Virus record (IMG/VR): IMGVR_UViG_3300045988_176431
Span: 64,001 to 128,000 of that record
Reading direction: 5' to 3' (one strand)
DNA: 64,000 nt
DNA from: a virus
The translations under genes and the position numbers were made by a program. The notes under the pieces are model-generated. The model did not search any database, was not told the DNA's origin, and saw only the letters and a list, made by a program, of their open reading frames with translations. This document shows positions 1 to 64,000 of the stretch, in pieces (within the stretch, counting starts at the first letter, position 1; the number at the start of each line of letters is the position of its first letter).

Positions 1-34
1 TTTCTAAGAGAACTGAATTTATTCCATTAGTCAT
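1..34 (-). CDS. hypothetical protein, 5' end only (gene continues leftward out of window)
   Basis: ATG at 34-32 on the minus strand, preceded by AAGAAAGGCGGTG (SD-like). Only about 11 codons are visible. Confidence 0.3.
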   Translation of the reverse strand, partial: MTNGINSVLLE

Positions 35-99
35 TTGATATTCACCGCCTTTCTTAAATAATCATATACTAATAACTTATAAGAATGTTTTTTCTTAGT

Positions 100-483
100 T
101 TATTCATCTTCAGTTTCAGATACTTCTTCCTCTTCTGAATTCGCTTTCCTAAATGATTCTAAAAGCATATAAAGACCAGCATATGATTTGATTGTCTCAT
201 TTTCAATTTCTTGTTCTGAAAGATTTATCATTTTTTGATAAATTGGTAAGTAAGTATTAAGAATTGCAATATTTGAAATAACTTTTTCCACGTTTTTTAC
301 ATCTGCATTAAATTCTTTGGTTAATTCTAAGAAGATATCAATCAAGACTTTCTCAAATGTATGTTGATTAACGTTTTTCAAAATTTCTTCTTGTAATTCT
401 TTGATTCCTTCATCATTAATGATGAATTCTCCATTTTCCTTTAACTCAATATTACTTGGTTTATAAGCAATTTTTTCTTCCAT
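100..483 (-). CDS. hypothetical acidic protein (127 aa)
   Basis: Track ORF with an SD-like AAAGGAACG upstream of the ATG on the minus strand and an acidic C-terminus. No family recognised. Confidence 0.55.
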   Translation of the reverse strand: MEEKIAYKPSNIELKENGEFIINDEGIKELQEEILKNVNQHTFEKVLIDIFLELTKEFNADVKNVEKVISNIAILNTYLPIYQKMINLSEQEIENETIKSYAGLYMLLESFRKANSEEEEVSETEDE

Positions 484-615
484 TTTTCTACGTTCCTTTC
501 TTTATAAGATTATATTTTTTGTTGCACAGACATTAAAATCTCAAAAATATCTTTAACTTATATATCATTATAGTGATATAAGTTTATAATAAACAAGAAA
601 GGTAGGTATAAAGAT

Positions 616-858
616 ATGAAAGTAAGTAAAAAATTACTTAACTTTATTGCAGATTCTTTAGAGAGTTACATTGATGTGAGGGAAGAATTATTAATTTCTG
701 AAATCAGTCCTGAAGAATTGGAAAAGCAATTAAAGAAAGGAAGAAAACTTGTTAAAAAAATAAGGAAAGGAGATATGAGTGTTTTCAACGAAGAAGTTCT
801 GGAAGATGAATTACCTGCTCTAGAAGATCTGATGCGGAGAAATCAAAACTCATTATAA
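616..858 (+). CDS. hypothetical protein (80 aa)
   Basis: ATG preceded by AAGAAAGGTAGGT, an RBS block that recurs before several genes here. Confidence 0.55.
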   Translation: MKVSKKLLNFIADSLESYIDVREELLISEISPEELEKQLKKGRKLVKKIRKGDMSVFNEEVLEDELPALEDLMRRNQNSL

Positions 859-869
859 GAATTATATGT

Positions 870-1340
870 ATGAAAAAGAATAAGAGAAAAGTTTATGCCT
901 ATTATCTAAAAAGTGATTCTTCTTTATATGCATATACAGAATTCAAAGCATTAGCAGATGAATTTGAATTAGAACGTGATATGCGAATATATAAAAAGAA
1001 AATATTTAAAATGAATGAACCAGAATATCAAGTCTTTAATTATAAACATAATTCAGAGATGTTGTTTTCAAATGTTTTAAATGATAGTAAGAAAGATTTC
1101 TCATTTGCAACAACTTATTTTGAAAATGAGAAATTAGATAATCTTTCCTACCAGATGGATAATAAGATAAACGAATTATATGAGAAAGTGAGAAAATTTC
1201 CATTAAAGAAAGAATATGAAGATTTATTTACAGACATTTTTAGTATTTATGGGGATGGTGTAAATACACCAATCTTAAATTTTAATACATTTAAGATTTT
1301 TATGGAACTATTTCGAAATACTATCTTTTCAGAAGATTGA
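870..1340 (+). CDS. hypothetical protein (156 aa)
   Basis: Long ORF 11 nt after the previous stop. RBS is weak, so translational coupling is plausible. Confidence 0.5.
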   Translation: MKKNKRKVYAYYLKSDSSLYAYTEFKALADEFELERDMRIYKKKIFKMNEPEYQVFNYKHNSEMLFSNVLNDSKKDFSFATTYFENEKLDNLSYQMDNKINELYEKVRKFPLKKEYEDLFTDIFSIYGDGVNTPILNFNTFKIFMELFRNTIFSED

Positions 1341-1404
1341 AGATAGATATTTAAAGTCAAGGTAACTATTAACTAATTTATTATGATTAAAGGAGGACTC
1401 AGTA

Positions 1405-2304
1405 ATGGGTAAGAAAAAGAACAAAAAAAAGAATGCATACAAAAGTTTTGTCGAGATGTTAAAAGACAAACAGAAAAAGATTTTTATTATGAAAGATGAG
1501 AAGAAAATCTCACTTTCTGATGTAGTTGATGAAACGATTAGTGAGATTACGTCCGTTCCACAGGATAGTATGATTGCAATTACATCAGAAGATGCTGCGA
1601 AAAAACGTGATGCTGGAAGTGCTGTATTTGAAACAAGATATGCAAAAGCACCATTTAGTATCTATGAATATGCAATGAAGTATCCAAAAAGAACACAGAC
1701 TCTTGTTCTTACATTAACACCTGCTGAGGTAGAAGATATTTTTGAGTACAACTCAAATGAAAATATTTCAGTTTTAATGGAAAGAACAAACATTGGTTTG
1801 ATTCTTAAGAAAATGGATAAAGCAAAGAACCGTTTAAAGAAATGGTTATCTACAGAAGCAACTGAAGAGATGGAAACTTTCGTTCTGAATATTCCGAACA
1901 TTGTGTTGTTTACTGATACACTTAAGAAAGATGAAGTTTCCAAGTCAGTTTTGTTTAATATTACGATTCAGGTAATTAAAACAAAACCAAGTATTAAAAA
2001 GATGAAGAAAAAATCATCTGAAAAATACAATGAAATCATTGGCAAAGTGATTGATACTACATTGAAAACTGCTGTTTCTTTGGGAGATGCAAATATTCAT
2101 ATTCCAGTGGAAGGTTCTTTTATTGATGATTTAAAAGATTATGCTTCCAAATGGACAGATGCTGTATATGATACAGACAATGAGAAGCTTTTGAATAATA
2201 TCGTATTCTCAGCTGATCATAGTTTAAGTTTTACTGAATTAGCAAATTCATTTATAGATTGTGTATTAAGTAAAGCAGAAACTACAAAGAAACGTGCAAA
2301 ATAA
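1405..2304 (+). CDS. hypothetical protein (299 aa)
   Basis: AAAGGAGG 8 nt before the ATG. No motif recognised. Confidence 0.6.
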   Translation: MGKKKNKKKNAYKSFVEMLKDKQKKIFIMKDEKKISLSDVVDETISEITSVPQDSMIAITSEDAAKKRDAGSAVFETRYAKAPFSIYEYAMKYPKRTQTLVLTLTPAEVEDIFEYNSNENISVLMERTNIGLILKKMDKAKNRLKKWLSTEATEEMETFVLNIPNIVLFTDTLKKDEVSKSVLFNITIQVIKTKPSIKKMKKKSSEKYNEIIGKVIDTTLKTAVSLGDANIHIPVEGSFIDDLKDYASKWTDAVYDTDNEKLLNNIVFSADHSLSFTELANSFIDCVLSKAETTKKRAK

Positions 2305-2320
2305 AAAATAACGATTAGAT

Positions 2321-2344
2321 GGGGTTGGACTTTCGTTCAATCCC
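2321..2344 (+). terminator. weak hairpin after CDS 1405-2304
   Basis: GGGGTTGGA-cttcg-TTCAATCCC stem with G-U pairs and a poor T tract. Confidence 0.3.
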
Positions 2345-2375
2345 AATTTCTAATTAAGAGAGGATGGTAATGTGA

Positions 2376-5300
2376 ATGGAAAAAAAGAGTAAAGAGTTTA
2401 ATATACTCATCTCAGTTCCAGAGATTACTAATAAAAAAGATATGAAGAAGTTTTTAAAACCGATTTATATCATAGAAGATTATCTGTTAGATGAATCTCG
2501 TTATGGAGATTTAGAACAGACTATCAGAAATCTTCTTCGTGGATGTTTTCATATTAAAGAATGTAGAGAATATCCAATTGAGTTTAAGTTTTATCGAAAA
2601 GATAAAGAAACACATAAGTTGCAGATTCGAAGATTTTTATATAATCTTTATATTTGGAAACCATTTTGCATGTTAAATGAATTTCATATTCTGGATGAAA
2701 ATTATATTCTTTCAGAAGAAGAAATTCCAAATGTAACAGAGTTTTTGAACGAAAAAATACTTACCACTCTTCAGGATTATAACATTGAACAGATTTTGAT
2801 TAACGAATCAATCTCTAATGTATTATATAGTCTCCGTTCAATTTCATTAGATTTTAGTGATATTATGAATCTTACTTTTAGTGATCATGATTTCATTGAG
2901 ATGTTAAATGATCCAGAATATCGAGAGATTATGGAATTAAAGATTCCTGAAGATATGCAACCAATTGAAGTAGAAAAACTACTTTCTCAGTATCAACAAA
3001 GGTTGGTGAGAAAGTTAAAACAAGATAAAAATAATCCAGTAGGAATCATGCTTAGGGCTGGAACTGGTGTAAAAGAAAAACAGTTAGCAGAGTATATGAT
3101 TGCTATGGGATTGAAGCCAACATTAACTGGTGAAGTTATGCCTATACCAATTGAAACATCATCTCTATTAGGAGGTTTAAATAGACCATCGTATCAGTAC
3201 ATTGATGCGATAGCAGCCCGTAAACCGTAAACATAATCTGCGGTTTTAAAACCTATCTAATTGCGGGGAACTGTCTATAATGATTATTTACTAACTTATG
3301 ATGGTGACATACATAAGGGCAAGGGGTAACTCCTAAGGTATAGTAAAAAGAATAATCATTGACACAATCGACGCAGCGAAGTATCTTATTTATTTCATAA
3401 TAAATCATTATAAAGGAGATGATTTAATATGAAAGAAACATGGAAAAAATTTATTTATAATGATATCGAAACAAAATATAGCGTTTCTAATTTAGGAAGA
3501 GTTAGAAATGATAATACTAATTATATATTAAAACCACATGTTCATAAAAAGACAAAATATCACATGATCCCACTTACAATAAATGGAAAAACTAAATTGT
3601 TTAGCTTATCTAGAATGGTGGCAACATTATTTATACCAAATCCAAATAATTATGAAGAAGTAGATCATGTTACTTGTGATAGATATAGAAATGAAGCTCA
3701 TAATCTTGAATGGGTTACTCATGAAGAAAACATGAGAAGAGCGTTAGTAAACGGACTCGTTTACAAAAACGATGGAAGTATGAGATATGTATTTCATAAT
3801 GAAAATGATATTAGAAAATTATGTGAATTATTATCAAATACATGTATCCCTGTTGATGAGTTGTCTAAAATAACGAACATTAGTCAAAATACTATAAATA
3901 AAATACGACTAGGTAAAAGATGGAGAAATATATCAAAGGATTATGATTTTTCTGAATATAATAAATTTATACAAAAAAATTATATTATATCTCATTCTGG
4001 AGAAAATAATTCACAATCAAAGTATCCAGATACATTGGTACATTCTATATGTCATGAACTAGAATTAAACAGAAAAACAATAAGTGAAATTGCAAAAATG
4101 TTTAATGTTCAGAAGAATTACGTATATGAATTAAGAATAGGAAAAGTTAGAACCTTGATTAGTTCTCAATATGATGTAAGCAATCATGATTTAACCGAGT
4201 TTGGATATCATCAAAAAGATTTAAACAAAATAAATGTTTTATTGAAAAAGGGCTATACTGTCCGTGAAATTATAAATAAATTAAATCTTCCAGATAACAA
4301 GAAAACTATAGCAATGATATATGGAAGAAAAAGAAATATGAAATAAATAAGATATGAGTTCAACGACTATCGAAAGTATAGTTATAAGAGAAATCTTATA
4401 ATGAATAAACGAGTAGAGTAGACCAGAATATCTGGGTGCACGAAATTGGTGCTTTGCGAAACGGTAGGTATTATAAATATGGTAATAGTATTTATAATAA
4501 AGATATAGTCTATACATTATGGTGACATAATGAATTATTAGTGATTATGAATAAGAAATCAATGGGAAATGCAGGCTACTTCGGGAAGAAAGTATCTGAA
4601 TTATGTAGGACTGTATCTCTTTCTAATAAGGTTTTAAATTGTAAAACAAAGCATTTGATTAAATATGAGATTAAAAATAAGAAATATCTTATGAAATTAA
4701 ATGGTAAGTTTTATAAGATGAATCCTGATGATGAAGATTATAAGGTACTACATTATAAAGATTACGATTTGGTTGGTAAAACTATTTATGCAAGAGGGGC
4801 ACAAACATGTGCTTGTGGACAGAATCTTATTTGTCCGACATGTCTTGGAAAAATTGCGGATTTGAACTGGGATTTGAAAGATGGTATTGGTGTATTTGAG
4901 TCTCAGGAATTATCAAAAGATATTGAACAGAAGATTCTTTCTGGTAAACATCTGTTAACAACAAAGTCAGAGAAGATTGAATTTAGCGATGAATTCTATC
5001 AGTATTTTTCAATTGCTGTTGGAGAGATTTCTCCTATCTTTGATAATATTGATAATATCAATGATTTGGCAATTTACGTTGTACCAGAAGAGATTGAGAA
5101 AGTAGAAGAATATGATGCAGATTCTACTTATAATACTTATATTTCATCTGGAAGATTCTTTGTAAGAAATCTTAAAACAAAGAAAGATATTGAAGTTAAG
5201 ATTTTGAAAAAGAAAGAATTGTATATTACAAGCAATGTCATTAAATCAATTCGTAATAATAATGGTGTAATTAAGTTTAAGGATTTGGAAGAAGATGCTC

Positions 5301-5791
5301 CAATCTTTGAAGTTATCATCTTGAATAATGAGTTAACAAAGCCACTATACGAGTTAATCTCTTTATTGGATTCTGAGAAAAAAGAAACAATTGAAGACAG
5401 TACAATTGATACGTTCTCACAAAGATTTTTGGATATTATCATTGAATCTGGAATTGGAGCGTCAATGGTTGCTGCTGAAATTGTAATGAATCGTCTAATA
5501 CGAGAAAGTGATAATGTGATGGATCGTCCAGATTTCTCACAAGAGAAAATGCCAGATTATAATATTTATACGATTCGAAAGATACTTAGAAACAATGAGA
5601 GTATTACAATTGGTTTGGGATTTGAAAACTTAAAAGCTCAGTTATTAAATCCAAATGTTTCTCAGAGAACAGCACCATCTTATATGGATGCTTATTTCAA
5701 AGAAGAACTTCCTACAGAAATTTTAAAGAAGTTTGAACAAGAGGAACCAAAGAAAAAGCAGATGGATTATTATCTAAATGCTTCACACTAG
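2376..5791 (+). CDS. multisubunit RNA polymerase beta'-like subunit, C-terminal half (exons 2376-3228 and 4542-5791)
   Basis: Exon 1 ends ...LRAGTGVKEKQLAEYMIAMGLKPTLTGEVMPIPIETSSLLGGLNRPSYQYIDAIAARKP. Exon 2 continues (L)IMNKKSMGNAGYFGKKV. The join is colinear with bacterial beta' SGARG..Q..QL.GMRGLMA.P.G.II..PI...F.EGL...EY.IS.[24 protein letters not shown]. Interrupted by intron 1. Confidence 0.8.
3229..4541 (+). mobile_element. group I intron 1 (1313 nt, carries an HNH endonuclease ORF)
   Basis: P1 is exon AAACCGT paired with IGS GCGGTTT, with a terminal U-G. Core elements AATTGCGGGG (P), CGACGCAGCG (Q), GAGTTCAACGACTATCG (R) and AAGATATAGTCTA (S) are present. The 3' splice site after G4541 is the only in-frame, stop-free solution for a phase-1 exon. 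Confidence 0.85.
3429..4346 (+). CDS. intron-encoded HNH homing endonuclease, I-HmuI-like (NUMOD4 + HNH + HTH repeats)
   Basis: YSVSNLGRVRN (NUMOD4-like), EVDHVTCDRYRNEAHNLEWVTHEENMRRA (HNH_3-like) and C-terminal repeats ..ISQNTINKIRLGKRW... AAAGGAG RBS. The ORF sits in the P6 loop of intron 1. Confidence 0.8.
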   Translation: MKETWKKFIYNDIETKYSVSNLGRVRNDNTNYILKPHVHKKTKYHMIPLTINGKTKLFSLSRMVATLFIPNPNNYEEVDHVTCDRYRNEAHNLEWVTHEENMRRALVNGLVYKNDGSMRYVFHNENDIRKLCELLSNTCIPVDELSKITNISQNTINKIRLGKRWRNISKDYDFSEYNKFIQKNYIISHSGENNSQSKYPDTLVHSICHELELNRKTISEIAKMFNVQKNYVYELRIGKVRTLISSQYDVSNHDLTEFGYHQKDLNKINVLLKKGYTVREIINKLNLPDNKKTIAMIYGRKRNMK

Positions 5792-5798
5792 AAAAGTT

Positions 5799-5838
5799 AA
5801 GATGAGATTATCATAATCGATAATCTCATCTTATTTTT
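5799..5838 (+). terminator. rho-independent terminator
   Basis: AAGATGAGATTATC / GATAATCTCATCTT stem followed by ATTTTT. Confidence 0.65.
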
Positions 5839-5875
5839 AATATTTTAAAAAAACAAAGAAAGGTAGGTAATAATT

Positions 5876-6424
5876 ATGATGAAAATGAATGAATTACCAC
5901 AAAATGTAACAAAAGAAACAAAGATTAAGCTAGTAACAAATCCAGAGAAAATTAATTCTGGTGATCCTGAAGAATTAGAAACTTTGGATGTTAAAGTACA
6001 TTATTCTGATTTAAATGATACTCTTTATATTATACCAGATAAAACAGAAAGTACAACATATGACAGTTTAGTAGCAGCGATGTACATGATCTGTTCTATG
6101 GTAGAAGACGAGTATCAAACATTAACAGAAACTGATAAAGAAGAAATACGTGAAGAGGAAGAGAAACATCAAAAAGAACAGGAGGAAAAACGACAAAAAG
6201 AGTTAAATGAAACTATTGAGAAATATTGTGAGGAAAGTCAAATTGAAATGATTGAAAAGATTCGATTCGTTAAAGTAAAAGATGGTGTGAATATAAAATT
6301 GAATCTTCTGAATATTATTACTGAAATCTCTGAATTGGAGAAAGATGATGATGGAAAATACATCGTTCCTGATAACTGTATTTATATTGAGCAGAGGGGA
6401 ACCAGAAACAGCTGGTACTTATAA
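5876..6424 (+). CDS. hypothetical acidic protein (182 aa)
   Basis: AAGAAAGGTAGGT RBS block, and a glutamate-rich central region. Confidence 0.55.
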   Translation: MMKMNELPQNVTKETKIKLVTNPEKINSGDPEELETLDVKVHYSDLNDTLYIIPDKTESTTYDSLVAAMYMICSMVEDEYQTLTETDKEEIREEEEKHQKEQEEKRQKELNETIEKYCEESQIEMIEKIRFVKVKDGVNIKLNLLNIITEISELEKDDDGKYIVPDNCIYIEQRGTRNSWYL

Positions 6425-6905
6425 TTATATCGTAGTCGATTCAGAACAGGTTCTTTGTAATAGTGAATATGATCTTGAATCTGCTAAAAGAATGGCTGAT
6501 AAGATTGGTGGTGCTGTTGTTCATACTGGAAAATATGCATACAATTCAGAAGATAATAATGTGACAACAGCTGAAAAAAAAACGACTTTCATTATGGATA
6601 AATTTGAAGATTATTTGGAATCAGAGGATATTACAATTCCTTGTAATTTTAAAGATGAAGAGGAAGAAAGAAGTAATTATGCAAATTCAGCTAGACTTTT
6701 TGGTACTTGCTATCTCCATCTAGAGGATAGAGTCAAAATTGTTGTTATGACAACGGGCAGAGATAATTTTGGATCTCGTGAGATTGCTGCAGATCGAATT
6801 GTTAAAGTATTTGCACATTTCATGGATGAAAAAAATATTATAATTCCAGATGAAGATATGTTTAAACGGTTAAAAAATGAAATTAGAGATGTATTCATTA
6901 AATAA
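6345..6905 (+). CDS. hypothetical protein (start uncertain; overlaps the previous CDS by 80 nt)
   Basis: Triple ATG at 6345-6353 preceded by TGGAGAAAG. The next in-frame ATG (6492) has no RBS. Confidence 0.45.
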   Translation: MMMENTSFLITVFILSRGEPETAGTYNYIVVDSEQVLCNSEYDLESAKRMADKIGGAVVHTGKYAYNSEDNNVTTAEKKTTFIMDKFEDYLESEDITIPCNFKDEEEERSNYANSARLFGTCYLHLEDRVKIVVMTTGRDNFGSREIAADRIVKVFAHFMDEKNIIIPDEDMFKRLKNEIRDVFIK

Positions 6906-6921
6906 AAGAAAGGATGATAAC

Positions 6922-7626
6922 ATGAAATATTTTATTGGCTTATTATCAACAAAAAATAGTAAGAAACGCATGGAAAGTAAATCAGAGTTTTTAGCACTCT
7001 TTAAATTGGATTATGAGGATGAAGGAAGAATTGCTTTAGAACATGTAAGAAAGAAACTTCCTGTAATTTCTCCAGAAAATTACAGTATTGAGAAAATGTT
7101 TGATTTATCAGATTCAGAAGATTTCCTGAACTGTATTAATCAATACATCAATCATACAATCAATGTAAAAATCAAGAAAACAAAATTAAATACTTATTAC
7201 ATTGATACTTCGGTCAAGATTAATGTGTTTGATTTACGTTTTCATGATTTACCAGTTTCATTTGTTCATGTCATTTCTAGACCAAAAATTATTGGAGATC
7301 CGGATATAAAGAAATGGCTTTCAGATGTAAATGAAGAAATCGATGACATCGTCTGTATTAATGAAAGTAATTATGCTACTCTTGAGACAAGTATGATTCA
7401 ACGTTCTGGTGAGATTCATGAGCAGTATTGGAGATGCTTGTTGATGAAAACAGATGTAGGTGTCATCTTCCATGATGTGCATTTAAATATGATTATGGAA
7501 ATTGCATCTGATTTGTATCAGTTAGCAGAACAGTATCAGAGATGGTTATACTTCTTCTTTGTTGATAATAACCATCAACTGTATAAAGTTACCGTTGATG
7601 ATAAGTTAACAGTAGAACGTTGCTAA
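6922..7626 (+). CDS. hypothetical protein (234 aa)
   Basis: ATG 6922 follows AAAGAAAGGATG. The track start 6877 overlaps the previous gene and has no RBS. Confidence 0.55.
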   Translation: MKYFIGLLSTKNSKKRMESKSEFLALFKLDYEDEGRIALEHVRKKLPVISPENYSIEKMFDLSDSEDFLNCINQYINHTINVKIKKTKLNTYYIDTSVKINVFDLRFHDLPVSFVHVISRPKIIGDPDIKKWLSDVNEEIDDIVCINESNYATLETSMIQRSGEIHEQYWRCLLMKTDVGVIFHDVHLNMIMEIASDLYQLAEQYQRWLYFFFVDNNHQLYKVTVDDKLTVERC

Positions 7627-7650
7627 AGTTTTATAATGTATATAAATAAT

Positions 7651-7660
7651 TATATATTAT
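7651..7660 (+). promoter_or_regulatory. TATATATTAT motif (candidate phage promoter), copy a
   Basis: Exact 10-mer, intergenic, followed by a T run. One of nine exact copies. Confidence 0.35.
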
Positions 7661-7939
7661 TTTCATGTAAATACTAATTAGTGTTACAGAAACCCAAAGA
7701 GATTGATACCTGTCTGTCGGGATAGATCATCAGGAAGTTTAAATACACCGAGTGTCAAAAGGGGTTTCCATTTATATCTTATTCGGCATTTCCGGTAAGA
7801 TGTTAAATGTTATTGATGGCAGAGGAGGGTAATATATGGCAGAACTTAAAGATCAATAAATATCTTTAAGGATTAGGTACCCTTCTCAATATAAGCAAAA
7901 AGAAGTCTGATAAATAAAATTATCAGACTTCTTTTTTTA
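7661..7939 (+). ncRNA. candidate structured leader or small RNA between a promoter motif and a terminator
   Basis: A 380-nt gap with no long ORF and locally higher GC. Helices: GAAACCC/GGGTTTC, ATCTTAT/GTAAGAT, GAGGGTA/TACCCTT and CTTAAAGAT/ATCTTTAAG. Contains a 7-codon mini-ORF (ATG 7836, MAELKDQ) behind GGAGG. Ends in a strong terminator. Confidence 0.3.
7897..7939 (+). terminator. rho-independent terminator
   Basis: AAAAAGAAGTCTGATA / TATCAGACTTCTTTTT stem followed by a T7 tract. Confidence 0.7.
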
Positions 7940-8022
7940 TTGATTATAGATAAAATCAATATCTTATATTCTATTTTTTTTATTACTTTTTTTTAATATT
8001 TTAAGAAATGAGGTATTTTTAT

Positions 8023-9261
8023 ATGTCATACAAAAACTTATTAATTGAAGAATTAAGAAATGACGAAGACAAAAAAGAAGATTTATTTAGTATCAATGCA
8101 GAGACAGATACTTATAAAACTGGTATTGCACCACTTGATTATGCTCTTGGTTATGTGGTACGTGTATATAATGATGATAATACCGTTAATGAAGAATATA
8201 AAGCACTCGGTATTAGTGGTGGTTGTAATGTAATGACGATTGGAAAATCATCAACAGCAAAGACATCCACTATGCTTTATATTGCCGCTAATATTGTAAG
8301 AAAATATGAAAGCGGATCAGTAATTCATTTTGACCTTGAACAGGCTATGAACTTATCAAGAGCAAGAACTATGACGAAATTTTCAATTGATGAAATTAAA
8401 GGTGGTAAATATATTTTAAGACAGTCTGATACATCCGTTGAAAAGATTAAACGTAGTATTATTAAATTATACAAAAAGAAAAAAGATAATCCAGAAACGT
8501 TTAAATATAACGCTGGAAAGAAAAATGAATTAGGGGAAGATATTGTTGTATATGAACCAACAGTAGTTCTTATTGATTCAATCCCTTCTATGACAGTAGA
8601 GATGAATGAAAATGATAAAAAAGATTTGAAGAAAATTGAAGAGATCTCATCTCAGACAGATCGAATGAGATTAACTGGTGAGATTGGAAGATTTTATACA
8701 GATCTTTTGCAATATATTAAATCAGTAAATATCATGACTATGTCAATCAACCATATTAAAGTGAATCCAAATATGGGAATTGTTAAGAGCCCTGCTGAAT
8801 TGTTATACTTGAAGCAAGATGAGGCACTTCCAGGCGGTAAAGCTCCAGTATATTTAGCACATATTCTTTTAAAATCCGTTGCGATTGGTAGTGCTAAATT
8901 TAATTTGGAAGATGATGGATTTGATGGTTTCGGCATTGCCTTACAGATTATTAAATCCAGATCAAATCAAGCAGGTCAAACAGTAAATCTTATTTATGAT
9001 AAGGTACGTGGTATTGATCCACTTAGAACATGTCTTTTGTATGCAAAAGAACAGGGATTATTAAGTGGTAATAAGAATGCTACATATTTTACAGATGATA
9101 AAGAGCATAAATTCCCTATGAGAACCGTAAATGAATATTTTAGGGAACACAGAGAAATGTACAAGATTATGTATGACCACATTATTCCGTTACTTGATAA
9201 AAGACTTTCTTCTGTAGCAGAAGAGGAATTAGAAGTTGTTGATGAGTTAATGGATTACTAA
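8023..9261 (+). CDS. RecA/UvsX-like recombinase
   Basis: Walker A-like TIGKSSTAKTST and Walker B-like TVVLIDSIPSM. The size and layout are RecA-like. ATG 8023 lies 8 nt after GAGGT; track start 8008 overlaps the RBS. Confidence 0.65.
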   Translation: MSYKNLLIEELRNDEDKKEDLFSINAETDTYKTGIAPLDYALGYVVRVYNDDNTVNEEYKALGISGGCNVMTIGKSSTAKTSTMLYIAANIVRKYESGSVIHFDLEQAMNLSRARTMTKFSIDEIKGGKYILRQSDTSVEKIKRSIIKLYKKKKDNPETFKYNAGKKNELGEDIVVYEPTVVLIDSIPSMTVEMNENDKKDLKKIEEISSQTDRMRLTGEIGRFYTDLLQYIKSVNIMTMSINHIKVNPNMGIVKSPAELLYLKQDEALPGGKAPVYLAHILLKSVAIGSAKFNLEDDGFDGFGIALQIIKSRSNQAGQTVNLIYDKVRGIDPLRTCLLYAKEQGLLSGNKNATYFTDDKEHKFPMRTVNEYFREHREMYKIMYDHIIPLLDKRLSSVAEEELEVVDELMDY

Positions 9262-9264
9262 ATT

Positions 9265-9274
9265 TATATATTAT
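9265..9274 (+). promoter_or_regulatory. TATATATTAT motif, copy b
   Basis: Exact 10-mer 4 nt after the stop at 9261, followed by a T run and the hairpin 9287-9325. Confidence 0.3.
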
Positions 9275-9353
9275 TTTTTTGGTAAAGAAGATGAGTAAAG
9301 TTTAAATAAAAACTTTACTCATCTTTAAAAAATATAAGGAAAGGTAGGTGATA

Positions 9354-10103
9354 ATGAATATGAGTGTTTCTTATGTTAATATGATTCTGCAAGGAGGGAT
9401 TTATTACTTTGAATTAAATGAAGAAACAAAAAACAGACCGTTTTTGGTAATTTCAAAAGACAATGGATATGGAAAAGATGTTTTAGCATTTGTGATTACG
9501 GAACGATTTACTAGTACAGATGTATCACTTCCGATTGTACTAAATAATTATGTTTCTTTTATTCGTGTATCAGGCTCAAAAGAAGTTCCAAAATCAAAAA
9601 TTATAAATTCATCGTTTAATGGTGTTTTAATTCCAGATGTGTTTAATATAGCAATCCGAATGTATATGAGACGATTTGCTATCGTTAATGAAAAAGAATT
9701 GGAAAAAGATTTGAATGATTATTTGGATAAAATTGAGAAAGAGGGTCATTATTATTATCTAGACCGAAAGAAACGGTTTAGAAAAAAAGAATACCTGAGA
9801 AATCAATTATTTTTGGAAGATAGTAAGGCAAAAATTGTATTTCCTGAAAAAGAAGAGAACAATGTGAATATTTCAAAATCAAACACAATTAATGGACCTT
9901 TAGATGATGAGGTTATGAAAGATTTTACTTTAAAGCAATTATTTACAATAAAGAGAATGATACATGAGCAATCAAAGAAAGACATTCAAAAAAAGTATCT
10001 ATTGGATAATTGGAAGTGTGATTATATTTGTACCAATATCGAACGATTAATCACAAGGAAAAAACGTGGGGAAAATATGTATAAAAAGAAAAGAAAAAAA
10101 TGA
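9354..10103 (+). CDS. protein with an N-terminal PemK/MazF-like domain and a basic C-terminal extension
   Basis: GGIYYFELNEETKNRPFLVISKDNGYGKDVLAFVITERF resembles the PemK/MazF pattern GdIy.vdl......RP.lViS......v.v.piT. ATG 9354 follows AAGGAAAGGTAGG. Confidence 0.4.
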   Translation: MNMSVSYVNMILQGGIYYFELNEETKNRPFLVISKDNGYGKDVLAFVITERFTSTDVSLPIVLNNYVSFIRVSGSKEVPKSKIINSSFNGVLIPDVFNIAIRMYMRRFAIVNEKELEKDLNDYLDKIEKEGHYYYLDRKKRFRKKEYLRNQLFLEDSKAKIVFPEKEENNVNISKSNTINGPLDDEVMKDFTLKQLFTIKRMIHEQSKKDIQKKYLLDNWKCDYICTNIERLITRKKRGENMYKKKRKK

Positions 10104-10118
10104 TTGGAGGATATAGTT

Positions 10119-12771
10119 TTGCCAGAAATACAAAAATATAACTTAAAAGATGAGTTAAAGGCTGCTGATGAGGAATATAAAAATTCAACAGCCCTTGTTG
10201 GTATGTCGGCATTAACTGAACCAAGATATACAAACTCAACAAGAACTCAAATGTTTACAAGTCATTTGAAACAGTTTTTGAATCTCATTCAACCGGAATT
10301 TCCAAGGGTGTTTACAAATGCAGAAAACGTAGTAGGAAAACATTCTTCTGCATATTACAAAACTAAAAATGACTTAGAAATTATTGAAAAGATTGAAAAG
10401 TATGGAGACATCTTAGAAGTGCCTTACATATATCATTTATTTGTATTTGACAAAAAGAAAAAACGTTATCGTGTTATTACACGAAAAGAAGTAGAAGAAA
10501 ATCTGACAGAGGATTTTGGTTATCATATGAATAATGAAGAGATTGACAGTTTTAAAGAAGGAGATATCATCCCAAAAGGAGATATTCTTTATAAGTCGAA
10601 TTCATATGATGAATCTATGAATTATCGTTATGGAGTAAATGCAACAGTACAGTATGTATTAAATCCATATACATCAGAAGATGCTGCTGATGTATCAGAA
10701 TCTTTTGCAAAGAAAATGACAACTTTGAAAGTGAAGAAAATTCCTTGGGGATTAAATAACAATGATATTCCTCTTAATTTATTTGGAGATGATGATGAAT
10801 ATAAGCCATATCCAGATATTGGAGAACCAGCATGTGGAATCTTTGGATGTTCAAGACCTCAATATAATGATCAGTTGTTGTTTGATTTTAAAGATTCAAA
10901 TTTAAGAACGATTAAAGATTCAGACCGTCCAGTATCATATCCAGGAAAAGGATTTATTGTCGATTATGAGATTTATTGTAATAATCCAGACATTGAAGAG
11001 AATTCTTTTAATAGTCAGATTATGACGTATTTAAAATCTCAGACAAAATACTGGAAAAAGATTTATAAAACAACAAAGAAGATTATTAATTCTGGTTATG
11101 ATTATGACAGAGAAATTGATTATCTTTATAAACGTGCAGATGAGTTTTTAGATGAAGATAAAAAATGGAAAGACGATTCTGTATTTGGTAACTTAAAAAT
11201 TGTAGCAACGATTGCAGAATATATTCCATTAAGGAAGGGGCATAAATTTACTGGTTAACATAACAGCCAGTCATATTAGGCGACTAATATGTTACAAACT
11301 CCATGAATTGCGGGGAACTCTCGTTAGGTTCTAGTTACTAAACTAAGATAGTGATATACTTAGTGGCAAAGGGTAACTCCTAAGGTATAGTAAAAAGACT
11401 AGAAATAGAGACAATCGACGCAGGGAAGTATCTTAATAATATAAGATATGACTTCAACGACTATCGAAAGTATAGGTTAAGAGAAATACTTAACTGAATA
11501 AACGAGTAGAGTAGACCAGAAGTCTGGGTGCACGAAATTGGTGCTTTACGAAGTGTGGAGCTCTTTATATTTGGTGACAGAATATAAAGATGAAGATATA
11601 GTCTAATCTATACTGAGAAGTATAGCTGTATAAAAACAGATATAAGTGTAACGAACTTATATGAATAATCATGCGTTATGGAAACAAATCTGTTGTTTCA
11701 CGAGTATTACCCGATAAAGATATGCCTCATACAAAAGATGGAAAAACTGTTGACGTTCGATTAAACTTATTAGCCATTATCAACCGTACAACAGGGTTTG
11801 TTCCTCATGAGTTATTTATTAACTTCATTTGTGATAGAGCAAGGGAGCAAATGAAAAAAGCAACTACGTTGAAAGAAAAAGAAAATATACTCTTTTCAAT
11901 CATTAAAGATTTGAATGAAAAACAGTATAAAAGTATGTATGCTTATTATAAAGATTTGAAAGATACAAAATTGAAAAAAGAATACATTGATGATTGTATT
12001 TATGAAGGTATCTTTATTCATCAGAATCCTGTTTCTGAAGATGAACCAATTCTTTATAAATTACAAAAGATGACAAAGAAATATAATTGGTTGGAACCTT
12101 ATCAGTTATATGTAACAATCGATGGTCACGAGATTCCTCAGATGATAAAAACTTACATGGGTGAGATGTACATGATTCGATTGAAACAAACTGACCAAAA
12201 GAATTTCTCGGTACGAAATACAGGAGCAATTAATACAAAAGAATTACCAGAACGAAGCTATAAGAATCGAAATCATCAGGATTTATATTCAGATAAAGCA
12301 ATTCGTTTTGGTGAGTATGAAACTCTTGCTATTATGACAGGTCTTTCAGAAGAAGAACTTGCTCTTTTCCATGCCTATTATCGTACTTCTATTAAAGGTA
12401 GAAAAGATGTGATTTCTCATATCTTTGAACCAGAAAAGAAATTAAGTGAAATTGATTCTTCACTTACAAATCGAACAGCAGAACTTTTTAATGTTATCTT
12501 TAAAGCATTATCAAATGAAATTGAATTTATTGATAGTGATAATATCGTAAAATCAATGGATAATATTCATGTTCAAGAATACACATATCATGGACAAACA
12601 TATTTCATGACAGAATATGAATTTTATCTATTTAAATTAGAAGATGAATTAAAAGAGAAGATTCTGTTAGAAACTCCTGGTTTAACAGATGAAGAATTAG
12701 ATGAGAGATTACATGAAGAATTAAAAGCATCTAAGAGAATTATGGGTGAACCTGTAAAAGATATGAAATAA
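10119..12771 (+). CDS. multisubunit RNA polymerase beta-like subunit, C-terminal half (exons 10119-11255 and 11674-12771)
   Basis: The splice joins ...RKGHKFTG|RYGNKSVVSRVLPDKDMPHTKDGKTVDVRLNLLAIINR. This equals bacterial beta K.aGRHGNKGVvS...MP...dG...D..LNPLGVPSRMN. TTG 10119 lies 8 nt after GGAGG. Confidence 0.85.
11256..11673 (+). mobile_element. group I intron 2 (418 nt, ORF-less, extended P1-P2 variant)
   Basis: P1 is exon ACTGGT paired with IGS GCCAGT, with a terminal U-G. The same P/Q/R/S core is present. The 3' splice site after G11673 gives an exact G|RYGNK junction. Confidence 0.85.
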
Positions 12772-12780
12772 AAAAAGATA

Positions 12781-12819
12781 AAAGAAGAAGAGATATTTTG
12801 TATCTCTTCTTCTTTTTTT
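12781..12819. terminator. bidirectional terminator between convergent genes
   Basis: AAAGAAGAAGAGATA / TATCTCTTCTTCTTT stem flanked by A and T runs. Confidence 0.65.
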
Positions 12820-13231
12820 ATCCTGCACGTTTTTTCTTATCATACATTTCTTTATATTTATTTGGTTTTCTTTCTTCTAGTTTTTCATAACGACCTGGTT
12901 GCTGTTTTGCAACTTTTTGACCTTTACGTTTTTTAAGATTCTGTCTGATAGAATCTTTTGGATACTTAGATGCTTCTTTTCCAACAGAAACAGTATCTCT
13001 TTTTTTATATTTGTCCACTTTATCATAATCAGTAAATACTTTATCTACATTATTCCATTGCTCTTTGTTATATTCATTACCAAGTAAATTACTTATTTTT
13101 TTATTCTTTACTTTTTTCATGTCATGATTGAATTCATTTACTGATTTTTCATATTTTTTATGATTTTCTTTGGCGAAACGAGTTGCTTCATATAAAAAAC
13201 AAAAGATTTCATCTCTTTGTTCACGTAACAT
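12818..13231 (-). CDS. hypothetical basic (Lys-rich) protein (137 aa)
   Basis: Track ORF on the minus strand with GTGAGGTAG SD-like upstream of the ATG. The + strand ORF 12899-13087 inside it is judged spurious. Confidence 0.5.
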   Translation of the reverse strand: MLREQRDEIFCFLYEATRFAKENHKKYEKSVNEFNHDMKKVKNKKISNLLGNEYNKEQWNNVDKVFTDYDKVDKYKKRDTVSVGKEASKYPKDSIRQNLKKRKGQKVAKQQPGRYEKLEERKPNKYKEMYDKKKRAG

Positions 13232-13335
13232 AATTTCTACCTCACTTTCATAAGTTTTTTAAGATTATACTTATAATTATGTATATATTTAGTAAAAAAA
13301 CAAAGTTATAATCAAAAATAGAAAGATGGTGAATT

Positions 13336-14571
13336 ATGATGGAACAAAGACCACATGAAGTAAAATATGTTACTATGATGGGAAGTGCGGCTCATACTTA
13401 TGGGAATGCACTTGCAACAGTACAAAATTGGGTAATGAATTTATTCCCAGAAAAAACATTTAAAACAATTCATGTTAATTCACGTATTACACATAGACAG
13501 ATGCTTAGTACACCTCATGAGTTTTTGAAGAAATCAAAACCTATGATTATTTTTCGTCCTAGAATTAGTTATGATGAAGACAGGTTTTTAAATCATACAT
13601 TATTAACTGAACGACAAGGTGATATTTATAACGCAGGTGCTTATACCGATTTACAGCCATTCTTTCAAGATAATCAAAGTAAGATTGCTTGTAAATATAC
13701 ATTAAATCGATATGTGATGTATGTGGATGTTGTAATGATATTTAACACATTAATTCAACAAATTAACTATATTCATTTTTTGAAGAATGCAACAAGAATT
13801 GGTATTCCATTTGATATTGAAACTTTTTTAGAGAGTTACATTTCAACTGATATGATGAAAATGATTTCTAAACTTTCAGGTATACCGATTGTATCAGAGG
13901 ATGGTAATACGAAAGACTTTTTGGATTATATGAATACAAATTCTGAATATCCAGTTACTTATAAATTACAAGGAAGTTCTGGTACCGATGAGTATTATCG
14001 ATATTATCCTGCTAAGATTCTTACTACAATTTCAGATATCTCAGCAGATGATGGAGAACGAGTTGGACAAATTACAAATGCTTATCAATGTTCTTTTACA
14101 ATGAAATTAGAATTCTTTGGTACAGGATTTTATTATTTATTCTCAGATAAAATTCATGATTTACCAAAATTTAAAATACCAGATGATTCTACTTTGATTC
14201 CAATCTTTACAGATGTTCTTTTGGAAGAAGATTTATGTCTAGCACCAGGATGGAAAGTATACAATCATTTTTCTTGTCAATTAGATAAAGAATATGATAA
14301 TGTTGATTTTGAAGGAACTTTAAATACTTCTATAAGAGAAGCTGTTCAGTTTCATTTAAAAACAGGAAGACCATTAGTTGATTTAATTGACATAAAGGTT
14401 AGACGTCAAGGTAATTTATTACAGAATATGAAAGATTATACGATTGATTGGGAACATTTTAAAATCAATTTCAATAATAAAAGCTATGGATTCTTTACTT
14501 ACAAAGTAATTGTGTCAATTAATGTATTATACATTAATGAATTAATTAAAGAAATCTATAAGTTAAAATAA
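13336..14571 (+). CDS. hypothetical protein (411 aa)
   Basis: Long ORF with GAAAGATGGTG upstream. No motif recognised. Confidence 0.55.
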   Translation: MMEQRPHEVKYVTMMGSAAHTYGNALATVQNWVMNLFPEKTFKTIHVNSRITHRQMLSTPHEFLKKSKPMIIFRPRISYDEDRFLNHTLLTERQGDIYNAGAYTDLQPFFQDNQSKIACKYTLNRYVMYVDVVMIFNTLIQQINYIHFLKNATRIGIPFDIETFLESYISTDMMKMISKLSGIPIVSEDGNTKDFLDYMNTNSEYPVTYKLQGSSGTDEYYRYYPAKILTTISDISADDGERVGQITNAYQCSFTMKLEFFGTGFYYLFSDKIHDLPKFKIPDDSTLIPIFTDVLLEEDLCLAPGWKVYNHFSCQLDKEYDNVDFEGTLNTSIREAVQFHLKTGRPLVDLIDIKVRRQGNLLQNMKDYTIDWEHFKINFNNKSYGFFTYKVIVSINVLYINELIKEIYKLK

Positions 14572-14577
14572 AAAAAT

Positions 14578-14613
14578 AAGGTAGTATGGTTTTTCCATAC
14601 TACCTTATTTTTA
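14578..14613 (+). terminator. rho-independent terminator
   Basis: AAGGTAGTATGG / CCATACTACCTT stem followed by ATTTTT. Confidence 0.65.
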
Positions 14614-14621
14614 TGACGGAT

Positions 14622-14660
14622 AAAGAACCACAAGGAGGGACAAGTTCCTTGTGGTTCTTT
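14622..14660 (+). other. second strong hairpin (15-bp stem) directly after the terminator
   Basis: AAAGAACCACAAGGA-gggacaagt-TCCTTGTGGTTCTTT, with no T tract. Confidence 0.4.
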
Positions 14661-14937
14661 CTCGAATATATAGTCAACATGTAATCATGATGTATACAAT
14701 TTACAGTGTGTCTGTCGTCGTAATCGATAAAATTTGCAAAGTTTTAAAAACATAATCAACAAAAAAGAGGAGTTTATCATTATCAGTCAAAAAAAACATC
14801 AGCATTTGAAAACCAAGCTTCTGTATACATATGATTTACATGAGTTTAGCCATTCATAAATCAAATTTTAAATTAATGTTAAAAAAAATAAAAGTAAAAA
14901 CTAAAATATAATTTATAAAGAAAGGATAAATAGTTTT

Positions 14938-17511
14938 ATGTGGATAAAGTATATTTGTCTTGAAAATTTTAAGAATATTAAAACAGGCTTAAAAGCCAAT
15001 CGATTAGAAATTGATTTTTCAAAAAGAGAAAATGTGATTTGTTTATTAACAGGTCCAAATGGAATGGGAAAAACATCACTTCTTAGTTGTTTAACTCCAT
15101 TTGCAACATTAGGAAATTTAGATATTAGAGATGGAAATCAATTAATTATAGAGAAAAAACCTGGATATAAAAGAATTATTATTATGAATGGTCCAGATGA
15201 AATTGATATTGAACATTTCTATTCTGTAAATAAAGAAACCCATTCAGTGAAATCTTATATAAAATTAAATGGAAAAGAATTAAATCCAAATGGTAATGTG
15301 ACATCATTTAAGAACGTTGTGTATGAATTGTTACATATTGATTTAGATTATGTGCGATTAATTCGTTTAGGGGATAATGTAAGCAATTTAATTCAATTAA
15401 AAACAAGTGAACGTAAAAAGTTTATGTCAAAGATGTTACCAAGTGTAGATAATTACTTAAAGTTATACACAAAGCTTTCAGCAGATGTTCGTGATTTAAA
15501 AGTAGTAATGTCACATATTACGGATAATATAAATAAATTAAATATCAAAGATGAAGAAGAATATCAGAAAAAAATGAATGAAATTGATGATGCAATTTCT
15601 TATTATGAAAAGAATATTAATGAAGTAACAGAAGAAATTTATAAATTAACTTATGATATTGAGTCTTTATCTTTAGATTTAGAATATCGAGATGAATTGA
15701 GAAAGTTAAGAAAAAAAGAATCAAGATATCGTTTACTTTTAGAAGATAAAGATTCGTTAAAAGATATTGATACTTTGAAAAAAGAAATTGAGTCTTTATC
15801 TCAGATGATTTTAAAACTTAAATCAGAGATTGAATTCTCAGATCGAGAATATGATATGAAGCTAAATCAATTGGATGATAATAAGAAAGAAATTTCTGAA
15901 TTATCTTATCAGATTGATATAGAGGTACAAAATAGTAATCTCTTATCTTTGAGAGATTACTTAAAAGAACTATTAGAAAAAGAACAAAAAACAAAAGCTG
16001 TTACTCTTCCTTTTGAAATAAATTTTACAAAAGAAGAGTTAGATGATTTTGTTGTTGACTTGAAAAATATTCAGAGAGATTTAAATATTACTTATGAATT
16101 TGGTAAAGGACCAATCACTGAAGTAATTGACTTAATGGAAAAAGATGTTAATATAAGTGATTTTGTTACTGCTAATTTACTTGCTTTAGAAAATAAAAGA
16201 GAGAAAAGTAACAGAACTTATCTTGATTCACTCATTACAAAATATGAAAAAAAGAAAATACCAGATTGTAAAGAATCTTGTATTTTTAGAGATTTATATA
16301 TGGACGTAATGAGAGTAAAAGAAATTAAGTCAGTAGAAACTTCAAATAAATCACCGGAGTATTATCAAATCGTAAAGGTAGTACATGAAAATCTACTTAG
16401 TATTATTGAAAGACTTTCTGAGTTATCTGGGTTTATTAAAAAACTCCCAGCAGAATATCAGAGTATGTTTATAAAAAAGAAAGTCTTTAAATCAATTAAG
16501 AAATGTGAAATGATTTACAAAGATGAAAAGATTAATGAATTGATGAGTATTGTAGCAGAATATTCATATTATATTAAACTGAATCAGGAGATTGAAACAA
16601 CTCAGAAAAACATTGAATCTGAAGAACAAAAATCAAACTTACCATTTTTGGTAAAACAAAAAGAAAAATTAGAAGATAAGAATCAAACATTGATAGATGA
16701 AATTGAAGCATTAAAAGAAAAGATGAATTCTTTATCAAAAGAATTAAAAGAAAAAGAAGAAGAGTTAGAACTCTCAAAAGATAGTATTGGTGCAATTGAA
16801 AACTATACAACAATCAAAGATGATATGATTGAATTAGAAGAAAAGGCTATGAAATATGAGGAATGGTCTAAAGAAAGATTAGAAAAAGAAAAAAAGAAAA
16901 ATGTATTAACTCATGAAAAAACTTTTATGATTAATAACAAAAATCAATATGATATGAATTTCCAAGAGTTTAAGAAACTAACAAAGGAACTTAGAAAATG
17001 TAGAGAGATGTATGATGATTATTTACTCATTCGTTCTGCAACTTCTACAAAAGAAGGAATTCCTTTATTACATATTCAGATGTATTTAAAAGATACAAAA
17101 GAATTGGTAAATGAACTTCTTGACATTGTATATGACGGAAAAATATATATTGATGATTTTTCGATTACAGGAGATGAATTTAAGATTCCATTTATTAAAG
17201 AAGGAACAGAAATACCAGATATATCATTTGCATCTCAAGGTGAAAAAAGTTTCTTAAATATGGCAATTAGTTTTGCCTTATCCATTCAGAATTTAACGGA
17301 ATATAATATTCCGTTATTAGATGAAGTAGATGCAACTTTTGACCAAGAGAATCGAGAAAAAGCAATTGCTATTATTGAACGACAAAATGAAATCATTCAA
17401 TCTGAACAGACATTCATTATTAGTCACAATAATATGTATAATCAGTATCCTGTTGATGTAATTGACTTTTCCGATTTAAAATCTAGTAAGTTTGATATTA
17501 AATTAAATTAA
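14938..17511 (+). CDS. Rad50/SbcC-like SMC-family ATPase
   Basis: N-terminal Walker A LLTGPNGMGKTSLL, a long Lys/Glu coiled-coil middle, the signature SQGEKSFLNMAISFAL, and Walker B/D-loop PLLDEVDATFD. Confidence 0.75.
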   Translation: MWIKYICLENFKNIKTGLKANRLEIDFSKRENVICLLTGPNGMGKTSLLSCLTPFATLGNLDIRDGNQLIIEKKPGYKRIIIMNGPDEIDIEHFYSVNKETHSVKSYIKLNGKELNPNGNVTSFKNVVYELLHIDLDYVRLIRLGDNVSNLIQLKTSERKKFMSKMLPSVDNYLKLYTKLSADVRDLKVVMSHITDNINKLNIKDEEEYQKKMNEIDDAISYYEKNINEVTEEIYKLTYDIESLSLDLEYRDELRKLRKKESRYRLLLEDKDSLKDIDTLKKEIESLSQMILKLKSEIEFSDREYDMKLNQLDDNKKEISELSYQIDIEVQNSNLLSLRDYLKELLEKEQKTKAVTLPFEINFTKEELDDFVVDLKNIQRDLNITYEFGKGPITEVIDLMEKDVNISDFVTANLLALENKREKSNRTYLDSLITKYEKKKIPDCKESCIFRDLYMDVMRVKEIKSVETSNKSPEYYQIVKVVHENLLSIIERLSELSGFIKKLPAEYQSMFIKKKVFKSIKKCEMIYKDEKINELMSIVAEYSYYIKLNQEIETTQKNIESEEQKSNLPFLVKQKEKLEDKNQTLIDEIEALKEKMNSLSKELKEKEEELELSKDSIGAIENYTTIKDDMIELEEKAMKYEEWSKERLEKEKKKNVLTHEKTFMINNKNQYDMNFQEFKKLTKELRKCREMYDDYLLIRSATSTKEGIPLLHIQMYLKDTKELVNELLDIVYDGKIYIDDFSITGDEFKIPFIKEGTEIPDISFASQGEKSFLNMAISFALSIQNLTEYNIPLLDEVDATFDQENREKAIAIIERQNEIIQSEQTFIISHNNMYNQYPVDVIDFSDLKSSKFDIKLN

Positions 17512-17516
17512 TAAAA

Positions 17517-17552
17517 AAAGAAGAGTATTATTAAAACTTAACTCTTCTTTTT
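17517..17552. terminator. terminator between convergent genes
   Basis: AAAGAAGAGT / ACTCTTCTTT stem followed by TT. Confidence 0.5.
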
Positions 17553-17573
17553 GTGTAGAGAGTGAAGATGATG

Positions 17574-17804
17574 TTACTCATCTTCACTCTCTACTTCTTC
17601 TTCCCGAATTATTTCATCTGGAATTTCTGGTTCGTCATCATCAATTATTTCATCTGGGATATTAATTTTTTCATTAATATCAGAATCAATTTCTTTTTCC
17701 TTTTCCATCTTTTCAACACTCTTCTGAGCATTTACTCCAATGATAATACCAGCAATTCCTGAAATAATACCTGAGATAATAGCAGCTTTATTTGTGTCTT
17801 TCAT
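17574..17804 (-). CDS. small membrane protein with an acidic tail (76 aa)
   Basis: One hydrophobic segment, AAIISGIISGIAGIIIGV, then a Glu/Asp/Ile-rich tail. AGAAAGGTGG RBS on the minus strand. The opposite-strand ORF 17562-17762 is low-complexity and judged spurious. Confidence 0.5.
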   Translation of the reverse strand: MKDTNKAAIISGIISGIAGIIIGVNAQKSVEKMEKEKEIDSDINEKINIPDEIIDDDEPEIPDEIIREEEVESEDE

Positions 17805-17923
17805 AATAGACCACCTTTCTGGTTTTATAAGAGTTTACCATCTCTATTATTTATTAGATTCACAAATATAGTATATAAATGATATATACAAAAATACTGA
17901 TTTTTTACACATAATATTTTATT

Positions 17924-17933
17924 TATATATTAT
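17924..17933 (+). promoter_or_regulatory. TATATATTAT motif, copy c
   Basis: Exact 10-mer in the divergent intergenic region, followed by T7 and the hairpin TTAATGGTA/TACCATTAA. Confidence 0.35.
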
Positions 17934-18020
17934 TTTTTTAGTCTAGTTAATGGTATAAAAAATAATACCATTAATGACAACATAATAACATAAAATTTTT
18001 TCAGAAAGTGAGGATGAAAT

Positions 18021-18740
18021 ATGTCAAAGGAAAAGAATCTGTTAATTCAGAAATGGGCAGAAGAAAATTTGAGGGACGATATTGAAGATAATAATACCGT
18101 CGCAGGAATTGCCATTCGAGAAATTAGTAATAAATTTCGTATGGTGTTTGGCTCAGAGAATACAGTATTAGCATTTTATGCGACTGTATATAATTCGATT
18201 ATGGAGGTATTACTTAGTAAGAGAGAGAAGAAAAGTGAATATGACATTAACATTGCTGATCGGTTTGTAATCGGTTATAGTGATGCAGAGGAAAACGATG
18301 ACGCTGAAAAAATGGGCTCATTTGTACCACATATCTTTGATTTAAATAGTGGTAAAAAGAGTTATGATAATGCTGAATCAAAAACAACATTAGAAGCATG
18401 TGTTGAATGGTCTAGTAAAAATATCAATGAATGTAGGGATATTATCAGTAAAATTTCATCAGTTGCTCTTAAGAACTTAAAAGATGAAATTGGTTTGAAT
18501 TTCGGACATGATGAAATTCCAATTCCACTCTTTGTTACGATTCATGAATGTCTGGTTGCTTATATGAAACTGAAACAGAAAGATTCTGGTGAATATGAGG
18601 AGTTCATCAATTTTGCTTCTTGTTTTGACATTTATTGTCGTATGAATGAAGAAAAAGAGCAGATGATCGAGTATAGTCCTACAGTTACGATGAAACTTAT
18701 GACAAAATCAGATTCCATCGCAACTTCAAAACATGAATAA
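18021..18740 (+). CDS. hypothetical protein (239 aa)
   Basis: AGTGAGGATG RBS. No motif recognised. Confidence 0.55.
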   Translation: MSKEKNLLIQKWAEENLRDDIEDNNTVAGIAIREISNKFRMVFGSENTVLAFYATVYNSIMEVLLSKREKKSEYDINIADRFVIGYSDAEENDDAEKMGSFVPHIFDLNSGKKSYDNAESKTTLEACVEWSSKNINECRDIISKISSVALKNLKDEIGLNFGHDEIPIPLFVTIHECLVAYMKLKQKDSGEYEEFINFASCFDIYCRMNEEKEQMIEYSPTVTMKLMTKSDSIATSKHE

Positions 18741-18749
18741 GAATAAGAT

Positions 18750-18786
18750 AGAAAGGTGTTATAATAAAATAGCACCTTTCTTTTTT
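18750..18786 (+). terminator. rho-independent terminator
   Basis: AGAAAGGTG / CACCTTTCT stem followed by T6. Confidence 0.65.
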
Positions 18787-18818
18787 ACTATAATATCATT
18801 AAAAGGGGGCTTTTAACT

Positions 18819-21800
18819 TTGATTAAATATCTTAAAAATTATGCTTCTGAATTTGAAAGAGATTTAAATATTCCTCTTATGAACAAAGAAGCAGATAGAC
18901 CATTAGTTGAATATGTAATTGATTCATGGAAATCATTACAGATTCTTGATGGTATCGAATTTCTTGATTATGAGTATACAGAAAAAGAATCTGATATTGA
19001 GATTAATAAGTATATTTATAAACGTGAGAAAGGAAAACGCAAAAACGAGAAATTTGATTACAAATTTGTGGATGATAGTAGATGTGGACTTCTTACTGTC
19101 CGTATGAAATTATCTGCAATTGAAAAAGATTTCAAAACAGGTGATACGTATTTAAAAGAAAAAATTATTAAAAAGAGTATGTTGATTCCTTTACAGGATG
19201 ACAAAGGACTATTCTGTATCAAAGGAAAAAATTACTATTTGATTTAGTTTGATAGATCAAACAAAACTCTTCTAATTGCGGGGAACTCTCGTTAGGTCTT
19301 AACTACTAAACTAAGATGGTGACATACTTAGTGACAAGGGGTAACTCCTAAGGTATAGTAAAAAGGTTAAGAATAGAGACAATCGACGCAGCGAAGTATC
19401 TTATAAATAATAAGGTATAAGATATGAGTTCAACGACTATCGAAAGGATAGCATAAGAGAAATACTTATGTGAATAACTGAGTAGAGTAGACTAGTATAT
19501 ATTATACTAGGTGTACGAAATTGGTACTTTACGAAATGGAGAGCATATTATATTTGGTAATAGAATATAATGTGAAGATATAGTCTAATCCTCATGGATA
19601 ACATGATGGTGTAAATGTATCAGATGGTAGAAAAATCTACCTATACGTCAAATAATTCTGTTATTTTGAAATCTTTAATGCCTTTTATGATAAAAAGACA
19701 AATAACAAAACAGGAAGATATTCATGAAAATGAATATCAGATTCCTTATTATACCATTGATTTGTTTCGAAAAGATATTCCGATTATGCTTCTTTATGCA
19801 TCCAAAGGAATGAATCGTGCGTTACAATATGCTATTCAATCCTATCCTTATGTAGCAATTAACTTTGTTACAAAACCAAAAGAAACGGACAAAAAGCATA
19901 TTTATTTCCAGATATCTTCTAAGTTGTACTTAAAAGTACATAAGAAGTTATTTGAAAAGTTTCCATATATCCAATCCGTAGTTGGTGGTATTTTACATAT
20001 CTCAACGAATCGATTGACATTGGATAAATTGGATAATACAGATATCTGGATTAAGAAATTAAGTAATAATAACATTGAAAAAGGAAAGAATCTTTTAGAT
20101 TCTTTAAAACGTCTTTTAGATGTAACTACAAAGAAAATATTAAAAACAGATATATCAAACAAATTAGATGTACTTGCTGTTATTCGTTGGATGAGTCAAG
20201 ATTTCAATGAATTACGAATGAAAGATAATATGAATATTGAAAATAAGCGATTACGATGTAATGAATACATTGCATCTTTACTGACACAAGAATTTAGTAA
20301 GAAACTTAATCGTATTATGTCTCTAGGTGGAAAAGCAACCATTGATAATCTTAGAGAAATTTTCAAATTTCCAGGCGATAGAATTAGAGTGTCGCCGTTA
20401 AACCTATCTAATTGCGGGAAACTCTCGTTATGTTCTAGTTACTAAACTAAGATGGTGACATACTTAGTGGCAAAGGGTAACTCCTAAGGTATAGTAAAAA
20501 GACTAGAAATAGAGACAATCGACGCAGCGAAGTATCTTATAAGTATAAGATATGAGTTCAACGACTATCGAAAGGATAGCATAAGAGAAATACTTATGTG
20601 AATAACTGAGTAGAGTAGACTAGTATATATAAATACTAGGTGTACGAAATTTGTACTTTACGAAACGGTAGGCTCTTTATATTTGGTAATAGAATATAAA
20701 GATGAAGATATAGTCTAAACTTTATGGATAACATAGAGAATGATTCTAATTCAGAAGATGCATAGTAGTGGTGTATTCCGATTTGATGATAACATCAACG
20801 ATATGGATTTCTTTTCAAGGTTCAAATTCACGAATAAAGGACCTCACTCTGCAGGACAAAAGAATGGAAATAGTGTTGGTGTTAAGTACAGGGGTATGGT
20901 TGAATGCTCCTGTAAAACTCTTCTAATTGCGGGGAACTCTCGTTAAGTCTTAACTACTAACTTATGATAGTAATATACATAAGGGCAAGGGGTAACTCCT
21001 AAGGTATAGTAAAAAGGTTAAGAATAGAGACAATCGACGCAGCGAAGTATCTTCTATATATAAAATGGAAAGGAGGCAAAATCAAATGAAAAAAGTAATT
21101 GATTGTAAAAGAGTGATGCATGATAATATAAAATTAAATTATTTTATATTTACTGATGGAAGTATATTTAATGCTACAACTAATCATGAATTAAAACAAT
21201 ATAAAGATAAAGATGGATATCCTACAGTTTGTTTATCCAATAAAGGAAAACATTGGACAATTCATGTTCATCGATTAGTTGCGTTAACATTTATTCCAAA
21301 TCCATTAAATAAACCAGAAGTTAATCATATAGATGGTAATAAATCAAATAATGATATTAGTAATTTAGAATGGGTTACTGGAAGTGAAAATGTAAGACAC
21401 GCCTATCTCAATGGTTTACATGATAATGTAGCGATTGGTGAGAAACATGGTATGAATAAATATACTGAAAAACAAATTAAACATGTTTGTCAATTATTAG
21501 AAGAAAATTCTAATACACTCAATGAAATTGCTGAACTAACAAATGTTCCAAAATCAACAATTCATGATATTATATCAGAAAAATACTGGACTCATATTTC
21601 TAAAAAATATAAAATATCAAATTTTGATAAAAAATCTATTAGACGGTTAGATTCTCAAATGAAAAATGAAATGAGATATCTAATAAGAAAAGGATATCGT
21701 CAATGTGATATTTTAAGACATTTTAATTTAGAGACTAGTAAAAAGAATTATGGAATGATTAAAAGATATTATTATAAAATAAAAGAAGATACAAGTTCAT

Positions 21801-22381
21801 CGACTATCGAAAGTATAGGTTAAGAGAAATACTTAACTGAATAAACGAGTAGAGTAGACTGATCAATCAGGTGCACGAAATTGGTGCTTTGCGAAACGGA
21901 GAGCATATTATATTTGGTAATAGAATATAATATGAAGATATAGTCAGGTTATACAGTGATGTGTAAGTTTTAGATTCACCCATCAATGATTGGATATATT
22001 GATATGACTGTTTGCGGTAATTCTGACCCAGGCACATCGGGGCTTCTCTCGCCCTTTAGTAAGTTAAAAGGATTATCTTTTAATGATGATATGGAGCCAG
22101 ATAATTTTAAGTTTGAGTTCATAAAAGAGGTTAAGAAGATTATGGATGAAGAAGGAATTGATTATATTGATCTTGACTTTGAGAAGAAAGAAGATTACTA
22201 TTCCTTTGTCAATACTCTTCATGACTTTAATGTGGATAACATTCATGTCAATTATATTGAACGAGAAAAGGAATATGATAAAGTTATTCAAGAAGAGGAA
22301 GAAGATTTAGAAGAAACTTTATCATTCCAAAATAATAAACCAAAGAAGGATGATAAGAAAAAAGAAGCAAAGAAGAAATAA
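18819..22381 (+). CDS. multisubunit RNA polymerase beta-like subunit, N-terminal half (exons 18819-19244, 19618-20379, 20743-20895 and 21974-22381)
   Basis: Spliced junctions are ..FCIKGKNYYLI|YQMVEKS.., ..FKFPGD|ILIQKMHSSGVFRFDDNINDMDFFSRFKFTNKGPHSAGQKNGNSVGVKYRG and |IHPSMIGYIDMTVCGNSDPGTSGLL. These align with beta [63 protein letters not shown]. TTG start after AAAGGGGG. Confidence 0.8.
19245..19617 (+). mobile_element. group I intron 3 (373 nt, ORF-less)
   Basis: P1 is TTTGATT paired with GATCAAA, with a terminal U-G. The 3' splice site after G19617 is forced, because an in-frame TAA lies immediately upstream. Confidence 0.85.
20380..20742 (+). mobile_element. group I intron 4 (363 nt, ORF-less)
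   Basis: P1 is GGCGAT paired with GTCGCC. The 3' splice site after G20742 follows the P9 hairpin CTTTATG-gataa-CATAGAG. The alternative at 20736 is less likely. Confidence 0.8.
20896..21973 (+). mobile_element. group I intron 5 (1078 nt, carries an HNH endonuclease ORF)
   Basis: P1 is AGGGGT paired with GCTCCT. The 3' splice site after TAG (G21973) is forced by an in-frame stop. The junction KYRG|IHPS equals VRDVHPS. Confidence 0.85.
21086..21823 (+). CDS. intron-encoded HNH homing endonuclease, I-HmuI-like
   Basis: HRLVALTFIPNPLNKPEVNHIDGNKSNNDISNLEWVTGSENVRHA (HNH_3-like) plus an HTH, IAELTNVPKSTIHDIISEKYW. ATG 21086 follows GGAAAGGAGG. The last codons (..SSSTIESIG) run into the intron R element. 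Confidence 0.8.
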   Translation: MKKVIDCKRVMHDNIKLNYFIFTDGSIFNATTNHELKQYKDKDGYPTVCLSNKGKHWTIHVHRLVALTFIPNPLNKPEVNHIDGNKSNNDISNLEWVTGSENVRHAYLNGLHDNVAIGEKHGMNKYTEKQIKHVCQLLEENSNTLNEIAELTNVPKSTIHDIISEKYWTHISKKYKISNFDKKSIRRLDSQMKNEMRYLIRKGYRQCDILRHFNLETSKKNYGMIKRYYYKIKEDTSSSTIESIG

Positions 22382-22389
22382 ATATATTG

Positions 22390-22426
22390 GTGTAGCGGAA
22401 GTTTTGAATTCCGCTACACTTTTTTA
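22390..22426 (+). terminator. rho-independent terminator
   Basis: GTGTAGCGGAA / TTCCGCTACAC stem followed by T6. Confidence 0.7.
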
Positions 22427-22501
22427 TTCAAAAGATACCTATGATTATATAATATATTCATGAATCTATTAGGAAACTTTGAATAAGAAAGGATGATAAA
22501 T

Positions 22502-23401
22502 ATGAAAAAGAATGTAAAAATTAAAGTAACAATTGGAACAAATCTTCCAGTTATTAATGATGGATTATATTGGCAACTTACAGAAGAAGAAAGAAAAAAC
22601 TCAGGAAGAAAAAGTTCTTCTTATTGTATTTTAGTAGAATCAACAGAAGATGAATTATTCGAAGGATACTTAATGGAATATGTATTAGGATTTATTGAGA
22701 GATACTCATTCATTTTTGATTTTCGTGTTACAGACATTCAGTGTGATGATATTAACACTTCTCTTGCTTATACAGCTTTGAAGAAAGCAAAGAAATCAAT
22801 TATGATTGGATTATTTCCGGGAACAAACTGCTTGCTTGCCGATAAAAATTTGTGTGATTGCGGAAGTGTTCATGAAGAAACAAAAACATTCAAAGAAGAT
22901 ACTTTGACGATTCCTGAATTTTGTGATTTTGTTTTATCGGTATGGAGAGCAACCTATGTAGCAATTTCAAAAAAAGAATATAAGGGAATCTCTTATAAGA
23001 CCATTAATGATTTTATGACAAAGAAAGTGGAAATTTTTGGTAAGAAAGGATATGTTATTGAAAATATCGTTCATACACAGAGAGGGCTTGTATTAGCAGG
23101 AATGTATGATTTAAAAGCTTACGGAAGAGACAATTTCCATATCTATCCTCTTGTTTATAATAAGGACGATTTGAATAAACCTTATAAGATATTACAGGAG
23201 GGAGAAATTAGCGGAAAACTTTACGGATGGTTTATTTCTGAAACGAGTCCGGATGAGATTTTCAAAGGTTCTAAAAAGGAGAAAAGATTAACTAAGAAAA
23301 CCTATGTTGTATTAGATAATCTGATAGCATTTGGTCTTGTTTATACTATGTTCCGTAGCACTTTACCAAAAAAATATGAGGCGGATGAAGTGAATGTATA
23401 A
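22502..23401 (+). CDS. hypothetical protein (about 299 aa)
   Basis: ATG 22502 lies 8 nt after AAGAAAGGATG. Confidence 0.55.
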   Translation: MKKNVKIKVTIGTNLPVINDGLYWQLTEEERKNSGRKSSSYCILVESTEDELFEGYLMEYVLGFIERYSFIFDFRVTDIQCDDINTSLAYTALKKAKKSIMIGLFPGTNCLLADKNLCDCGSVHEETKTFKEDTLTIPEFCDFVLSVWRATYVAISKKEYKGISYKTINDFMTKKVEIFGKKGYVIENIVHTQRGLVLAGMYDLKAYGRDNFHIYPLVYNKDDLNKPYKILQEGEISGKLYGWFISETSPDEIFKGSKKEKRLTKKTYVVLDNLIAFGLVYTMFRSTLPKKYEADEVNV

Positions 23402-24086
23402 AGCATCTATTGACTTAGGAAGAATTAATAAGTATCTTAAGATGAAATTTAGTATTGTAATAAAATCTGATAATTTCATGCCCCTCATTAGTAAGTTTAA
23501 TATTTCAGGAAATGATTATTTAAAGATTTCACCAATTCCAATTATTACATTAGAAATTAAATCTAATGTCGATAAACATGAAGAATGGAATCCAAATAAA
23601 TCAATTTCATTATCTCGAATTACAAAGTTTATCTTTTGCAAGAGACTATCTGAAATTATTGAATCTTTTAAGAAAGAAAAAGATTTGTTTTACTATGAGG
23701 GGGATACTTTAAAGGTTAATAAAGATTTAGCAACACAAATAAAAGAAATGGTAAAAGTTGGAACTAAAATCTGTGCCTTTCAACCAATTGTTGTAGAGGA
23801 TGAGGAAAGTGGTGATTTATATGAAGGTGTAGTTCTCATGATTAACTCAGCAGATAATTATTGTTATTTAACATTTGAAGAGATGGAATATTTAGTAAAC
23901 TATATCAATACAATTGATTTAGATAACTTATCTTTGCAAATGATAAATACAGTTACCATTTGCAATAAGATGAAAACAGAACACCTTCAGAAACCAAGAA
24001 AGATTGAACATGAAGTAATTCAAGATAGTCAACAGGAAGTATCAAGATTACCGATTCAATCAAAATCAACAATTCCAGAAATATGA
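23394..24086 (+). CDS. hypothetical protein (230 aa)
   Basis: An 8-nt overlap with the upstream stop suggests coupling. Confidence 0.5.
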   Translation: MYKASIDLGRINKYLKMKFSIVIKSDNFMPLISKFNISGNDYLKISPIPIITLEIKSNVDKHEEWNPNKSISLSRITKFIFCKRLSEIIESFKKEKDLFYYEGDTLKVNKDLATQIKEMVKVGTKICAFQPIVVEDEESGDLYEGVVLMINSADNYCYLTFEEMEYLVNYINTIDLDNLSLQMINTVTICNKMKTEHLQKPRKIEHEVIQDSQQEVSRLPIQSKSTIPEI

Positions 24087-24102
24087 AAGGAAGTAAAAGT
24101 GA

Positions 24103-24852
24103 ATGAAAAAAATAACAATTGATAAGGATTCTATTGGAATCACGTATAAGATGTCTACTTTTATCGTAGATGGTTATATTGAAGATTATTCTTTGAATGC
24201 AAAAGAGGAAAAAAGTTATTTGGATATGATTGATAACAAAGGATATGTTGATGAAAATGGATTAATCTGGATTTATAAAAAAGAGGAACCAGAAAGAAAA
24301 TCTGTTTTTGGATATATTCCATGGTTTACTGTAAAAGAAGAAGATGGAAACAATGTCTATCAGTTTAGTAAACGAAACTTAAAAGATGTGGATGAAAGAT
24401 TTAGAATTGAAAACATTGGTGATTTTAGTTTTAAAAAGATTGCCAGTACAATTAAGGAGGATGAGAAACTTTATAATGAAAAGATTCTCAATGATATCAA
24501 TTCATCAACAAGTGTCTTTCATCCAGAAATTAAAGAAGAAGATGATTTCTTAAAGAAGTTACTAAAGACAATCATCTTATCAAAAGATGTAAATATTGCT
24601 AAGTATGTATCAAAAGTTCCAGAAAAGTATATTCTTAGCAATATGAAACAGGGTCTTGTTAACAAGTCAAAAACATCAGCAATCAATTTCTTAAATTGGA
24701 ACGAATTACTCGGAATTAAATTTCATGTAATTATTGAAGATGATGGAACTGATACAGACCCATTAAAAGAAGTTCTTCATTATGATAATAAGACAGATAC
24801 AATTAAGTCTTATAAATCAATGGAAGACCTTTTAAAAGACATGAAAAAATAA
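24103..24852 (+). CDS. hypothetical protein (249 aa)
   Basis: GAAAGGAAG RBS. Confidence 0.55.
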   Translation: MKKITIDKDSIGITYKMSTFIVDGYIEDYSLNAKEEKSYLDMIDNKGYVDENGLIWIYKKEEPERKSVFGYIPWFTVKEEDGNNVYQFSKRNLKDVDERFRIENIGDFSFKKIASTIKEDEKLYNEKILNDINSSTSVFHPEIKEEDDFLKKLLKTIILSKDVNIAKYVSKVPEKYILSNMKQGLVNKSKTSAINFLNWNELLGIKFHVIIEDDGTDTDPLKEVLHYDNKTDTIKSYKSMEDLLKDMKK

Positions 24853-24902
24853 AATAGAAATTTGATAGATAAATTTCTAATAAAACCAAGGGGGAATTAT
24901 AA

Positions 24903-25490
24903 ATGAAAAAACTCCTAAAGACTAACATGGTTTATGTGGATACTTTAAGTGATATCTTTTTAGACATGAAAGAATCAGGAATTGCAATTGATTCGAATTT
25001 TCTTCAAATTCCGAAATTTGAAATTAAGAAAATTGCTCATGTTAAGAAACCAACATTTAAAGTAAATTTTTACTGTAAAAGAATGATAACTTCTTTGATG
25101 GTTACTTGTCGTGTGAAGTGTAAATTCTTAGGAAAATTAGGAATTAGTTATATAGTAAAAGCAGAATGTACATTTTCTGCGGATTCAACGAAAGAAAGAG
25201 AATTGAAAACTTATACATACGCTTACATTAAGCGTATGCTGGAAAATGATGAGACCATCTTATCAATTCGACCAGATGATTTGGTCTTTCCAGCAACGTC
25301 CCTCATTAGTGGAAAGAAACTATTTACGAAAGAAATGAGGGATGATTCGTTCTTAACTTCTCAAATGTTCAAGTCACACGATATGACTTTGTTTGTACAT
25401 CAGGAGAAAATATTTGAGAAGAATAAGACGTTTACTGATGAAGAAATAAGAAAGTACAACGAGATAATTAATTCATCTTCATATCGTTAA
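24903..25490 (+). CDS. hypothetical protein (195 aa)
   Basis: AAGGGGG RBS. Confidence 0.55.
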   Translation: MKKLLKTNMVYVDTLSDIFLDMKESGIAIDSNFLQIPKFEIKKIAHVKKPTFKVNFYCKRMITSLMVTCRVKCKFLGKLGISYIVKAECTFSADSTKERELKTYTYAYIKRMLENDETILSIRPDDLVFPATSLISGKKLFTKEMRDDSFLTSQMFKSHDMTLFVHQEKIFEKNKTFTDEEIRKYNEIINSSSYR

Positions 25491-25509
25491 TCTTTTATTT
25501 CTTTATCAA

Positions 25510-25567
25510 ATGAATGGTGTGAATTTGGGCGATGAGCCTTTCATCACACCATTCATATCTTTTTTTA
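25510..25567 (+). terminator. rho-independent terminator
   Basis: ATGAATGGTGTGA / TCACACCATTCAT stem followed by ATCTTTTTTT. Confidence 0.65.
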
Positions 25568-25589
25568 TGAATGAGAGTTATCTATTATT

Positions 25590-25599
25590 TATATATTAT
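25590..25599 (+). promoter_or_regulatory. TATATATTAT motif, copy d
   Basis: Exact 10-mer between the terminator and the ppk RBS, about 40 nt upstream of the start. Confidence 0.4.
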
Positions 25600-25640
25600 T
25601 TATAAGAATACTTATGTAAAAAAGAAAGGATGTGAAAACT

Positions 25641-27632
25641 TTGAAACTGAATTTAGATGATTATACAATGGAACATAAGAAGAAAATAAAAACAAATGGT
25701 CCGTTTATCAATCGAGAGTTGAGTTGGGTTGATTTTAACGAAAGAGTTTTATATTATTCCAGAGATAAATCTGTTCCGTTAAATGAGCGATTAAAGTTTT
25801 TGGCAATTACAGATAGTAATTTGAATGAGTTTATTTCGGTTCGATTCTCTTATGCAAAGAAAAATAAGGATATTGAACCTTATAAAGAGTTATTAGGAAA
25901 GATTAAGAACTTTATTGAATTACAGGGGGTATCTTATGATTTATTAAAGTATGATATGAAGAAGAAAGGATATGAAATCACAAAGATGTCAAAACTTGAT
26001 AAGAAAGAAATTCGTAAACTCGAGAAAGTTTTTACAAATGAAATCTTTCCTATCTTAACACCAATCTCAATGGGTACAACAAACAATGGAATTCGTGTTG
26101 AAAATGGACAACTTTGTATTGCTTGTTTACTAGAAGAGGGAAGTCGTACAGTTTTGAATATTATCCCAATTTCTAGTAAGTTAGACCAGTTTATTGTGAT
26201 TGATAATAAAAAGATTATCTTGATTGAAGATTTGATTGAATACTTCATTTCATCTATCTTCATTAATAAAAAGATTATTTCAAAAACCAGTTTCAAGATT
26301 ATCAAAGACCAAGATGTAGAATTAAGTCATGATACATCTAGGTTTATTCTTGACCGAATGATGCAGACTTTGACAAATCGTTCTTTATCAAAACCAATCT
26401 TTATGACGATTGATAAAAAAGCGAATGCATCATTAAAAGATTTAATTGTGAACACGTTACAAATTCCAAAGAATTGTGTAATGGAATCCAAAGTAGTGGA
26501 TTATACAAGATTTATGAGTAGTATTTTACCTGCTCTTCATAGTTATCGTCCATTCCAAGCAAATGGATTACAGGATGGAAATGAAATTCATTATTCAATC
26601 TTTAATATGTTAAAGAGTGAAGATATTTTATTACATCACCCATATGATGACTACAATACTGTGGTTAAGTTCATTGAACATGCTGCTTATGACCCAGATG
26701 TTTTAGCAATCAAACAAACTCTTTATAGAGTTTCTTCTTATGATAGCCCAATCATTAATGCTCTTTGTAATGCTGCAAAAAATGGAAAACATGTAGCTGT
26801 ATTAATTGAGATTAAAGCAAGATTTGATGAGTTGAATAATATCAAACTTATCTCGAAGTTAAAAGAAGCAGGCGTGATTGTTATTCTTGGTCTTGAGCAT
26901 TTGAAAACTCATTGTAAGATGTGTTTGGTAATCCGAGATGAAGAGGGTAAGAAAAAGATTTATTCTCATATTGGAACTGGAAACTATAACGAAAAGACAT
27001 CCAAAATTTATACTGATTTATCTTACTTTACAAGTAAACAAAAAATTGGTATGGATTTATTGAATGTCTTTAATATCATATCTGGTAATTCTGCTCCAGA
27101 TGAAAAATTACAAAAGATTGCATATTCGCCGGTTACATTAAGAAAGACATTGATTAAATGTATCAATCGAGAAATCGAACATGCAAAGAAGAAAAAGAAA
27201 GCAGAAATCTTTATCAAGGTAAATTCACTATCTGATCCAATCATGGTAAATAAACTATATGAAGCAGCTGATGCAGGTGTTGAAGTTTATATCATTTGTC
27301 GTGGTGTATGCTCTATTGTACCAAGAGATAATCTCTATGTAAAGAGTATCGTTGGACGTTTTTTAGAGCATTCAAGAATTTATTATTTTAAGAATAATAA
27401 ATCTTCAGAGTATTTTATTAGTTCTGCAGATTTACTTACACGAAATCTTGATAAACGTGTAGAAACTTTAGTATCTGTAAAAGATAGTAATGTGACTAAG
27501 AAACTGGATTGGATTATCAAAGTGATGAAAAAGGATGAGAGAAATTCATTTGTTATGAGAAAGAATGGAACTTTTTCAAAAGAGAAAGGAACATTTGATT
27601 CTCATGAATATATGATAAAGAATAAAGCATAA
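25641..27632 (+). CDS. ppk: polyphosphate kinase 1 (PPK1)
   Basis: FINRELSWVDFNERVL (PPK1 N-terminal motif). HLKTHCKMCLVIRDEEGKKKIYSHIGTGNYNEKTSKIYTDLSYFT aligns with GLKVHAKl.Li.R.E......Y.HiGTGNfNEKTArlYTDyslLT. GRFLEHSRIYYF is also present. TTG 25641 lies 9 nt after AAAGGA; GTG 25632 abuts the RBS. Confidence 0.85.
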   Translation: MKLNLDDYTMEHKKKIKTNGPFINRELSWVDFNERVLYYSRDKSVPLNERLKFLAITDSNLNEFISVRFSYAKKNKDIEPYKELLGKIKNFIELQGVSYDLLKYDMKKKGYEITKMSKLDKKEIRKLEKVFTNEIFPILTPISMGTTNNGIRVENGQLCIACLLEEGSRTVLNIIPISSKLDQFIVIDNKKIILIEDLIEYFISSIFINKKIISKTSFKIIKDQDVELSHDTSRFILDRMMQTLTNRSLSKPIFMTIDKKANASLKDLIVNTLQIPKNCVMESKVVDYTRFMSSILPALHSYRPFQANGLQDGNEIHYSIFNMLKSEDILLHHPYDDYNTVVKFIEHAAYDPDVLAIKQTLYRVSSYDSPIINALCNAAKNGKHVAVLIEIKARFDELNNIKLISKLKEAGVIVILGLEHLKTHCKMCLVIRDEEGKKKIYSHIGTGNYNEKTSKIYTDLSYFTSKQKIGMDLLNVFNIISGNSAPDEKLQKIAYSPVTLRKTLIKCINREIEHAKKKKKAEIFIKVNSLSDPIMVNKLYEAADAGVEVYIICRGVCSIVPRDNLYVKSIVGRFLEHSRIYYFKNNKSSEYFISSADLLTRNLDKRVETLVSVKDSNVTKKLDWIIKVMKKDERNSFVMRKNGTFSKEKGTFDSHEYMIKNKA

Positions 27633-27695
27633 GTATTAATAGGGTGGAATAATATTAAAAAAACAAATCGTCAAAATTACAAGGAGGACAAAAGT

Positions 27696-29414
27696 ATGAT
27701 AGCAAAGTTTAAAGCAACAATGTCTGGTTATGTAGTAATTAGTCATGAAGGTCTTGGGTTTGAGATAGAAGAGGGTTCTGAATATGAAGTTAGATTCAAT
27801 GGTCCAGTTATGCTTATTAATGGGTATGAATACGGAATAGATTTTTCTAATACATTCTTCATGTTCCATCAATTTGGTTACTTTGAAGGATTATATGTCT
27901 ATTATGTTGAATCTGATGCATCACCAGAAGATAATCTTTATATCGTAAAGAATGAAAATCCATATCATCGATTTATTTCTTTAGATAAAGTTTTTGCACC
28001 TTATGGTGTTTTTACATCTTGTATAAGTTCAAAAGATATTAATGAGAATGGACGGCTAAATTACAATGCAACGGCTATTTCATTCATATCTAAGACAAAC
28101 TTTACGATTGATGACTATCAGGTTATTCATAGTCAACCAAGTATATTAAATACCAGATTTAATTGTAATTATCATTATAATACAAGAGGTATTTATCATT
28201 TAAAAGAAGATGTTATTGTTACAACAGACGTTTTACGACAAAGAGGTTATATCAATAAATTTATGCCGAAAGGAAGTAAATATCATGTAGAACTTGAAAG
28301 TCTAAACCATGATTGTTGTAAATTATATATTGGAAATGGTTATGAATCTTATATTTTTAACATCCATGAACTTTTGGAATTTGGATATATTGATATTTTG
28401 GAAAGTTTCTATTATCCATGCAAAGAAACAGATTTATTGGAAAATTTGGATTCTTTGTTTTATAGAAAATATGGGGAGATTACGTTATATAAGAAAGCAG
28501 ATAACTTTAAATTACGTGAATGTAATTTCTCTAAGTTTGCAAATAAAACAGATTTAGAAACTATTAAACCATTAAAAGATTTATTGAGAGAGAATTATGT
28601 TTTGAATACAGATGATGAGTTTAATGAGGTTCAATTGTTGTTCTTATATTTATATTATGACAATAAATCTTACTGGCGTTCTTTATTTGAAACAAATGAT
28701 GAGTATAATCTTTTTAAGATTGGATTTAAACATTTTGCTCGTTTGACTGGTTCTATTAAAGAAACAGACGAAGCAATGGAACAAATTCTTCATTTGTACT
28801 TTATCTTGTTGAAGATAGTTCATGAAAAAGATTCAGTTAATATTACCATACGTGAAATTAGGAATGGTATATTTAACCATAAGATGACTCTTAATAATGG
28901 AACTATTGAGTTATCATTTCTTATTCCAAAACACACATTAGATTTTTCATATAAAGGAAAAGTTTATATGCAATTATCCATTGACCAAATTGAGAAACAA
29001 GAACATATCAAATGGATTGAACGTATTAAGAGTGCAAATACAGATTCCTTTATAAGAACTAGAGTCTATCAAAATGGTACATTCTTAAAGGAGTTAAGAG
29101 ATAATACTAGTAAAGTTAGAATCACGTATGATAGTAAAAACGAAGAATCAAATATTTTTGCTGGTGATAAACTTTATGCTAGTAGAAATAAGAATCATGA
29201 TACATTGATTCATTTCTATCGAGATATTCATGAAGGGATTGAAGAAAAAATCTACAATTCTCTTATGGAATTATTGTTTATAAGAGAACATGATTGTTCA
29301 GGAAGATCCGTTTATACAAAAAGCATTTTAACAGGTAAGGAACATTTTATGATTATTGATGAATCTGATATCGAAAAAGAAATGGAATCATATCAGAATT
29401 CATTAAGAGACTGA
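27696..29414 (+). CDS. hypothetical protein (572 aa)
   Basis: CAAGGAGG RBS. No motif recognised. Confidence 0.55.
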   Translation: MIAKFKATMSGYVVISHEGLGFEIEEGSEYEVRFNGPVMLINGYEYGIDFSNTFFMFHQFGYFEGLYVYYVESDASPEDNLYIVKNENPYHRFISLDKVFAPYGVFTSCISSKDINENGRLNYNATAISFISKTNFTIDDYQVIHSQPSILNTRFNCNYHYNTRGIYHLKEDVIVTTDVLRQRGYINKFMPKGSKYHVELESLNHDCCKLYIGNGYESYIFNIHELLEFGYIDILESFYYPCKETDLLENLDSLFYRKYGEITLYKKADNFKLRECNFSKFANKTDLETIKPLKDLLRENYVLNTDDEFNEVQLLFLYLYYDNKSYWRSLFETNDEYNLFKIGFKHFARLTGSIKETDEAMEQILHLYFILLKIVHEKDSVNITIREIRNGIFNHKMTLNNGTIELSFLIPKHTLDFSYKGKVYMQLSIDQIEKQEHIKWIERIKSANTDSFIRTRVYQNGTFLKELRDNTSKVRITYDSKNEESNIFAGDKLYASRNKNHDTLIHFYRDIHEGIEEKIYNSLMELLFIREHDCSGRSVYTKSILTGKEHFMIIDESDIEKEMESYQNSLRD

Positions 29415-29449
29415 CAAATAATTAAATTCAAAAAAGGAGGACATAAATT

Positions 29450-29689
29450 ATGTCAAATAAATTTTTAGCAGCAAGAAGTAACATTGAAGACCTTTTAGAG
29501 CAGAAGAAAGAAATTATTCGAAAGTCTGCTGATTTAGTAGCAGCGGTTATGATTGAAGAAAATAATAAAGGAGAAACTAATATTAATGGTATTAAGACAG
29601 ATGTCCAGAAACTTTTAAAAGGTTTTTCCGAAGAAGAAAAAGTACAAATTTTAGAGATTGCTATGGCAAAATTAGTAGCCAATCTCTAA
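29450..29689 (+). CDS. hypothetical protein (79 aa)
   Basis: AAAGGAGG 8 nt upstream. Preferred over the overlapping minus-strand ORF 29428-29682, which has no RBS. Confidence 0.5.
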   Translation: MSNKFLAARSNIEDLLEQKKEIIRKSADLVAAVMIEENNKGETNINGIKTDVQKLLKGFSEEEKVQILEIAMAKLVANL

Positions 29690-29700
29690 AATTAAGAATT

Positions 29701-29740
29701 AAAGAGGTCAAACACTTTTGTTGGACCTCTTTAATTTTTT
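29701..29740 (+). terminator. rho-independent terminator
   Basis: AAAGAGGTCAA / TTGGACCTCTTT stem with one bulge, followed by AATTTTTT. Confidence 0.6.
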
Positions 29741-29764
29741 ATCATAATAGAAAGGAATTTAAAA

Positions 29765-31207
29765 ATGAAAAAGAATTTCTTTGTATATTCAACGAAGATT
29801 GAAGTTGTTCCTTATGATGAAGGAGATATTGAGGAATTAGAAAGAATGTGTTCTTACTATGATCCTCAGTTACATGCACGAATACCTGCTGGGTATTGCT
29901 TAACAGATAATAAAATAATTGTTCCAAGGGGATTAAACCTTGTGACTTTACAACGTTTAACAGGAAATATTCCTACACTTTGTCCAAATAATCATAAAGT
30001 GGCTCATATGAAATATCAGTATGAGATGAAAAAAACGCCAAGAGATATTTACCAAGAAAAAGCAATTCGATTTCTTTTAAGTGAAGGAGAATTTTCAAAA
30101 TATAAAAAATATAGCCAGTTTGGTTTGAACTTGGAGACTGGTTATGGAAAAACCTTTTGTATGATTTATTCTTTATTAAAGATGAATCAACGAGCCATTA
30201 TTATTCTTCATCAAGAGACGATTAAGAAACAATGGCTTGAAGCATTTGAAAATGATACAGATGTAGATATGGATAGAGTTTGTAATATCACAGGGTCTAA
30301 AGTAATAAAAGAAATTATGAATGGTGATAATGATTATGATATTTATCTTACTAACCATTCTAGTATTACATCATTTGCTTCAAAAGAAGGATGGGATGAA
30401 GTAACAAAATTATTTGAAATGATGGATGTTTCGGTGAAAGTATATGATGAAGCACATTTGTGTTTTAAAAATATTTTATATATTGACTTTTTTACAAATG
30501 TGGAAAGAAATTATTATTTAACAGCAACTTTTGAACGTTCTGACCCAAAAGAGATTGCATTATTCAAAAGAGTATTTGCTAATACAGTAAGATTTGGTGA
30601 AGAAATTCATAAAAGAAAGCATGTTATTTATAACTTCTTATTTTATAATTCAAATCCATCAGGAAAAGATCAATATTCTATTAAAACACCTAGAGGTGTT
30701 TCTTCTTATAAATTTGCTGATTATGCATTCAAAAGAGATCCTTATCATAGTTTAGAAGGAGCCATTTATAAAACATTAAATGAATGCATTAAAATAGAAG
30801 GAAAAACCGGAATTGTTGTTCCTAAGATTGAAAATGTAATATTTTTGGAAGAAGAGATTCAGAAGAGATATCCGAAGTTTAAAGTAGGAAGTATCTTTTC
30901 TAAGAATTCAAAAGAAGAAAATGAGATTGTAAAAAAAGATTGTGATATCATTATAAGTACGATTAAAAGTTTTGGAACAGGTAGTGATATTAAAGGACTT
31001 AGAAATCTGATTATTGCAGAACCTCATTCTTCACGTACAATTAGTAATCAGTTAATTGGACGTTTACGAGAATATTCACCAACAGATGACACTTATGTTT
31101 ACGAATTAGTTGATAGTGGACTTCGTTTGTTACAAGGAATGATAACAAGAAGATATCCTACTATTAAGAATAAATGTAAAGAAATTCATCAATCTGTTAT
31201 AAAATAA
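29765..31207 (+). CDS. superfamily 2 DEAD/DEAH-box helicase
   Basis: Motif I LETGYGKTF, motif II VYDEAHL, motif III LTATFERS and motif VI NQLIGRLRE. Confidence 0.7.
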   Translation: MKKNFFVYSTKIEVVPYDEGDIEELERMCSYYDPQLHARIPAGYCLTDNKIIVPRGLNLVTLQRLTGNIPTLCPNNHKVAHMKYQYEMKKTPRDIYQEKAIRFLLSEGEFSKYKKYSQFGLNLETGYGKTFCMIYSLLKMNQRAIIILHQETIKKQWLEAFENDTDVDMDRVCNITGSKVIKEIMNGDNDYDIYLTNHSSITSFASKEGWDEVTKLFEMMDVSVKVYDEAHLCFKNILYIDFFTNVERNYYLTATFERSDPKEIALFKRVFANTVRFGEEIHKRKHVIYNFLFYNSNPSGKDQYSIKTPRGVSSYKFADYAFKRDPYHSLEGAIYKTLNECIKIEGKTGIVVPKIENVIFLEEEIQKRYPKFKVGSIFSKNSKEENEIVKKDCDIIISTIKSFGTGSDIKGLRNLIIAEPHSSRTISNQLIGRLREYSPTDDTYVYELVDSGLRLLQGMITRRYPTIKNKCKEIHQSVIK

Positions 31208-31220
31208 AGGAGGCTTAAAT

Positions 31221-32078
31221 ATGAGAATGATAGAAAAACTAGATTATTATCATTATAAATCGATACTACACTTGAATTTTACTCAATGTCTTGGAATATT
31301 ATTATATATAAATGATGTTATATTAGATATTATAGCAGAAAAAATTACTTCTGTATACCTAAAAAAAGATGAATGTTATGAGTTTTATCATGATAAAGAA
31401 TTGATGGGAAAAATAAATGATAGATTATCTGAAATTTCATCTCTTTATCCTGGTTTAAAAATAGCATTATCCGAATATGATATAACTCACGGTATTAATG
31501 ATACCATAAACATTGAAAAAAGTTGGTATGGGATGTTAAAAACATGTTCATTAACACTAAATATTCAAGTAGGTAACTATATTATGACTACATGTTTTAC
31601 TTATTCTAATAATGGTATTTTCCCAGATGATAATTTTTATAAAGTTCCAGTTTTAGTAACAAGTGAATTTAACTATGAAGATATTGATTATGTGAGCATT
31701 TTTAAATTTCAATACAAATTAGATACCATAATCGGTATCAATAAGTATATTCAAGATAATCAGAGTCAAGAAATTTCATATGATAAAATTTCTGAGGAGA
31801 TTAAAGAATATTATGGTAATATAAAAGAACAAAATAAATTATTTAATAAAATTGCGTCATTTATTTCTAATACAAAATCATATACTTTAGATTCTTATAA
31901 TAAAGGAATTATGATTTTTAAAATATATGAATCTCCTGCTGAATATCAGAACTATTTTCGAGAAGCAGATTATATTAGTGATTGTAAAACTTTCACAGAA
32001 AAGTTTTCAACAAGAAAAATGTTTCAATCAGATGTAAAAAGATTAGAGAAAGATATAAACCGTAGTTTTTTAATTTAA
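31221..32078 (+). CDS. hypothetical protein (285 aa)
   Basis: AAAGGAGG RBS. Confidence 0.55.
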   Translation: MRMIEKLDYYHYKSILHLNFTQCLGILLYINDVILDIIAEKITSVYLKKDECYEFYHDKELMGKINDRLSEISSLYPGLKIALSEYDITHGINDTINIEKSWYGMLKTCSLTLNIQVGNYIMTTCFTYSNNGIFPDDNFYKVPVLVTSEFNYEDIDYVSIFKFQYKLDTIIGINKYIQDNQSQEISYDKISEEIKEYYGNIKEQNKLFNKIASFISNTKSYTLDSYNKGIMIFKIYESPAEYQNYFREADYISDCKTFTEKFSTRKMFQSDVKRLEKDINRSFLI

Positions 32079-32091
32079 GGAGGTAATAATT

Positions 32092-32964
32092 ATGAAATTA
32101 TTTAATAAAAAAGAAACAGAAATGTTAGAACCAATGTTGGTAAATTATGTAAAAGATGAAATATTTAATAAAAAAATTAAGGCATTTGAAGAATTGTGTC
32201 CAAATAATATTATTAAAATAGAAGAGATTATCATTTTTGATATTATTTCATCTTTATTTACAACTGCTAAAAAAGAAGAACCCCATATTCAAGAACTTAA
32301 AGAAAAAATTAAAATAGACATAAATAGTATCTATGAAGATAAAGGTAAAAAAATTAATCATTTAAATATTGAATGTAAAACATTCAATACACATTATAAT
32401 GGTAAAGAATATAAAAAAATTGGCGACGTTAATATTCAATTTGAAGTAGAAGAAGAGAATTCTATTGAAATATATATATCATCATATTCAATAGCTGGTC
32501 AAGATAATGATGCTGTATATTATATCACACCGTTTGATGTAGTTACAAAAATGAATACAAAAAATGATAAGACTTCATTTTTCTATTCATTAGAGCATAT
32601 TCTTCCAAGAACAGATCATGCTTCAGATATGAAAACATTAGCTTATGTTGATCCAAAATATCAATATTTAACAGTAGAAGACATTAATAAAATTTTGGGA
32701 TACTCATATAAAACAAGAAAATCTGATTCTGAGTTATATCCTATCTTTGATATTTTGTTCTATTATATGGTAAAACATCAAAGAAATAAAACAAATACCT
32801 ATCCAGCACATGAATTTTTGGTTTATAATCCTGATATTGAAATTGGTGGAATTCGTGTTCCATCATATATTGATATGAGGGAGATTTTTTCTGGTGGATT
32901 TGTCAATGCTTATTTTGGAGATTCTATTTGTCATAATGTATTTAACTTTATTCGTCAAGTATAA
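32092..32964 (+). CDS. hypothetical protein (290 aa)
   Basis: AAGGAGG RBS. Confidence 0.55.
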   Translation: MKLFNKKETEMLEPMLVNYVKDEIFNKKIKAFEELCPNNIIKIEEIIIFDIISSLFTTAKKEEPHIQELKEKIKIDINSIYEDKGKKINHLNIECKTFNTHYNGKEYKKIGDVNIQFEVEEENSIEIYISSYSIAGQDNDAVYYITPFDVVTKMNTKNDKTSFFYSLEHILPRTDHASDMKTLAYVDPKYQYLTVEDINKILGYSYKTRKSDSELYPIFDILFYYMVKHQRNKTNTYPAHEFLVYNPDIEIGGIRVPSYIDMREIFSGGFVNAYFGDSICHNVFNFIRQV

Positions 32965-32972
32965 AAAAATAA

Positions 32973-33009
32973 AAAAAGAATACTGGAAATTAATCCAGTA
33001 TTCTTTTTT
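32973..33009. terminator. bidirectional terminator between convergent genes
   Basis: AAGAATACTGGA / TCCAGTATTCTT stem flanked by an A run and a T run. Confidence 0.65.
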
Positions 33010-33013
33010 CTCA

Positions 33014-33616
33014 TTACAAAGTATCAATGCAGACAGTACCATGACCATCAACAGATACTTTGTATTTGTTCTCTGGCAGGTATAAAATGAACGTAAGTTC
33101 ATTACTACCAACAATCTTGTCGTTTTCAAGATGACAAGGTTCACAATGTGTGAACGTAGCATTCGTACCAGGGAAACAATAGTCGACAATACCTTTCAAG
33201 GTATCGACATTAATAGATACTTTTTCATCAAATTTAATTGGTGATAAAGTATCTGTGAACAGTTTCATCTCAGCATCCAACTTGCTGAGATTTGATTTAG
33301 CCCCTGAATTTTTTTCATTATTCAGGGGCTCAGAATTTGATTCAGAATCATCCTCTTCTACTGATTCTGTTTCATCGTCTGAAGCATCTACTACTGAATT
33401 ACAGTTACAAGGAATTGTTGTTGCTAAATAATCCGCAACCACATCAATTGATTTAGAATTTTTGTGGTTCCAAATCATGTTGGCAATTCCAGTAACAAGA
33501 CCAACTGCTGCACTTGCACCAGTAGTAATTATTGCAACTTTTCCAACCTGTTCAAGTCCTTCAACTTTACCCTCTAAGTTACTAATTCTTGCATTCAGTT
33601 TTTTCTTTGTCATCAT
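33014..33616 (-). CDS. membrane-anchored hypothetical protein (200 aa)
   Basis: N-terminal coiled segment, a TM-like VAIITTGASAAVGLVTGIANMIW, and an acidic linker. AAAGGAGG RBS on the minus strand. Confidence 0.55.
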   Translation of the reverse strand: MMTKKKLNARISNLEGKVEGLEQVGKVAIITTGASAAVGLVTGIANMIWNHKNSKSIDVVADYLATTIPCNCNSVVDASDDETESVEEDDSESNSEPLNNEKNSGAKSNLSKLDAEMKLFTDTLSPIKFDEKVSINVDTLKGIVDYCFPGTNATFTHCEPCHLENDKIVGSNELTFILYLPENKYKVSVDGHGTVCIDTL

Positions 33617-33640
33617 AATAATGACCTCCTTTCGTTTTCT

Positions 33641-33668
33641 TTAAAACTTTTTTGCAAAAAAGTTTTAA
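33641..33668. repeat. perfect 28-nt palindrome in the divergent intergenic region
   Basis: TTAAAACTTTTTTG|CAAAAAAGTTTTAA, between minus-strand gene start 33616 and plus-strand gene start 33804. Confidence 0.6.
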
Positions 33669-33803
33669 GTAAGTTTACTTTACTTACTTAACACAAATAT
33701 ATTATATAAATATGATATTTAATTATACACATAGTTTTCTCTTATCTATCTTTTTATGTTAGATTTGACAAGTTTTTAAGTAAATTTGAAAGGGGAATTG
33801 ATA

Positions 33804-36800
33804 ATGAGTCAAGAGAATTTATATTTAGAAGAATATACAAAAGAAATGACTGACTTTTTAAAGAAATCAAATCCTAATATTGATAAAAAGGAAATAAAGA
33901 AAATCGTAAAGAAAACGATAAAAGAAAGATTACAAGACCCAGAGGTTATTCTGGATAATAACTATACACACGAAACAAGAAAAACTCATTTAACATCAGT
34001 TCTTCATTGGGCTATGTTAAAGAATCCTATTATTGCAGGAAATGGTACATTTTATAAACAACATAATGTAGCCAGAAATCCAAATTCAGAAATGGTAGAT
34101 GACTTCTTGGATGATAGAAAGAAATTAAAAAAAGCAATGTTTGCAGTTGATGATGAAGCAAGTCATGCTTATAAAGATTTAGACTTAAAGCAAGGAAATA
34201 AAAAACGATTAGCAAATTCTTATTATGGTGGGTCAGGAGCAAAAACTTCAGCATTCTATTCAAAATGGAGTGGACCTGCTACAACAAAAAGTGCTCAATC
34301 AGTTATCTCAACAACAGAAACAGTATTTGAAGCATTTCTTGTGGATAATTTTATTTTTATTGATTTTAATGAATGTGTCACATGGATTGATACTGTACTT
34401 TCTGAAGATTATGAATTAGATGATTGGGTAGAAAGAATCAGTTTGGAAGATTGTCATAAACGACTTTCTAATAAGATTCTTGGTGTTACAGATGATATGA
34501 GTGAACTTCTCATGAAATATCTTTCATCTTTAACCGAAGAGGATTGGACACATCTTTATTATAAAAATAATTTAATAGAATTTACAAGAAGACATGAGAA
34601 AGTAAGAAAACTTCATGATTCTATCTTTAGTTCGATTCGTAATGATTATTATGAATTTTCAGTAAATAAAGATGGTGGATTTGAAAATGAATCCGATATT
34701 GCAAAAATCCCAACAGAAATGAGGGATGATATTTTAGGTGATAAAAAACCGGGAAAAGCATGGAATAAATTTGTATCTGTGCAAAAATTCTATGATCCAA
34801 ACAACGTTCCAGACACTATTAAAGAATACTTAGAAGAACTTTCAAATATTTATATGAAATATATATACGTGAGATTTCTTCATTTAGATAAAATCTATCG
34901 ATTAAAGAATTTTAATCGTGACGTTGTTACAGTTATTGATACAGATTCAAACATCTTATCATTAGATACATGGATGAAATTCTGTCAGACAGAATTAATG
35001 ACAAGTGATTATGGAAGAGAATATTTTGACAATGTATATATTGCAATTAATTCTATTACATACATCATTACATCAGTCGTTACTGATATTCTTTTATATT
35101 ATGGAGAATGCTCGAATGTAGAAGAAAGTCATCGACCAAGATATAATATGAAGAATGAATTCTTCTTTAGTAAATTAATTATTGCAAAAACAAAGAAACG
35201 ATATTTATCTCAGATATTACTTCGAGAAGGAAATCGACTTAAAAAACCGAAAACAGATGTTAAGGGTTTAACGTGTAAATTGTCAACGTTACATACAAGA
35301 CCCAATACTAAGCGATTAGTATTTAAAAACAAGGTGAATTGCGGGGAACTCTCGTTATGTTCTAACTACTAAACTAAGATGGTAACATACTTAGTGGCAA
35401 TGGGTAACTCCTAAGGTATAGTAAAAAGGTTAGAAATAGAGACAATTCGCAACCAAGTTATTTATTAAAAAGATATATTTATATATTATACTTCTAAAGG
35501 AAGGTGATTATAATGAATAATAACGAAAAAATAAATCAAAAAGATATGAAGGAAATAATTAAGAAGATAAATTCTTCTATATGTTTTATTGATGAAAAAT
35601 TTAAGCAATTATATATTGATGAAGAATATATACCATATATAATTTCATCAACTGGTAGAATATTTAGTATTAATTATATGCATCAAAAAGGAAATGTACA
35701 TGAATTAAAAAGTAGAACAGATAAAGATGGATATAAATTAATATTAATACATTATAATCATAAAAATTATGGTTATCATATACACCGTTTAGTTGCTTTA
35801 ACATTTATCCCTATTCCTATTAAATATAGAAAGCAAGGATATAGTAGTAATGATTTACAAGTGAATCATAAAGATGGAAATAAATCTATAAATTGTGATT
35901 GGAATTTAGAATGGTTGACTTGTAAAGAAAATATTCATCATGCTTGGAAAAACAATTTAGCACATTCTATTGGTATATATAATGGAAATAGTGTATACTC
36001 TAATGAAGATATAGAAACAGTTTGTAAATTATTAGAATCAGACTATTCTATTAAACAAATTAGCAAAAAAATAAATGTTCCATATTACATAATATCTTTA
36101 GTATTAAATAAGAAAAATTGGCTACATATAAGTAATAATTATGACTTTAGTAATTATTCATATGGAAAGAAAAAAAGAAAAGATGTTATAAATGTGTGTA
36201 AACTGTTAGAGAAAGGTGAATATAGTATAAAAGAAATAAGTAAAATTTGCAATGTAAAAACTTCATTTGTAAGTGATATTTCATCTGGAAAAACATTTAA
36301 ATCAATATCTAAAGATTTTAATATAAATATATCTTGTAATAAATAAAAGGTTCAACGACTATCGAAAGGATAGCATAAGAGAAATACTTATGTGAATAAC
36401 CGAGTAGAGTAGACCAGAAGTCTGGGTGCACGAAATTTGTGCTTTACAAAGTGCCTTGCATCTTCTATTTGGTAACAGAATATGAAGATGATGATATAGT
36501 CTATTCTCAATTGTAAAATTGAGGAGTTATTTATAACTCAGTATAACTTAACGAATTATACTAAATAAAAAGTTGACTTTAAGAAATCAGTTACATCAGA
36601 AACAGCATCGAAGTATTATATGAATATTATTAAAGAATATCTTCTTGAACCGGAAACTCCGTTATTAAAAGAAATGATTAATGAACTGCATGAATTTAAA
36701 AAACGTATCAAGAAATCTATTGAAGATGGCGAACGGATTTATTTACCAAATGCAAATGCAAAAGAACTTGGTGCTTATAAAGACCCAAGTACATCACAAG

Positions 36801-37231
36801 GTGTTCGTGGTGTATTAACATGGAATATGTGTGAGCCGGATAAAATGATTGAATTTCCTGCTAAAGTAAGTTTATTAAAAATGAACTTAGAAAATGAGGA
36901 ATCAATAGAAGATATGAAAGATAAATTCCCAAATCAATACAATGCAATTAAAGAGGGAATTTTTAATGATAAAACAGGTATTTTTATTAAAGAAAAGAAA
37001 GATAAAAAAACAGGTAAAAAAGAATTAAAGAAAACTGGTATGAAAGTGTTAGCAATCCCATCAAGTGAAACAATACCTGATTGGGCATTACCATATATCG
37101 ATTATAATACTATGGTAAATAATATATTAGCACCGTTTAAATCTGTTTTGGAAATCTTTAATCTTCCAGGAGTAGAAGAAGGAAAGACTGGAAGAAAATC
37201 AACAGGACTAAGTAATATTATAAAATTATAA
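33804..37231 (+). CDS. family B DNA polymerase, polymerase-domain part (exons 33804-35268 and 36573-37231)
   Basis: KKRLANSYYGGSG (motif B, Kx3NSxYG), VTVIDTDSN (motif C, DTDS) and KTKKRYLS (KKRY). The junction is ..KPKTDVKG-F-DFKKSVTSE. ATG 33804 lies 8 nt after GAAAGGGG. No exonuclease motifs or motif A lie upstream. Confidence 0.8.
35480..35489 (+). promoter_or_regulatory. TATATATTAT motif, copy e (inside intron 6, upstream of its endonuclease ORF)
   Basis: Exact 10-mer 24 nt upstream of ATG 35513. Confidence 0.3.
35513..36346 (+). CDS. intron-encoded HNH homing endonuclease, I-HmuI-like
   Basis: YIISSTGRIFS (NUMOD4-like), HRLVALTFIPIP...QVNHKDGNKSINCDWNLEWLTCKENIHHA, and two HTH repeats (ISKKINVPYYIISLVLNKKNW and ISKICNVKTSFVSDISSGKTF). 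AAAGGAAGGTG RBS. Confidence 0.8.
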   Translation: MNNNEKINQKDMKEIIKKINSSICFIDEKFKQLYIDEEYIPYIISSTGRIFSINYMHQKGNVHELKSRTDKDGYKLILIHYNHKNYGYHIHRLVALTFIPIPIKYRKQGYSSNDLQVNHKDGNKSINCDWNLEWLTCKENIHHAWKNNLAHSIGIYNGNSVYSNEDIETVCKLLESDYSIKQISKKINVPYYIISLVLNKKNWLHISNNYDFSNYSYGKKKRKDVINVCKLLEKGEYSIKEISKICNVKTSFVSDISSGKTFKSISKDFNINISCNK

Positions 37232-37233
37232 GA

Positions 37234-37277
37234 ATAAGACGTGAATACTGATTAAAGTATTCACGTCTTATTTGTTT
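37234..37277 (+). terminator. rho-independent terminator
   Basis: ATAAGACGTGAATACT / AGTATTCACGTCTTAT stem followed by TTGTTT. Confidence 0.6.
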
Positions 37278-37335
37278 ATATAACATATTTGTAGTTACAT
37301 AAAGATATATTAAAAAACAAAAGGAGTTGATTATT

Positions 37336-37875
37336 ATGTATAACACAATATTTGATATGGGGTGGAGTTTAGAAAAAACAGTTGAGGAGTTCTTTATTCT
37401 TAGTATATTTAATAAAGAATCATTCGACATGAGTGTCGATATTAAACTGTTTTACCCAATGATTCTTGTAGATAAAAAAGAGATGAGTGATAATGATAAG
37501 AACTACTATATCATTCAACTCATGCAAGAGAAATTGAAAAATCTGATTGGTATGAAAAGACATGGAATCATATCAATTACAGATGGATCCGACGTATTAG
37601 GAAAATTTGATGTTGATTCTTCTGATTTCGTAATCTCATCAATGGGTAAACATCATGATATGAATATTTTGTATAATGATGTAAAAATATCATCTTATAG
37701 TTTGGAAACTAACTGTGAGATGATTGATAAGCTCATGGATATGATATCAATCTATGGCTATTCAGCCATAGAAATCTCTGATAATGGCTTCGAAAAAGAA
37801 GCATTAAAAAGAGTTTATAATGATGCCATTCATATGAAATGGTATTCATTGTTGATTAAAAGAGAACCTTATTAA
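37336..37875 (+). CDS. hypothetical protein (about 179 aa)
   Basis: ATG 37336 lies 9 nt after AAAGGAG. Confidence 0.5.
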   Translation: MYNTIFDMGWSLEKTVEEFFILSIFNKESFDMSVDIKLFYPMILVDKKEMSDNDKNYYIIQLMQEKLKNLIGMKRHGIISITDGSDVLGKFDVDSSDFVISSMGKHHDMNILYNDVKISSYSLETNCEMIDKLMDMISIYGYSAIEISDNGFEKEALKRVYNDAIHMKWYSLLIKREPY

Positions 37876-37952
37876 AGGTTCTCTTTTTTTATTTTTTTAT
37901 CCTTTCTTTTACATATGAATAAGTAAATATGAAAGAAAGGATGATTTCAATT

Positions 37953-38381
37953 ATGATGCCTTTAAATAGATTTAGGGTAACTAAATTAAAATGTTTATCT
38001 TGTGGATGTAGAGATAAACGAGTAGCAATCCTTAATTCGAAAATAACACAAAAACGAATTGGGTTTGCTACCATTTGTTGTAATTGTGGACATATTAAAC
38101 GTTACAATTTTAGAAGGAAAAAAGGATGGAGAGGAAAATTACTAAATAACAATGAAATTGTTGAAATGTTAGAAAATCGTATTTATGTATCTGAGATTTT
38201 TTGTGCAATCCCAGATCCTTTTTGTCCGAATTATGAGTGTGACTTAAAGAAATCATGTCCATGTAAAGAAGATTTAACTTATGAAGATTTGTTAAAAGGA
38301 AAGTATCCTGGTGAAGTCGTAAGACAACCAGAAGAAATAGATTTAAAAAGACAAGAAAAATCCGAAGGAAAATTTATTTAG
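37953..38381 (+). CDS. Cys-rich zinc-ribbon-like protein
   Basis: The pairs CLSCGC...CCNCGH suggest a 4-Cys zinc ribbon. ATG 37953 follows AAAGAAAGGATG. Confidence 0.45.
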   Translation: MMPLNRFRVTKLKCLSCGCRDKRVAILNSKITQKRIGFATICCNCGHIKRYNFRRKKGWRGKLLNNNEIVEMLENRIYVSEIFCAIPDPFCPNYECDLKKSCPCKEDLTYEDLLKGKYPGEVVRQPEEIDLKRQEKSEGKFI

Positions 38382-38397
38382 AAAGGAAAATAAGAAA

Positions 38398-39147
38398 TTG
38401 AGTAACTTAAACGAATTTAATGATTATGGGTATAACCCAAATGAAGTGGATAGTGAAATTTTTTTATCTGATATTCCACTTTCTTTAATGAAAGAAACAA
38501 TTCGAAATCAATTTGAAGAACCCCTCGAATATCAAAAGAATGATTATTTACAGACATTCTTTAATAAGTATGAATTCACAAAAGAGAATATGACAGAAGA
38601 TGATGAAGAAGAAGTTGAAGAATTATATTCAGGATTCATCTCTTTTATGGAAGAAATATTCAAAGAGTTCTTAGGTATCGGAATTCCGAATTTAGATGAT
38701 ATGGGTGAAGAAGAACAAGAAGAAATCATCCGATTTATTTATCGTTACTTTATTATTGATATTCGAAAGAATTTCGTAAATGTAATTTATAACTATATCA
38801 AAGAACGAAAAGAAAAAATTGCAGAGAGAATGGATAAGAAAAAAGATGTTACTTATCTATCTCTAAAAAAATATGTAGATGATGAAGATGAGATTGTTAT
38901 ATTATCCAATTTAGGAGAAGTAATCAATGATATCTTATCAGAAGAATTTACGATTGATGAGTTCTTTAAATATTCAAGAACTGACAAAAACGAATTAGAA
39001 ATTGATTTTGTATCAGATCGTTATGATACTTGTGATATTACAGGTAATTTTGTTTCTCACTATATCAATATGGTAGATGAGGAATTGAAGATGGAAATCG
39101 AATGTAAAGTTCGAAATAAAATTCTCAAAAAATATAAGAAAAAGTAA
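38398..39147 (+). CDS. hypothetical acidic protein (249 aa)
   Basis: TTG start after GAAAGGAAA. Contains Glu/Asp-rich segments. Confidence 0.5.
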   Translation: MSNLNEFNDYGYNPNEVDSEIFLSDIPLSLMKETIRNQFEEPLEYQKNDYLQTFFNKYEFTKENMTEDDEEEVEELYSGFISFMEEIFKEFLGIGIPNLDDMGEEEQEEIIRFIYRYFIIDIRKNFVNVIYNYIKERKEKIAERMDKKKDVTYLSLKKYVDDEDEIVILSNLGEVINDILSEEFTIDEFFKYSRTDKNELEIDFVSDRYDTCDITGNFVSHYINMVDEELKMEIECKVRNKILKKYKKK

Positions 39148-39216
39148 ATAAAAGTATTATTTATACATCATTTTATTGATATAAAAAATACATAAAAATA
39201 AAAGGAGGAAAATATT

Positions 39217-39939
39217 ATGTTTTTTGGATCAAACACAAATAATTCAGATGTTGTAAGTACAAATACAACAATTATGGTACTTTATTCTGATTTATCATCA
39301 CTTACGATTGGGGCTTGGAATGATAAAATTAATCTTAAGTTCTCCCCAAGTATTGGAAAGGATGGAAACGGATTAAATCAGTATGATAGAGAAAGGAGAG
39401 CAAATACTGCACTTTCTCAACAGAACGCTTGTACATTGTATGAGATGATTCGAAAGGAGATTCTCCCAAAACTTGAAAATAAAGAAGATATTGGTACAGG
39501 AATTAATGTAGCAGTATCGATGGGACGACCAGAAGCAAAGAATCTTTTGATTGTAGAGTATAAACCAGATGAAAATAAACAGAATCGTTTTTATCTGACC
39601 CTTGCTCAGAATGTTTCAGATACTGGTGTTGTGACAGATGAGAATAAAATTAGTTACAAATTCAATCAGACTGAGATTATGACAAATTATGACTCTGCAA
39701 CTGGTTCCGGTACAATGGAAACTATTGAATCTGAATTCTTGAACTTTGTAGAAGTTCTTAGACGTCGCATTGACATTGAGCCAATGATTGCTCATTCAAT
39801 TCGTCATTCAAATTCAATTGGTAAAAAATATGCAAATGGTTCTTCAAATTATTCAAATCAGAATAACAACCAGAACTTTGGTTCATTTAGTAATGGATTC
39901 ACAAGTGAAGATGTTCCGGATGAATTACCATTTAACTAA
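39217..39939 (+). CDS. possible single-stranded DNA-binding protein
   Basis: The C-terminus has an Asn/Gln/Ser-rich linker and an acidic tail, ...SEDVPDELPFN, like the SSB tip D-D-D-I/L-P-F. AAAGGAGG RBS. The OB fold is not verifiable by eye. Confidence 0.4.
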   Translation: MFFGSNTNNSDVVSTNTTIMVLYSDLSSLTIGAWNDKINLKFSPSIGKDGNGLNQYDRERRANTALSQQNACTLYEMIRKEILPKLENKEDIGTGINVAVSMGRPEAKNLLIVEYKPDENKQNRFYLTLAQNVSDTGVVTDENKISYKFNQTEIMTNYDSATGSGTMETIESEFLNFVEVLRRRIDIEPMIAHSIRHSNSIGKKYANGSSNYSNQNNNQNFGSFSNGFTSEDVPDELPFN

Positions 39940-40004
39940 GCAATAGAAAAAAGAGGAAATAATTAAATTTAATTATTTCCTCTTTTCTTTTTTCATGAAA
40001 GGAT

Positions 40005-40757
40005 GTGAATGTTTTGGATTTAGATAAAGAAGATATCTTTTCTGGTGAAACTAAACCAGTTATATTAACTCAAGATTCTATGTTCATGAATGCCAATACA
40101 TTATTCATTGAATATATTGATATTATACGTCCAATTGGATTTTTGGTCAGTATTTTTTTGAATCGGATTAAAGAAGATTACAATGGTTTATTTGATTTAT
40201 CACCAATTGACGGATTAGAATATGATGGAATCTGGGAATGGTATATCAATCGAAAGAATCAAAATGTTGTTTATGAACTTCTTAGTAAAGAAAATAAAAA
40301 TGCCATTCCATTTCACAAATTAGATGAAATTGAATCAACGGTAATTGATTCAATTGAACATGAATTTTTTCATATTGTACCAGAACTTGCTTTTTGTCAG
40401 ACATTGAGTAATTTGATTAAAGTAGCAGATGAAAACTTAATTAAACATATTATTATTTGGTATCCAATAAAGAATGAGAAAGTAGAAGAAGATGTTAAGG
40501 AATTATTTGGTGAGAAAGTACAAATTAAATTTGGACCAATTGATGAGGTTTTAAGAAAAGTACCAGAAGATTCAACCTATGTGTTCTCAGACATCACTAA
40601 TATCATACTATTAGAAGATTTAGGTAAGTTAAAATATTCTTCTGTTGTTGTACCGTATAATATTTCTTATAATATGATTGGTGACAAGTTAAAAATTAAT
40701 ATTGAAGAATATGAAAAATATAATCTTTTTAAATTCACCTTTTTCAATAACTTGTAA
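40005..40757 (+). CDS. hypothetical protein (about 250 aa)
   Basis: GAAAGGATGTGAA...TTTG context identical to the ppk start region. The true start may be TTG 40014. Confidence 0.5.
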   Translation: MNVLDLDKEDIFSGETKPVILTQDSMFMNANTLFIEYIDIIRPIGFLVSIFLNRIKEDYNGLFDLSPIDGLEYDGIWEWYINRKNQNVVYELLSKENKNAIPFHKLDEIESTVIDSIEHEFFHIVPELAFCQTLSNLIKVADENLIKHIIIWYPIKNEKVEEDVKELFGEKVQIKFGPIDEVLRKVPEDSTYVFSDITNIILLEDLGKLKYSSVVVPYNISYNMIGDKLKINIEEYEKYNLFKFTFFNNL

Positions 40758-40823
40758 CAGATAGAATCAAAAAATACAAAAAACAGAAAATTAATATATT
40801 TGTAGAAAGGAAGGATAACTTAT

Positions 40824-42932
40824 ATGCCAACAAAAATGGAACCTGTTGTAAAAACAGAAGAATTAGTTCAGAAAAGTGAACGACAATTAGAATTAGAAGA
40901 AAGAAGAAAATTCTTTCATGGAGAACCGCTTTTGAATGTGGTAAAAAAAGATGAATTTCAAAAGAGAGTTGCTAAAGTATTTAAAGAAATTTCAGATGTT
41001 TTAGCATGTTCTTTTGGTGCATCCGGAGCACCAACAATTATTTCAAAATATCCATATTCTCATGTAACAAAAGATGGATTTACAATCTTTAAAAATATTA
41101 CATGTGATATTGAATGTGGTAGTATTATCGATTCTGTCATCGCTAATTTGATTGGAGATATTTGTGGAAGACTCAATTATAAAGTTGGTGATGGTACAAC
41201 AACAGCTATTGTTGCTACGAATGCAATTTATGAAGCTTATTATGAAAATAAAGAGTTCTTTGAACGTAATAATATTCTTCCACGTGATATTGTGAAAGAA
41301 TTTGCGAAACTTAAAGATCATATTGTAGAACAGATTAAGAAAGAAGCTGTTCATTTTACAGATGACAAAGAAGAGATGTTAGATACAATTGAAAAGATTG
41401 TACGAATCTCTAGTAATGGAGATGAAGAACTTACAAGAATGATTCGTGAGATTTATGATAAAATCGGATACCCATCAATTACAGCAGAACTTTCAAAAGA
41501 TGCTGTCACTAGATATCAAATTATTGATGGTTTCCGTACTGGTGTTATGCTTACAGATAAGATTTATGAGAATACAGATGATGGGTTCTTTGATTCGAAT
41601 AATCTTGATGTAATCATCTTTGATCATCGTGTAGATACAAAGGCTTATGAAAAAATTATTAAGCCTCTTAATATTGTCTGCAAAGCACAGGGAAGAGAAC
41701 TTATGGTAATCGCACCTACTTATTCAGATAATACAATTCAGAATGAAATCCGAAAAGACATTTTATCAGAGTATAAAGAAACAAGAAAGTCAAGTTTGAT
41801 TCTTTGTGTTTGTAAAGCACAGACTGCTAATGCAAAACGTTCTTTAGCAGATTTGGCGATGCTTTTAAATACAACGATTATTGATAGAAACTTTGCACAG
41901 GATATTATTGGAGATTGTATTAATAATTCAGCAAATCCATTTTATGCTTGTACTTATTTCAATTTCAATCGAGGAATTGAAAATCTTGCTTATATTAAAC
42001 AGAGTAAAGAGGGAGTAATTCAGGCAGTATTTGATGATTCCAATTCGGAATTGGAAGAATATCCAATGAATGAAAAATGCATCGATGTAGGTTTTACCGG
42101 AAAGGTTTCAGCAGGAGAGAATTATTCCATCTTCTCAGATTTCCATTATAATGAAGCCCTTTATAACAAGTTCTTAGATGATGCAAAAACAACAATGGAT
42201 GATTTAGTTGAAAAGTATGCAAAACTCGGAACTTTCAATTATGAAGTAACAGAAGCAATGAAGCGTTATAGTTCATTACAGTTGATGACTGCTGTAATTG
42301 AAGTAGGTGGTGATTCAGAACTTTCACAGGCAATGTTGAAAGATTCTGTTGAGGATGCAATTCGTGCGGCTGAATCTGCTTATAATAATGGATATATTCT
42401 TGGTTGCAATGTAACAACAATGAAAATTATTGAGGATATTGTTCATAATGAAATTCAATCAGAAATATCAAGTAGATTATATCGTATACTTTATAGTGGA
42501 TTATCTAAAGTATATGATACAGTTCTTTCAAATGCTTTTGGTAAACCAACGTTCAGATACAATGTAGATGAAAATACAAAGGAAGATTTCTTATCTTATG
42601 TAGAAAAAACGCTTGGAATCAAATCAGATATATTCAATATGGAAACATTGGATGAAACATTTGATATTTTGAATAAAGATATGAATGATTATTTTGATGC
42701 TCACCCAAATGCAGAACGTAGTACTGAATATTGGGATATTGATATAATCGGTGTTCTTAATAATCAAAGTGTTAAAAACTCAGTCGTATTTGATTTGAGC
42801 ACAAAAGAATTTAACAAGGATGTTATTAACAGTGCGGCAACTGATATTGAGGTATTAACTGCTGTTGTTGACCTTATGAGTATTCTGATTACAGGAAATC
42901 AGTTGATTGTTACCGGTAAACATAATTTCTAG
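40824..42932 (+). CDS. GroEL-like (group I) chaperonin, enlarged (702 aa)
   Basis: VGDGTTTAIVATNAIYEAY equals GroEL AGDGTTTATVLAQAI. TAVIEVGGDSELSQAMLKDSVEDAIRAAESAYNNGYILGCNV equals [42 protein letters not shown]. Confidence 0.8.
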   Translation: MPTKMEPVVKTEELVQKSERQLELEERRKFFHGEPLLNVVKKDEFQKRVAKVFKEISDVLACSFGASGAPTIISKYPYSHVTKDGFTIFKNITCDIECGSIIDSVIANLIGDICGRLNYKVGDGTTTAIVATNAIYEAYYENKEFFERNNILPRDIVKEFAKLKDHIVEQIKKEAVHFTDDKEEMLDTIEKIVRISSNGDEELTRMIREIYDKIGYPSITAELSKDAVTRYQIIDGFRTGVMLTDKIYENTDDGFFDSNNLDVIIFDHRVDTKAYEKIIKPLNIVCKAQGRELMVIAPTYSDNTIQNEIRKDILSEYKETRKSSLILCVCKAQTANAKRSLADLAMLLNTTIIDRNFAQDIIGDCINNSANPFYACTYFNFNRGIENLAYIKQSKEGVIQAVFDDSNSELEEYPMNEKCIDVGFTGKVSAGENYSIFSDFHYNEALYNKFLDDAKTTMDDLVEKYAKLGTFNYEVTEAMKRYSSLQLMTAVIEVGGDSELSQAMLKDSVEDAIRAAESAYNNGYILGCNVTTMKIIEDIVHNEIQSEISSRLYRILYSGLSKVYDTVLSNAFGKPTFRYNVDENTKEDFLSYVEKTLGIKSDIFNMETLDETFDILNKDMNDYFDAHPNAERSTEYWDIDIIGVLNNQSVKNSVVFDLSTKEFNKDVINSAATDIEVLTAVVDLMSILITGNQLIVTGKHNF

Positions 42933-42948
42933 ATTGAGGTGAAATTCT

Positions 42949-43725
42949 ATGGTCCCATTTCAAACATTAAGTGAATTCGTTGAAAATCCTTTTGGTATTT
43001 CTGATACTAAAAAACGAAATACACTAGAAGAAAAGTATGTAAAAATGAAATCAAATTCAAAATTCAAAGTAGAAGGATTTACTACGATTGATGATGATTA
43101 TTTGATTCATGTAATGGTTCCATCCGATTCGAATTCAAATCAATCTTATGATGTCGTTGTTCTTTTCTTTACTGATGATACTGTCGTAAAGAAAAGAACA
43201 ACCTTTTCAAATTATTATGTGAAGTTCTTTTCGAATTCACCTAGCTTTATTTATCAATATGCTTATCTTTATCGAGAAAATGGTTTCTTAATTGATTTTC
43301 TTTATGATAAGTTAGATGATAATTTTAGTTCTCAGGCACCAACAAAGTCAAATAAGAATATGGATTTATTTTATGATAAATCCATATATTGTGCTTCTCG
43401 TTTGATTCTTGATAATGGTGGTATTCTTTTAAGCAAACTTGGTATTATTACAAAGCATAAAAAGAATAAAGATAAATTCTTTCGAGATATTAAATCTTTT
43501 GAGAATATTAAAATGACATCGGAATTAAAATCTGTTGATAAAAAGATTAATAAAGAATTGGAAGAGAATAAAAAAATAAAGAGAAAAGAAAAGTCAAAAC
43601 AAAAGGCTCGTTCATCCAATAAGATTATGGCAAAGTCAAATACCTTGTCAAAGAATTCGAAACCAGGAATCACAAAAGTAAAAAAGAAAACAGGCAACAA
43701 AAAAGTAGTTTCTCGAAGAAAATAA
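42949..43725 (+). CDS. hypothetical protein with a Lys-rich C-terminus (258 aa)
   Basis: TTGAGGTG RBS. Confidence 0.5.
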   Translation: MVPFQTLSEFVENPFGISDTKKRNTLEEKYVKMKSNSKFKVEGFTTIDDDYLIHVMVPSDSNSNQSYDVVVLFFTDDTVVKKRTTFSNYYVKFFSNSPSFIYQYAYLYRENGFLIDFLYDKLDDNFSSQAPTKSNKNMDLFYDKSIYCASRLILDNGGILLSKLGIITKHKKNKDKFFRDIKSFENIKMTSELKSVDKKINKELEENKKIKRKEKSKQKARSSNKIMAKSNTLSKNSKPGITKVKKKTGNKKVVSRRK

Positions 43726-43740
43726 ATTTTATATAAAATT

Positions 43741-43750
43741 TATATATTAT
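43741..43750 (+). promoter_or_regulatory. TATATATTAT motif, copy f
   Basis: Exact 10-mer about 35 nt upstream of the RBS of the four-intron gene. Confidence 0.4.
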
Positions 43751-43782
43751 TTATTTGGAATAAAAAATATAAGAAAAAGGGG

Positions 43783-46700
43783 ATGAAATATTTGCCAGTT
43801 AAAAAATCTAATCCAGTAGAGGAAATTGATCGCTCAAAATTAAAGAGCAAAATCAATATCTGGAAACCAAAGAAATCTGAGATTATAGTGGAACAAGATG
43901 GAAATATTTTTGTCTGTCATTTTGACAAGATTTTCAATCAACCAAATCTCAAACCCTTAACTAAATTTATTATTAAAAAATCTAGTTATATCAACCAATT
44001 ACCAGTCATTACAAGGTATACAAACTTTTTCATGAATTGTTATGATACAGAGAATGACTTAGCAATGGCTTATTTGAAGATTAAGTATGCTCTTGATAAA
44101 GAGAGAGTATTTAATGAAACAAATACTTCTGCATTAATTGATATGATATATGAGATTCTTTTTACACCAAGGCTTTGTGAAAAGATTACTCGTATGGTAG
44201 AAGAAAATTACTTAGATGATATCGAAAAAGGGGATGGAAAGAAATATAAAAAGAATAAAGACTACTTAGAAAGTCTTGAATTCACCAATGAACATATTAA
44301 GATTCTTCTTAGAATCTCATTTGGTATTAAAATCATGTCACCGATTCTTTTTCATTATCTTACGATTAATAATATGAATAAGTTGGATAAAGACAGTGAT
44401 TTGATTTACAAGTTCTATGAAAGACTGTTTCCTTTGTTCTCCGGAAACGTCAATATGTTTAATAAGCTCTTTGTTTATTGTAAAACAAAAGTACTGGATG
44501 CATCTGCACATAACAGTACAATCTTTGAACAAAGAGAAATTTTTGGTGTAGATAAGTATTCAGTTATTGATAAATTTGTGAGAAAAGTAATTATCTCAGA
44601 AAACATGGTTAAAGTATTTGATCATGTAAAACCTCTCTAATTGCGGGGAACTCTCGTTAGGTCTTAACTACTAAACTAAGATAGTGATATACTTAGTGGC
44701 AAGGGGTAACTCCTAAGGTATAGTAAAAAGGTTAAGAATAGAGACAATCGACGCAGGGAAGTATCTCTTATGAGATATGGCTTCATCGACTAGGGAAAGA
44801 CTAATTTATATTAATTAGAATCGAGTAGGTCCAATTATAGGACGAAATGTAGGTGAGTATATATAATATATACAAAAATCCGAAACGGGAGGCATTGATA
44901 TATTTAGTAATAGAATATATTAATGAAGATATAGTCAGTGTAATATAAAAACATGAAATACTTGTTCAATGAACACTGGGATAGACGTTTCATGTTCCAG
45001 TATAAAAACCTCTCTAATTGCGGGGAACTGTCTATAATGATTATTTACTAAACTAAGATGGTGACATACTTAGTGGCAAGGGGTAACTCCTAAGGTATAG
45101 TAAAAAGAATAATCATTGACACAATCGACGCAGCGAAGTATCTTATATGAGATATGAGTTCAACGACTATCGAAAGTATAATTATAAGAGAAATCTTATA
45201 ATGAATAAACGAGTAGAGTAGACTGATTTAATCAGGTGCATGAAATTGATGCTTTACGAAACGGGAGGTATTGATATATTTGGTAATAGAATATATCAAT
45301 AAAGATATAGTCTAATTAAAATAGGTGAAACAGAAAAAATACAAGGAGAACATTGTTGGATCAATATTAGGTTCAACCAAAACCTCTCTAATTGCGGGGA
45401 ACTATCTATAATTAATAACTACTAAACTAAGATAGTGATATACTTAGTGGCAAAGGGTAACTCCTAAGGTATAGTAAAAAGGTTATTAATTGATACAATC
45501 GACGCAGCGAAGTATCTCTTATGAGATATGAGTTCAACGACTAGGGAAAGCTAGACAACCATATTGATAGAAATATCTAAAAGAATATAATATTCTGATG
45601 GTTTGATGTGAGTAGGTCCAATGATAGGACGAAATGTAGGTGAGTATATATAATATATACAAAAATCCAAAACGGGAGGTATTGATATATTTGGTAATAG
45701 AATATATCAATAAAGATATAGTCTACATTGAAAAATGTGTTAATAAAACGATTAATTTAATAGTCGCAATGATATAAAGAAATTTATATCTGGACAAACC
45801 ATCCTAATTGCGGGGAACTCTCGTTAGGTCTTAACTACTAAACTAAGATAGTGATATACTTAGTGGCAAGGGGTAACTCCTAAGGTATAGTAAAAAGGTT
45901 AAGAATAGAGACAATCGACGCAGCGAATATGCTTTGAAATAAATAATAACATGTAAAGAAATAGGAGATAGATTAGGAATGACAAGAAATGCTGTTTGGA
46001 ATATTAAACAAAAAATAAATTAAACAAAATCAAAGCATAATGTTCAACGACTATCGAAAGTATAGGTTAAGAGAAATACTTAACTGAATAAACGAGTAGA
46101 GTAGACTGATTTAATCAGGTGCACGAAATTGGTGCTTTACGAAACGGATGGCGTATTATATTTGGTAACAGAATATAATACGAAGATATAGTCTAACCTA
46201 TGTAGTGATATATGGTATAAGTGTATTAAATTTCAGATGAATTATTTTCTTAAGGAGCAGTATGAGAAAACAATGACCGAGATTTCTAACACAAAAAATA
46301 GTGATGGATTATCCGGTCAAGATAAAATGGAAATGAATTTGACTAAGATTGATGAAGGTATCACAACTCTTAGTGAGTTCAATATTAAGAATTGTATTGA
46401 ACGTATTCAAAGAGAGATTGATATTCCAATCTCAGATGAAGAAATTCAATATTATAGGGACCATCATATTCCTAGCCCTATTCAGATTCAATTGGTATAT
46501 TCGTACTTTGCAGAATATTTTACGGATTATCGTGATTTGAACCTTTTAACAAGAAGAGATTATCTTCATTTATTACTTTTATTAAAGAAGAAACTCTTAA
46601 TTGAGGCTGGATATGATGAGAAAGAAAATGAATTTACAGATGCGATTCTTCCATATATTCTAACAGGAAATTTGGAAGAAAAAGTTTCTACTCGAATGAT

Positions 46701-46941
46701 TCGAAACAACAAGTTTATTTCAAAGATTGAAACGAATTATATGTATCAACAGTTAGTAGAAAAGAAGTATAAGCATCTGCAAGAATTAAAGAAAGACTAC
46801 ATATTACAAGTATTATCTTCGATTATCAATACGAATTTTACTTATGTAGTTTATGAGGAACCTGAAATGTTAGGAAAACCAATTGTTTATAATGAAGATA
46901 AAATCTCGGATGAACTCTTGTTTTTCTTAAAATGTATTTAA
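43783..46941 (+). CDS. hypothetical protein interrupted by four tandem group I introns (exons 43783-44610, 44956-44982, about 45325-45361, about 45738-45752, and about 46224/46237-46941)
   Basis: The ORF 43783-44640 runs into the intron P element, and the ORF ending at 46941 resumes after intron 10. The first three 5' splice sites are well supported. The last two micro-exon boundaries and their reading phase could not be resolved by hand. The start may be TTG 43792. Confidence 0.5.
44611..44955 (+). mobile_element. group I intron 7 (345 nt, ORF-less, type-B 3' half)
   Basis: P1 is CATGGTT paired with GATCATG. The 3' splice site after ..AACATG gives the in-frame 27-nt exon KYLFNEHWD. Confidence 0.75.
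44983..45324 (+). mobile_element. group I intron 8 (about 342 nt, ORF-less, type-A 3' half)
   Basis: P1 is CTGGGAT paired with GTTCCAG (7 bp, terminal U-G). The 3' end is provisional. Confidence 0.7.
45362..45737 (+). mobile_element. group I intron 9 (about 376 nt, ORF-less, type-B 3' half with an extra insertion)
   Basis: P1 is GTTGGAT paired with GTTCAAC (7 bp, terminal U-G). The 3' end is provisional. Confidence 0.7.
45753..46236 (+). mobile_element. group I intron 10 (about 484 nt, extended P1-P2 variant, degenerate ORF remnant in P6)
   Basis: The core P/Q/R/S elements are intact. P1 is only CGAT paired with GTCG, placed by analogy with introns 2 and 6. Both ends are provisional. A mini-ORF lies at 45979-46023. 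Confidence 0.6.
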
Positions 46942-46950
46942 TGTAAAGAA

Positions 46951-46995
46951 GAATTATGATAGAAAGTTTTTACTTCTATCATAATTCTTTATTTT
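46951..46995 (+). terminator. rho-independent terminator
   Basis: GAATTATGATAGAAAGT / ACTTCTATCATAATTC stem followed by TTTATTTT. Confidence 0.6.
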
Positions 46996-47019
46996 ATGGA
47001 GGAAAGGAATGAATGAAAT

Positions 47020-47742
47020 ATGTTATACTATGTAGACACAGAATTTACAAATTTAGGAAAAGATGCAGAACTTATTAGTATTGGAGTGATTAGTGAAAAA
47101 GGAGATTCCTTTTATGCAATTTTAAGTGATTATAATAAGGAAAAATGCTCTGACTTTGTAAAAGAGAATATTCTTCCAAAATTAGGAAAACCAGGAATTA
47201 GTGAAAGAATTGTAAGTAGTAAAAAATTTATACTTAAAAGTTACAATACTGTGGATAGTACTAAGAAAAATGTAAGAGAAAGATTACTTAAGTTTTTAAG
47301 TAGAATAAGTGATTATACCACTTTTGTTTCAGATGTTTGTCATTATGATGGTGTATTAATATTTGACTTACTGATGGATGAAAGAACAAAAGAATTACCA
47401 AAAAATATCAATCCGATGGTAATTGATATATCAACGGTTCTTTTCTATCAGAGATTTAGAGTAGAAAAAGAATTGGAGAAAAATGGTGTAAAAGAAAAAT
47501 CGACTGATACAAGTGAAATTGAAAAATATGCTTTTGATAAGACAAGAGAAGACCTTGTGGAAAATCTGGAAATATTTGGTACAAAAACTGAAAATAACGA
47601 AGATTACAAACATAATGCATTGTGGGATGCTTTTGTGATTTCATCAATTTCTAAAAAGTTCATATCAAATACAGTAAATCTTGCATTTGAGTCAGTATTG
47701 TATGGTGATATTATGGAATTAATCAAAGAAAGGATGAATTAA
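47020..47742 (+). CDS. DEDDh (DnaQ/RNase T-like) 3'-5' exonuclease
   Basis: N-terminal YYVDTEFT (Exo I, D-x-E) and C-terminal HNALWDAF (H-x4-D, Exo III). Confidence 0.6.
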   Translation: MLYYVDTEFTNLGKDAELISIGVISEKGDSFYAILSDYNKEKCSDFVKENILPKLGKPGISERIVSSKKFILKSYNTVDSTKKNVRERLLKFLSRISDYTTFVSDVCHYDGVLIFDLLMDERTKELPKNINPMVIDISTVLFYQRFRVEKELEKNGVKEKSTDTSEIEKYAFDKTREDLVENLEIFGTKTENNEDYKHNALWDAFVISSISKKFISNTVNLAFESVLYGDIMELIKERMN

Positions 47743-47743
47743 T

Positions 47744-48157
47744 ATGTCAGATCAATTGAAAAATTTAAAACCAATTACTGCTATGGAGGTTTCAGATAAA
47801 TTTAATATTATGATAAATAAACGATTGGAAGCATGTGGATGTGATTATGAATCTTTAATACGAATAGCAGCAACTATTATTGAAATAATATTCTTTGAAG
47901 AAGGAATATATAAAACGGTTGAAAAGATTCAATATCGAGATGGAATTTCAAAATATTTTGTAGTAATAAAAAAGTATAATAGCATGGGTTTTTCAAATAA
48001 TGATATCAAGATTTTAGAATTGATTGATGATTTATTAGGAGCAGATATTACTATAAATAAATTTAGATTTATTGGTGAAATCATTACTTTATTGAGAGGT
48101 GATGGATATACATCATATATCAAAGAAGATACTTTATATATTAAATTTAAACAATAA
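47744..48157 (+). CDS. hypothetical protein (137 aa)
   Basis: The ATG is 1 nt after the upstream stop, with AAAGAAAGGATG inside the upstream gene end. Confidence 0.5.
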   Translation: MSDQLKNLKPITAMEVSDKFNIMINKRLEACGCDYESLIRIAATIIEIIFFEEGIYKTVEKIQYRDGISKYFVVIKKYNSMGFSNNDIKILELIDDLLGADITINKFRFIGEIITLLRGDGYTSYIKEDTLYIKFKQ

Positions 48158-48180
48158 TCAAATTTAGGAGGTATAATAAA

Positions 48181-49377
48181 ATGGATGTAAAAAATTTTGA
48201 AAGACTCCGATATACAAATAATTTTTATAAGAGAATCATTGATCAGATGAGTGTTCAAATTATTGGTGCTGAAGAAACAGATAAAGAATTGATGGATTAC
48301 TTGTGTGAATCCATCAATAAGTTTGGATTCAAAACACTTATAGGAAATCTTGACCCGGATATAAAAAATACATATAGGGAGTCAAGTATTATAGGTTACA
48401 GCTTTTCTCAATTGTATAATGAAAGTTCTCTCACAGGTAATATCACAATGAATCTACTTACTATATTCATTTTAAATGATAAGACTCGTTGTGTGTATGA
48501 TAAAACAAAAAAAGCGGATGAACTTATTGTGCTTAATTCAAAAGACTATGAGAATGGTTTCCCTTCAAGTGAAGATATATATAATATTTTGAATAATGAA
48601 ATATTTTCTAAAGTAAATATTATTATACCTTGGAGTGGTGGCTGGGATTCTACTCTAGTATACTTAAAAGTATTAGGTACTAAATTATTTAAAAGAATTT
48701 CAGTACCGTTTTGTAGTTCAGAAAACTTACAAACACAAAAACAAAGAGAAGCACGTGATATGATATCAGAAGAATTAAAGAAGCTTATTGATTCTTTATA
48801 TAGTGAAGAACTTGAAAAAATCGATGATGTAGGTGATTGTGATATATGTGAAATTTTAGATAATGAAATAAATATCAATATTCCAGATGCAAGTCATATG
48901 CCTTCCATGCCTACAAGAAATCAACTACCAATGATATTTACTACTATGATGTATTCTTGTTCTTGTAGTAAAAATATAGTATTATACCCGATTATAAAAC
49001 AAGACAATTGGAGTAAAGATGATATTACTTCTTTTAAAGAGGGTTTCATTAATTTTTGTTCAGCGTATTCAGGAAATAATATTGCTGCTATAGTTGATTT
49101 TCCTCTTATTGAGTATGATAAAGTTGATGTTATTGAAGAAATATTTAAATTCGAAAAAGATTATGACATTTCTATTCATGACAAGATTTATACTTGTGAA
49201 TGTGGATATAATATTTGTAGTTATGATCCGTGTAAATCATGTAAAGTTGAACGTGAAGCTTTAGAATCTAGTAAAAATCCTGATGTTCATGAATATTTTC
49301 TTGAGAAGTATGAAAAAGAAGGACTTACGAAAAAAGAAGAATATTTTGAAAAATTACAAGAAGGGTTAAAAAAGTGA
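48181..49377 (+). CDS. PP-loop ATP pyrophosphatase family protein, QueC-like C-terminal Cys cluster
   Basis: IIIPWSGGWDSTLVYL is the SGGxDS PP-loop. The C-terminal TCECGYNICSYDPCKSCKVEREAL resembles the Zn-binding C..C..C..C tail of QueC. About 140 aa of unknown N-terminal extension. Confidence 0.5.
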   Translation: MDVKNFERLRYTNNFYKRIIDQMSVQIIGAEETDKELMDYLCESINKFGFKTLIGNLDPDIKNTYRESSIIGYSFSQLYNESSLTGNITMNLLTIFILNDKTRCVYDKTKKADELIVLNSKDYENGFPSSEDIYNILNNEIFSKVNIIIPWSGGWDSTLVYLKVLGTKLFKRISVPFCSSENLQTQKQREARDMISEELKKLIDSLYSEELEKIDDVGDCDICEILDNEININIPDASHMPSMPTRNQLPMIFTTMMYSCSCSKNIVLYPIIKQDNWSKDDITSFKEGFINFCSAYSGNNIAAIVDFPLIEYDKVDVIEEIFKFEKDYDISIHDKIYTCECGYNICSYDPCKSCKVEREALESSKNPDVHEYFLEKYEKEGLTKKEEYFEKLQEGLKK

Positions 49378-49409
49378 ATGAAATATTGATTCATATTGAT
49401 TCATAAAGT

Positions 49410-49419
49410 TATATATTAT
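49410..49419 (+). promoter_or_regulatory. TATATATTAT motif, copy g
   Basis: Exact 10-mer followed by the hairpin 49433-49467 (AAAATGAGTAGAAAT/ATTTCTACTCATTTT), then the RBS of 49501. Confidence 0.35.
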
Positions 49420-49500
49420 TTATATGAGTGATAAAATGAGTAGAAATTTAATATTTCTACTCATTTTCATATGAATAAAGAAAGGATGATGTAAAAATTT

Positions 49501-50208
49501 ATGAAAAAGACTTTAGTAAAAGTAACTGATTATCTCAATCATTTAAAGAAAGGAGAAATACTAGATAGTGTTCCGAAAATGATTTATGGTCAATTTAAAG
49601 ACTATGACCATGATGCAGATATAGCATTAATAAATGCAAGAGAGTATTACATACATCACTATGGTTTTTCTTTAATCACTAATTCATGGATAGAGCCATT
49701 GGCAAAATTTATTGGTGATGCTAGATGTCTTGAAATTATGGGAGGAACCGGATTTCTTAGTTATGTATTGAGTAAGAAAGGAGTAAATGTTATATGTACT
49801 GATGATTATTCATGGGAAGAATTACCAGATTCAAACGTTGATGGTTGGGTAGGTAATCATTTTTGTGATATAGAAAGGTTAGACGCAGTAAAAGCTGTAG
49901 AAAAATATGGAAAGGAAATTAAGTACTTAATTGTATCATGGGCATATATGGATGATACATTAGTTAGAGTATATAGAAAACTAAAGGAAATAAATCCAGA
50001 ATGCTTAATCATTTACATTGGAGAAAGACAAGGGGGTTGCTGCTCTTGTGATGAATTCTTTGATATTTCTAAGAATTCAATGGATGATATGTATAATTAT
50101 TATGATGATAAAGTATTCAGTAATGAAATTATTGAAATGACAAAAAAGTTAAATGATGGATTTACATCATGGATGTTAGTTGAAGATGTGATATTTTTTG
50201 TAAAGTAA
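49501..50208 (+). CDS. class I SAM-dependent methyltransferase-like protein
   Basis: CLEIMGGTGFLSYVL (motif I, E/DxGxGxG), then VNVICTDD with an acidic end of beta-2. Confidence 0.5.
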   Translation: MKKTLVKVTDYLNHLKKGEILDSVPKMIYGQFKDYDHDADIALINAREYYIHHYGFSLITNSWIEPLAKFIGDARCLEIMGGTGFLSYVLSKKGVNVICTDDYSWEELPDSNVDGWVGNHFCDIERLDAVKAVEKYGKEIKYLIVSWAYMDDTLVRVYRKLKEINPECLIIYIGERQGGCCSCDEFFDISKNSMDDMYNYYDDKVFSNEIIEMTKKLNDGFTSWMLVEDVIFFVK

Positions 50209-50225
50209 AGAAAGGAGATTATATT

Positions 50226-51335
50226 ATGAATCTTAACACAAATCCTGAAAATGCTACTTCTAGTATTAGTGACAATAAACTTCTTAAAGAGCATATTGAT
50301 TCTTTAAAGAAAACTATTGATGATTTGAATTTAAAAATAACATATCCTTTTGAATTCCAAGAATCAATTCGAAAATTCAATGCTGGTGAATCCCGTAAAA
50401 TATTTTCAAAGAATAATTCATCGATGCTGATTGAATCAAATAATTGTCGTGTTGTTTTTCATCTCTATGATGAGAATGTTGGAGTTATTTTGAGATCTGA
50501 TTTATGCTTATACATAAGGATCAATAATGACGATAGTAATGCTAGTGCTTATGAAAAATATATAACAGAAGCTTTTTATGTTTTTAAATCAAGTACGTTG
50601 TGTAATGCAGAATCATTTGTAATGAAAGTAGATAATACTCCATATGAGGAGTATAAAATTATTGGATTTTCATTTTGTGAAAATATATATTATTTAGATA
50701 AAAAACTTTTTTATGAGTTTTTAACATTTGAAAAATCATTATTTGATTTTCCTTATGTATTAAGTGATATTATCGAGCAGGTAGATATATTCGAAAGATT
50801 TGTCAGATCTATTTCTTATGAAAAAAGTCCTGACTATTTACAAAAGATAGGAAAAATACTAAATGTACCATGTGTTAAGTTTGTGAATGATCTTAGAACT
50901 ACTGAAACTATTAAAAAATTACACAAACGTTTTGGATGTATGGTTGATGAATATCTTCCACATTTCAACTCAGAAATTATTAAGAAACCATCAATTATTA
51001 CTGATTCTTCGAATGTAAAAAAATATATTGATGATGTATATTCTGTGATTCATTCAATAGGATATACTGCTGTTGAACTTAAAATTCCGTGTTTAATTTT
51101 TAAACATATTACCAAAGAAATGATTGATCAAATTTACCAGTGTGTTGACGAAGATGCTTCATTAACATATCATACTACTACTCATAAAGGCGAGTTATTT
51201 ATTACTTATGAAAGAATATATCATTCTAAATCTTTAGATAAAGTATGTGCTAGCATTGAAACTGACTTTATAAGAACTGTGAGAGTTTTTCTTGAAAGCC
51301 TGTTATGCACTTTAATAAATAAGGAGGAAGAGTAA
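50226..51335 (+). CDS. hypothetical protein (369 aa)
   Basis: AAAGGAG RBS. Confidence 0.55.
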   Translation: MNLNTNPENATSSISDNKLLKEHIDSLKKTIDDLNLKITYPFEFQESIRKFNAGESRKIFSKNNSSMLIESNNCRVVFHLYDENVGVILRSDLCLYIRINNDDSNASAYEKYITEAFYVFKSSTLCNAESFVMKVDNTPYEEYKIIGFSFCENIYYLDKKLFYEFLTFEKSLFDFPYVLSDIIEQVDIFERFVRSISYEKSPDYLQKIGKILNVPCVKFVNDLRTTETIKKLHKRFGCMVDEYLPHFNSEIIKKPSIITDSSNVKKYIDDVYSVIHSIGYTAVELKIPCLIFKHITKEMIDQIYQCVDEDASLTYHTTTHKGELFITYERIYHSKSLDKVCASIETDFIRTVRVFLESLLCTLINKEEE

Positions 51336-52750
51336 TGAGTAAAGAATTAAAAAATAATATTGAAGAAAGAATCCAACGTAAAATTAGTAGACTTATAGAC
51401 TTACATCATGCGTCACCTGAAATTGCAGTTTATCCTGCAAAAAGTGAATTTCCATATATTGATGGACTTAAAATATCTAAAATTCACTTTAATAAACCAA
51501 AAAAACAAGATTTTATTACAGATGAATCCAATTATTCTATAGAATATTATTATGATGGAGTAACTGGTTCTCTTTCTAACATTAAGATTGGATGTGATGG
51601 ATATTTAGTATTTGATGATATTAAGTTATCAATAATATCATCAGAGTTAATTATAAAGTCATTGATTGATACAAATGAAATTTATAAAGATACTCTTACT
51701 ATGGTATGTGAAGATGGATACACATATATAACACCAAAAAATATTACTGTTGATACTAGTATGTATTATCGTTTTATACATGAAGCAGATGATGAAATTA
51801 TTTGTTCTTTAGATGGAATATTACTCAAACATCTGCAGGCAATGGATGCGTTCTTACATACTTACATTAAGTTAGTCAAAGAAAAACGACGAGAAATTGA
51901 TGAAAACTCTGAATTTAATATCGCGAAACAAATGAGAGAGATGTTTTCAGAATATATTAATATACAGAATATTGATATGAAAACCAGTTTATCAAATGTG
52001 AAAGAGCAATTAAGAAAATCATTATTAGATAAAACTTTACCATCCATAGATGGTAAACCAATCATTATGAGTACGGATGAAGTGACACATGTTTCTCCAT
52101 TATTTATTGAGAGATGGAATGATTTATCAAATAAAGAAGAAACAAAAAATAAGGAGGAAAAGAAAATGATAGTAAATAAAATGTATTACGATGCAATAGC
52201 TGATGATGAAAAACGAATTGAAAAGATTGAAAAAGAGATTGAAACCAATTTAGAAAAATTAAAGGAACTTGGTTTTGCAGAAAAGGTCATTTACTCAAAT
52301 GTAGCACTTCAGGAACCTCTTCATGAAGTTTTGAAATTACAAGAAAAACCAAATAGTGAAGAGAATAAATTTGTGAGTTTTATTCCAAATAGTAATGAAT
52401 ATGAATTATATATACTAGAAGATGGTAATTATACGCTTAATGTAAAACCAAAAGGGTCAATTACTTTTATTGGAATTGACTTAAATAAATTGGAAAAAAT
52501 CTTAACGATTGTAAAAAGAATTAATGATCCTTCTCCAAATATGCGATTGACTGTAGATTATACAAGTTTTACTTGTTCTATTATGCCAGCTCCATATGGT
52601 AAGAAATTAACAGAAAAAGAAACTCTTGATATTTTATTTGGAAGAGCCAAGAAAATCAATCGTGAGATTCAGACTGCAATCTTTGATGTCAACGATCTTC
52701 TCTTAGTTACTAAAAGATTATTAGAGGCAGTGACATCAGAAGAAGAGTAA
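51335..52750 (+). CDS. hypothetical protein (471 aa)
   Basis: ATG overlaps the upstream stop (TAATG). AAGGAGG RBS. Confidence 0.55.
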   Translation: MSKELKNNIEERIQRKISRLIDLHHASPEIAVYPAKSEFPYIDGLKISKIHFNKPKKQDFITDESNYSIEYYYDGVTGSLSNIKIGCDGYLVFDDIKLSIISSELIIKSLIDTNEIYKDTLTMVCEDGYTYITPKNITVDTSMYYRFIHEADDEIICSLDGILLKHLQAMDAFLHTYIKLVKEKRREIDENSEFNIAKQMREMFSEYINIQNIDMKTSLSNVKEQLRKSLLDKTLPSIDGKPIIMSTDEVTHVSPLFIERWNDLSNKEETKNKEEKKMIVNKMYYDAIADDEKRIEKIEKEIETNLEKLKELGFAEKVIYSNVALQEPLHEVLKLQEKPNSEENKFVSFIPNSNEYELYILEDGNYTLNVKPKGSITFIGIDLNKLEKILTIVKRINDPSPNMRLTVDYTSFTCSIMPAPYGKKLTEKETLDILFGRAKKINREIQTAIFDVNDLLLVTKRLLEAVTSEEE

Positions 52751-52853
52751 TTTAAAGTTAATTAAAATGAGATGATTATCATACGTCTTGTGAAGAATAC
52801 TTCAGAATTAAACAGTAAGTTTTCTTTATGTAATATTATTATGAGACTGAAAT

Positions 52854-52902
52854 ATGTGAAGTCAAATATCTATAATTGGATATTTGACTTCACATTATTT
52901 TA
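52854..52902 (+). terminator. hairpin or terminator upstream of the beta'-N gene
   Basis: 17-bp stem ATGTGAAGTCAAATATC / GATATTTGACTTCACAT followed by TATTTT. Confidence 0.55.
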
Positions 52903-52925
52903 AAATTTTATTTAATAAAAGGAGT

Positions 52926-55900
52926 GTGATTTTTGTTTTGGGTAAACAAATTGTAAGAATCAATCGACTCAGTTGGGATATTTTATTTTATGATGATATG
53001 ATAAATGGTGATGGTTTTATCATATCAGAACCTGCTGAAGTAAAAATCGATCGAGAAAGAAAAAAGTCTCTTTATGGTCCACAATCTCCACTCTATGGTA
53101 CAACGTATTCAGATGAGCAGGCATTTATTGAACGTTATCGTTGTGAGTGTGGAAATTTTAAAGGAAGACAATTTGCAGGGGAAGTATGCCCCATTTGTAA
53201 AACAAAAATTGAAAGTAAAGGAAGTAATGTAAAAACAACAGGATGGATTTGTACCGGAAATGCAAGATTTATTAATCCATTCTTTTATCAGCTTCTTGTA
53301 AAAGCGATTGGAAAGAAAATCTTTCCAGATATTATTGATTGTAAACAACGTGTCGATACAGATGGACACCGAAGTCAATATGTACCAGAAGATACAGAAC
53401 CACTTTCTCCTTATTCTGGATTTGGTATTGAAGAATTCATGAACCAATATGAAAATATTCTTACTTATTTTCAGACAGTAAGAAAACAAAAATACGATGA
53501 TCTTCAATATCTAAAAGAGAACAAATCTAAAGTATTTGCTTCTCATATTCCGATTTATACGACAATGTTACGTCCGCAAAGTGTCACAAGTGATACTTTT
53601 TATTTTAATGGTATTGATCGAGAAATCAATCCTCTCTTTAATCTTTCAGAAAGTATTAAAGATTGTAATCCAATTGAGCGTCCATTTATCTTACAAAGAA
53701 TACAAGAGCGTGTAAACAACATCTTTGAATTTAACTTTGATATGATTAATGGTAAAGAAGGATGGATTCGAGGAAAACTATTAGGTGGCTCGTTAGTGCG
53801 TTATAATTTGACGAGCTTTATAAACTCATCTAATTGCGGGGAACTCTCGTTAAGTCTTAACTACTAAACTAAGATGGTAACATACTTAGTGGCAAGGGGT
53901 AACTCCTAAGGTATAGTAAAAAGGTTAAGAATAGAGACAATCGACGCATCGAAGTATCTTAATATTATTATATATTTATAAGAAAGGTGGTGAGATAATG
54001 ACGTCACATATTATAAAATTTAACAACATGGACAGTGATTATGTCATTTATGAAGATTGCACAATTATTAATATAAAAACTAATCATATTATGAAACATC
54101 GAATAAGTAAAAGTACAGGACGAGTGTATGTTCGTTTAACTAATAATAAAAAAAGAAAAGAATATAGATTATCAAGATTAATGGCTACATATTTTGTAGA
54201 AAATCCTGATCCAAAAAATAAAGTTGATGTTCATCATAAAGATAAAAATGTATTAAATAATGTACCAAGTAATTTGCAATGGGTTACAAAAGAAGAACAT
54301 TATTTGATACATAAAGGTGATAAAAATCATCCATTTTCTAGTGGTGAAAATCATAGTGGTGCTATATTAACTAATGATCAAGTACATGAAATATGTAAAT
54401 TGATTCAAGATAACATTATGTCTCAAAATGATATTGCGAGAAAATATAAAGTAATGCCACATGTTATTCATGAGATTCGTTTAAAACATAATTGGAATGA
54501 AATAACAAAATATTACGATTTTTCAAAATATTCGTATGGGAATAATTTTCTAAAAGATGATAAAGTAAAAGAAATTTGTTATCTGATTGAATCAAATAAG
54601 TATACATTGATGGAAATATCAAAAAAATCAAAAGTTACTTATTCTACAATTCTTGATATTTATCATAAAAAACGATATAAAAGACTAAGTGATAATTATG
54701 ATTTTGATAGATTCAATAAGTTAACAAGATATAGCAAAGGACTTAAGAAAAAAATAAATTTTTTAATTAATGAAGGAAAATCAAATAATGAAATTAAAAA
54801 TATATTAAAATTAGATAATTGTGCAAAAACGAATACTCTATTGTGTAGAGAAAGAAAGAAATCAAATCAATAAAAAAATAATATTAAGATATGAGTTCAA
54901 CGACTATCGAAAGTATAGCATAAGAGAAATACTTATGTGAATAAACGAGTAGAGTAGACTAGTATATATTATACTAGGTGCATGAAAATTGATGCTTTAC
55001 GAAACGGTGAGTGTATTATATTTGGTAACAGAATATAATATAATGATATAGTCTAAACTTCTATGGATAACATAGAGAATATTTGAAATTATACGGCTCG
55101 TAACGTAATTATTCCAGATCCATCTTTACATGATGGGGAAATTGATGTATCTTATCATACATTTAGAATCTTATTTAAATATAAGATTATTTATTATATG
55201 ATGAAGATTAACGACATACAGTTATCAAAAGCATATCATAAATGGAAGAATAGTTATAAGTTTAATCAACACATTTATGAAATTATGTTGTACATCTTAA
55301 AGAAAGAAAAACCAAGAATATTAATCAATCGAAATCCGACACTAATAGAAGTTTGGTGTCATTAAACTCTTCTAATTGCGGGGAACTCTCGTTAAGTCTT
55401 AACTACTAAACTAAGATGGTAACATACTTAGTGGCAAAGGGTAACTCCTAAGGTATAGTAAAAATGTTAAGAATAGAGACAATCGACGCAGCGAAGTATC
55501 TTCAATATATAAAAATACTATAGTAATTGAGAGGTGATAAATATTGCCAAAGAAAAGAAAGAAATTAAGTGAATTTCTTTTATCATATTATAAATTAATA
55601 GAAGAAAGTGATGAAAAAGAATTATGGAAAGATATTAATTTAGGAGACTTCCCAATATACCAAATAAGTAATCATGGTAGAGTTCGAAGGAAAGATAGTA
55701 AATTCATAATTAATCCTTTTCATTCTTATCGAAAAGATAATAATGGTAACTTTAGATATGATAGACCAACTTATCTCAGAGTTCAATTATATTATTACAC
55801 TAATGGGGTAAGAATGAAAAAACATATGGAAATAAGTAGGCTTGTTGCAATAAATTTTATACCTATACCAAAAATATATACTGATAAGGGATTAGATGAG

Positions 55901-56762
55901 AATTCTTTAGAAGTAAATCATATAAAAGGTGGTTATGAAATTTACAATAATTTTGTATCAAATTTAGAATTGTGTACAACAAAAGAAAATGTAAAAAAAT
56001 CAATTGAAACAGGTTTGAGACATTCACCGTATGGAGAGAATCATCATAATACATTTTTTACAGAATATGATGTGATGCAAATATGTGAATGTATTGAAAA
56101 AGGTTTTAATGCAAAGTATACTTATTATAATATTGATTTATCTGATAAATCAATAACATATGATCATTTTAAACAAAATTTTTATAGTATAAAATATAAG
56201 AAATCTTGGAAATTTATAAGTCAAAATTATAATTTTTAATTTATTGAAGATATGAGTTCATCGACTAGGGAAAGCTAGACAACCATATTGATAGAAATAT
56301 CTAAAAGGACTCCACATCCTGATGGTTTGATAAGCGAGTAGGTCCAATCATAGGACGAAATGTAGGTGAGTATATATAATATATACAAAAATCCGAAATG
56401 GAGAGCAATGATATATTTGGTAACAGAATATATTAATGAAGATATAGTCAAACTGTATAGAGATATACTAGATTTATTGGAATTTCTATTCATTACTTTT
56501 AATGAAAATAAGAAATGTAAAAAAGGATGATACAGATTTTACATTATCGGTTCCACTTGCGATTTTACCGGGATTAAATGCCGATTTCGATGGAGATGTT
56601 CTTAATATGCTTGGTATGATGAATGAAGAATTCGTGAGAATGTTCAGAAAGTTTGACCCAATTAAGCGAATGATTATTTCAAGAGATACCGGACTTATCA
56701 ATAATTATTTTACAATTGAAAAGTCACAATTGATTGATTTATATCATTTTGCTACAGTATAG
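52926..56762 (+). CDS. multisubunit RNA polymerase beta'-like subunit, N-terminal half with the catalytic NADFDGD loop (exons about 52926-53794, 55086-55343 and 56480-56762)
   Basis: Zn finger RCECGNFKGRQFAGEVCPICKTKIE. Junction GKLLGGS-L-NYTARNVIIPDPSLHDGE equals LLGKRVDYSGRSVIvvGP.L. Junction LINRNPT-L-NFYSLLL...LSVPLAILPGLNADFDGDVLNM equals LLNRAPTLHR...NADFDGDQM. The track start TTG 52884 lies inside the hairpin; GTG 52926 or TTG 52938 follow AAAAGGAG. Confidence 0.8.
53795..55085 (+). mobile_element. group I intron 11 (1291 nt, carries an HNH endonuclease ORF)
   Basis: P1 is GCTCGTT paired with GACGAGC (7 bp, terminal U-G), giving phase 2. The only compatible 3' splice site is after G55085, because TGA lies in frame just upstream. 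Confidence 0.85.
53998..54873 (+). CDS. intron-encoded HNH homing endonuclease, I-HmuI-like
   Basis: SRLMATYFVENPDPKNKVDVHHKDKNVLNNVPSNLQWVTKEEH, plus HTH repeats (IARKYKVMPHVIHEIRLKHNW and ISKKSKVTYSTILDIYHKKRY). AAAGGTGGTG RBS. Confidence 0.75.
   Translation: MTSHIIKFNNMDSDYVIYEDCTIINIKTNHIMKHRISKSTGRVYVRLTNNKKRKEYRLSRLMATYFVENPDPKNKVDVHHKDKNVLNNVPSNLQWVTKEEHYLIHKGDKNHPFSSGENHSGAILTNDQVHEICKLIQDNIMSQNDIARKYKVMPHVIHEIRLKHNWNEITKYYDFSKYSYGNNFLKDDKVKEICYLIESNKYTLMEISKKSKVTYSTILDIYHKKRYKRLSDNYDFDRFNKLTRYSKGLKKKINFLINEGKSNNEIKNILKLDNCAKTNTLLCRERKKSNQ
55344..56479 (+). mobile_element. group I intron 12 (1136 nt, carries an HNH endonuclease ORF, type-B 3' half)
   Basis: P1 is GACACT paired with GGTGTC, giving phase 2. 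The 3' splice site after G56479 is the best stop-free solution. The alternative after G56512 would delete 11 aa. Confidence 0.75.
55544..56239 (+). CDS. intron-encoded HNH homing endonuclease, I-HmuI-like (shorter)
   Basis: YQISNHGRVRR (NUMOD4-like) and SRLVAINFIPIP...EVNHIKGGYEIYNNFVSNLELCTTKENV. TTG start 7 nt after GAGAGGTG. Confidence 0.7.
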   Translation: MPKKRKKLSEFLLSYYKLIEESDEKELWKDINLGDFPIYQISNHGRVRRKDSKFIINPFHSYRKDNNGNFRYDRPTYLRVQLYYYTNGVRMKKHMEISRLVAINFIPIPKIYTDKGLDENSLEVNHIKGGYEIYNNFVSNLELCTTKENVKKSIETGLRHSPYGENHHNTFFTEYDVMQICECIEKGFNAKYTYYNIDLSDKSITYDHFKQNFYSIKYKKSWKFISQNYNF

Positions 56763-56784
56763 AAACTATATCAGTAATTTCCTT

Positions 56785-56794
56785 TATATATTAT
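56785..56794 (+). promoter_or_regulatory. TATATATTAT motif, copy h
   Basis: Exact 10-mer lying in the loop of a long hairpin (ATATCAGTAATTTCC ... GGAGGTTACTGATAT). Confidence 0.3.
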
Positions 56795-56869
56795 CTTTTA
56801 GAATAATTATATGAAAGGAGGTTACTGATATATTCATTACATAAAGATTCACATAGCATTTAGTAATGT

Positions 56870-56925
56870 ATAATAATGAAGAAGAAAGGATGAATTAATA
56901 TGAGTAAGAAATATGAATTGACAGA
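56870..56925 (+). repeat. 56-nt exact direct repeat, copy 1 (RBS plus the first codons of the beta-helix paralog)
   Basis: ATAATAATGAAGAAGAAAGGATGAATTAATATGAGTAAGAAATATGAATTGACAGA is identical at 57891-57946. Confidence 0.8.
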
Positions 56926-57637
56926 TGAAACTATGGAATTTGATGGTCACACTCTACATAGAATTAGAGCGTTGAAGAGTTTTTCTGATGTAATGAAAGG
57001 TGATCTTGGAGGATGGGTAGAATCTGAAGAAAACCTGTGGCAATCAGAGAATTGTTGGGTTTATGATAACGCAAAAGTATATGATGAGGCAAACGTGGAA
57101 ATAGATGCTGTTGTACGAAATGAAGCATGTGTTTGTAATAAGGCAAGAGTTACAGATTCAAAGGTTATGGATAAAGCATTTGTTTCAGGTCTTCTCGATG
57201 TTGACCGTAATGCAATTATTAAAGGTTCAGCAAAAGTTACTGGTGTTGGACCAATTCACAAAGCCGTTATTAAAGATAACGCAGTTATCAGAGGATCCAT
57301 ATTCATCGATGGACAAATTACAATTGGAGATAATGCGATAATTGATTCATCAAAGATAGTATATTTAGAGCATTATTATGAAATTGGAAAAGATGCTTAC
57401 ATCCAAGATAATTCTGATATAATCGAAATATCAATGATGGATGATCATCAAGATTTTTATACATTTTATCGTACAAAAAATAAAGAAACAGTTAATGTGA
57501 TATCTAACGTTTATTCTGGTTCATTATCTGATTTTGAAAACAAAATGAAATTGGAAGATAAAAAGATACCAGATAAAGTAAAATCAATGTTAGATATGGT
57601 AAAAGGATATTTTGAATTACACAAATTATCTGATTAA
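56900..57637 (+). CDS. beta-helix-type repeat protein, paralog 1
   Basis: The N-terminus MSKKYELTDETMEFDGHTLHRIRALK..GDLGGWVESEENL is shared with 57921 and 59226. It is followed by short repeats of the type DNAKVYDEANV. Confidence 0.55.
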   Translation: MSKKYELTDETMEFDGHTLHRIRALKSFSDVMKGDLGGWVESEENLWQSENCWVYDNAKVYDEANVEIDAVVRNEACVCNKARVTDSKVMDKAFVSGLLDVDRNAIIKGSAKVTGVGPIHKAVIKDNAVIRGSIFIDGQITIGDNAIIDSSKIVYLEHYYEIGKDAYIQDNSDIIEISMMDDHQDFYTFYRTKNKETVNVISNVYSGSLSDFENKMKLEDKKIPDKVKSMLDMVKGYFELHKLSD

Positions 57638-57651
57638 AATATAGGTTTATT

Positions 57652-57684
57652 AGGGGTATTATTATAATACCCCTTTATTTTTTA
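57652..57684 (+). terminator. rho-independent terminator
   Basis: AGGGGTATT / AATACCCCT stem followed by TTATTTTTT. Confidence 0.65.
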
Positions 57685-57890
57685 TAAGGAGTTGATATTT
57701 CATGTTAATTAAAAAGATAACATTACGACTTTTTCATCCTCATAAACCAAAAAGAAATCTAACGAACCTGAACTAATTGATATTACTTTTAAAGCAAAAC
57801 CATTCTATTCAAAAGATCTTGAGGAAAAAGCAGATATTTTAGATAAAAGATTTAATGGTTTTATGGATTATTCATCATCTTTAAAGAAAA

Positions 57891-57946
57891 ATAATAATGA
57901 AGAAGAAAGGATGAATTAATATGAGTAAGAAATATGAATTGACAGA
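57891..57946 (+). repeat. 56-nt exact direct repeat, copy 2
   Basis: Identical to 56870-56925. Confidence 0.8.
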
Positions 57947-58689
57947 AGAAACAATTGAAACAGATGATGGTATTACTTTATATCAAATCAAAGCATTAAA
58001 AGACTTTAATTATGTATATAAAGGGTGACCTTGGAGGTTATGTTGAAAGTGAAGATAATCTTTCCCAGATGGGTGATTGTTGGATTTATGATAATTCAAA
58101 AGTATTTGGTAGAGCATGTGTATATGAAAATGCAAAAGTATCTGGAAGTTCTATTATAAATGATCAAGCACATATAGAAGGGAATGCTCAGGTAATGGAA
58201 TCATCTAAAATCAGAGGTTTCTGTTCAGTAATAAAGGATAATGCTATTATTCGAGACAAATCAATTATTGATAATTCATGTATAGGAGATAATGCCGTTA
58301 TAAAAAAATCTAAATTAGAATGGTCATCTGTTTATTATGATTCTGTAATTAAAGATGTTGCGTTATTATTTAATGCTAATATAAAATGGGATGGATATAT
58401 TACAAAAGATGAGGATTGTGTTACAATTTCTGGTCTTAGAGTTCCTAATTACAATGATTCATCACTTAGACATCCACATTACACTGATGATATTACTTTT
58501 TATAGAAAAAAGTATAATCAAGTTGGTGTAGTTATTCATCATGGAACTTGTTATAATACTTTGAAAGAATTTGATAAAGTGATTAAAGAGAATCATGAAA
58601 AAGGAAACTACACTTATGATCAGGCATTTCCTTTTATTATAGAAGCAATGAAACGACATTTTTATCCTTATAATTATTGCAGAAAGTGA
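57921..58689 (+). pseudogene. beta-helix-type repeat protein, paralog 2, frame broken at 58023-58028 (pseudogene or +1 recoding)
   Basis: Frame A, MSKKYELTEETIETDDGITLYQIKALKDFNYVYKG, stops at TGA 58026. Frame +1 continues DLGGYVESEDNLSQ. Skipping T58026 restores the family consensus KGDLGG. Confidence 0.5.
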
Positions 58690-58699
58690 GGTTGAAAAT

Positions 58700-58942
58700 A
58701 TGACTGTAAAAGCATGTGTATTTATCATAATATTTTTCTTGATTTTATTAGGTATTACTCTTTTATGGGTATTTAATATAGCATTTAAAATGATTCGTGA
58801 TTCTTATAAAGAATCAAAAGAATTAGAAAAAATGAGTTTAGAAGAGTATGCTAAACGAAGATCAGAAAGAACTAGTAAAGTAAGTGATTTAAATGAATGT
58901 GTTAAGCAAGCAGTAAAAAAAAGTAAGGGAGGGGTTAAATGA
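58700..58942 (+). CDS. small single-pass membrane protein (80 aa)
   Basis: TM-like CVFIIIFFLILLGITLLWVFNIAF. AGTGAGG RBS. Confidence 0.5.
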   Translation: MTVKACVFIIIFFLILLGITLLWVFNIAFKMIRDSYKESKELEKMSLEEYAKRRSERTSKVSDLNECVKQAVKKSKGGVK

Positions 58943-59220
58943 ATTTGGATTTATTATTGATTATTATAATGATATTGGATGTCATTATAATAGTGGGATT
59001 ATATGTGGCATTATATGTAGTTTATGTAATATTAGGTTTGAAACACGATAATTCGATTAATAAAAATCGTAAAATAGAGTCTTTAGAAGAAGAAATATTA
59101 AAAAATACTGAAAAATATAATATTGGAAAAGTGCGTTATATTATAACAGAACCTAATGGTGATGTGATAGAAACAGTTGAGATACCAAAAGAATCGAACA
59201 ATGACAAAAAAAGGAAATAA
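58939..59220 (+). CDS. small membrane protein (93 aa)
   Basis: Hydrophobic N-terminus LLLIIIMILDVIIIVGLYVALYVVYVILGL. A 4-nt overlap with the upstream gene, and a GGGAGGGG RBS. Confidence 0.5.
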   Translation: MNLDLLLIIIMILDVIIIVGLYVALYVVYVILGLKHDNSINKNRKIESLEEEILKNTEKYNIGKVRYIITEPNGDVIETVEIPKESNNDKKRK

Positions 59221-59225
59221 CCAAT

Positions 59226-59864
59226 ATGAACAAAAAATATGAATTGACAGATGAAACTTTGGAATATGAGGGTCATATTATACTACATAGAATCCGGGCA
59301 TTGAAAAATGTAAATGATTCTGTGAAGGAAGGTGATCTTGGAGGATATGTAGAATCTGAAAGAAATCTTTCACAATATAATGAATGCTGGATTTATGATA
59401 ATGCAAAAGTTTTCGGAAATGGTAAGGTTTTTGATAAAGCTACAATACATAATGCGGCTATTGTAAAAGATGATGTTATCATATATAATAAAGCAAGTAT
59501 AAATGACTATGTAATGGTATATGATAATGCCAGAATTCATGGATTTGCTAAAATTTATGATGATGCTCAAATATATGGTAACGCTAATATCTTCGATCAT
59601 TCTAGAATATATAATAATAGTAAAATATCTGGTAACGCTATCGTACATGAATATGCCAGTATTCAAGATAATTCCATTGTCAGTGGACATGCTGATATAT
59701 TTGGACATGCTAAAATACAGGATAATTCTTCAATATTAGGTAATACTATTGTTTGTGGTGAAAATGTATTAAGATTTAATACTGAACTAACTGGTAATTC
59801 ATATATTAGTTCATCATTTAAAGAATTGGGAATTGATCCTTCTCAATATAATTTTAAAGAATGA
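59226..59864 (+). CDS. beta-helix-type repeat protein, paralog 3
   Basis: MNKKYELTDETLEYEGHIILHRIRALK..GDLGGYVESERNL, then about 15 tandem short repeats (YDNAKVFGNGKVFDKATIHNAAIV...). Confidence 0.55.
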   Translation: MNKKYELTDETLEYEGHIILHRIRALKNVNDSVKEGDLGGYVESERNLSQYNECWIYDNAKVFGNGKVFDKATIHNAAIVKDDVIIYNKASINDYVMVYDNARIHGFAKIYDDAQIYGNANIFDHSRIYNNSKISGNAIVHEYASIQDNSIVSGHADIFGHAKIQDNSSILGNTIVCGENVLRFNTELTGNSYISSSFKELGIDPSQYNFKE

Positions 59865-59900
59865 TCTTAATGTCTTTTAAAAAGACATATTTGTAATTAA

Positions 59901-59944
59901 AAATAAGAATGTAATACAATTATTATTACATTCTTATTTTTTTG
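59901..59944 (+). terminator. rho-independent terminator
   Basis: AAATAAGAATGTAATA / TATTACATTCTTATTT stem followed by T run. Confidence 0.65.
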
Positions 59945-59990
59945 ATATTTAAATGAAAATTGTAAATTTAGTATGTTCCTCTACTGTATT

Positions 59991-60000
59991 TATATATTAT
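59991..60000 (+). promoter_or_regulatory. TATATATTAT motif, copy i
   Basis: Exact 10-mer between a terminator and the RBS of the small ORF at 60048. Confidence 0.4.
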
Positions 60001-60047
60001 TTTCATAGAATCGATGATTAATAAAAAATAATATAGGAGGTGAAAAA

Positions 60048-60185
60048 ATGAGGTATTTAGTTTATTCTGATGAAGATGGTGAAACAAATATATTAGAAAT
60101 AGACCATTGTGATGAGAATGAAAGAGTATGTGAATTAAAAAATCAAGGAATCGATGATTATGATATTATCGATATTCCGTTTTAA
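60048..60185 (+). CDS. small acidic protein (45 aa; below the ORF-track cutoff)
   Basis: ATG 60048 lies 8 nt after TAGGAGGTG. It reads MRYLVYSDEDGETNILEIDHCDENERVCELKNQGIDDYDIIDIPF. Confidence 0.4.
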   Translation: MRYLVYSDEDGETNILEIDHCDENERVCELKNQGIDDYDIIDIPF

Positions 60186-60201
60186 GAAAGAAGGTTATAT
60201 T

Positions 60202-60825
60202 ATGTGTGATACATTTATGTTTAAAACTAATGAAAATATAAAGAAGGGGATAAAGATTATGAAATCTTATATCGATCAAATCGAAAAAGAATCTCAAAAT
60301 AAGTATACTTTTTGTATTAACTTGGGATTTACTGCATTTGATGGTAATAAAGATTTCCATGTAACACCAGTTGAAAATGATGATATAATTAGAATATCAT
60401 CATCATATAGTGATATGACATTAGAATGTTGGTTTTTACATTCTACAAAAATGTCATTTAATGCTAAAAATATTATCAGTATTAAAGCTATTGTGAAGAA
60501 AGGAAGTGATGAAGAGAGAAAACTAAAAGAAGTTTTCAATATATACAGCTCGGCATCTGTGCTATTCAATAATTTATTTATTTATGAAAATGATGAAGCA
60601 GGTCATCGTTATAAAGAAATTAAATTTGGATTCAATGCGTCAGGTGCATTATTTTCAGAAAGTGATTTTTACCGTTTTTTAGCATTAAGAAAATCATGGT
60701 CAGACATTCCAATGTTAACTCAGACTATAATGATTAATATTGCTATTTTAAATGGTTTTTTGGCATCATTACTTGATTCCTTAGAATCTACTGTGATAAT
60801 ACCAATAGATTCATCATTTGAATAG
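60202..60825 (+). CDS. hypothetical protein, tandem paralog A
   Basis: ATG 60202 follows AAGAAGG. It shares YSDM.L.C.F, KLKEVF and DFY.FL.LRK.W.DIPM....I....ILNGFL..LL with 60894-61862. Confidence 0.5.
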   Translation: MCDTFMFKTNENIKKGIKIMKSYIDQIEKESQNKYTFCINLGFTAFDGNKDFHVTPVENDDIIRISSSYSDMTLECWFLHSTKMSFNAKNIISIKAIVKKGSDEERKLKEVFNIYSSASVLFNNLFIYENDEAGHRYKEIKFGFNASGALFSESDFYRFLALRKSWSDIPMLTQTIMINIAILNGFLASLLDSLESTVIIPIDSSFE

Positions 60826-60893
60826 CAGGGTTGCTCTTTTATGGGTTATTTGATACAAGATTTAAAATGGATAATAAAAGAAAGGTGATAATT

Positions 60894-61862
60894 ATGAGTG
60901 AAAAAATAATTGAAATAATGGAATATGTTAAAGAAATTGAGGATAAAATTAATCTTATTCAAAAAGAATCTAAATATATACTTATATTTAGATATTCATT
61001 CTCATCTTTTAACAATTCTAAAGATTATCGTGTGTCTTCTAAAGATAAGAATAATAATATTTTTACAATTGATGCACAATATAGTGATATGAAACTACAA
61101 TGTTGTTTTGATGCTGATGAATCTGAAAAAGGGAACTTTGATGAATTATTGGTAAGCGTTGAGAATAACTTTATTCTTGATATTATTGTAAAGGATGGAA
61201 GTGAAGAAGATCAAAAACTAAAAGAAGTTTTTGATCGATTTCTATCAAAAATAATATCAAAAATACCAAGTTATTATAACAGATTAGTTTGGCATAAAAA
61301 CAATACATTCGTACCAATAGAGCCTGAAGACAAGGAAATCCGTTTTTCTCTTAAACCGATGTTTGATTCAATTTCAAAAGATGATTTCTATCAGTTTTTG
61401 ACATTAAGAAAAGATTGGTTAGATATCCCGATGGCACAGAGGGAAATAACAACAGATCTTTATATTTTAAATGGATTTCTGACATATTTACTTCATTTTC
61501 TGATGATGAATGTTGTAAGCAATATGTCAATTTTAAAAATAAAAAAAGAAATCAAAAACTGTAGCAGAATTATATTTGAGACTGCTACAGGTTGTGAAGA
61601 AAGGTTGGTAAATTATGATGGATATTTTAGAGTAGAGCATTATAATCCATCCGCATTGTCATATTGTCCAGTGTGTGGTGAATTTGAGGACCATTGGTTT
61701 TATGATAAAGAATCAAATACTGAAAAGTATTCATGTGGAGATTTTAGAAAGATCTCCTTGATTAGGGCAGCGTACATGATCAGAAGGTACAAAAAACATG
61801 GATACACTAGTTACCATATTCTAGATAAGGAGGAAGAAAGTTATGCCTCCACATCCAAATGA
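60894..61862 (+). CDS. hypothetical protein, tandem paralog B with a C-terminal Cys-rich extension
   Basis: ATG 60894 follows AAAGAAAGGTG. Paralogous to 60202-60825, with an extra CPVCGEF...YSCGDF segment. Confidence 0.5.
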   Translation: MSEKIIEIMEYVKEIEDKINLIQKESKYILIFRYSFSSFNNSKDYRVSSKDKNNNIFTIDAQYSDMKLQCCFDADESEKGNFDELLVSVENNFILDIIVKDGSEEDQKLKEVFDRFLSKIISKIPSYYNRLVWHKNNTFVPIEPEDKEIRFSLKPMFDSISKDDFYQFLTLRKDWLDIPMAQREITTDLYILNGFLTYLLHFLMMNVVSNMSILKIKKEIKNCSRIIFETATGCEERLVNYDGYFRVEHYNPSALSYCPVCGEFEDHWFYDKESNTEKYSCGDFRKISLIRAAYMIRRYKKHGYTSYHILDKEEESYASTSK

Positions 61863-61908
61863 TATAGATGTTATTATTGAATAAAAACAAGAAAGGTAGG
61901 TAACAATT

Positions 61909-62586
61909 ATGAAGTATTATGATGCAGAAGAATTTAGAGGGAAATTATTATCCCAAGTATCAGCAAATGATATTAAGGAGGTCAAAGATGTCTTTTCAAA
62001 TCGGAAATCAGGACAAACTACTGAGATTGATAAGATAATCATAGAATTCATGGAGATGATGATCCGTGAAAAAGAAAAGATAGTACGTGGATATTCAACG
62101 GGTATCTTTACTAATGAGTATCTTTTGGACATTGCAACAAAAGATACTTGTCCATTAATCATTAATGAGTTCATTACAAGTATCTTTGCAGGTGGACTTG
62201 AAATTGATGATTTTTCTGAAATCCGTAAAGGAAAATATGGTTATACTTTTAAAACATATAACGAGAACGGTTCAGAAGTAATAAGTCCTGAATACACAAA
62301 AGAAATGCTACTTGATGCTTTAAGAGGGAAAAGTATTAAATTCTCAGTTGAAGTAGCTGAGAAAGAAACAGAAAATAAGGAGGAAAAGAAAATGAAGATG
62401 AAGGTGAAAGAAGAACGAAGAATTTCTTCTTCAGTAACTTTAAATAAAGGAGAAGTTATCGAGTTGATACCTATGAAAAGTATAAATGGTGTAACGGTCG
62501 GATATGAATTTCTCCATAAAGGTGGAGACTTTGTAATTGTGCCAGGAGAATTATATGAGATATTTGAAGATTTAGAATCAGCATAA
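61909..62586 (+). CDS. hypothetical protein (225 aa)
   Basis: AAGAAAGGTAGGT RBS block. Confidence 0.55.
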   Translation: MKYYDAEEFRGKLLSQVSANDIKEVKDVFSNRKSGQTTEIDKIIIEFMEMMIREKEKIVRGYSTGIFTNEYLLDIATKDTCPLIINEFITSIFAGGLEIDDFSEIRKGKYGYTFKTYNENGSEVISPEYTKEMLLDALRGKSIKFSVEVAEKETENKEEKKMKMKVKEERRISSSVTLNKGEVIELIPMKSINGVTVGYEFLHKGGDFVIVPGELYEIFEDLESA

Positions 62587-62624
62587 CTATCTCATAAAAA
62601 CAAAAAAAAGGAGGATATTAAATT

Positions 62625-63266
62625 ATGGCTAAATTTTTGAAACAGGGGTATGAAATTATTGATAATTTGTGCCCTGCTCATATTATGAGAAAAATTGAAA
62701 GGATTGGTCGAGTCTGTTATAAGAGTGAGGATAAGATTACAGATGACTCGGCTGAGAGATTTGTAAAAATGATTATCAAAAGGGGACATGAATCAGTTCT
62801 TGAGCATGTCTCATTTTCTGTCCGTTTTACAACAGACAGAGGTGTGTCTCATGAGATTGTAAGACATCGTATTGCCTCGTTTAGTCAGGAGAGTACTAGA
62901 TACTGTAATTACTCTTCTGATAAATTCGGTGGTGATGTGAGTTTTATCATCCCGACATTCTTCGAAGAATCACATCTAAAAGATGATGATAAGAAGTATG
63001 AAAAATGGGTCGAAGAAATGATGAATATTGAAAGGACCTATTTGAATCTTCTCGAAGATGGTGCTAGTCCTCAGGAAGCACGTACAGTACTTCCAAACTC
63101 TTTGAAAACAGAAATCGTAGTTACGATGAATTTAAGAGAATGGAGACATTTCTTTAAATTGAGAACTGCACCAGCAGCTCATCCTCAGATGAGGGAGTTA
63201 GTTTGTCCGTTACTTAGTGAAATGAAAGAAATTCTTCCTGCTGTATTTGAGGATATTGAGGAGTGA
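62625..63266 (+). CDS. thyX: flavin-dependent thymidylate synthase ThyX
   Basis: The ThyX signature RHRIASFSQESTRY (RHRxxSxxxxSxRY), together with the size and the HESVLEHVSFSVRF N-terminal block. Confidence 0.85.
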   Translation: MAKFLKQGYEIIDNLCPAHIMRKIERIGRVCYKSEDKITDDSAERFVKMIIKRGHESVLEHVSFSVRFTTDRGVSHEIVRHRIASFSQESTRYCNYSSDKFGGDVSFIIPTFFEESHLKDDDKKYEKWVEEMMNIERTYLNLLEDGASPQEARTVLPNSLKTEIVVTMNLREWRHFFKLRTAPAAHPQMRELVCPLLSEMKEILPAVFEDIEE

Positions 63267-63270
63267 TGAT

Positions 63271-63912
63271 ATGAAACAAAAACAAATTAGATTAGTGGTC
63301 CTTGCCGGAATGTCAGGTTCTGGCAAGGATACTATAAAGAATCTCTTGGTTAATGATGGATATAAAGAACTTGAAATATTCACAACAAGACCAAAAAGAT
63401 CTGATGATGAATCAGGATATGATTTCATTTCATATGAAGAGTATACTGAAAAGTTAGCAGATGGTGTTGTTCTTGAATCACGTGAATATCACATTGCGAC
63501 AAGTGGTGAAACGTGGTATTATGGAACATATATACCTGATATGAGTCAAGTTAATGATGGTGATAACTATGTGGTTATTGGAACAATTGATAACTTCAAA
63601 ACCATTAAAGGAATGCTCAATCTAAAGGCACTCGAAAATGACATCATAATCAGATTTATTCCGATTTTTCTCAATGTTCATTATTATGAAAGATTAAAAC
63701 GAATTTTAAATCGTTCAGATAAATCGGATTATACAAAAGAAGAGATATCTGAAGTGCTTGAAAGAGAGCATAAAGATAATTTGTTGTGTGACATTTATTC
63801 ATATGGATGTTATACTCGGATTGACATCGATGATGAACAGACTATGAATCAAGTGTATGAAAATGTAAAATATACTATTGATTATATCGTCTTTCAGTCT
63901 CTTTGTGACTAG
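63271..63912 (+). CDS. guanylate-kinase-like P-loop nucleotide (dNMP) kinase
   Basis: P-loop LAGMSGSGKDT, and FTTRPKRSDDESGYDFISYEEY, which resembles the Gmk pattern TTR.PR.GE..G.dY.F. ATG 63271 follows GAGGAG. Confidence 0.6.
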   Translation: MKQKQIRLVVLAGMSGSGKDTIKNLLVNDGYKELEIFTTRPKRSDDESGYDFISYEEYTEKLADGVVLESREYHIATSGETWYYGTYIPDMSQVNDGDNYVVIGTIDNFKTIKGMLNLKALENDIIIRFIPIFLNVHYYERLKRILNRSDKSDYTKEEISEVLEREHKDNLLCDIYSYGCYTRIDIDDEQTMNQVYENVKYTIDYIVFQSLCD

Positions 63913-63968
63913 CTGCTTTTCTAGTTTCGCAGTACAATTAGATAAAGAAACTAGAAAGGGTGAATGAC

Positions 63969-64000
63969 ATGAATCAATGCAATAAACTAGTATTGATGAT
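63969..64000 (+). CDS. hypothetical protein, 5' end only (continues out of window)
   Basis: ATG 63969 follows AGAAAGGGTG. Only about 10 codons are visible. Confidence 0.3.
   Translation, partial: MNQCNKLVLM

Follow-up and report, generated by a model that had tools for sequence, protein, structure and literature searches.

A predicted array of four group I introns separated by micro-exons in the gp226-like gene of an uncultured AR9-like gut phage

Introduction

Three group I introns per gene, small exons between introns and exon skipping have all been published for phages (PMC11878797). The single gene orf142 of Staphylococcus phage Twort is on record as having three group I introns that self-splice, with exon skipping (Landthaler and Shub 1999, as summarised in PMC11878797). 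Members of the Bastillevirinae have up to three introns per gene, mostly of subgroup IA and many with endonuclease genes; here, cDNA of the phiNIT1 ribonucleotide reductase gene showed two introns to be separated by a small exon, and one splice form of the terminase skips an internal exon (PMC11878797). In the crAss-like Zeta group, the capsid gene is found in five fragments and genomes contain up to 14 introns (PMC7886860), whilst Jug phages average about 18.5 introns per genome (PMC12880540). Among jumbo phages, the endonuclease of the PhiPA3 gp210 intron acts in competition between co-infecting phages (PMC11620839), and the g189 intron of AR9 contains g190 (PMC5312081). Outside phages, fungal mitochondria have tandem group I introns with an 18-nt exon between them, as in cob-201 (PMC12308204).

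The locus described here lies in a 64,000-nucleotide stretch of viral DNA, hereafter the window (positions 64,001 to 128,000 of IMG/VR record IMGVR_UViG_3300045988_176431); all coordinates are window positions and all features lie on the + strand. Four complete group I introns occur inside 77 coding bases of one gene (window 44611-46223), separated by exons of 27, 37 and 13 nt. As in Twort, so far as the summary cited above describes it, several phage-type group I introns interrupt one protein gene in an intron-rich genome, and over 126-150 nt the 5' core of the introns here shares ~75% identity with introns of Twort-like and phage K-like staphylococcal phages. Unlike orf142 in that same summary, four introns are packed into 77 coding nt (six into 177 in a sister strain), exons are as short as 13 nt and the host gene encodes a jumbo-phage sigma-like RNA polymerase subunit. 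The Bastillevirinae cases have RNA evidence, whereas the present array is predicted from sequence; its density is higher than theirs and its four introns lack endonuclease genes. Like the crAss-like Zeta and Jug phages, this is an uncultured gut phage with core genes split by many group I introns. However, it was mainly through endonuclease domains or short model hits that their interruptions came to light, and the exons are large, in contrast to the base-exact predicted splice sites, 13-37 nt exons and AR9-like lineage here. Fungal mitochondrial arrays share the very small exons and raise the same questions of separate, stepwise or one-unit splicing, but their introns are organellar, usually protein-helped and carry LAGLIDADG or GIY-YIG genes, whereas ours are endonuclease-free introns of a phage mRNA with long explicit P1+P10 guides. 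PhiPA3 and AR9 likewise have group I introns in jumbo-phage RNA polymerase subunit genes; theirs are single introns with an endonuclease, against a stack of four to six without one in the sigma-like subunit. An earlier sequence-only reading had known of no bacterial or phage gene with four adjacent group I introns. The array is indeed denser than the phage cases found in the literature, but multi-intron phage genes and tiny exons had already been published, and mitochondria have comparable arrangements.

Results

The predicted spliced product is a homologue of AR9 gp226, the sigma-like promoter-specificity subunit of the non-virion RNA polymerase. A profile of the protein family matched PDB 7S01_A (E 3.5e-23) over residues 17-461 of 464, covering both gp226 domains, and an AlphaFold model of one homologue, P0001 (mean pLDDT 77), matched the same structure in Foldseek (E 1e-15, probability 1.00), the sole significant hit. 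PHROG 25005 'RNA polymerase' also matched the protein (E 1e-20), and a Pfam search of the spliced protein gave no match. In the GenBank phage collection the best protein match was to Bacillus phage BpSp at 25% identity and no close relative was found; DNA matches to GenBank phages were limited to the intron cores of Staphylococcus and Enterococcus phages. The window also contains beta-like RNA polymerase subunit genes, with a GroEL-like gene two genes upstream of the host gene. This resembles AR9, where g228 is close to g226 judging by gene number. The carrier is an uncultured AR9-like jumbo phage of the human gut with multisubunit RNA polymerases.

Five exons account for the whole gene. Exon 1 (43783-44610; 828 nt, codons 1-276) ends in ...AAC ATG GTT and was defined by its ORF and a gapless protein alignment. 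Exon 2 (44956-44982; 27 nt) encodes KYLFNEHWD, aligned to the invariant family residues K, Y and F, and exon 3 (45325-45361; 37 nt) encodes VKQKKYKENIVG plus the first base of a Phe codon. Exon 4 (45740-45752; 13 nt, TTAATAAAACGAT) supplies bases 2-3 of this Phe codon, then N, K and T, which align to invariant residues, and the first two bases of an Ile codon. Exon 5 (46224-46941; 718 nt with the stop codon) starts T ATT AAA TTT CAG ATG, and the ATG at 46237 is thus an internal Met of this exon rather than a gene start. Joined, they restore the reading frame (828+27+37+13+718 = 1623 nt = 540 codons and a stop) and the resulting protein of 540 aa aligns without gaps to hundreds of intron-less homologues. 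These homologues (520-620 aa) span 96-100% of the spliced protein and show no gap at any junction. With the caret marking exon junctions, the micro-exon block reads NMV^KYLFNEHWD^VKQKKYKENIVG(F)^NKT(I)^IKFQMNYF and is ungapped against NMVKYQFPEHWDAKQKKYKENIIGFNKTIIKFQMHYF of P0001. It falls within a 30-aa stretch that is tied for the most conserved of the family (0.84 versus a mean of 0.67). The predicted junctions for introns 1-4 are ACATGGTT^AAATACTT, CTGGGAT^GTGAAAC, GTTGGAT^TTAATAA and AACGAT^TATTAAA, and the exon model predicts the spliced sequence ATCTCAGAAAACATGGTTAAATACTTGTTCAATGAACACTGGGATGTGAAACAGAAAAAATACAAGGAGAACATTGTTGGATTTAATAAAACGATTATTAAATTTCAGATGAATTATTTTC. Because intron-less homologues run ungapped through the micro-exon block, the two ORFs flanking the array belong to one gene, as the sequence-only reading had proposed; the same alignments uphold the 27-nt and 37-nt exons that it had placed at 44956-44982 and 45325-45361. 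The annotation of a fragmented essential gene is hereby corrected, from the 285-aa and 222- or 234-aa ORFs of gene callers to one sigma-like factor of 540 aa.

The four intervening segments each contain a complete group I core. Intron 1 (44611-44955; 345 nt) has its P3-P7 core at 44632-44936, ends in ...ACATG and scored 37.4 bits against the full Rfam model RF00028. Intron 2 (44983-45324; 342 nt; core 45009-45312; 3' end ...AATAG) scored 43.6 bits (E 3.1e-9), intron 3 (45362-45739; 378 nt; core 45383-45723; 3' end ...TGTG) 34.4 bits and intron 4 (45753-46223; 471 nt; core 45799-46193; 3' end ...AAGTG) 37.3 bits. The P4 motif AATTGCGGGGAA occurs at 44639, 45016, 45390 and 45806 and the J8/7-P7 motif GAAGATATAGTC, with one mismatch allowed, at 44925, 45301, 45712 and 46182. 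Chance would give 0.4-0.6 matches per motif in the window, whereas each has 12. The four cores that the sequence-only reading had noted are borne out by both motifs and by RF00028, which matches all four introns over the full model (1-253) with E values of 3.6e-8 to 1.7e-6 when the region is searched alone. These scores of 34.4-43.6 bits were obtained in E-value mode on the region only and are below the gathering score of 50 bits; at the gathering threshold, Rfam listed two other introns in the window and none of the four. The four introns are 75-97% identical to the two window copies that pass (59.9 and 57.1 bits), and their scores are lowered because of long P5 and P7.1/7.2 insertions.

A hand-drawn core structure was counted on 12 aligned introns of this family. 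In total, 95.9% of cells paired and compensatory changes occurred in 32/64 pairs; none of 500 shuffles reached the observed pairing values and slid controls paired in 33-45% of cells. P3, P4, P5, P7 and the two closing pairs of P6 were 100% paired in every sequence, including the four studied here, and the main P6 stem was 97.2% paired, with a compensatory C-G to G-C change in intron 1. P9 stems are weak in introns 1 and 2, whereas P9 of intron 3 is ACATT-GAAA-AATGT followed by the terminal G45739. All four introns have an insertion of 80-130 nt between the P7 5' strand and the P3 3' strand, the position of P7.1/P7.2, in which one hairpin is backed by compensatory changes (helices 9-10). Extra helices at P7.1/P7.2 are the mark of subgroup IA, to which these phage-type introns would belong on the predicted fold.

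Every intron also has a continuous guide of 13-16 nt (P10+P1) that is complementary to the junction formed when its own flanking exons are ligated. The intron 1 guide (44612-44627) consists of P10 AAGTATTT (44612-44619) and P1 GATCATGT (44620-44627); the latter pairs with the last 8 nt of exon 1, ACATGGTT, and the whole forms a 16-bp duplex with ACAUGGUU^AAAUACUU at -19.1 kcal/mol (0/2000 shuffled junctions reach this value). The guide of intron 2 (44987-45001; P10 GTTTCAT, P1 GTTCCAGT) forms 15 bp with ACUGGGAU^GUGAAAC at -21.2 kcal/mol (0/2000), that of intron 3 (45365-45377; P10 TATTAG, P1 GTTCAAC) 13 bp with GUUGGAU^UUAAUA at -12.1 kcal/mol (2/2000) and that of intron 4 (45754-45766; P10 AATTTAATA, P1 GTCG) 13 bp with CGAU^UAUUAAAUU at -12.2 kcal/mol (0/2000). 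At all four 5' splice sites the upstream exon ends in a T that is paired to a guide G (U.G pair), and every intron has a terminal G. P1 comprises 8, 8, 7 and 4 exon base pairs in introns 1-4 and P10, directly adjoining P1 in the guide, 8, 7, 6 and 9 bp. For intron 4, two intron base pairs are added, as TAGTCG pairs with exon CGAT plus intron TA before the first step.

Guide pairing agrees with the 5' splice sites previously placed after 44610, 44982, 45361 and 45752, and it settles the 3' sites that could not earlier be brought into frame. For intron 3, G45739 gives the best guide-junction duplex of all candidate G residues. For intron 4, G46223 is the sole candidate that restores the frame and also gives the -12.2 kcal/mol duplex, the Rfam match ending 8 nt short at 46215. 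Hence, of the final-exon starts once considered, 46224 is retained on frame and guide duplex, 46208 and 46237 are discarded, and the array ends at 46223 instead of 46236. The sequence meets the concern that each P1 and P10 must form from a few exon nucleotides: the two do not overlap even in the 13-nt exon 4, where 6 nt at the 5' end go to P10 of intron 3 and 4 nt at the 3' end to P1 of intron 4.

Given such short exons, we considered whether the array is one composite unit or undergoes heavy exon skipping, such that the main product lacks some or all micro-exons. For example, 44611-46236 could be excised and exon 1 joined to ATG46237, as in the tandem twintrons of fungal mitochondria; an RNA skipping all micro-exons would join ...ATGGTT directly to ATGAATTAT. 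Exon 1 joined to 46237 stays in frame, AR9 gp226 lacks 11 residues in the micro-exon block, and both exon skipping by phage group I introns (PMC11878797) and splicing of tandem introns as one unit (PMC12308204) have been published. Moreover, the P3 strands are identical in introns 1-3 (CCUCUC/GGGAGG) and the P7 strands in all four, which would make mis-pairing of neighbouring introns, and hence exon skipping, physically possible. However, each junction has its own guide, and for every guide the cognate junction outcompetes every exon-skipping combination (intron 1 guide with later exons, -8.1 to -8.7 versus -19.1 kcal/mol for the cognate); for introns 3 and 4 it also beats every alternative 3' G tested. 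With the mapped 3' sites, loss of exon 3, exon 4 or all three micro-exons shifts the frame and only loss of exon 2 keeps it. Skipping would furthermore delete invariant residues from the most conserved stretch of the family, and the micro-exons are under purifying selection in the window and in three relatives (L004, L048 and L050), with synonymous changes. We therefore regard this reading as very unlikely. A twintron in the nested sense was rejected, as no intron interrupts another: 27, 37 and 13 nt coding for conserved residues stand between the neighbouring introns.

Natural alleles that are 96-99% identical differ in intron number, with fewer than four, four or six. In one 96%-identical contig (L001), intron 1 is precisely absent and an intron 2 guide sits on an intron 1-like body. 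An IMG/VR relative (L004) adds two introns to the same four, giving six in the gene within 177 coding nt, and joining its seven exons gives the same protein; the window itself is thus a natural empty site for the fifth and sixth introns. A human-gut assembly in ENA (L058) is 100% identical to the window over 43000-47500. Across strains, 24/27 differing exon nucleotides, micro-exons included, are synonymous, and in comparison to L048 the micro-exons have many synonymous changes with residues kept. The 13-nt exon with an intron on each side recurs in L004, L048, L050/L051 and L037.

In more distant relatives the insertion sites are shared and the guides co-vary with silent exon changes. At site 1, ACATGGTT and guide GATCATGT in the window correspond to TGTGGTT and GGCCACG in L048; at site 3, GTTGGAT and GGTTCAAC correspond to GTTGGGT and GGCTCAAC in L050; at site 4, CGAT/GTCG is replaced by CCAT/GTGG in L050 and L034 and by AGACTAT/GTAGTCT in L048. 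Introns are closer to other introns of the same genome than to same-site introns of distant phages. A scan of JGI metagenomes with exon 1 returned two distant loci only, and a degenerate DNA pattern for an allele without introns 3 and 4 (window residues GFNKTIIKFQM) had no match in IMG/VR.

In total, the window has 12 introns of this family, located in four RNA polymerase or polymerase-like genes, the sigma-like gene and the DNA polymerase gene; a thirteenth was sought in the ORF-free 14571-14938, which has a near-match to the P7 motif, and none was found. Five of the other introns carry ORFs matching HNH_3 and/or NUMOD4. None of the four introns of the array has an ORF of 60 codons or more, the longest being 58 codons at most. 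Intron 4 has a P6 insertion (45928-46040, closing stem TATGCTTTGA/TCAAAGCATA) with a 26-codon open frame (45943-46020, IITCKEIGDRLGMTRNAVWNIKQKIN); the intron at this site in L004 (382 nt) lacks the insertion. The frame gave weak Pfam helix-turn-helix matches (best HTH_23, E 9e-4, below the curated cut-off) and is probably a remnant of an endonuclease DNA-binding helix-turn-helix. A contig (L064) that appeared to hold intron 4 with an intact 313-aa endonuclease gene was rejected as an assembly chimera with another RNA polymerase gene.

The lack of an endonuclease gene in all four introns (0/4, with only the 26-codon remnant in intron 4) and Rfam scores under the gathering score would fit decayed, non-splicing relics in a pseudogene or in a gene yielding two separate polypeptides. 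We judge this highly improbable, as P3, P4, P5 and P7 are fully and P6 nearly paired in all four with changes compensated, guides match their junctions over 13-16 bp and exon differences between strains are nearly all synonymous (24/27 nt, micro-exons included). In addition, the protein corresponds to the sigma-like subunit of the AR9 non-virion polymerase, which is single-copy (PMC7598289, PMC9209446).

An assembly artefact is the least credible reading: the sequences do come from short-read metagenome assemblies in which repeated intron cores cause chimeras (L064 joins window 52049-53953 to 45804 onward via a common core) and many short contigs stop inside the conserved core at 44665 or 44755, but a random mis-join of repeated cores from several genes would not place three unique micro-exons in the right order and phase to rebuild a conserved protein, the same order is found in L004 and in L058 (itself perhaps the assembly from which the window derives), a 13-nt exon at this place is flanked by introns in three more distant lineages, and the longest stretch shared between introns is 132 nt at 97% identity and so is not an exact repeat.

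Discussion

Taken together, the data make it very probable that a gp226-like gene carries four paralogous phage-type group I introns in its most conserved block, each spliced separately by its own ribozyme. Rfam scores under the gathering score, the P1 of intron 4 with its four exon base pairs and the weak P9 stems of introns 1 and 2 count against this reading. We infer self-splicing itself, its order and minor exon skipping from the sequence. The whole gene would be transcribed as one precursor in which each intron folds its own P3-P8 core with a P3/P7 pseudoknot. In P1, the 3' part of the guide would pair with the final 4-8 nt of the exon upstream, the U.G pair lying at the splice site; in P10, the adjacent 5' part of the guide would pair with the initial 6-9 nt of the exon downstream. 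Two-step transesterification initiated by guanosine would then excise the introns one by one, probably in 5'-to-3' order as they are transcribed, and the 27-, 37- and 13-nt exons would be retained in the mRNA. As the array is free of endonuclease genes, intron gain and loss among strains would be best explained by recombination between co-infecting relatives, possibly aided in trans by the HNH endonucleases of the five sister introns.

This work provides base-exact predicted splice sites for an array of four introns in 77 coding nt together with a 13-nt exon that recurs among relatives. With alleles of fewer, four and six introns occurring in nature, the locus offers a ready-made experimental system for asking how near-identical neighbouring ribozymes avoid mis-pairing and exon skipping, what minimum exon length can serve P10 of one intron and P1 of the next, and how endonuclease-free introns come and go.

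A bolder and rather unlikely idea is that the array is more than parasitic load, with the intron family re-targeted to at least 12 sites and the stacking itself having effects. Re-targeting may have proceeded mostly via changes to the 13-16 nt guide, in transcription and replication genes, and would have taken the route of ectopic, reverse-splicing-type spread or of intron-body exchange between sites. It is suggested by the likeness of introns within the same genome, by the 5' half of intron 4, of which 97% is common to intron 1, and by the combination of an intron 2 guide with an intron 1-like body in L001. If true, a stack of four to six introns could tie late transcription to serial guanosine-dependent splicing, and it could shield the most conserved stretch of the gene from the HNH endonucleases of co-infecting relatives, comparable to the competition described for PhiPA3.

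Exon structure of the sigma-like subunit gene

Four group I intron cores were identified between an ORF ending at 44640 and an ORF ending at 46941 in this AT-rich window (28% G+C). As proposed in the sequence-only reading, the cores follow one another in tandem: motif searches placed the P4 motif AATTGCGGGGAA at 44639, 45016, 45390 and 45806 and, with one mismatch tolerated, the J8/7-P7 motif GAAGATATAGTC at 44925, 45301, 45712 and 46182, and full-model alignments to RF00028 (Rfam) scored 37.4, 43.6, 34.4 and 37.3 bits (E-values between 3.6e-8 and 1.7e-6 when the region alone was searched). Each motif matched 12 times in the window, always on the + strand, against a chance expectation of 0.4–0.6. 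The four introns are missing from a default Rfam scan because all fall short of the 50-bit gathering score. Their identity to two higher-scoring copies in the window (19235, 59.9 bits; 20370, 57.1 bits) is nevertheless 75–97%.

Joining exons 43783–44610, 44956–44982 (27 nt), 45325–45361 (37 nt), 45740–45752 (13 nt) and 46224–46941, all on the + strand, gave 1623 nt with an open frame of 540 codons. The 5' splice sites originally proposed after 44610, 44982, 45361 and 45752 were retained, as were the first two 3' sites. The frame, previously left unclosed, was completed by 3' sites at G45739 and G46223; when all G residues downstream of P7 were compared, these two gave the best guide duplex, and G46223 also restored the reading frame. 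Among the earlier candidates for the start of the last exon (46208, 46224 and 46237), 46224 was therefore correct. A public protein search returned 497 relatives of the spliced protein; most of the 120 matches listed among them were intron-less, 520–620 aa long and gave 95–100% query coverage. The block NMV/KYLFNEHWD/VKQKKYKENIVG(F)/NKT(I)/IKFQMNYF aligned without gaps to NMVKYQFPEHWDAKQKKYKENIIGFNKTIIKFQMHYF in P0001, a homologous intron-less protein (78% identical). This gapless alignment to intron-less homologues means that the two flanking ORFs are one gene, as first supposed, rather than separate genes, and that ATG46237 encodes an internal methionine.

The spliced protein had no Pfam match and matched PHROG 25005 'RNA polymerase' (E 1e-20). 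The sole PDB match of the family profile was 7S01_A/7UM0/7UM1 (E 3.5e-23, residues 17–461 of 464), a chain occurring in all three entries, of which 7S01 and 7UM0 are AR9 non-virion RNA polymerase holoenzyme complexes. An AlphaFold model of P0001 (mean pLDDT 77) recovered the same chain only (Foldseek E 1e-15, probability 1.00). Based on its 464 residues and holoenzyme membership, this chain was equated with gp226, the sigma-like subunit that gives the polymerase of jumbo phage AR9 its promoter specificity. In gp226, residues 184–264 form a sigma2-like domain and residues 265–294 the sigma-finger (PMC9209446, PMC7598289), and the micro-exon block aligns by profile with approximately residues 233–258, at the end of the sigma2-like domain. 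Thirty residues of P0001 including this block (270–299) are the joint most conserved in the family (0.84 vs a mean of 0.67). The profile alignment also places Thr (spliced residue ~246, window ~44518–44520) at the position of gp226 V206. In AR9 gp226 this valine keeps thymine out of the −10 deoxyuridine pocket; we draw no inference from the Thr on uracil-containing DNA or promoter recognition in these gut phages.

A 258-aa ORF lies upstream of the sigma-like gene, and a GroEL/Cpn60-type chaperonin gene (PF00118, 40824–42932) lies two genes upstream. This resembles AR9, in which g228 (GroEL) is near g226 by gene number. The GroEL-like neighbour and the split beta-like genes together place this phage among the AR9-like jumbo phages. 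Related contigs measure 220–290 kb.

Catalytic cores and guide sequences

The core structure was drawn by hand, P3/P7 pseudoknot included, and pairs were counted on an alignment of 12 introns (introns 1–4, three others from the window, two from related contig L004 and three from related locus L048). Paired cells made up 95.9%, and 32/64 pairs had changes on both sides; 0/500 shuffles reached the core pairing values, and slid controls paired in 33–45% of cells. P3, P4, P5, P7 and the P6 closing pairs were fully paired in every sequence and the main P6 stem was 97% paired. Co-variation was strong in P3 (CCAUCC/GGAUGG in intron 4 vs CCUCUC/GGGAGG in introns 1–3), and P6 of intron 1 has a C-G swapped to G-C. 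In addition, P5 has a long extension and P7.1/P7.2 are inserted, which marks introns 1–4 as the phage IA type.

Every intron in the array opens with an unbroken guide sequence: its 3' portion forms P1 with the upstream exon, and the 5' portion next to it forms P10 with the downstream exon. The guide of intron 1 (AAGTATTT/GATCATGT) forms 16 bp with its junction ACATGGTT/AAATACTT (−19.1 kcal/mol), that of intron 2 (GTTTCAT/GTTCCAGT) 15 bp with ACTGGGAT/GTGAAAC (−21.2 kcal/mol), that of intron 3 (TATTAG/GTTCAAC) 13 bp with GTTGGAT/TTAATA (−12.1 kcal/mol) and that of intron 4 (AATTTAATA/GTCG) 13 bp with CGAT/TATTAAATT (−12.2 kcal/mol). At most 2/2000 shuffled junctions matched the observed guide energy, and pairing with any exon-skipping combination was 5–11 kcal/mol weaker than with the cognate junction. 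The question of how P1 and P10 could form from few exon nucleotides is answered even in the 13-nt exon, where P10 of intron 3 uses the first 6 nt and P1 of intron 4 the last 4 nt; these parts are separate, which leaves no competition between the helices. A P1 with four exon base pairs is short, yet not unprecedented: the Azoarcus tRNA intron has three. Among relatives sharing insertion sites, guide changes match silent exon changes, comparative evidence that these predicted P1 helices function.

Natural alleles differ in intron number

A human-gut contig (ENA ERZ918921, run ERR636388) matched window 43000–47500 at 100%. In related locus L001 (~96% identical), exons 1 and 2 are joined (...AACATGGTA AAG TAT TTG TTC...) and intron 1 is precisely absent, with three silent changes flanking the empty site, one of which removes the splice-site T. 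Exon 2 of this intron-less allele begins (L001 6599–6608) with the same 10 nt as intron 1 (AAAGTATTTG, 44611–44620), and the exon 2 start, AARTAYTT, forms a degenerate palindrome. Where the intron is present, two silent changes (AAG TAT to AAA TAC) give the exon complementarity to the intron 1 P10 strand. The L001 site 2 intron (6590–6901) combines the 23-nt guide of intron 2 with a body 95% intron 1-like and 85–87% intron 2-like; it may be a true mosaic of guide and body, or the assembler may have switched paths.

Contig L004 (IMGVR_UViG_3300045988_176405, 249 kb; 3829–6270) contains the same four introns plus two, after ...CAGATGAAT and ...GGACAGGAT, giving exons of 828, 27, 37, 13, 19, 81 and at least 561 nt. 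Its spliced protein differs from that of the window at two residues (27 nucleotide differences in 1566 nt). Five of these 27 are silent and cluster around the sixth site, no more than 10 nt away (CDS 996–1014, ~46315–46333); the window has no intron there. Such clustering would be expected if co-conversion accompanied the gain or loss of an intron, or if exon and guide co-adapted.

At least one intron occurred in this gene in 12/53 IMG/VR loci encoding the protein, with seven insertion sites used across loci (residues ~234, 276/277, 285/286, 297/298, 302, 308/309 and 335/336). Related loci L048 (1250–2850), L050/L051 (3750–5030) and L037 (3950–4660) carry five, three and two introns, respectively, and again place a 13-nt exon between two of them (TTAATAAGACTAT in L048; TCAACAAAACCAT in L050/L051 and L037). 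Their proteins share 47–60% identity with that of the window and their insertion sites are partly common. In a rough comparison, with some intron boundaries approximate, their introns were mostly closer to those of their own genome than to same-site introns elsewhere, which suggests concerted evolution or spread inside the genome.

Proposed splicing of the array

Four independent, guide-directed self-splicing events with the micro-exons retained are very probably the correct reading of the locus: each intron would self-splice separately, directed by its own guide, and the micro-exons would stay in the mRNA. The evidence is computational throughout and derives from short-read metagenome assemblies; it shows the exon structure and that the RNA parts are fit, and from it we infer catalysis, splicing order and fidelity. 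Some exon skipping is plausible, because neighbouring introns share identical P3 (introns 1–3) and P7 strands and other phages are known to skip exons (PMC11878797). Excision of the array as one composite unit, or skipping as the dominant outcome, is unlikely, since the micro-exons code for invariant residues and evolve synonymously, and most micro-exon skips break the reading frame.

Mis-assembly of repeated cores into a false array is a real hazard. One chimeric contig (L064 1–4089) fuses window 52049–53953, comprising another polymerase gene and the 5' half of its intron, to 45804 onward via the shared intron core, which shows that repeated cores break or mis-join short-read assemblies; several contigs stop inside an intron core, at 44665 or 44755. 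Against this explanation, the micro-exons are unique in sequence, ordered and in phase, and recur in other assemblies and lineages. The helices are intact and compensated, and exon drift is almost exclusively synonymous, which contradicts a pseudogene with decayed introns.

Other introns in the window and known systems

Eight further members of this intron family (approximate boundaries ~3247–4512, 11292–11611, 19235–19617, 20370–20738, 20905–21947, 35337–36503, 53819–55059 and 55363–56467) lie in the window, so that its 64 kb contain 12, each on the + strand. Their hosts are RNA polymerase beta-like genes (2376–5791, 10104–12771 and 52884 onward), a 'polymerase' gene that has three of them (18819–22381) and a DNA polymerase B gene (33786–37231). 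Endonuclease-type ORFs of 231–305 aa, with HNH_3 and/or NUMOD4 matches and repeated helix-turn-helix motifs, occur in 5/8 (3429–4346, 21065–21823, 35504–36346, 53998–54873 and 55544–56239). Their products are probably I-HmuI-type homing endonucleases that nick DNA, and could mobilise endonuclease-free introns in trans. Introns 1–4 contain no ORF with an HNH_3/NUMOD4 endonuclease-domain match; a P6 insertion in intron 4 (45928–46040), not present in the same-site intron of L004, holds just a helix-turn-helix-like remnant of 26 codons. No tRNA gene was detected in the window by ARAGORN. There is no intron in the stretch 14571–14938, which lacks ORFs; it gave only weak hairpin-like Rfam matches on both strands and is probably a terminator.

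The sequence-only reading knew of no bacterial or phage gene with four adjacent group I introns. Multi-intron phage genes are in fact published: Twort orf142 has three group I introns (cited in PMC11878797), Bastillevirinae genes have up to three each, with a small exon and exon skipping in cDNA (PMC11878797), and in the crAss-like Zeta group a capsid gene is split into five fragments and a genome can hold up to 14 introns (PMC7886860). Jug phages have ~18.5 introns per genome (PMC12880540), introns are known in jumbo-phage RNA polymerase genes (PMC11620839, PMC5312081), and fungal mitochondria have tandem group I introns with an 18-nt exon between them (PMC12308204). The literature searched yielded no description of this phage lineage and no phage gene with four to six mapped introns and 13–37 nt exons. 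The array is a case of a known phenomenon, extreme in density, and since its natural alleles differ in intron number, the locus makes a useful model.
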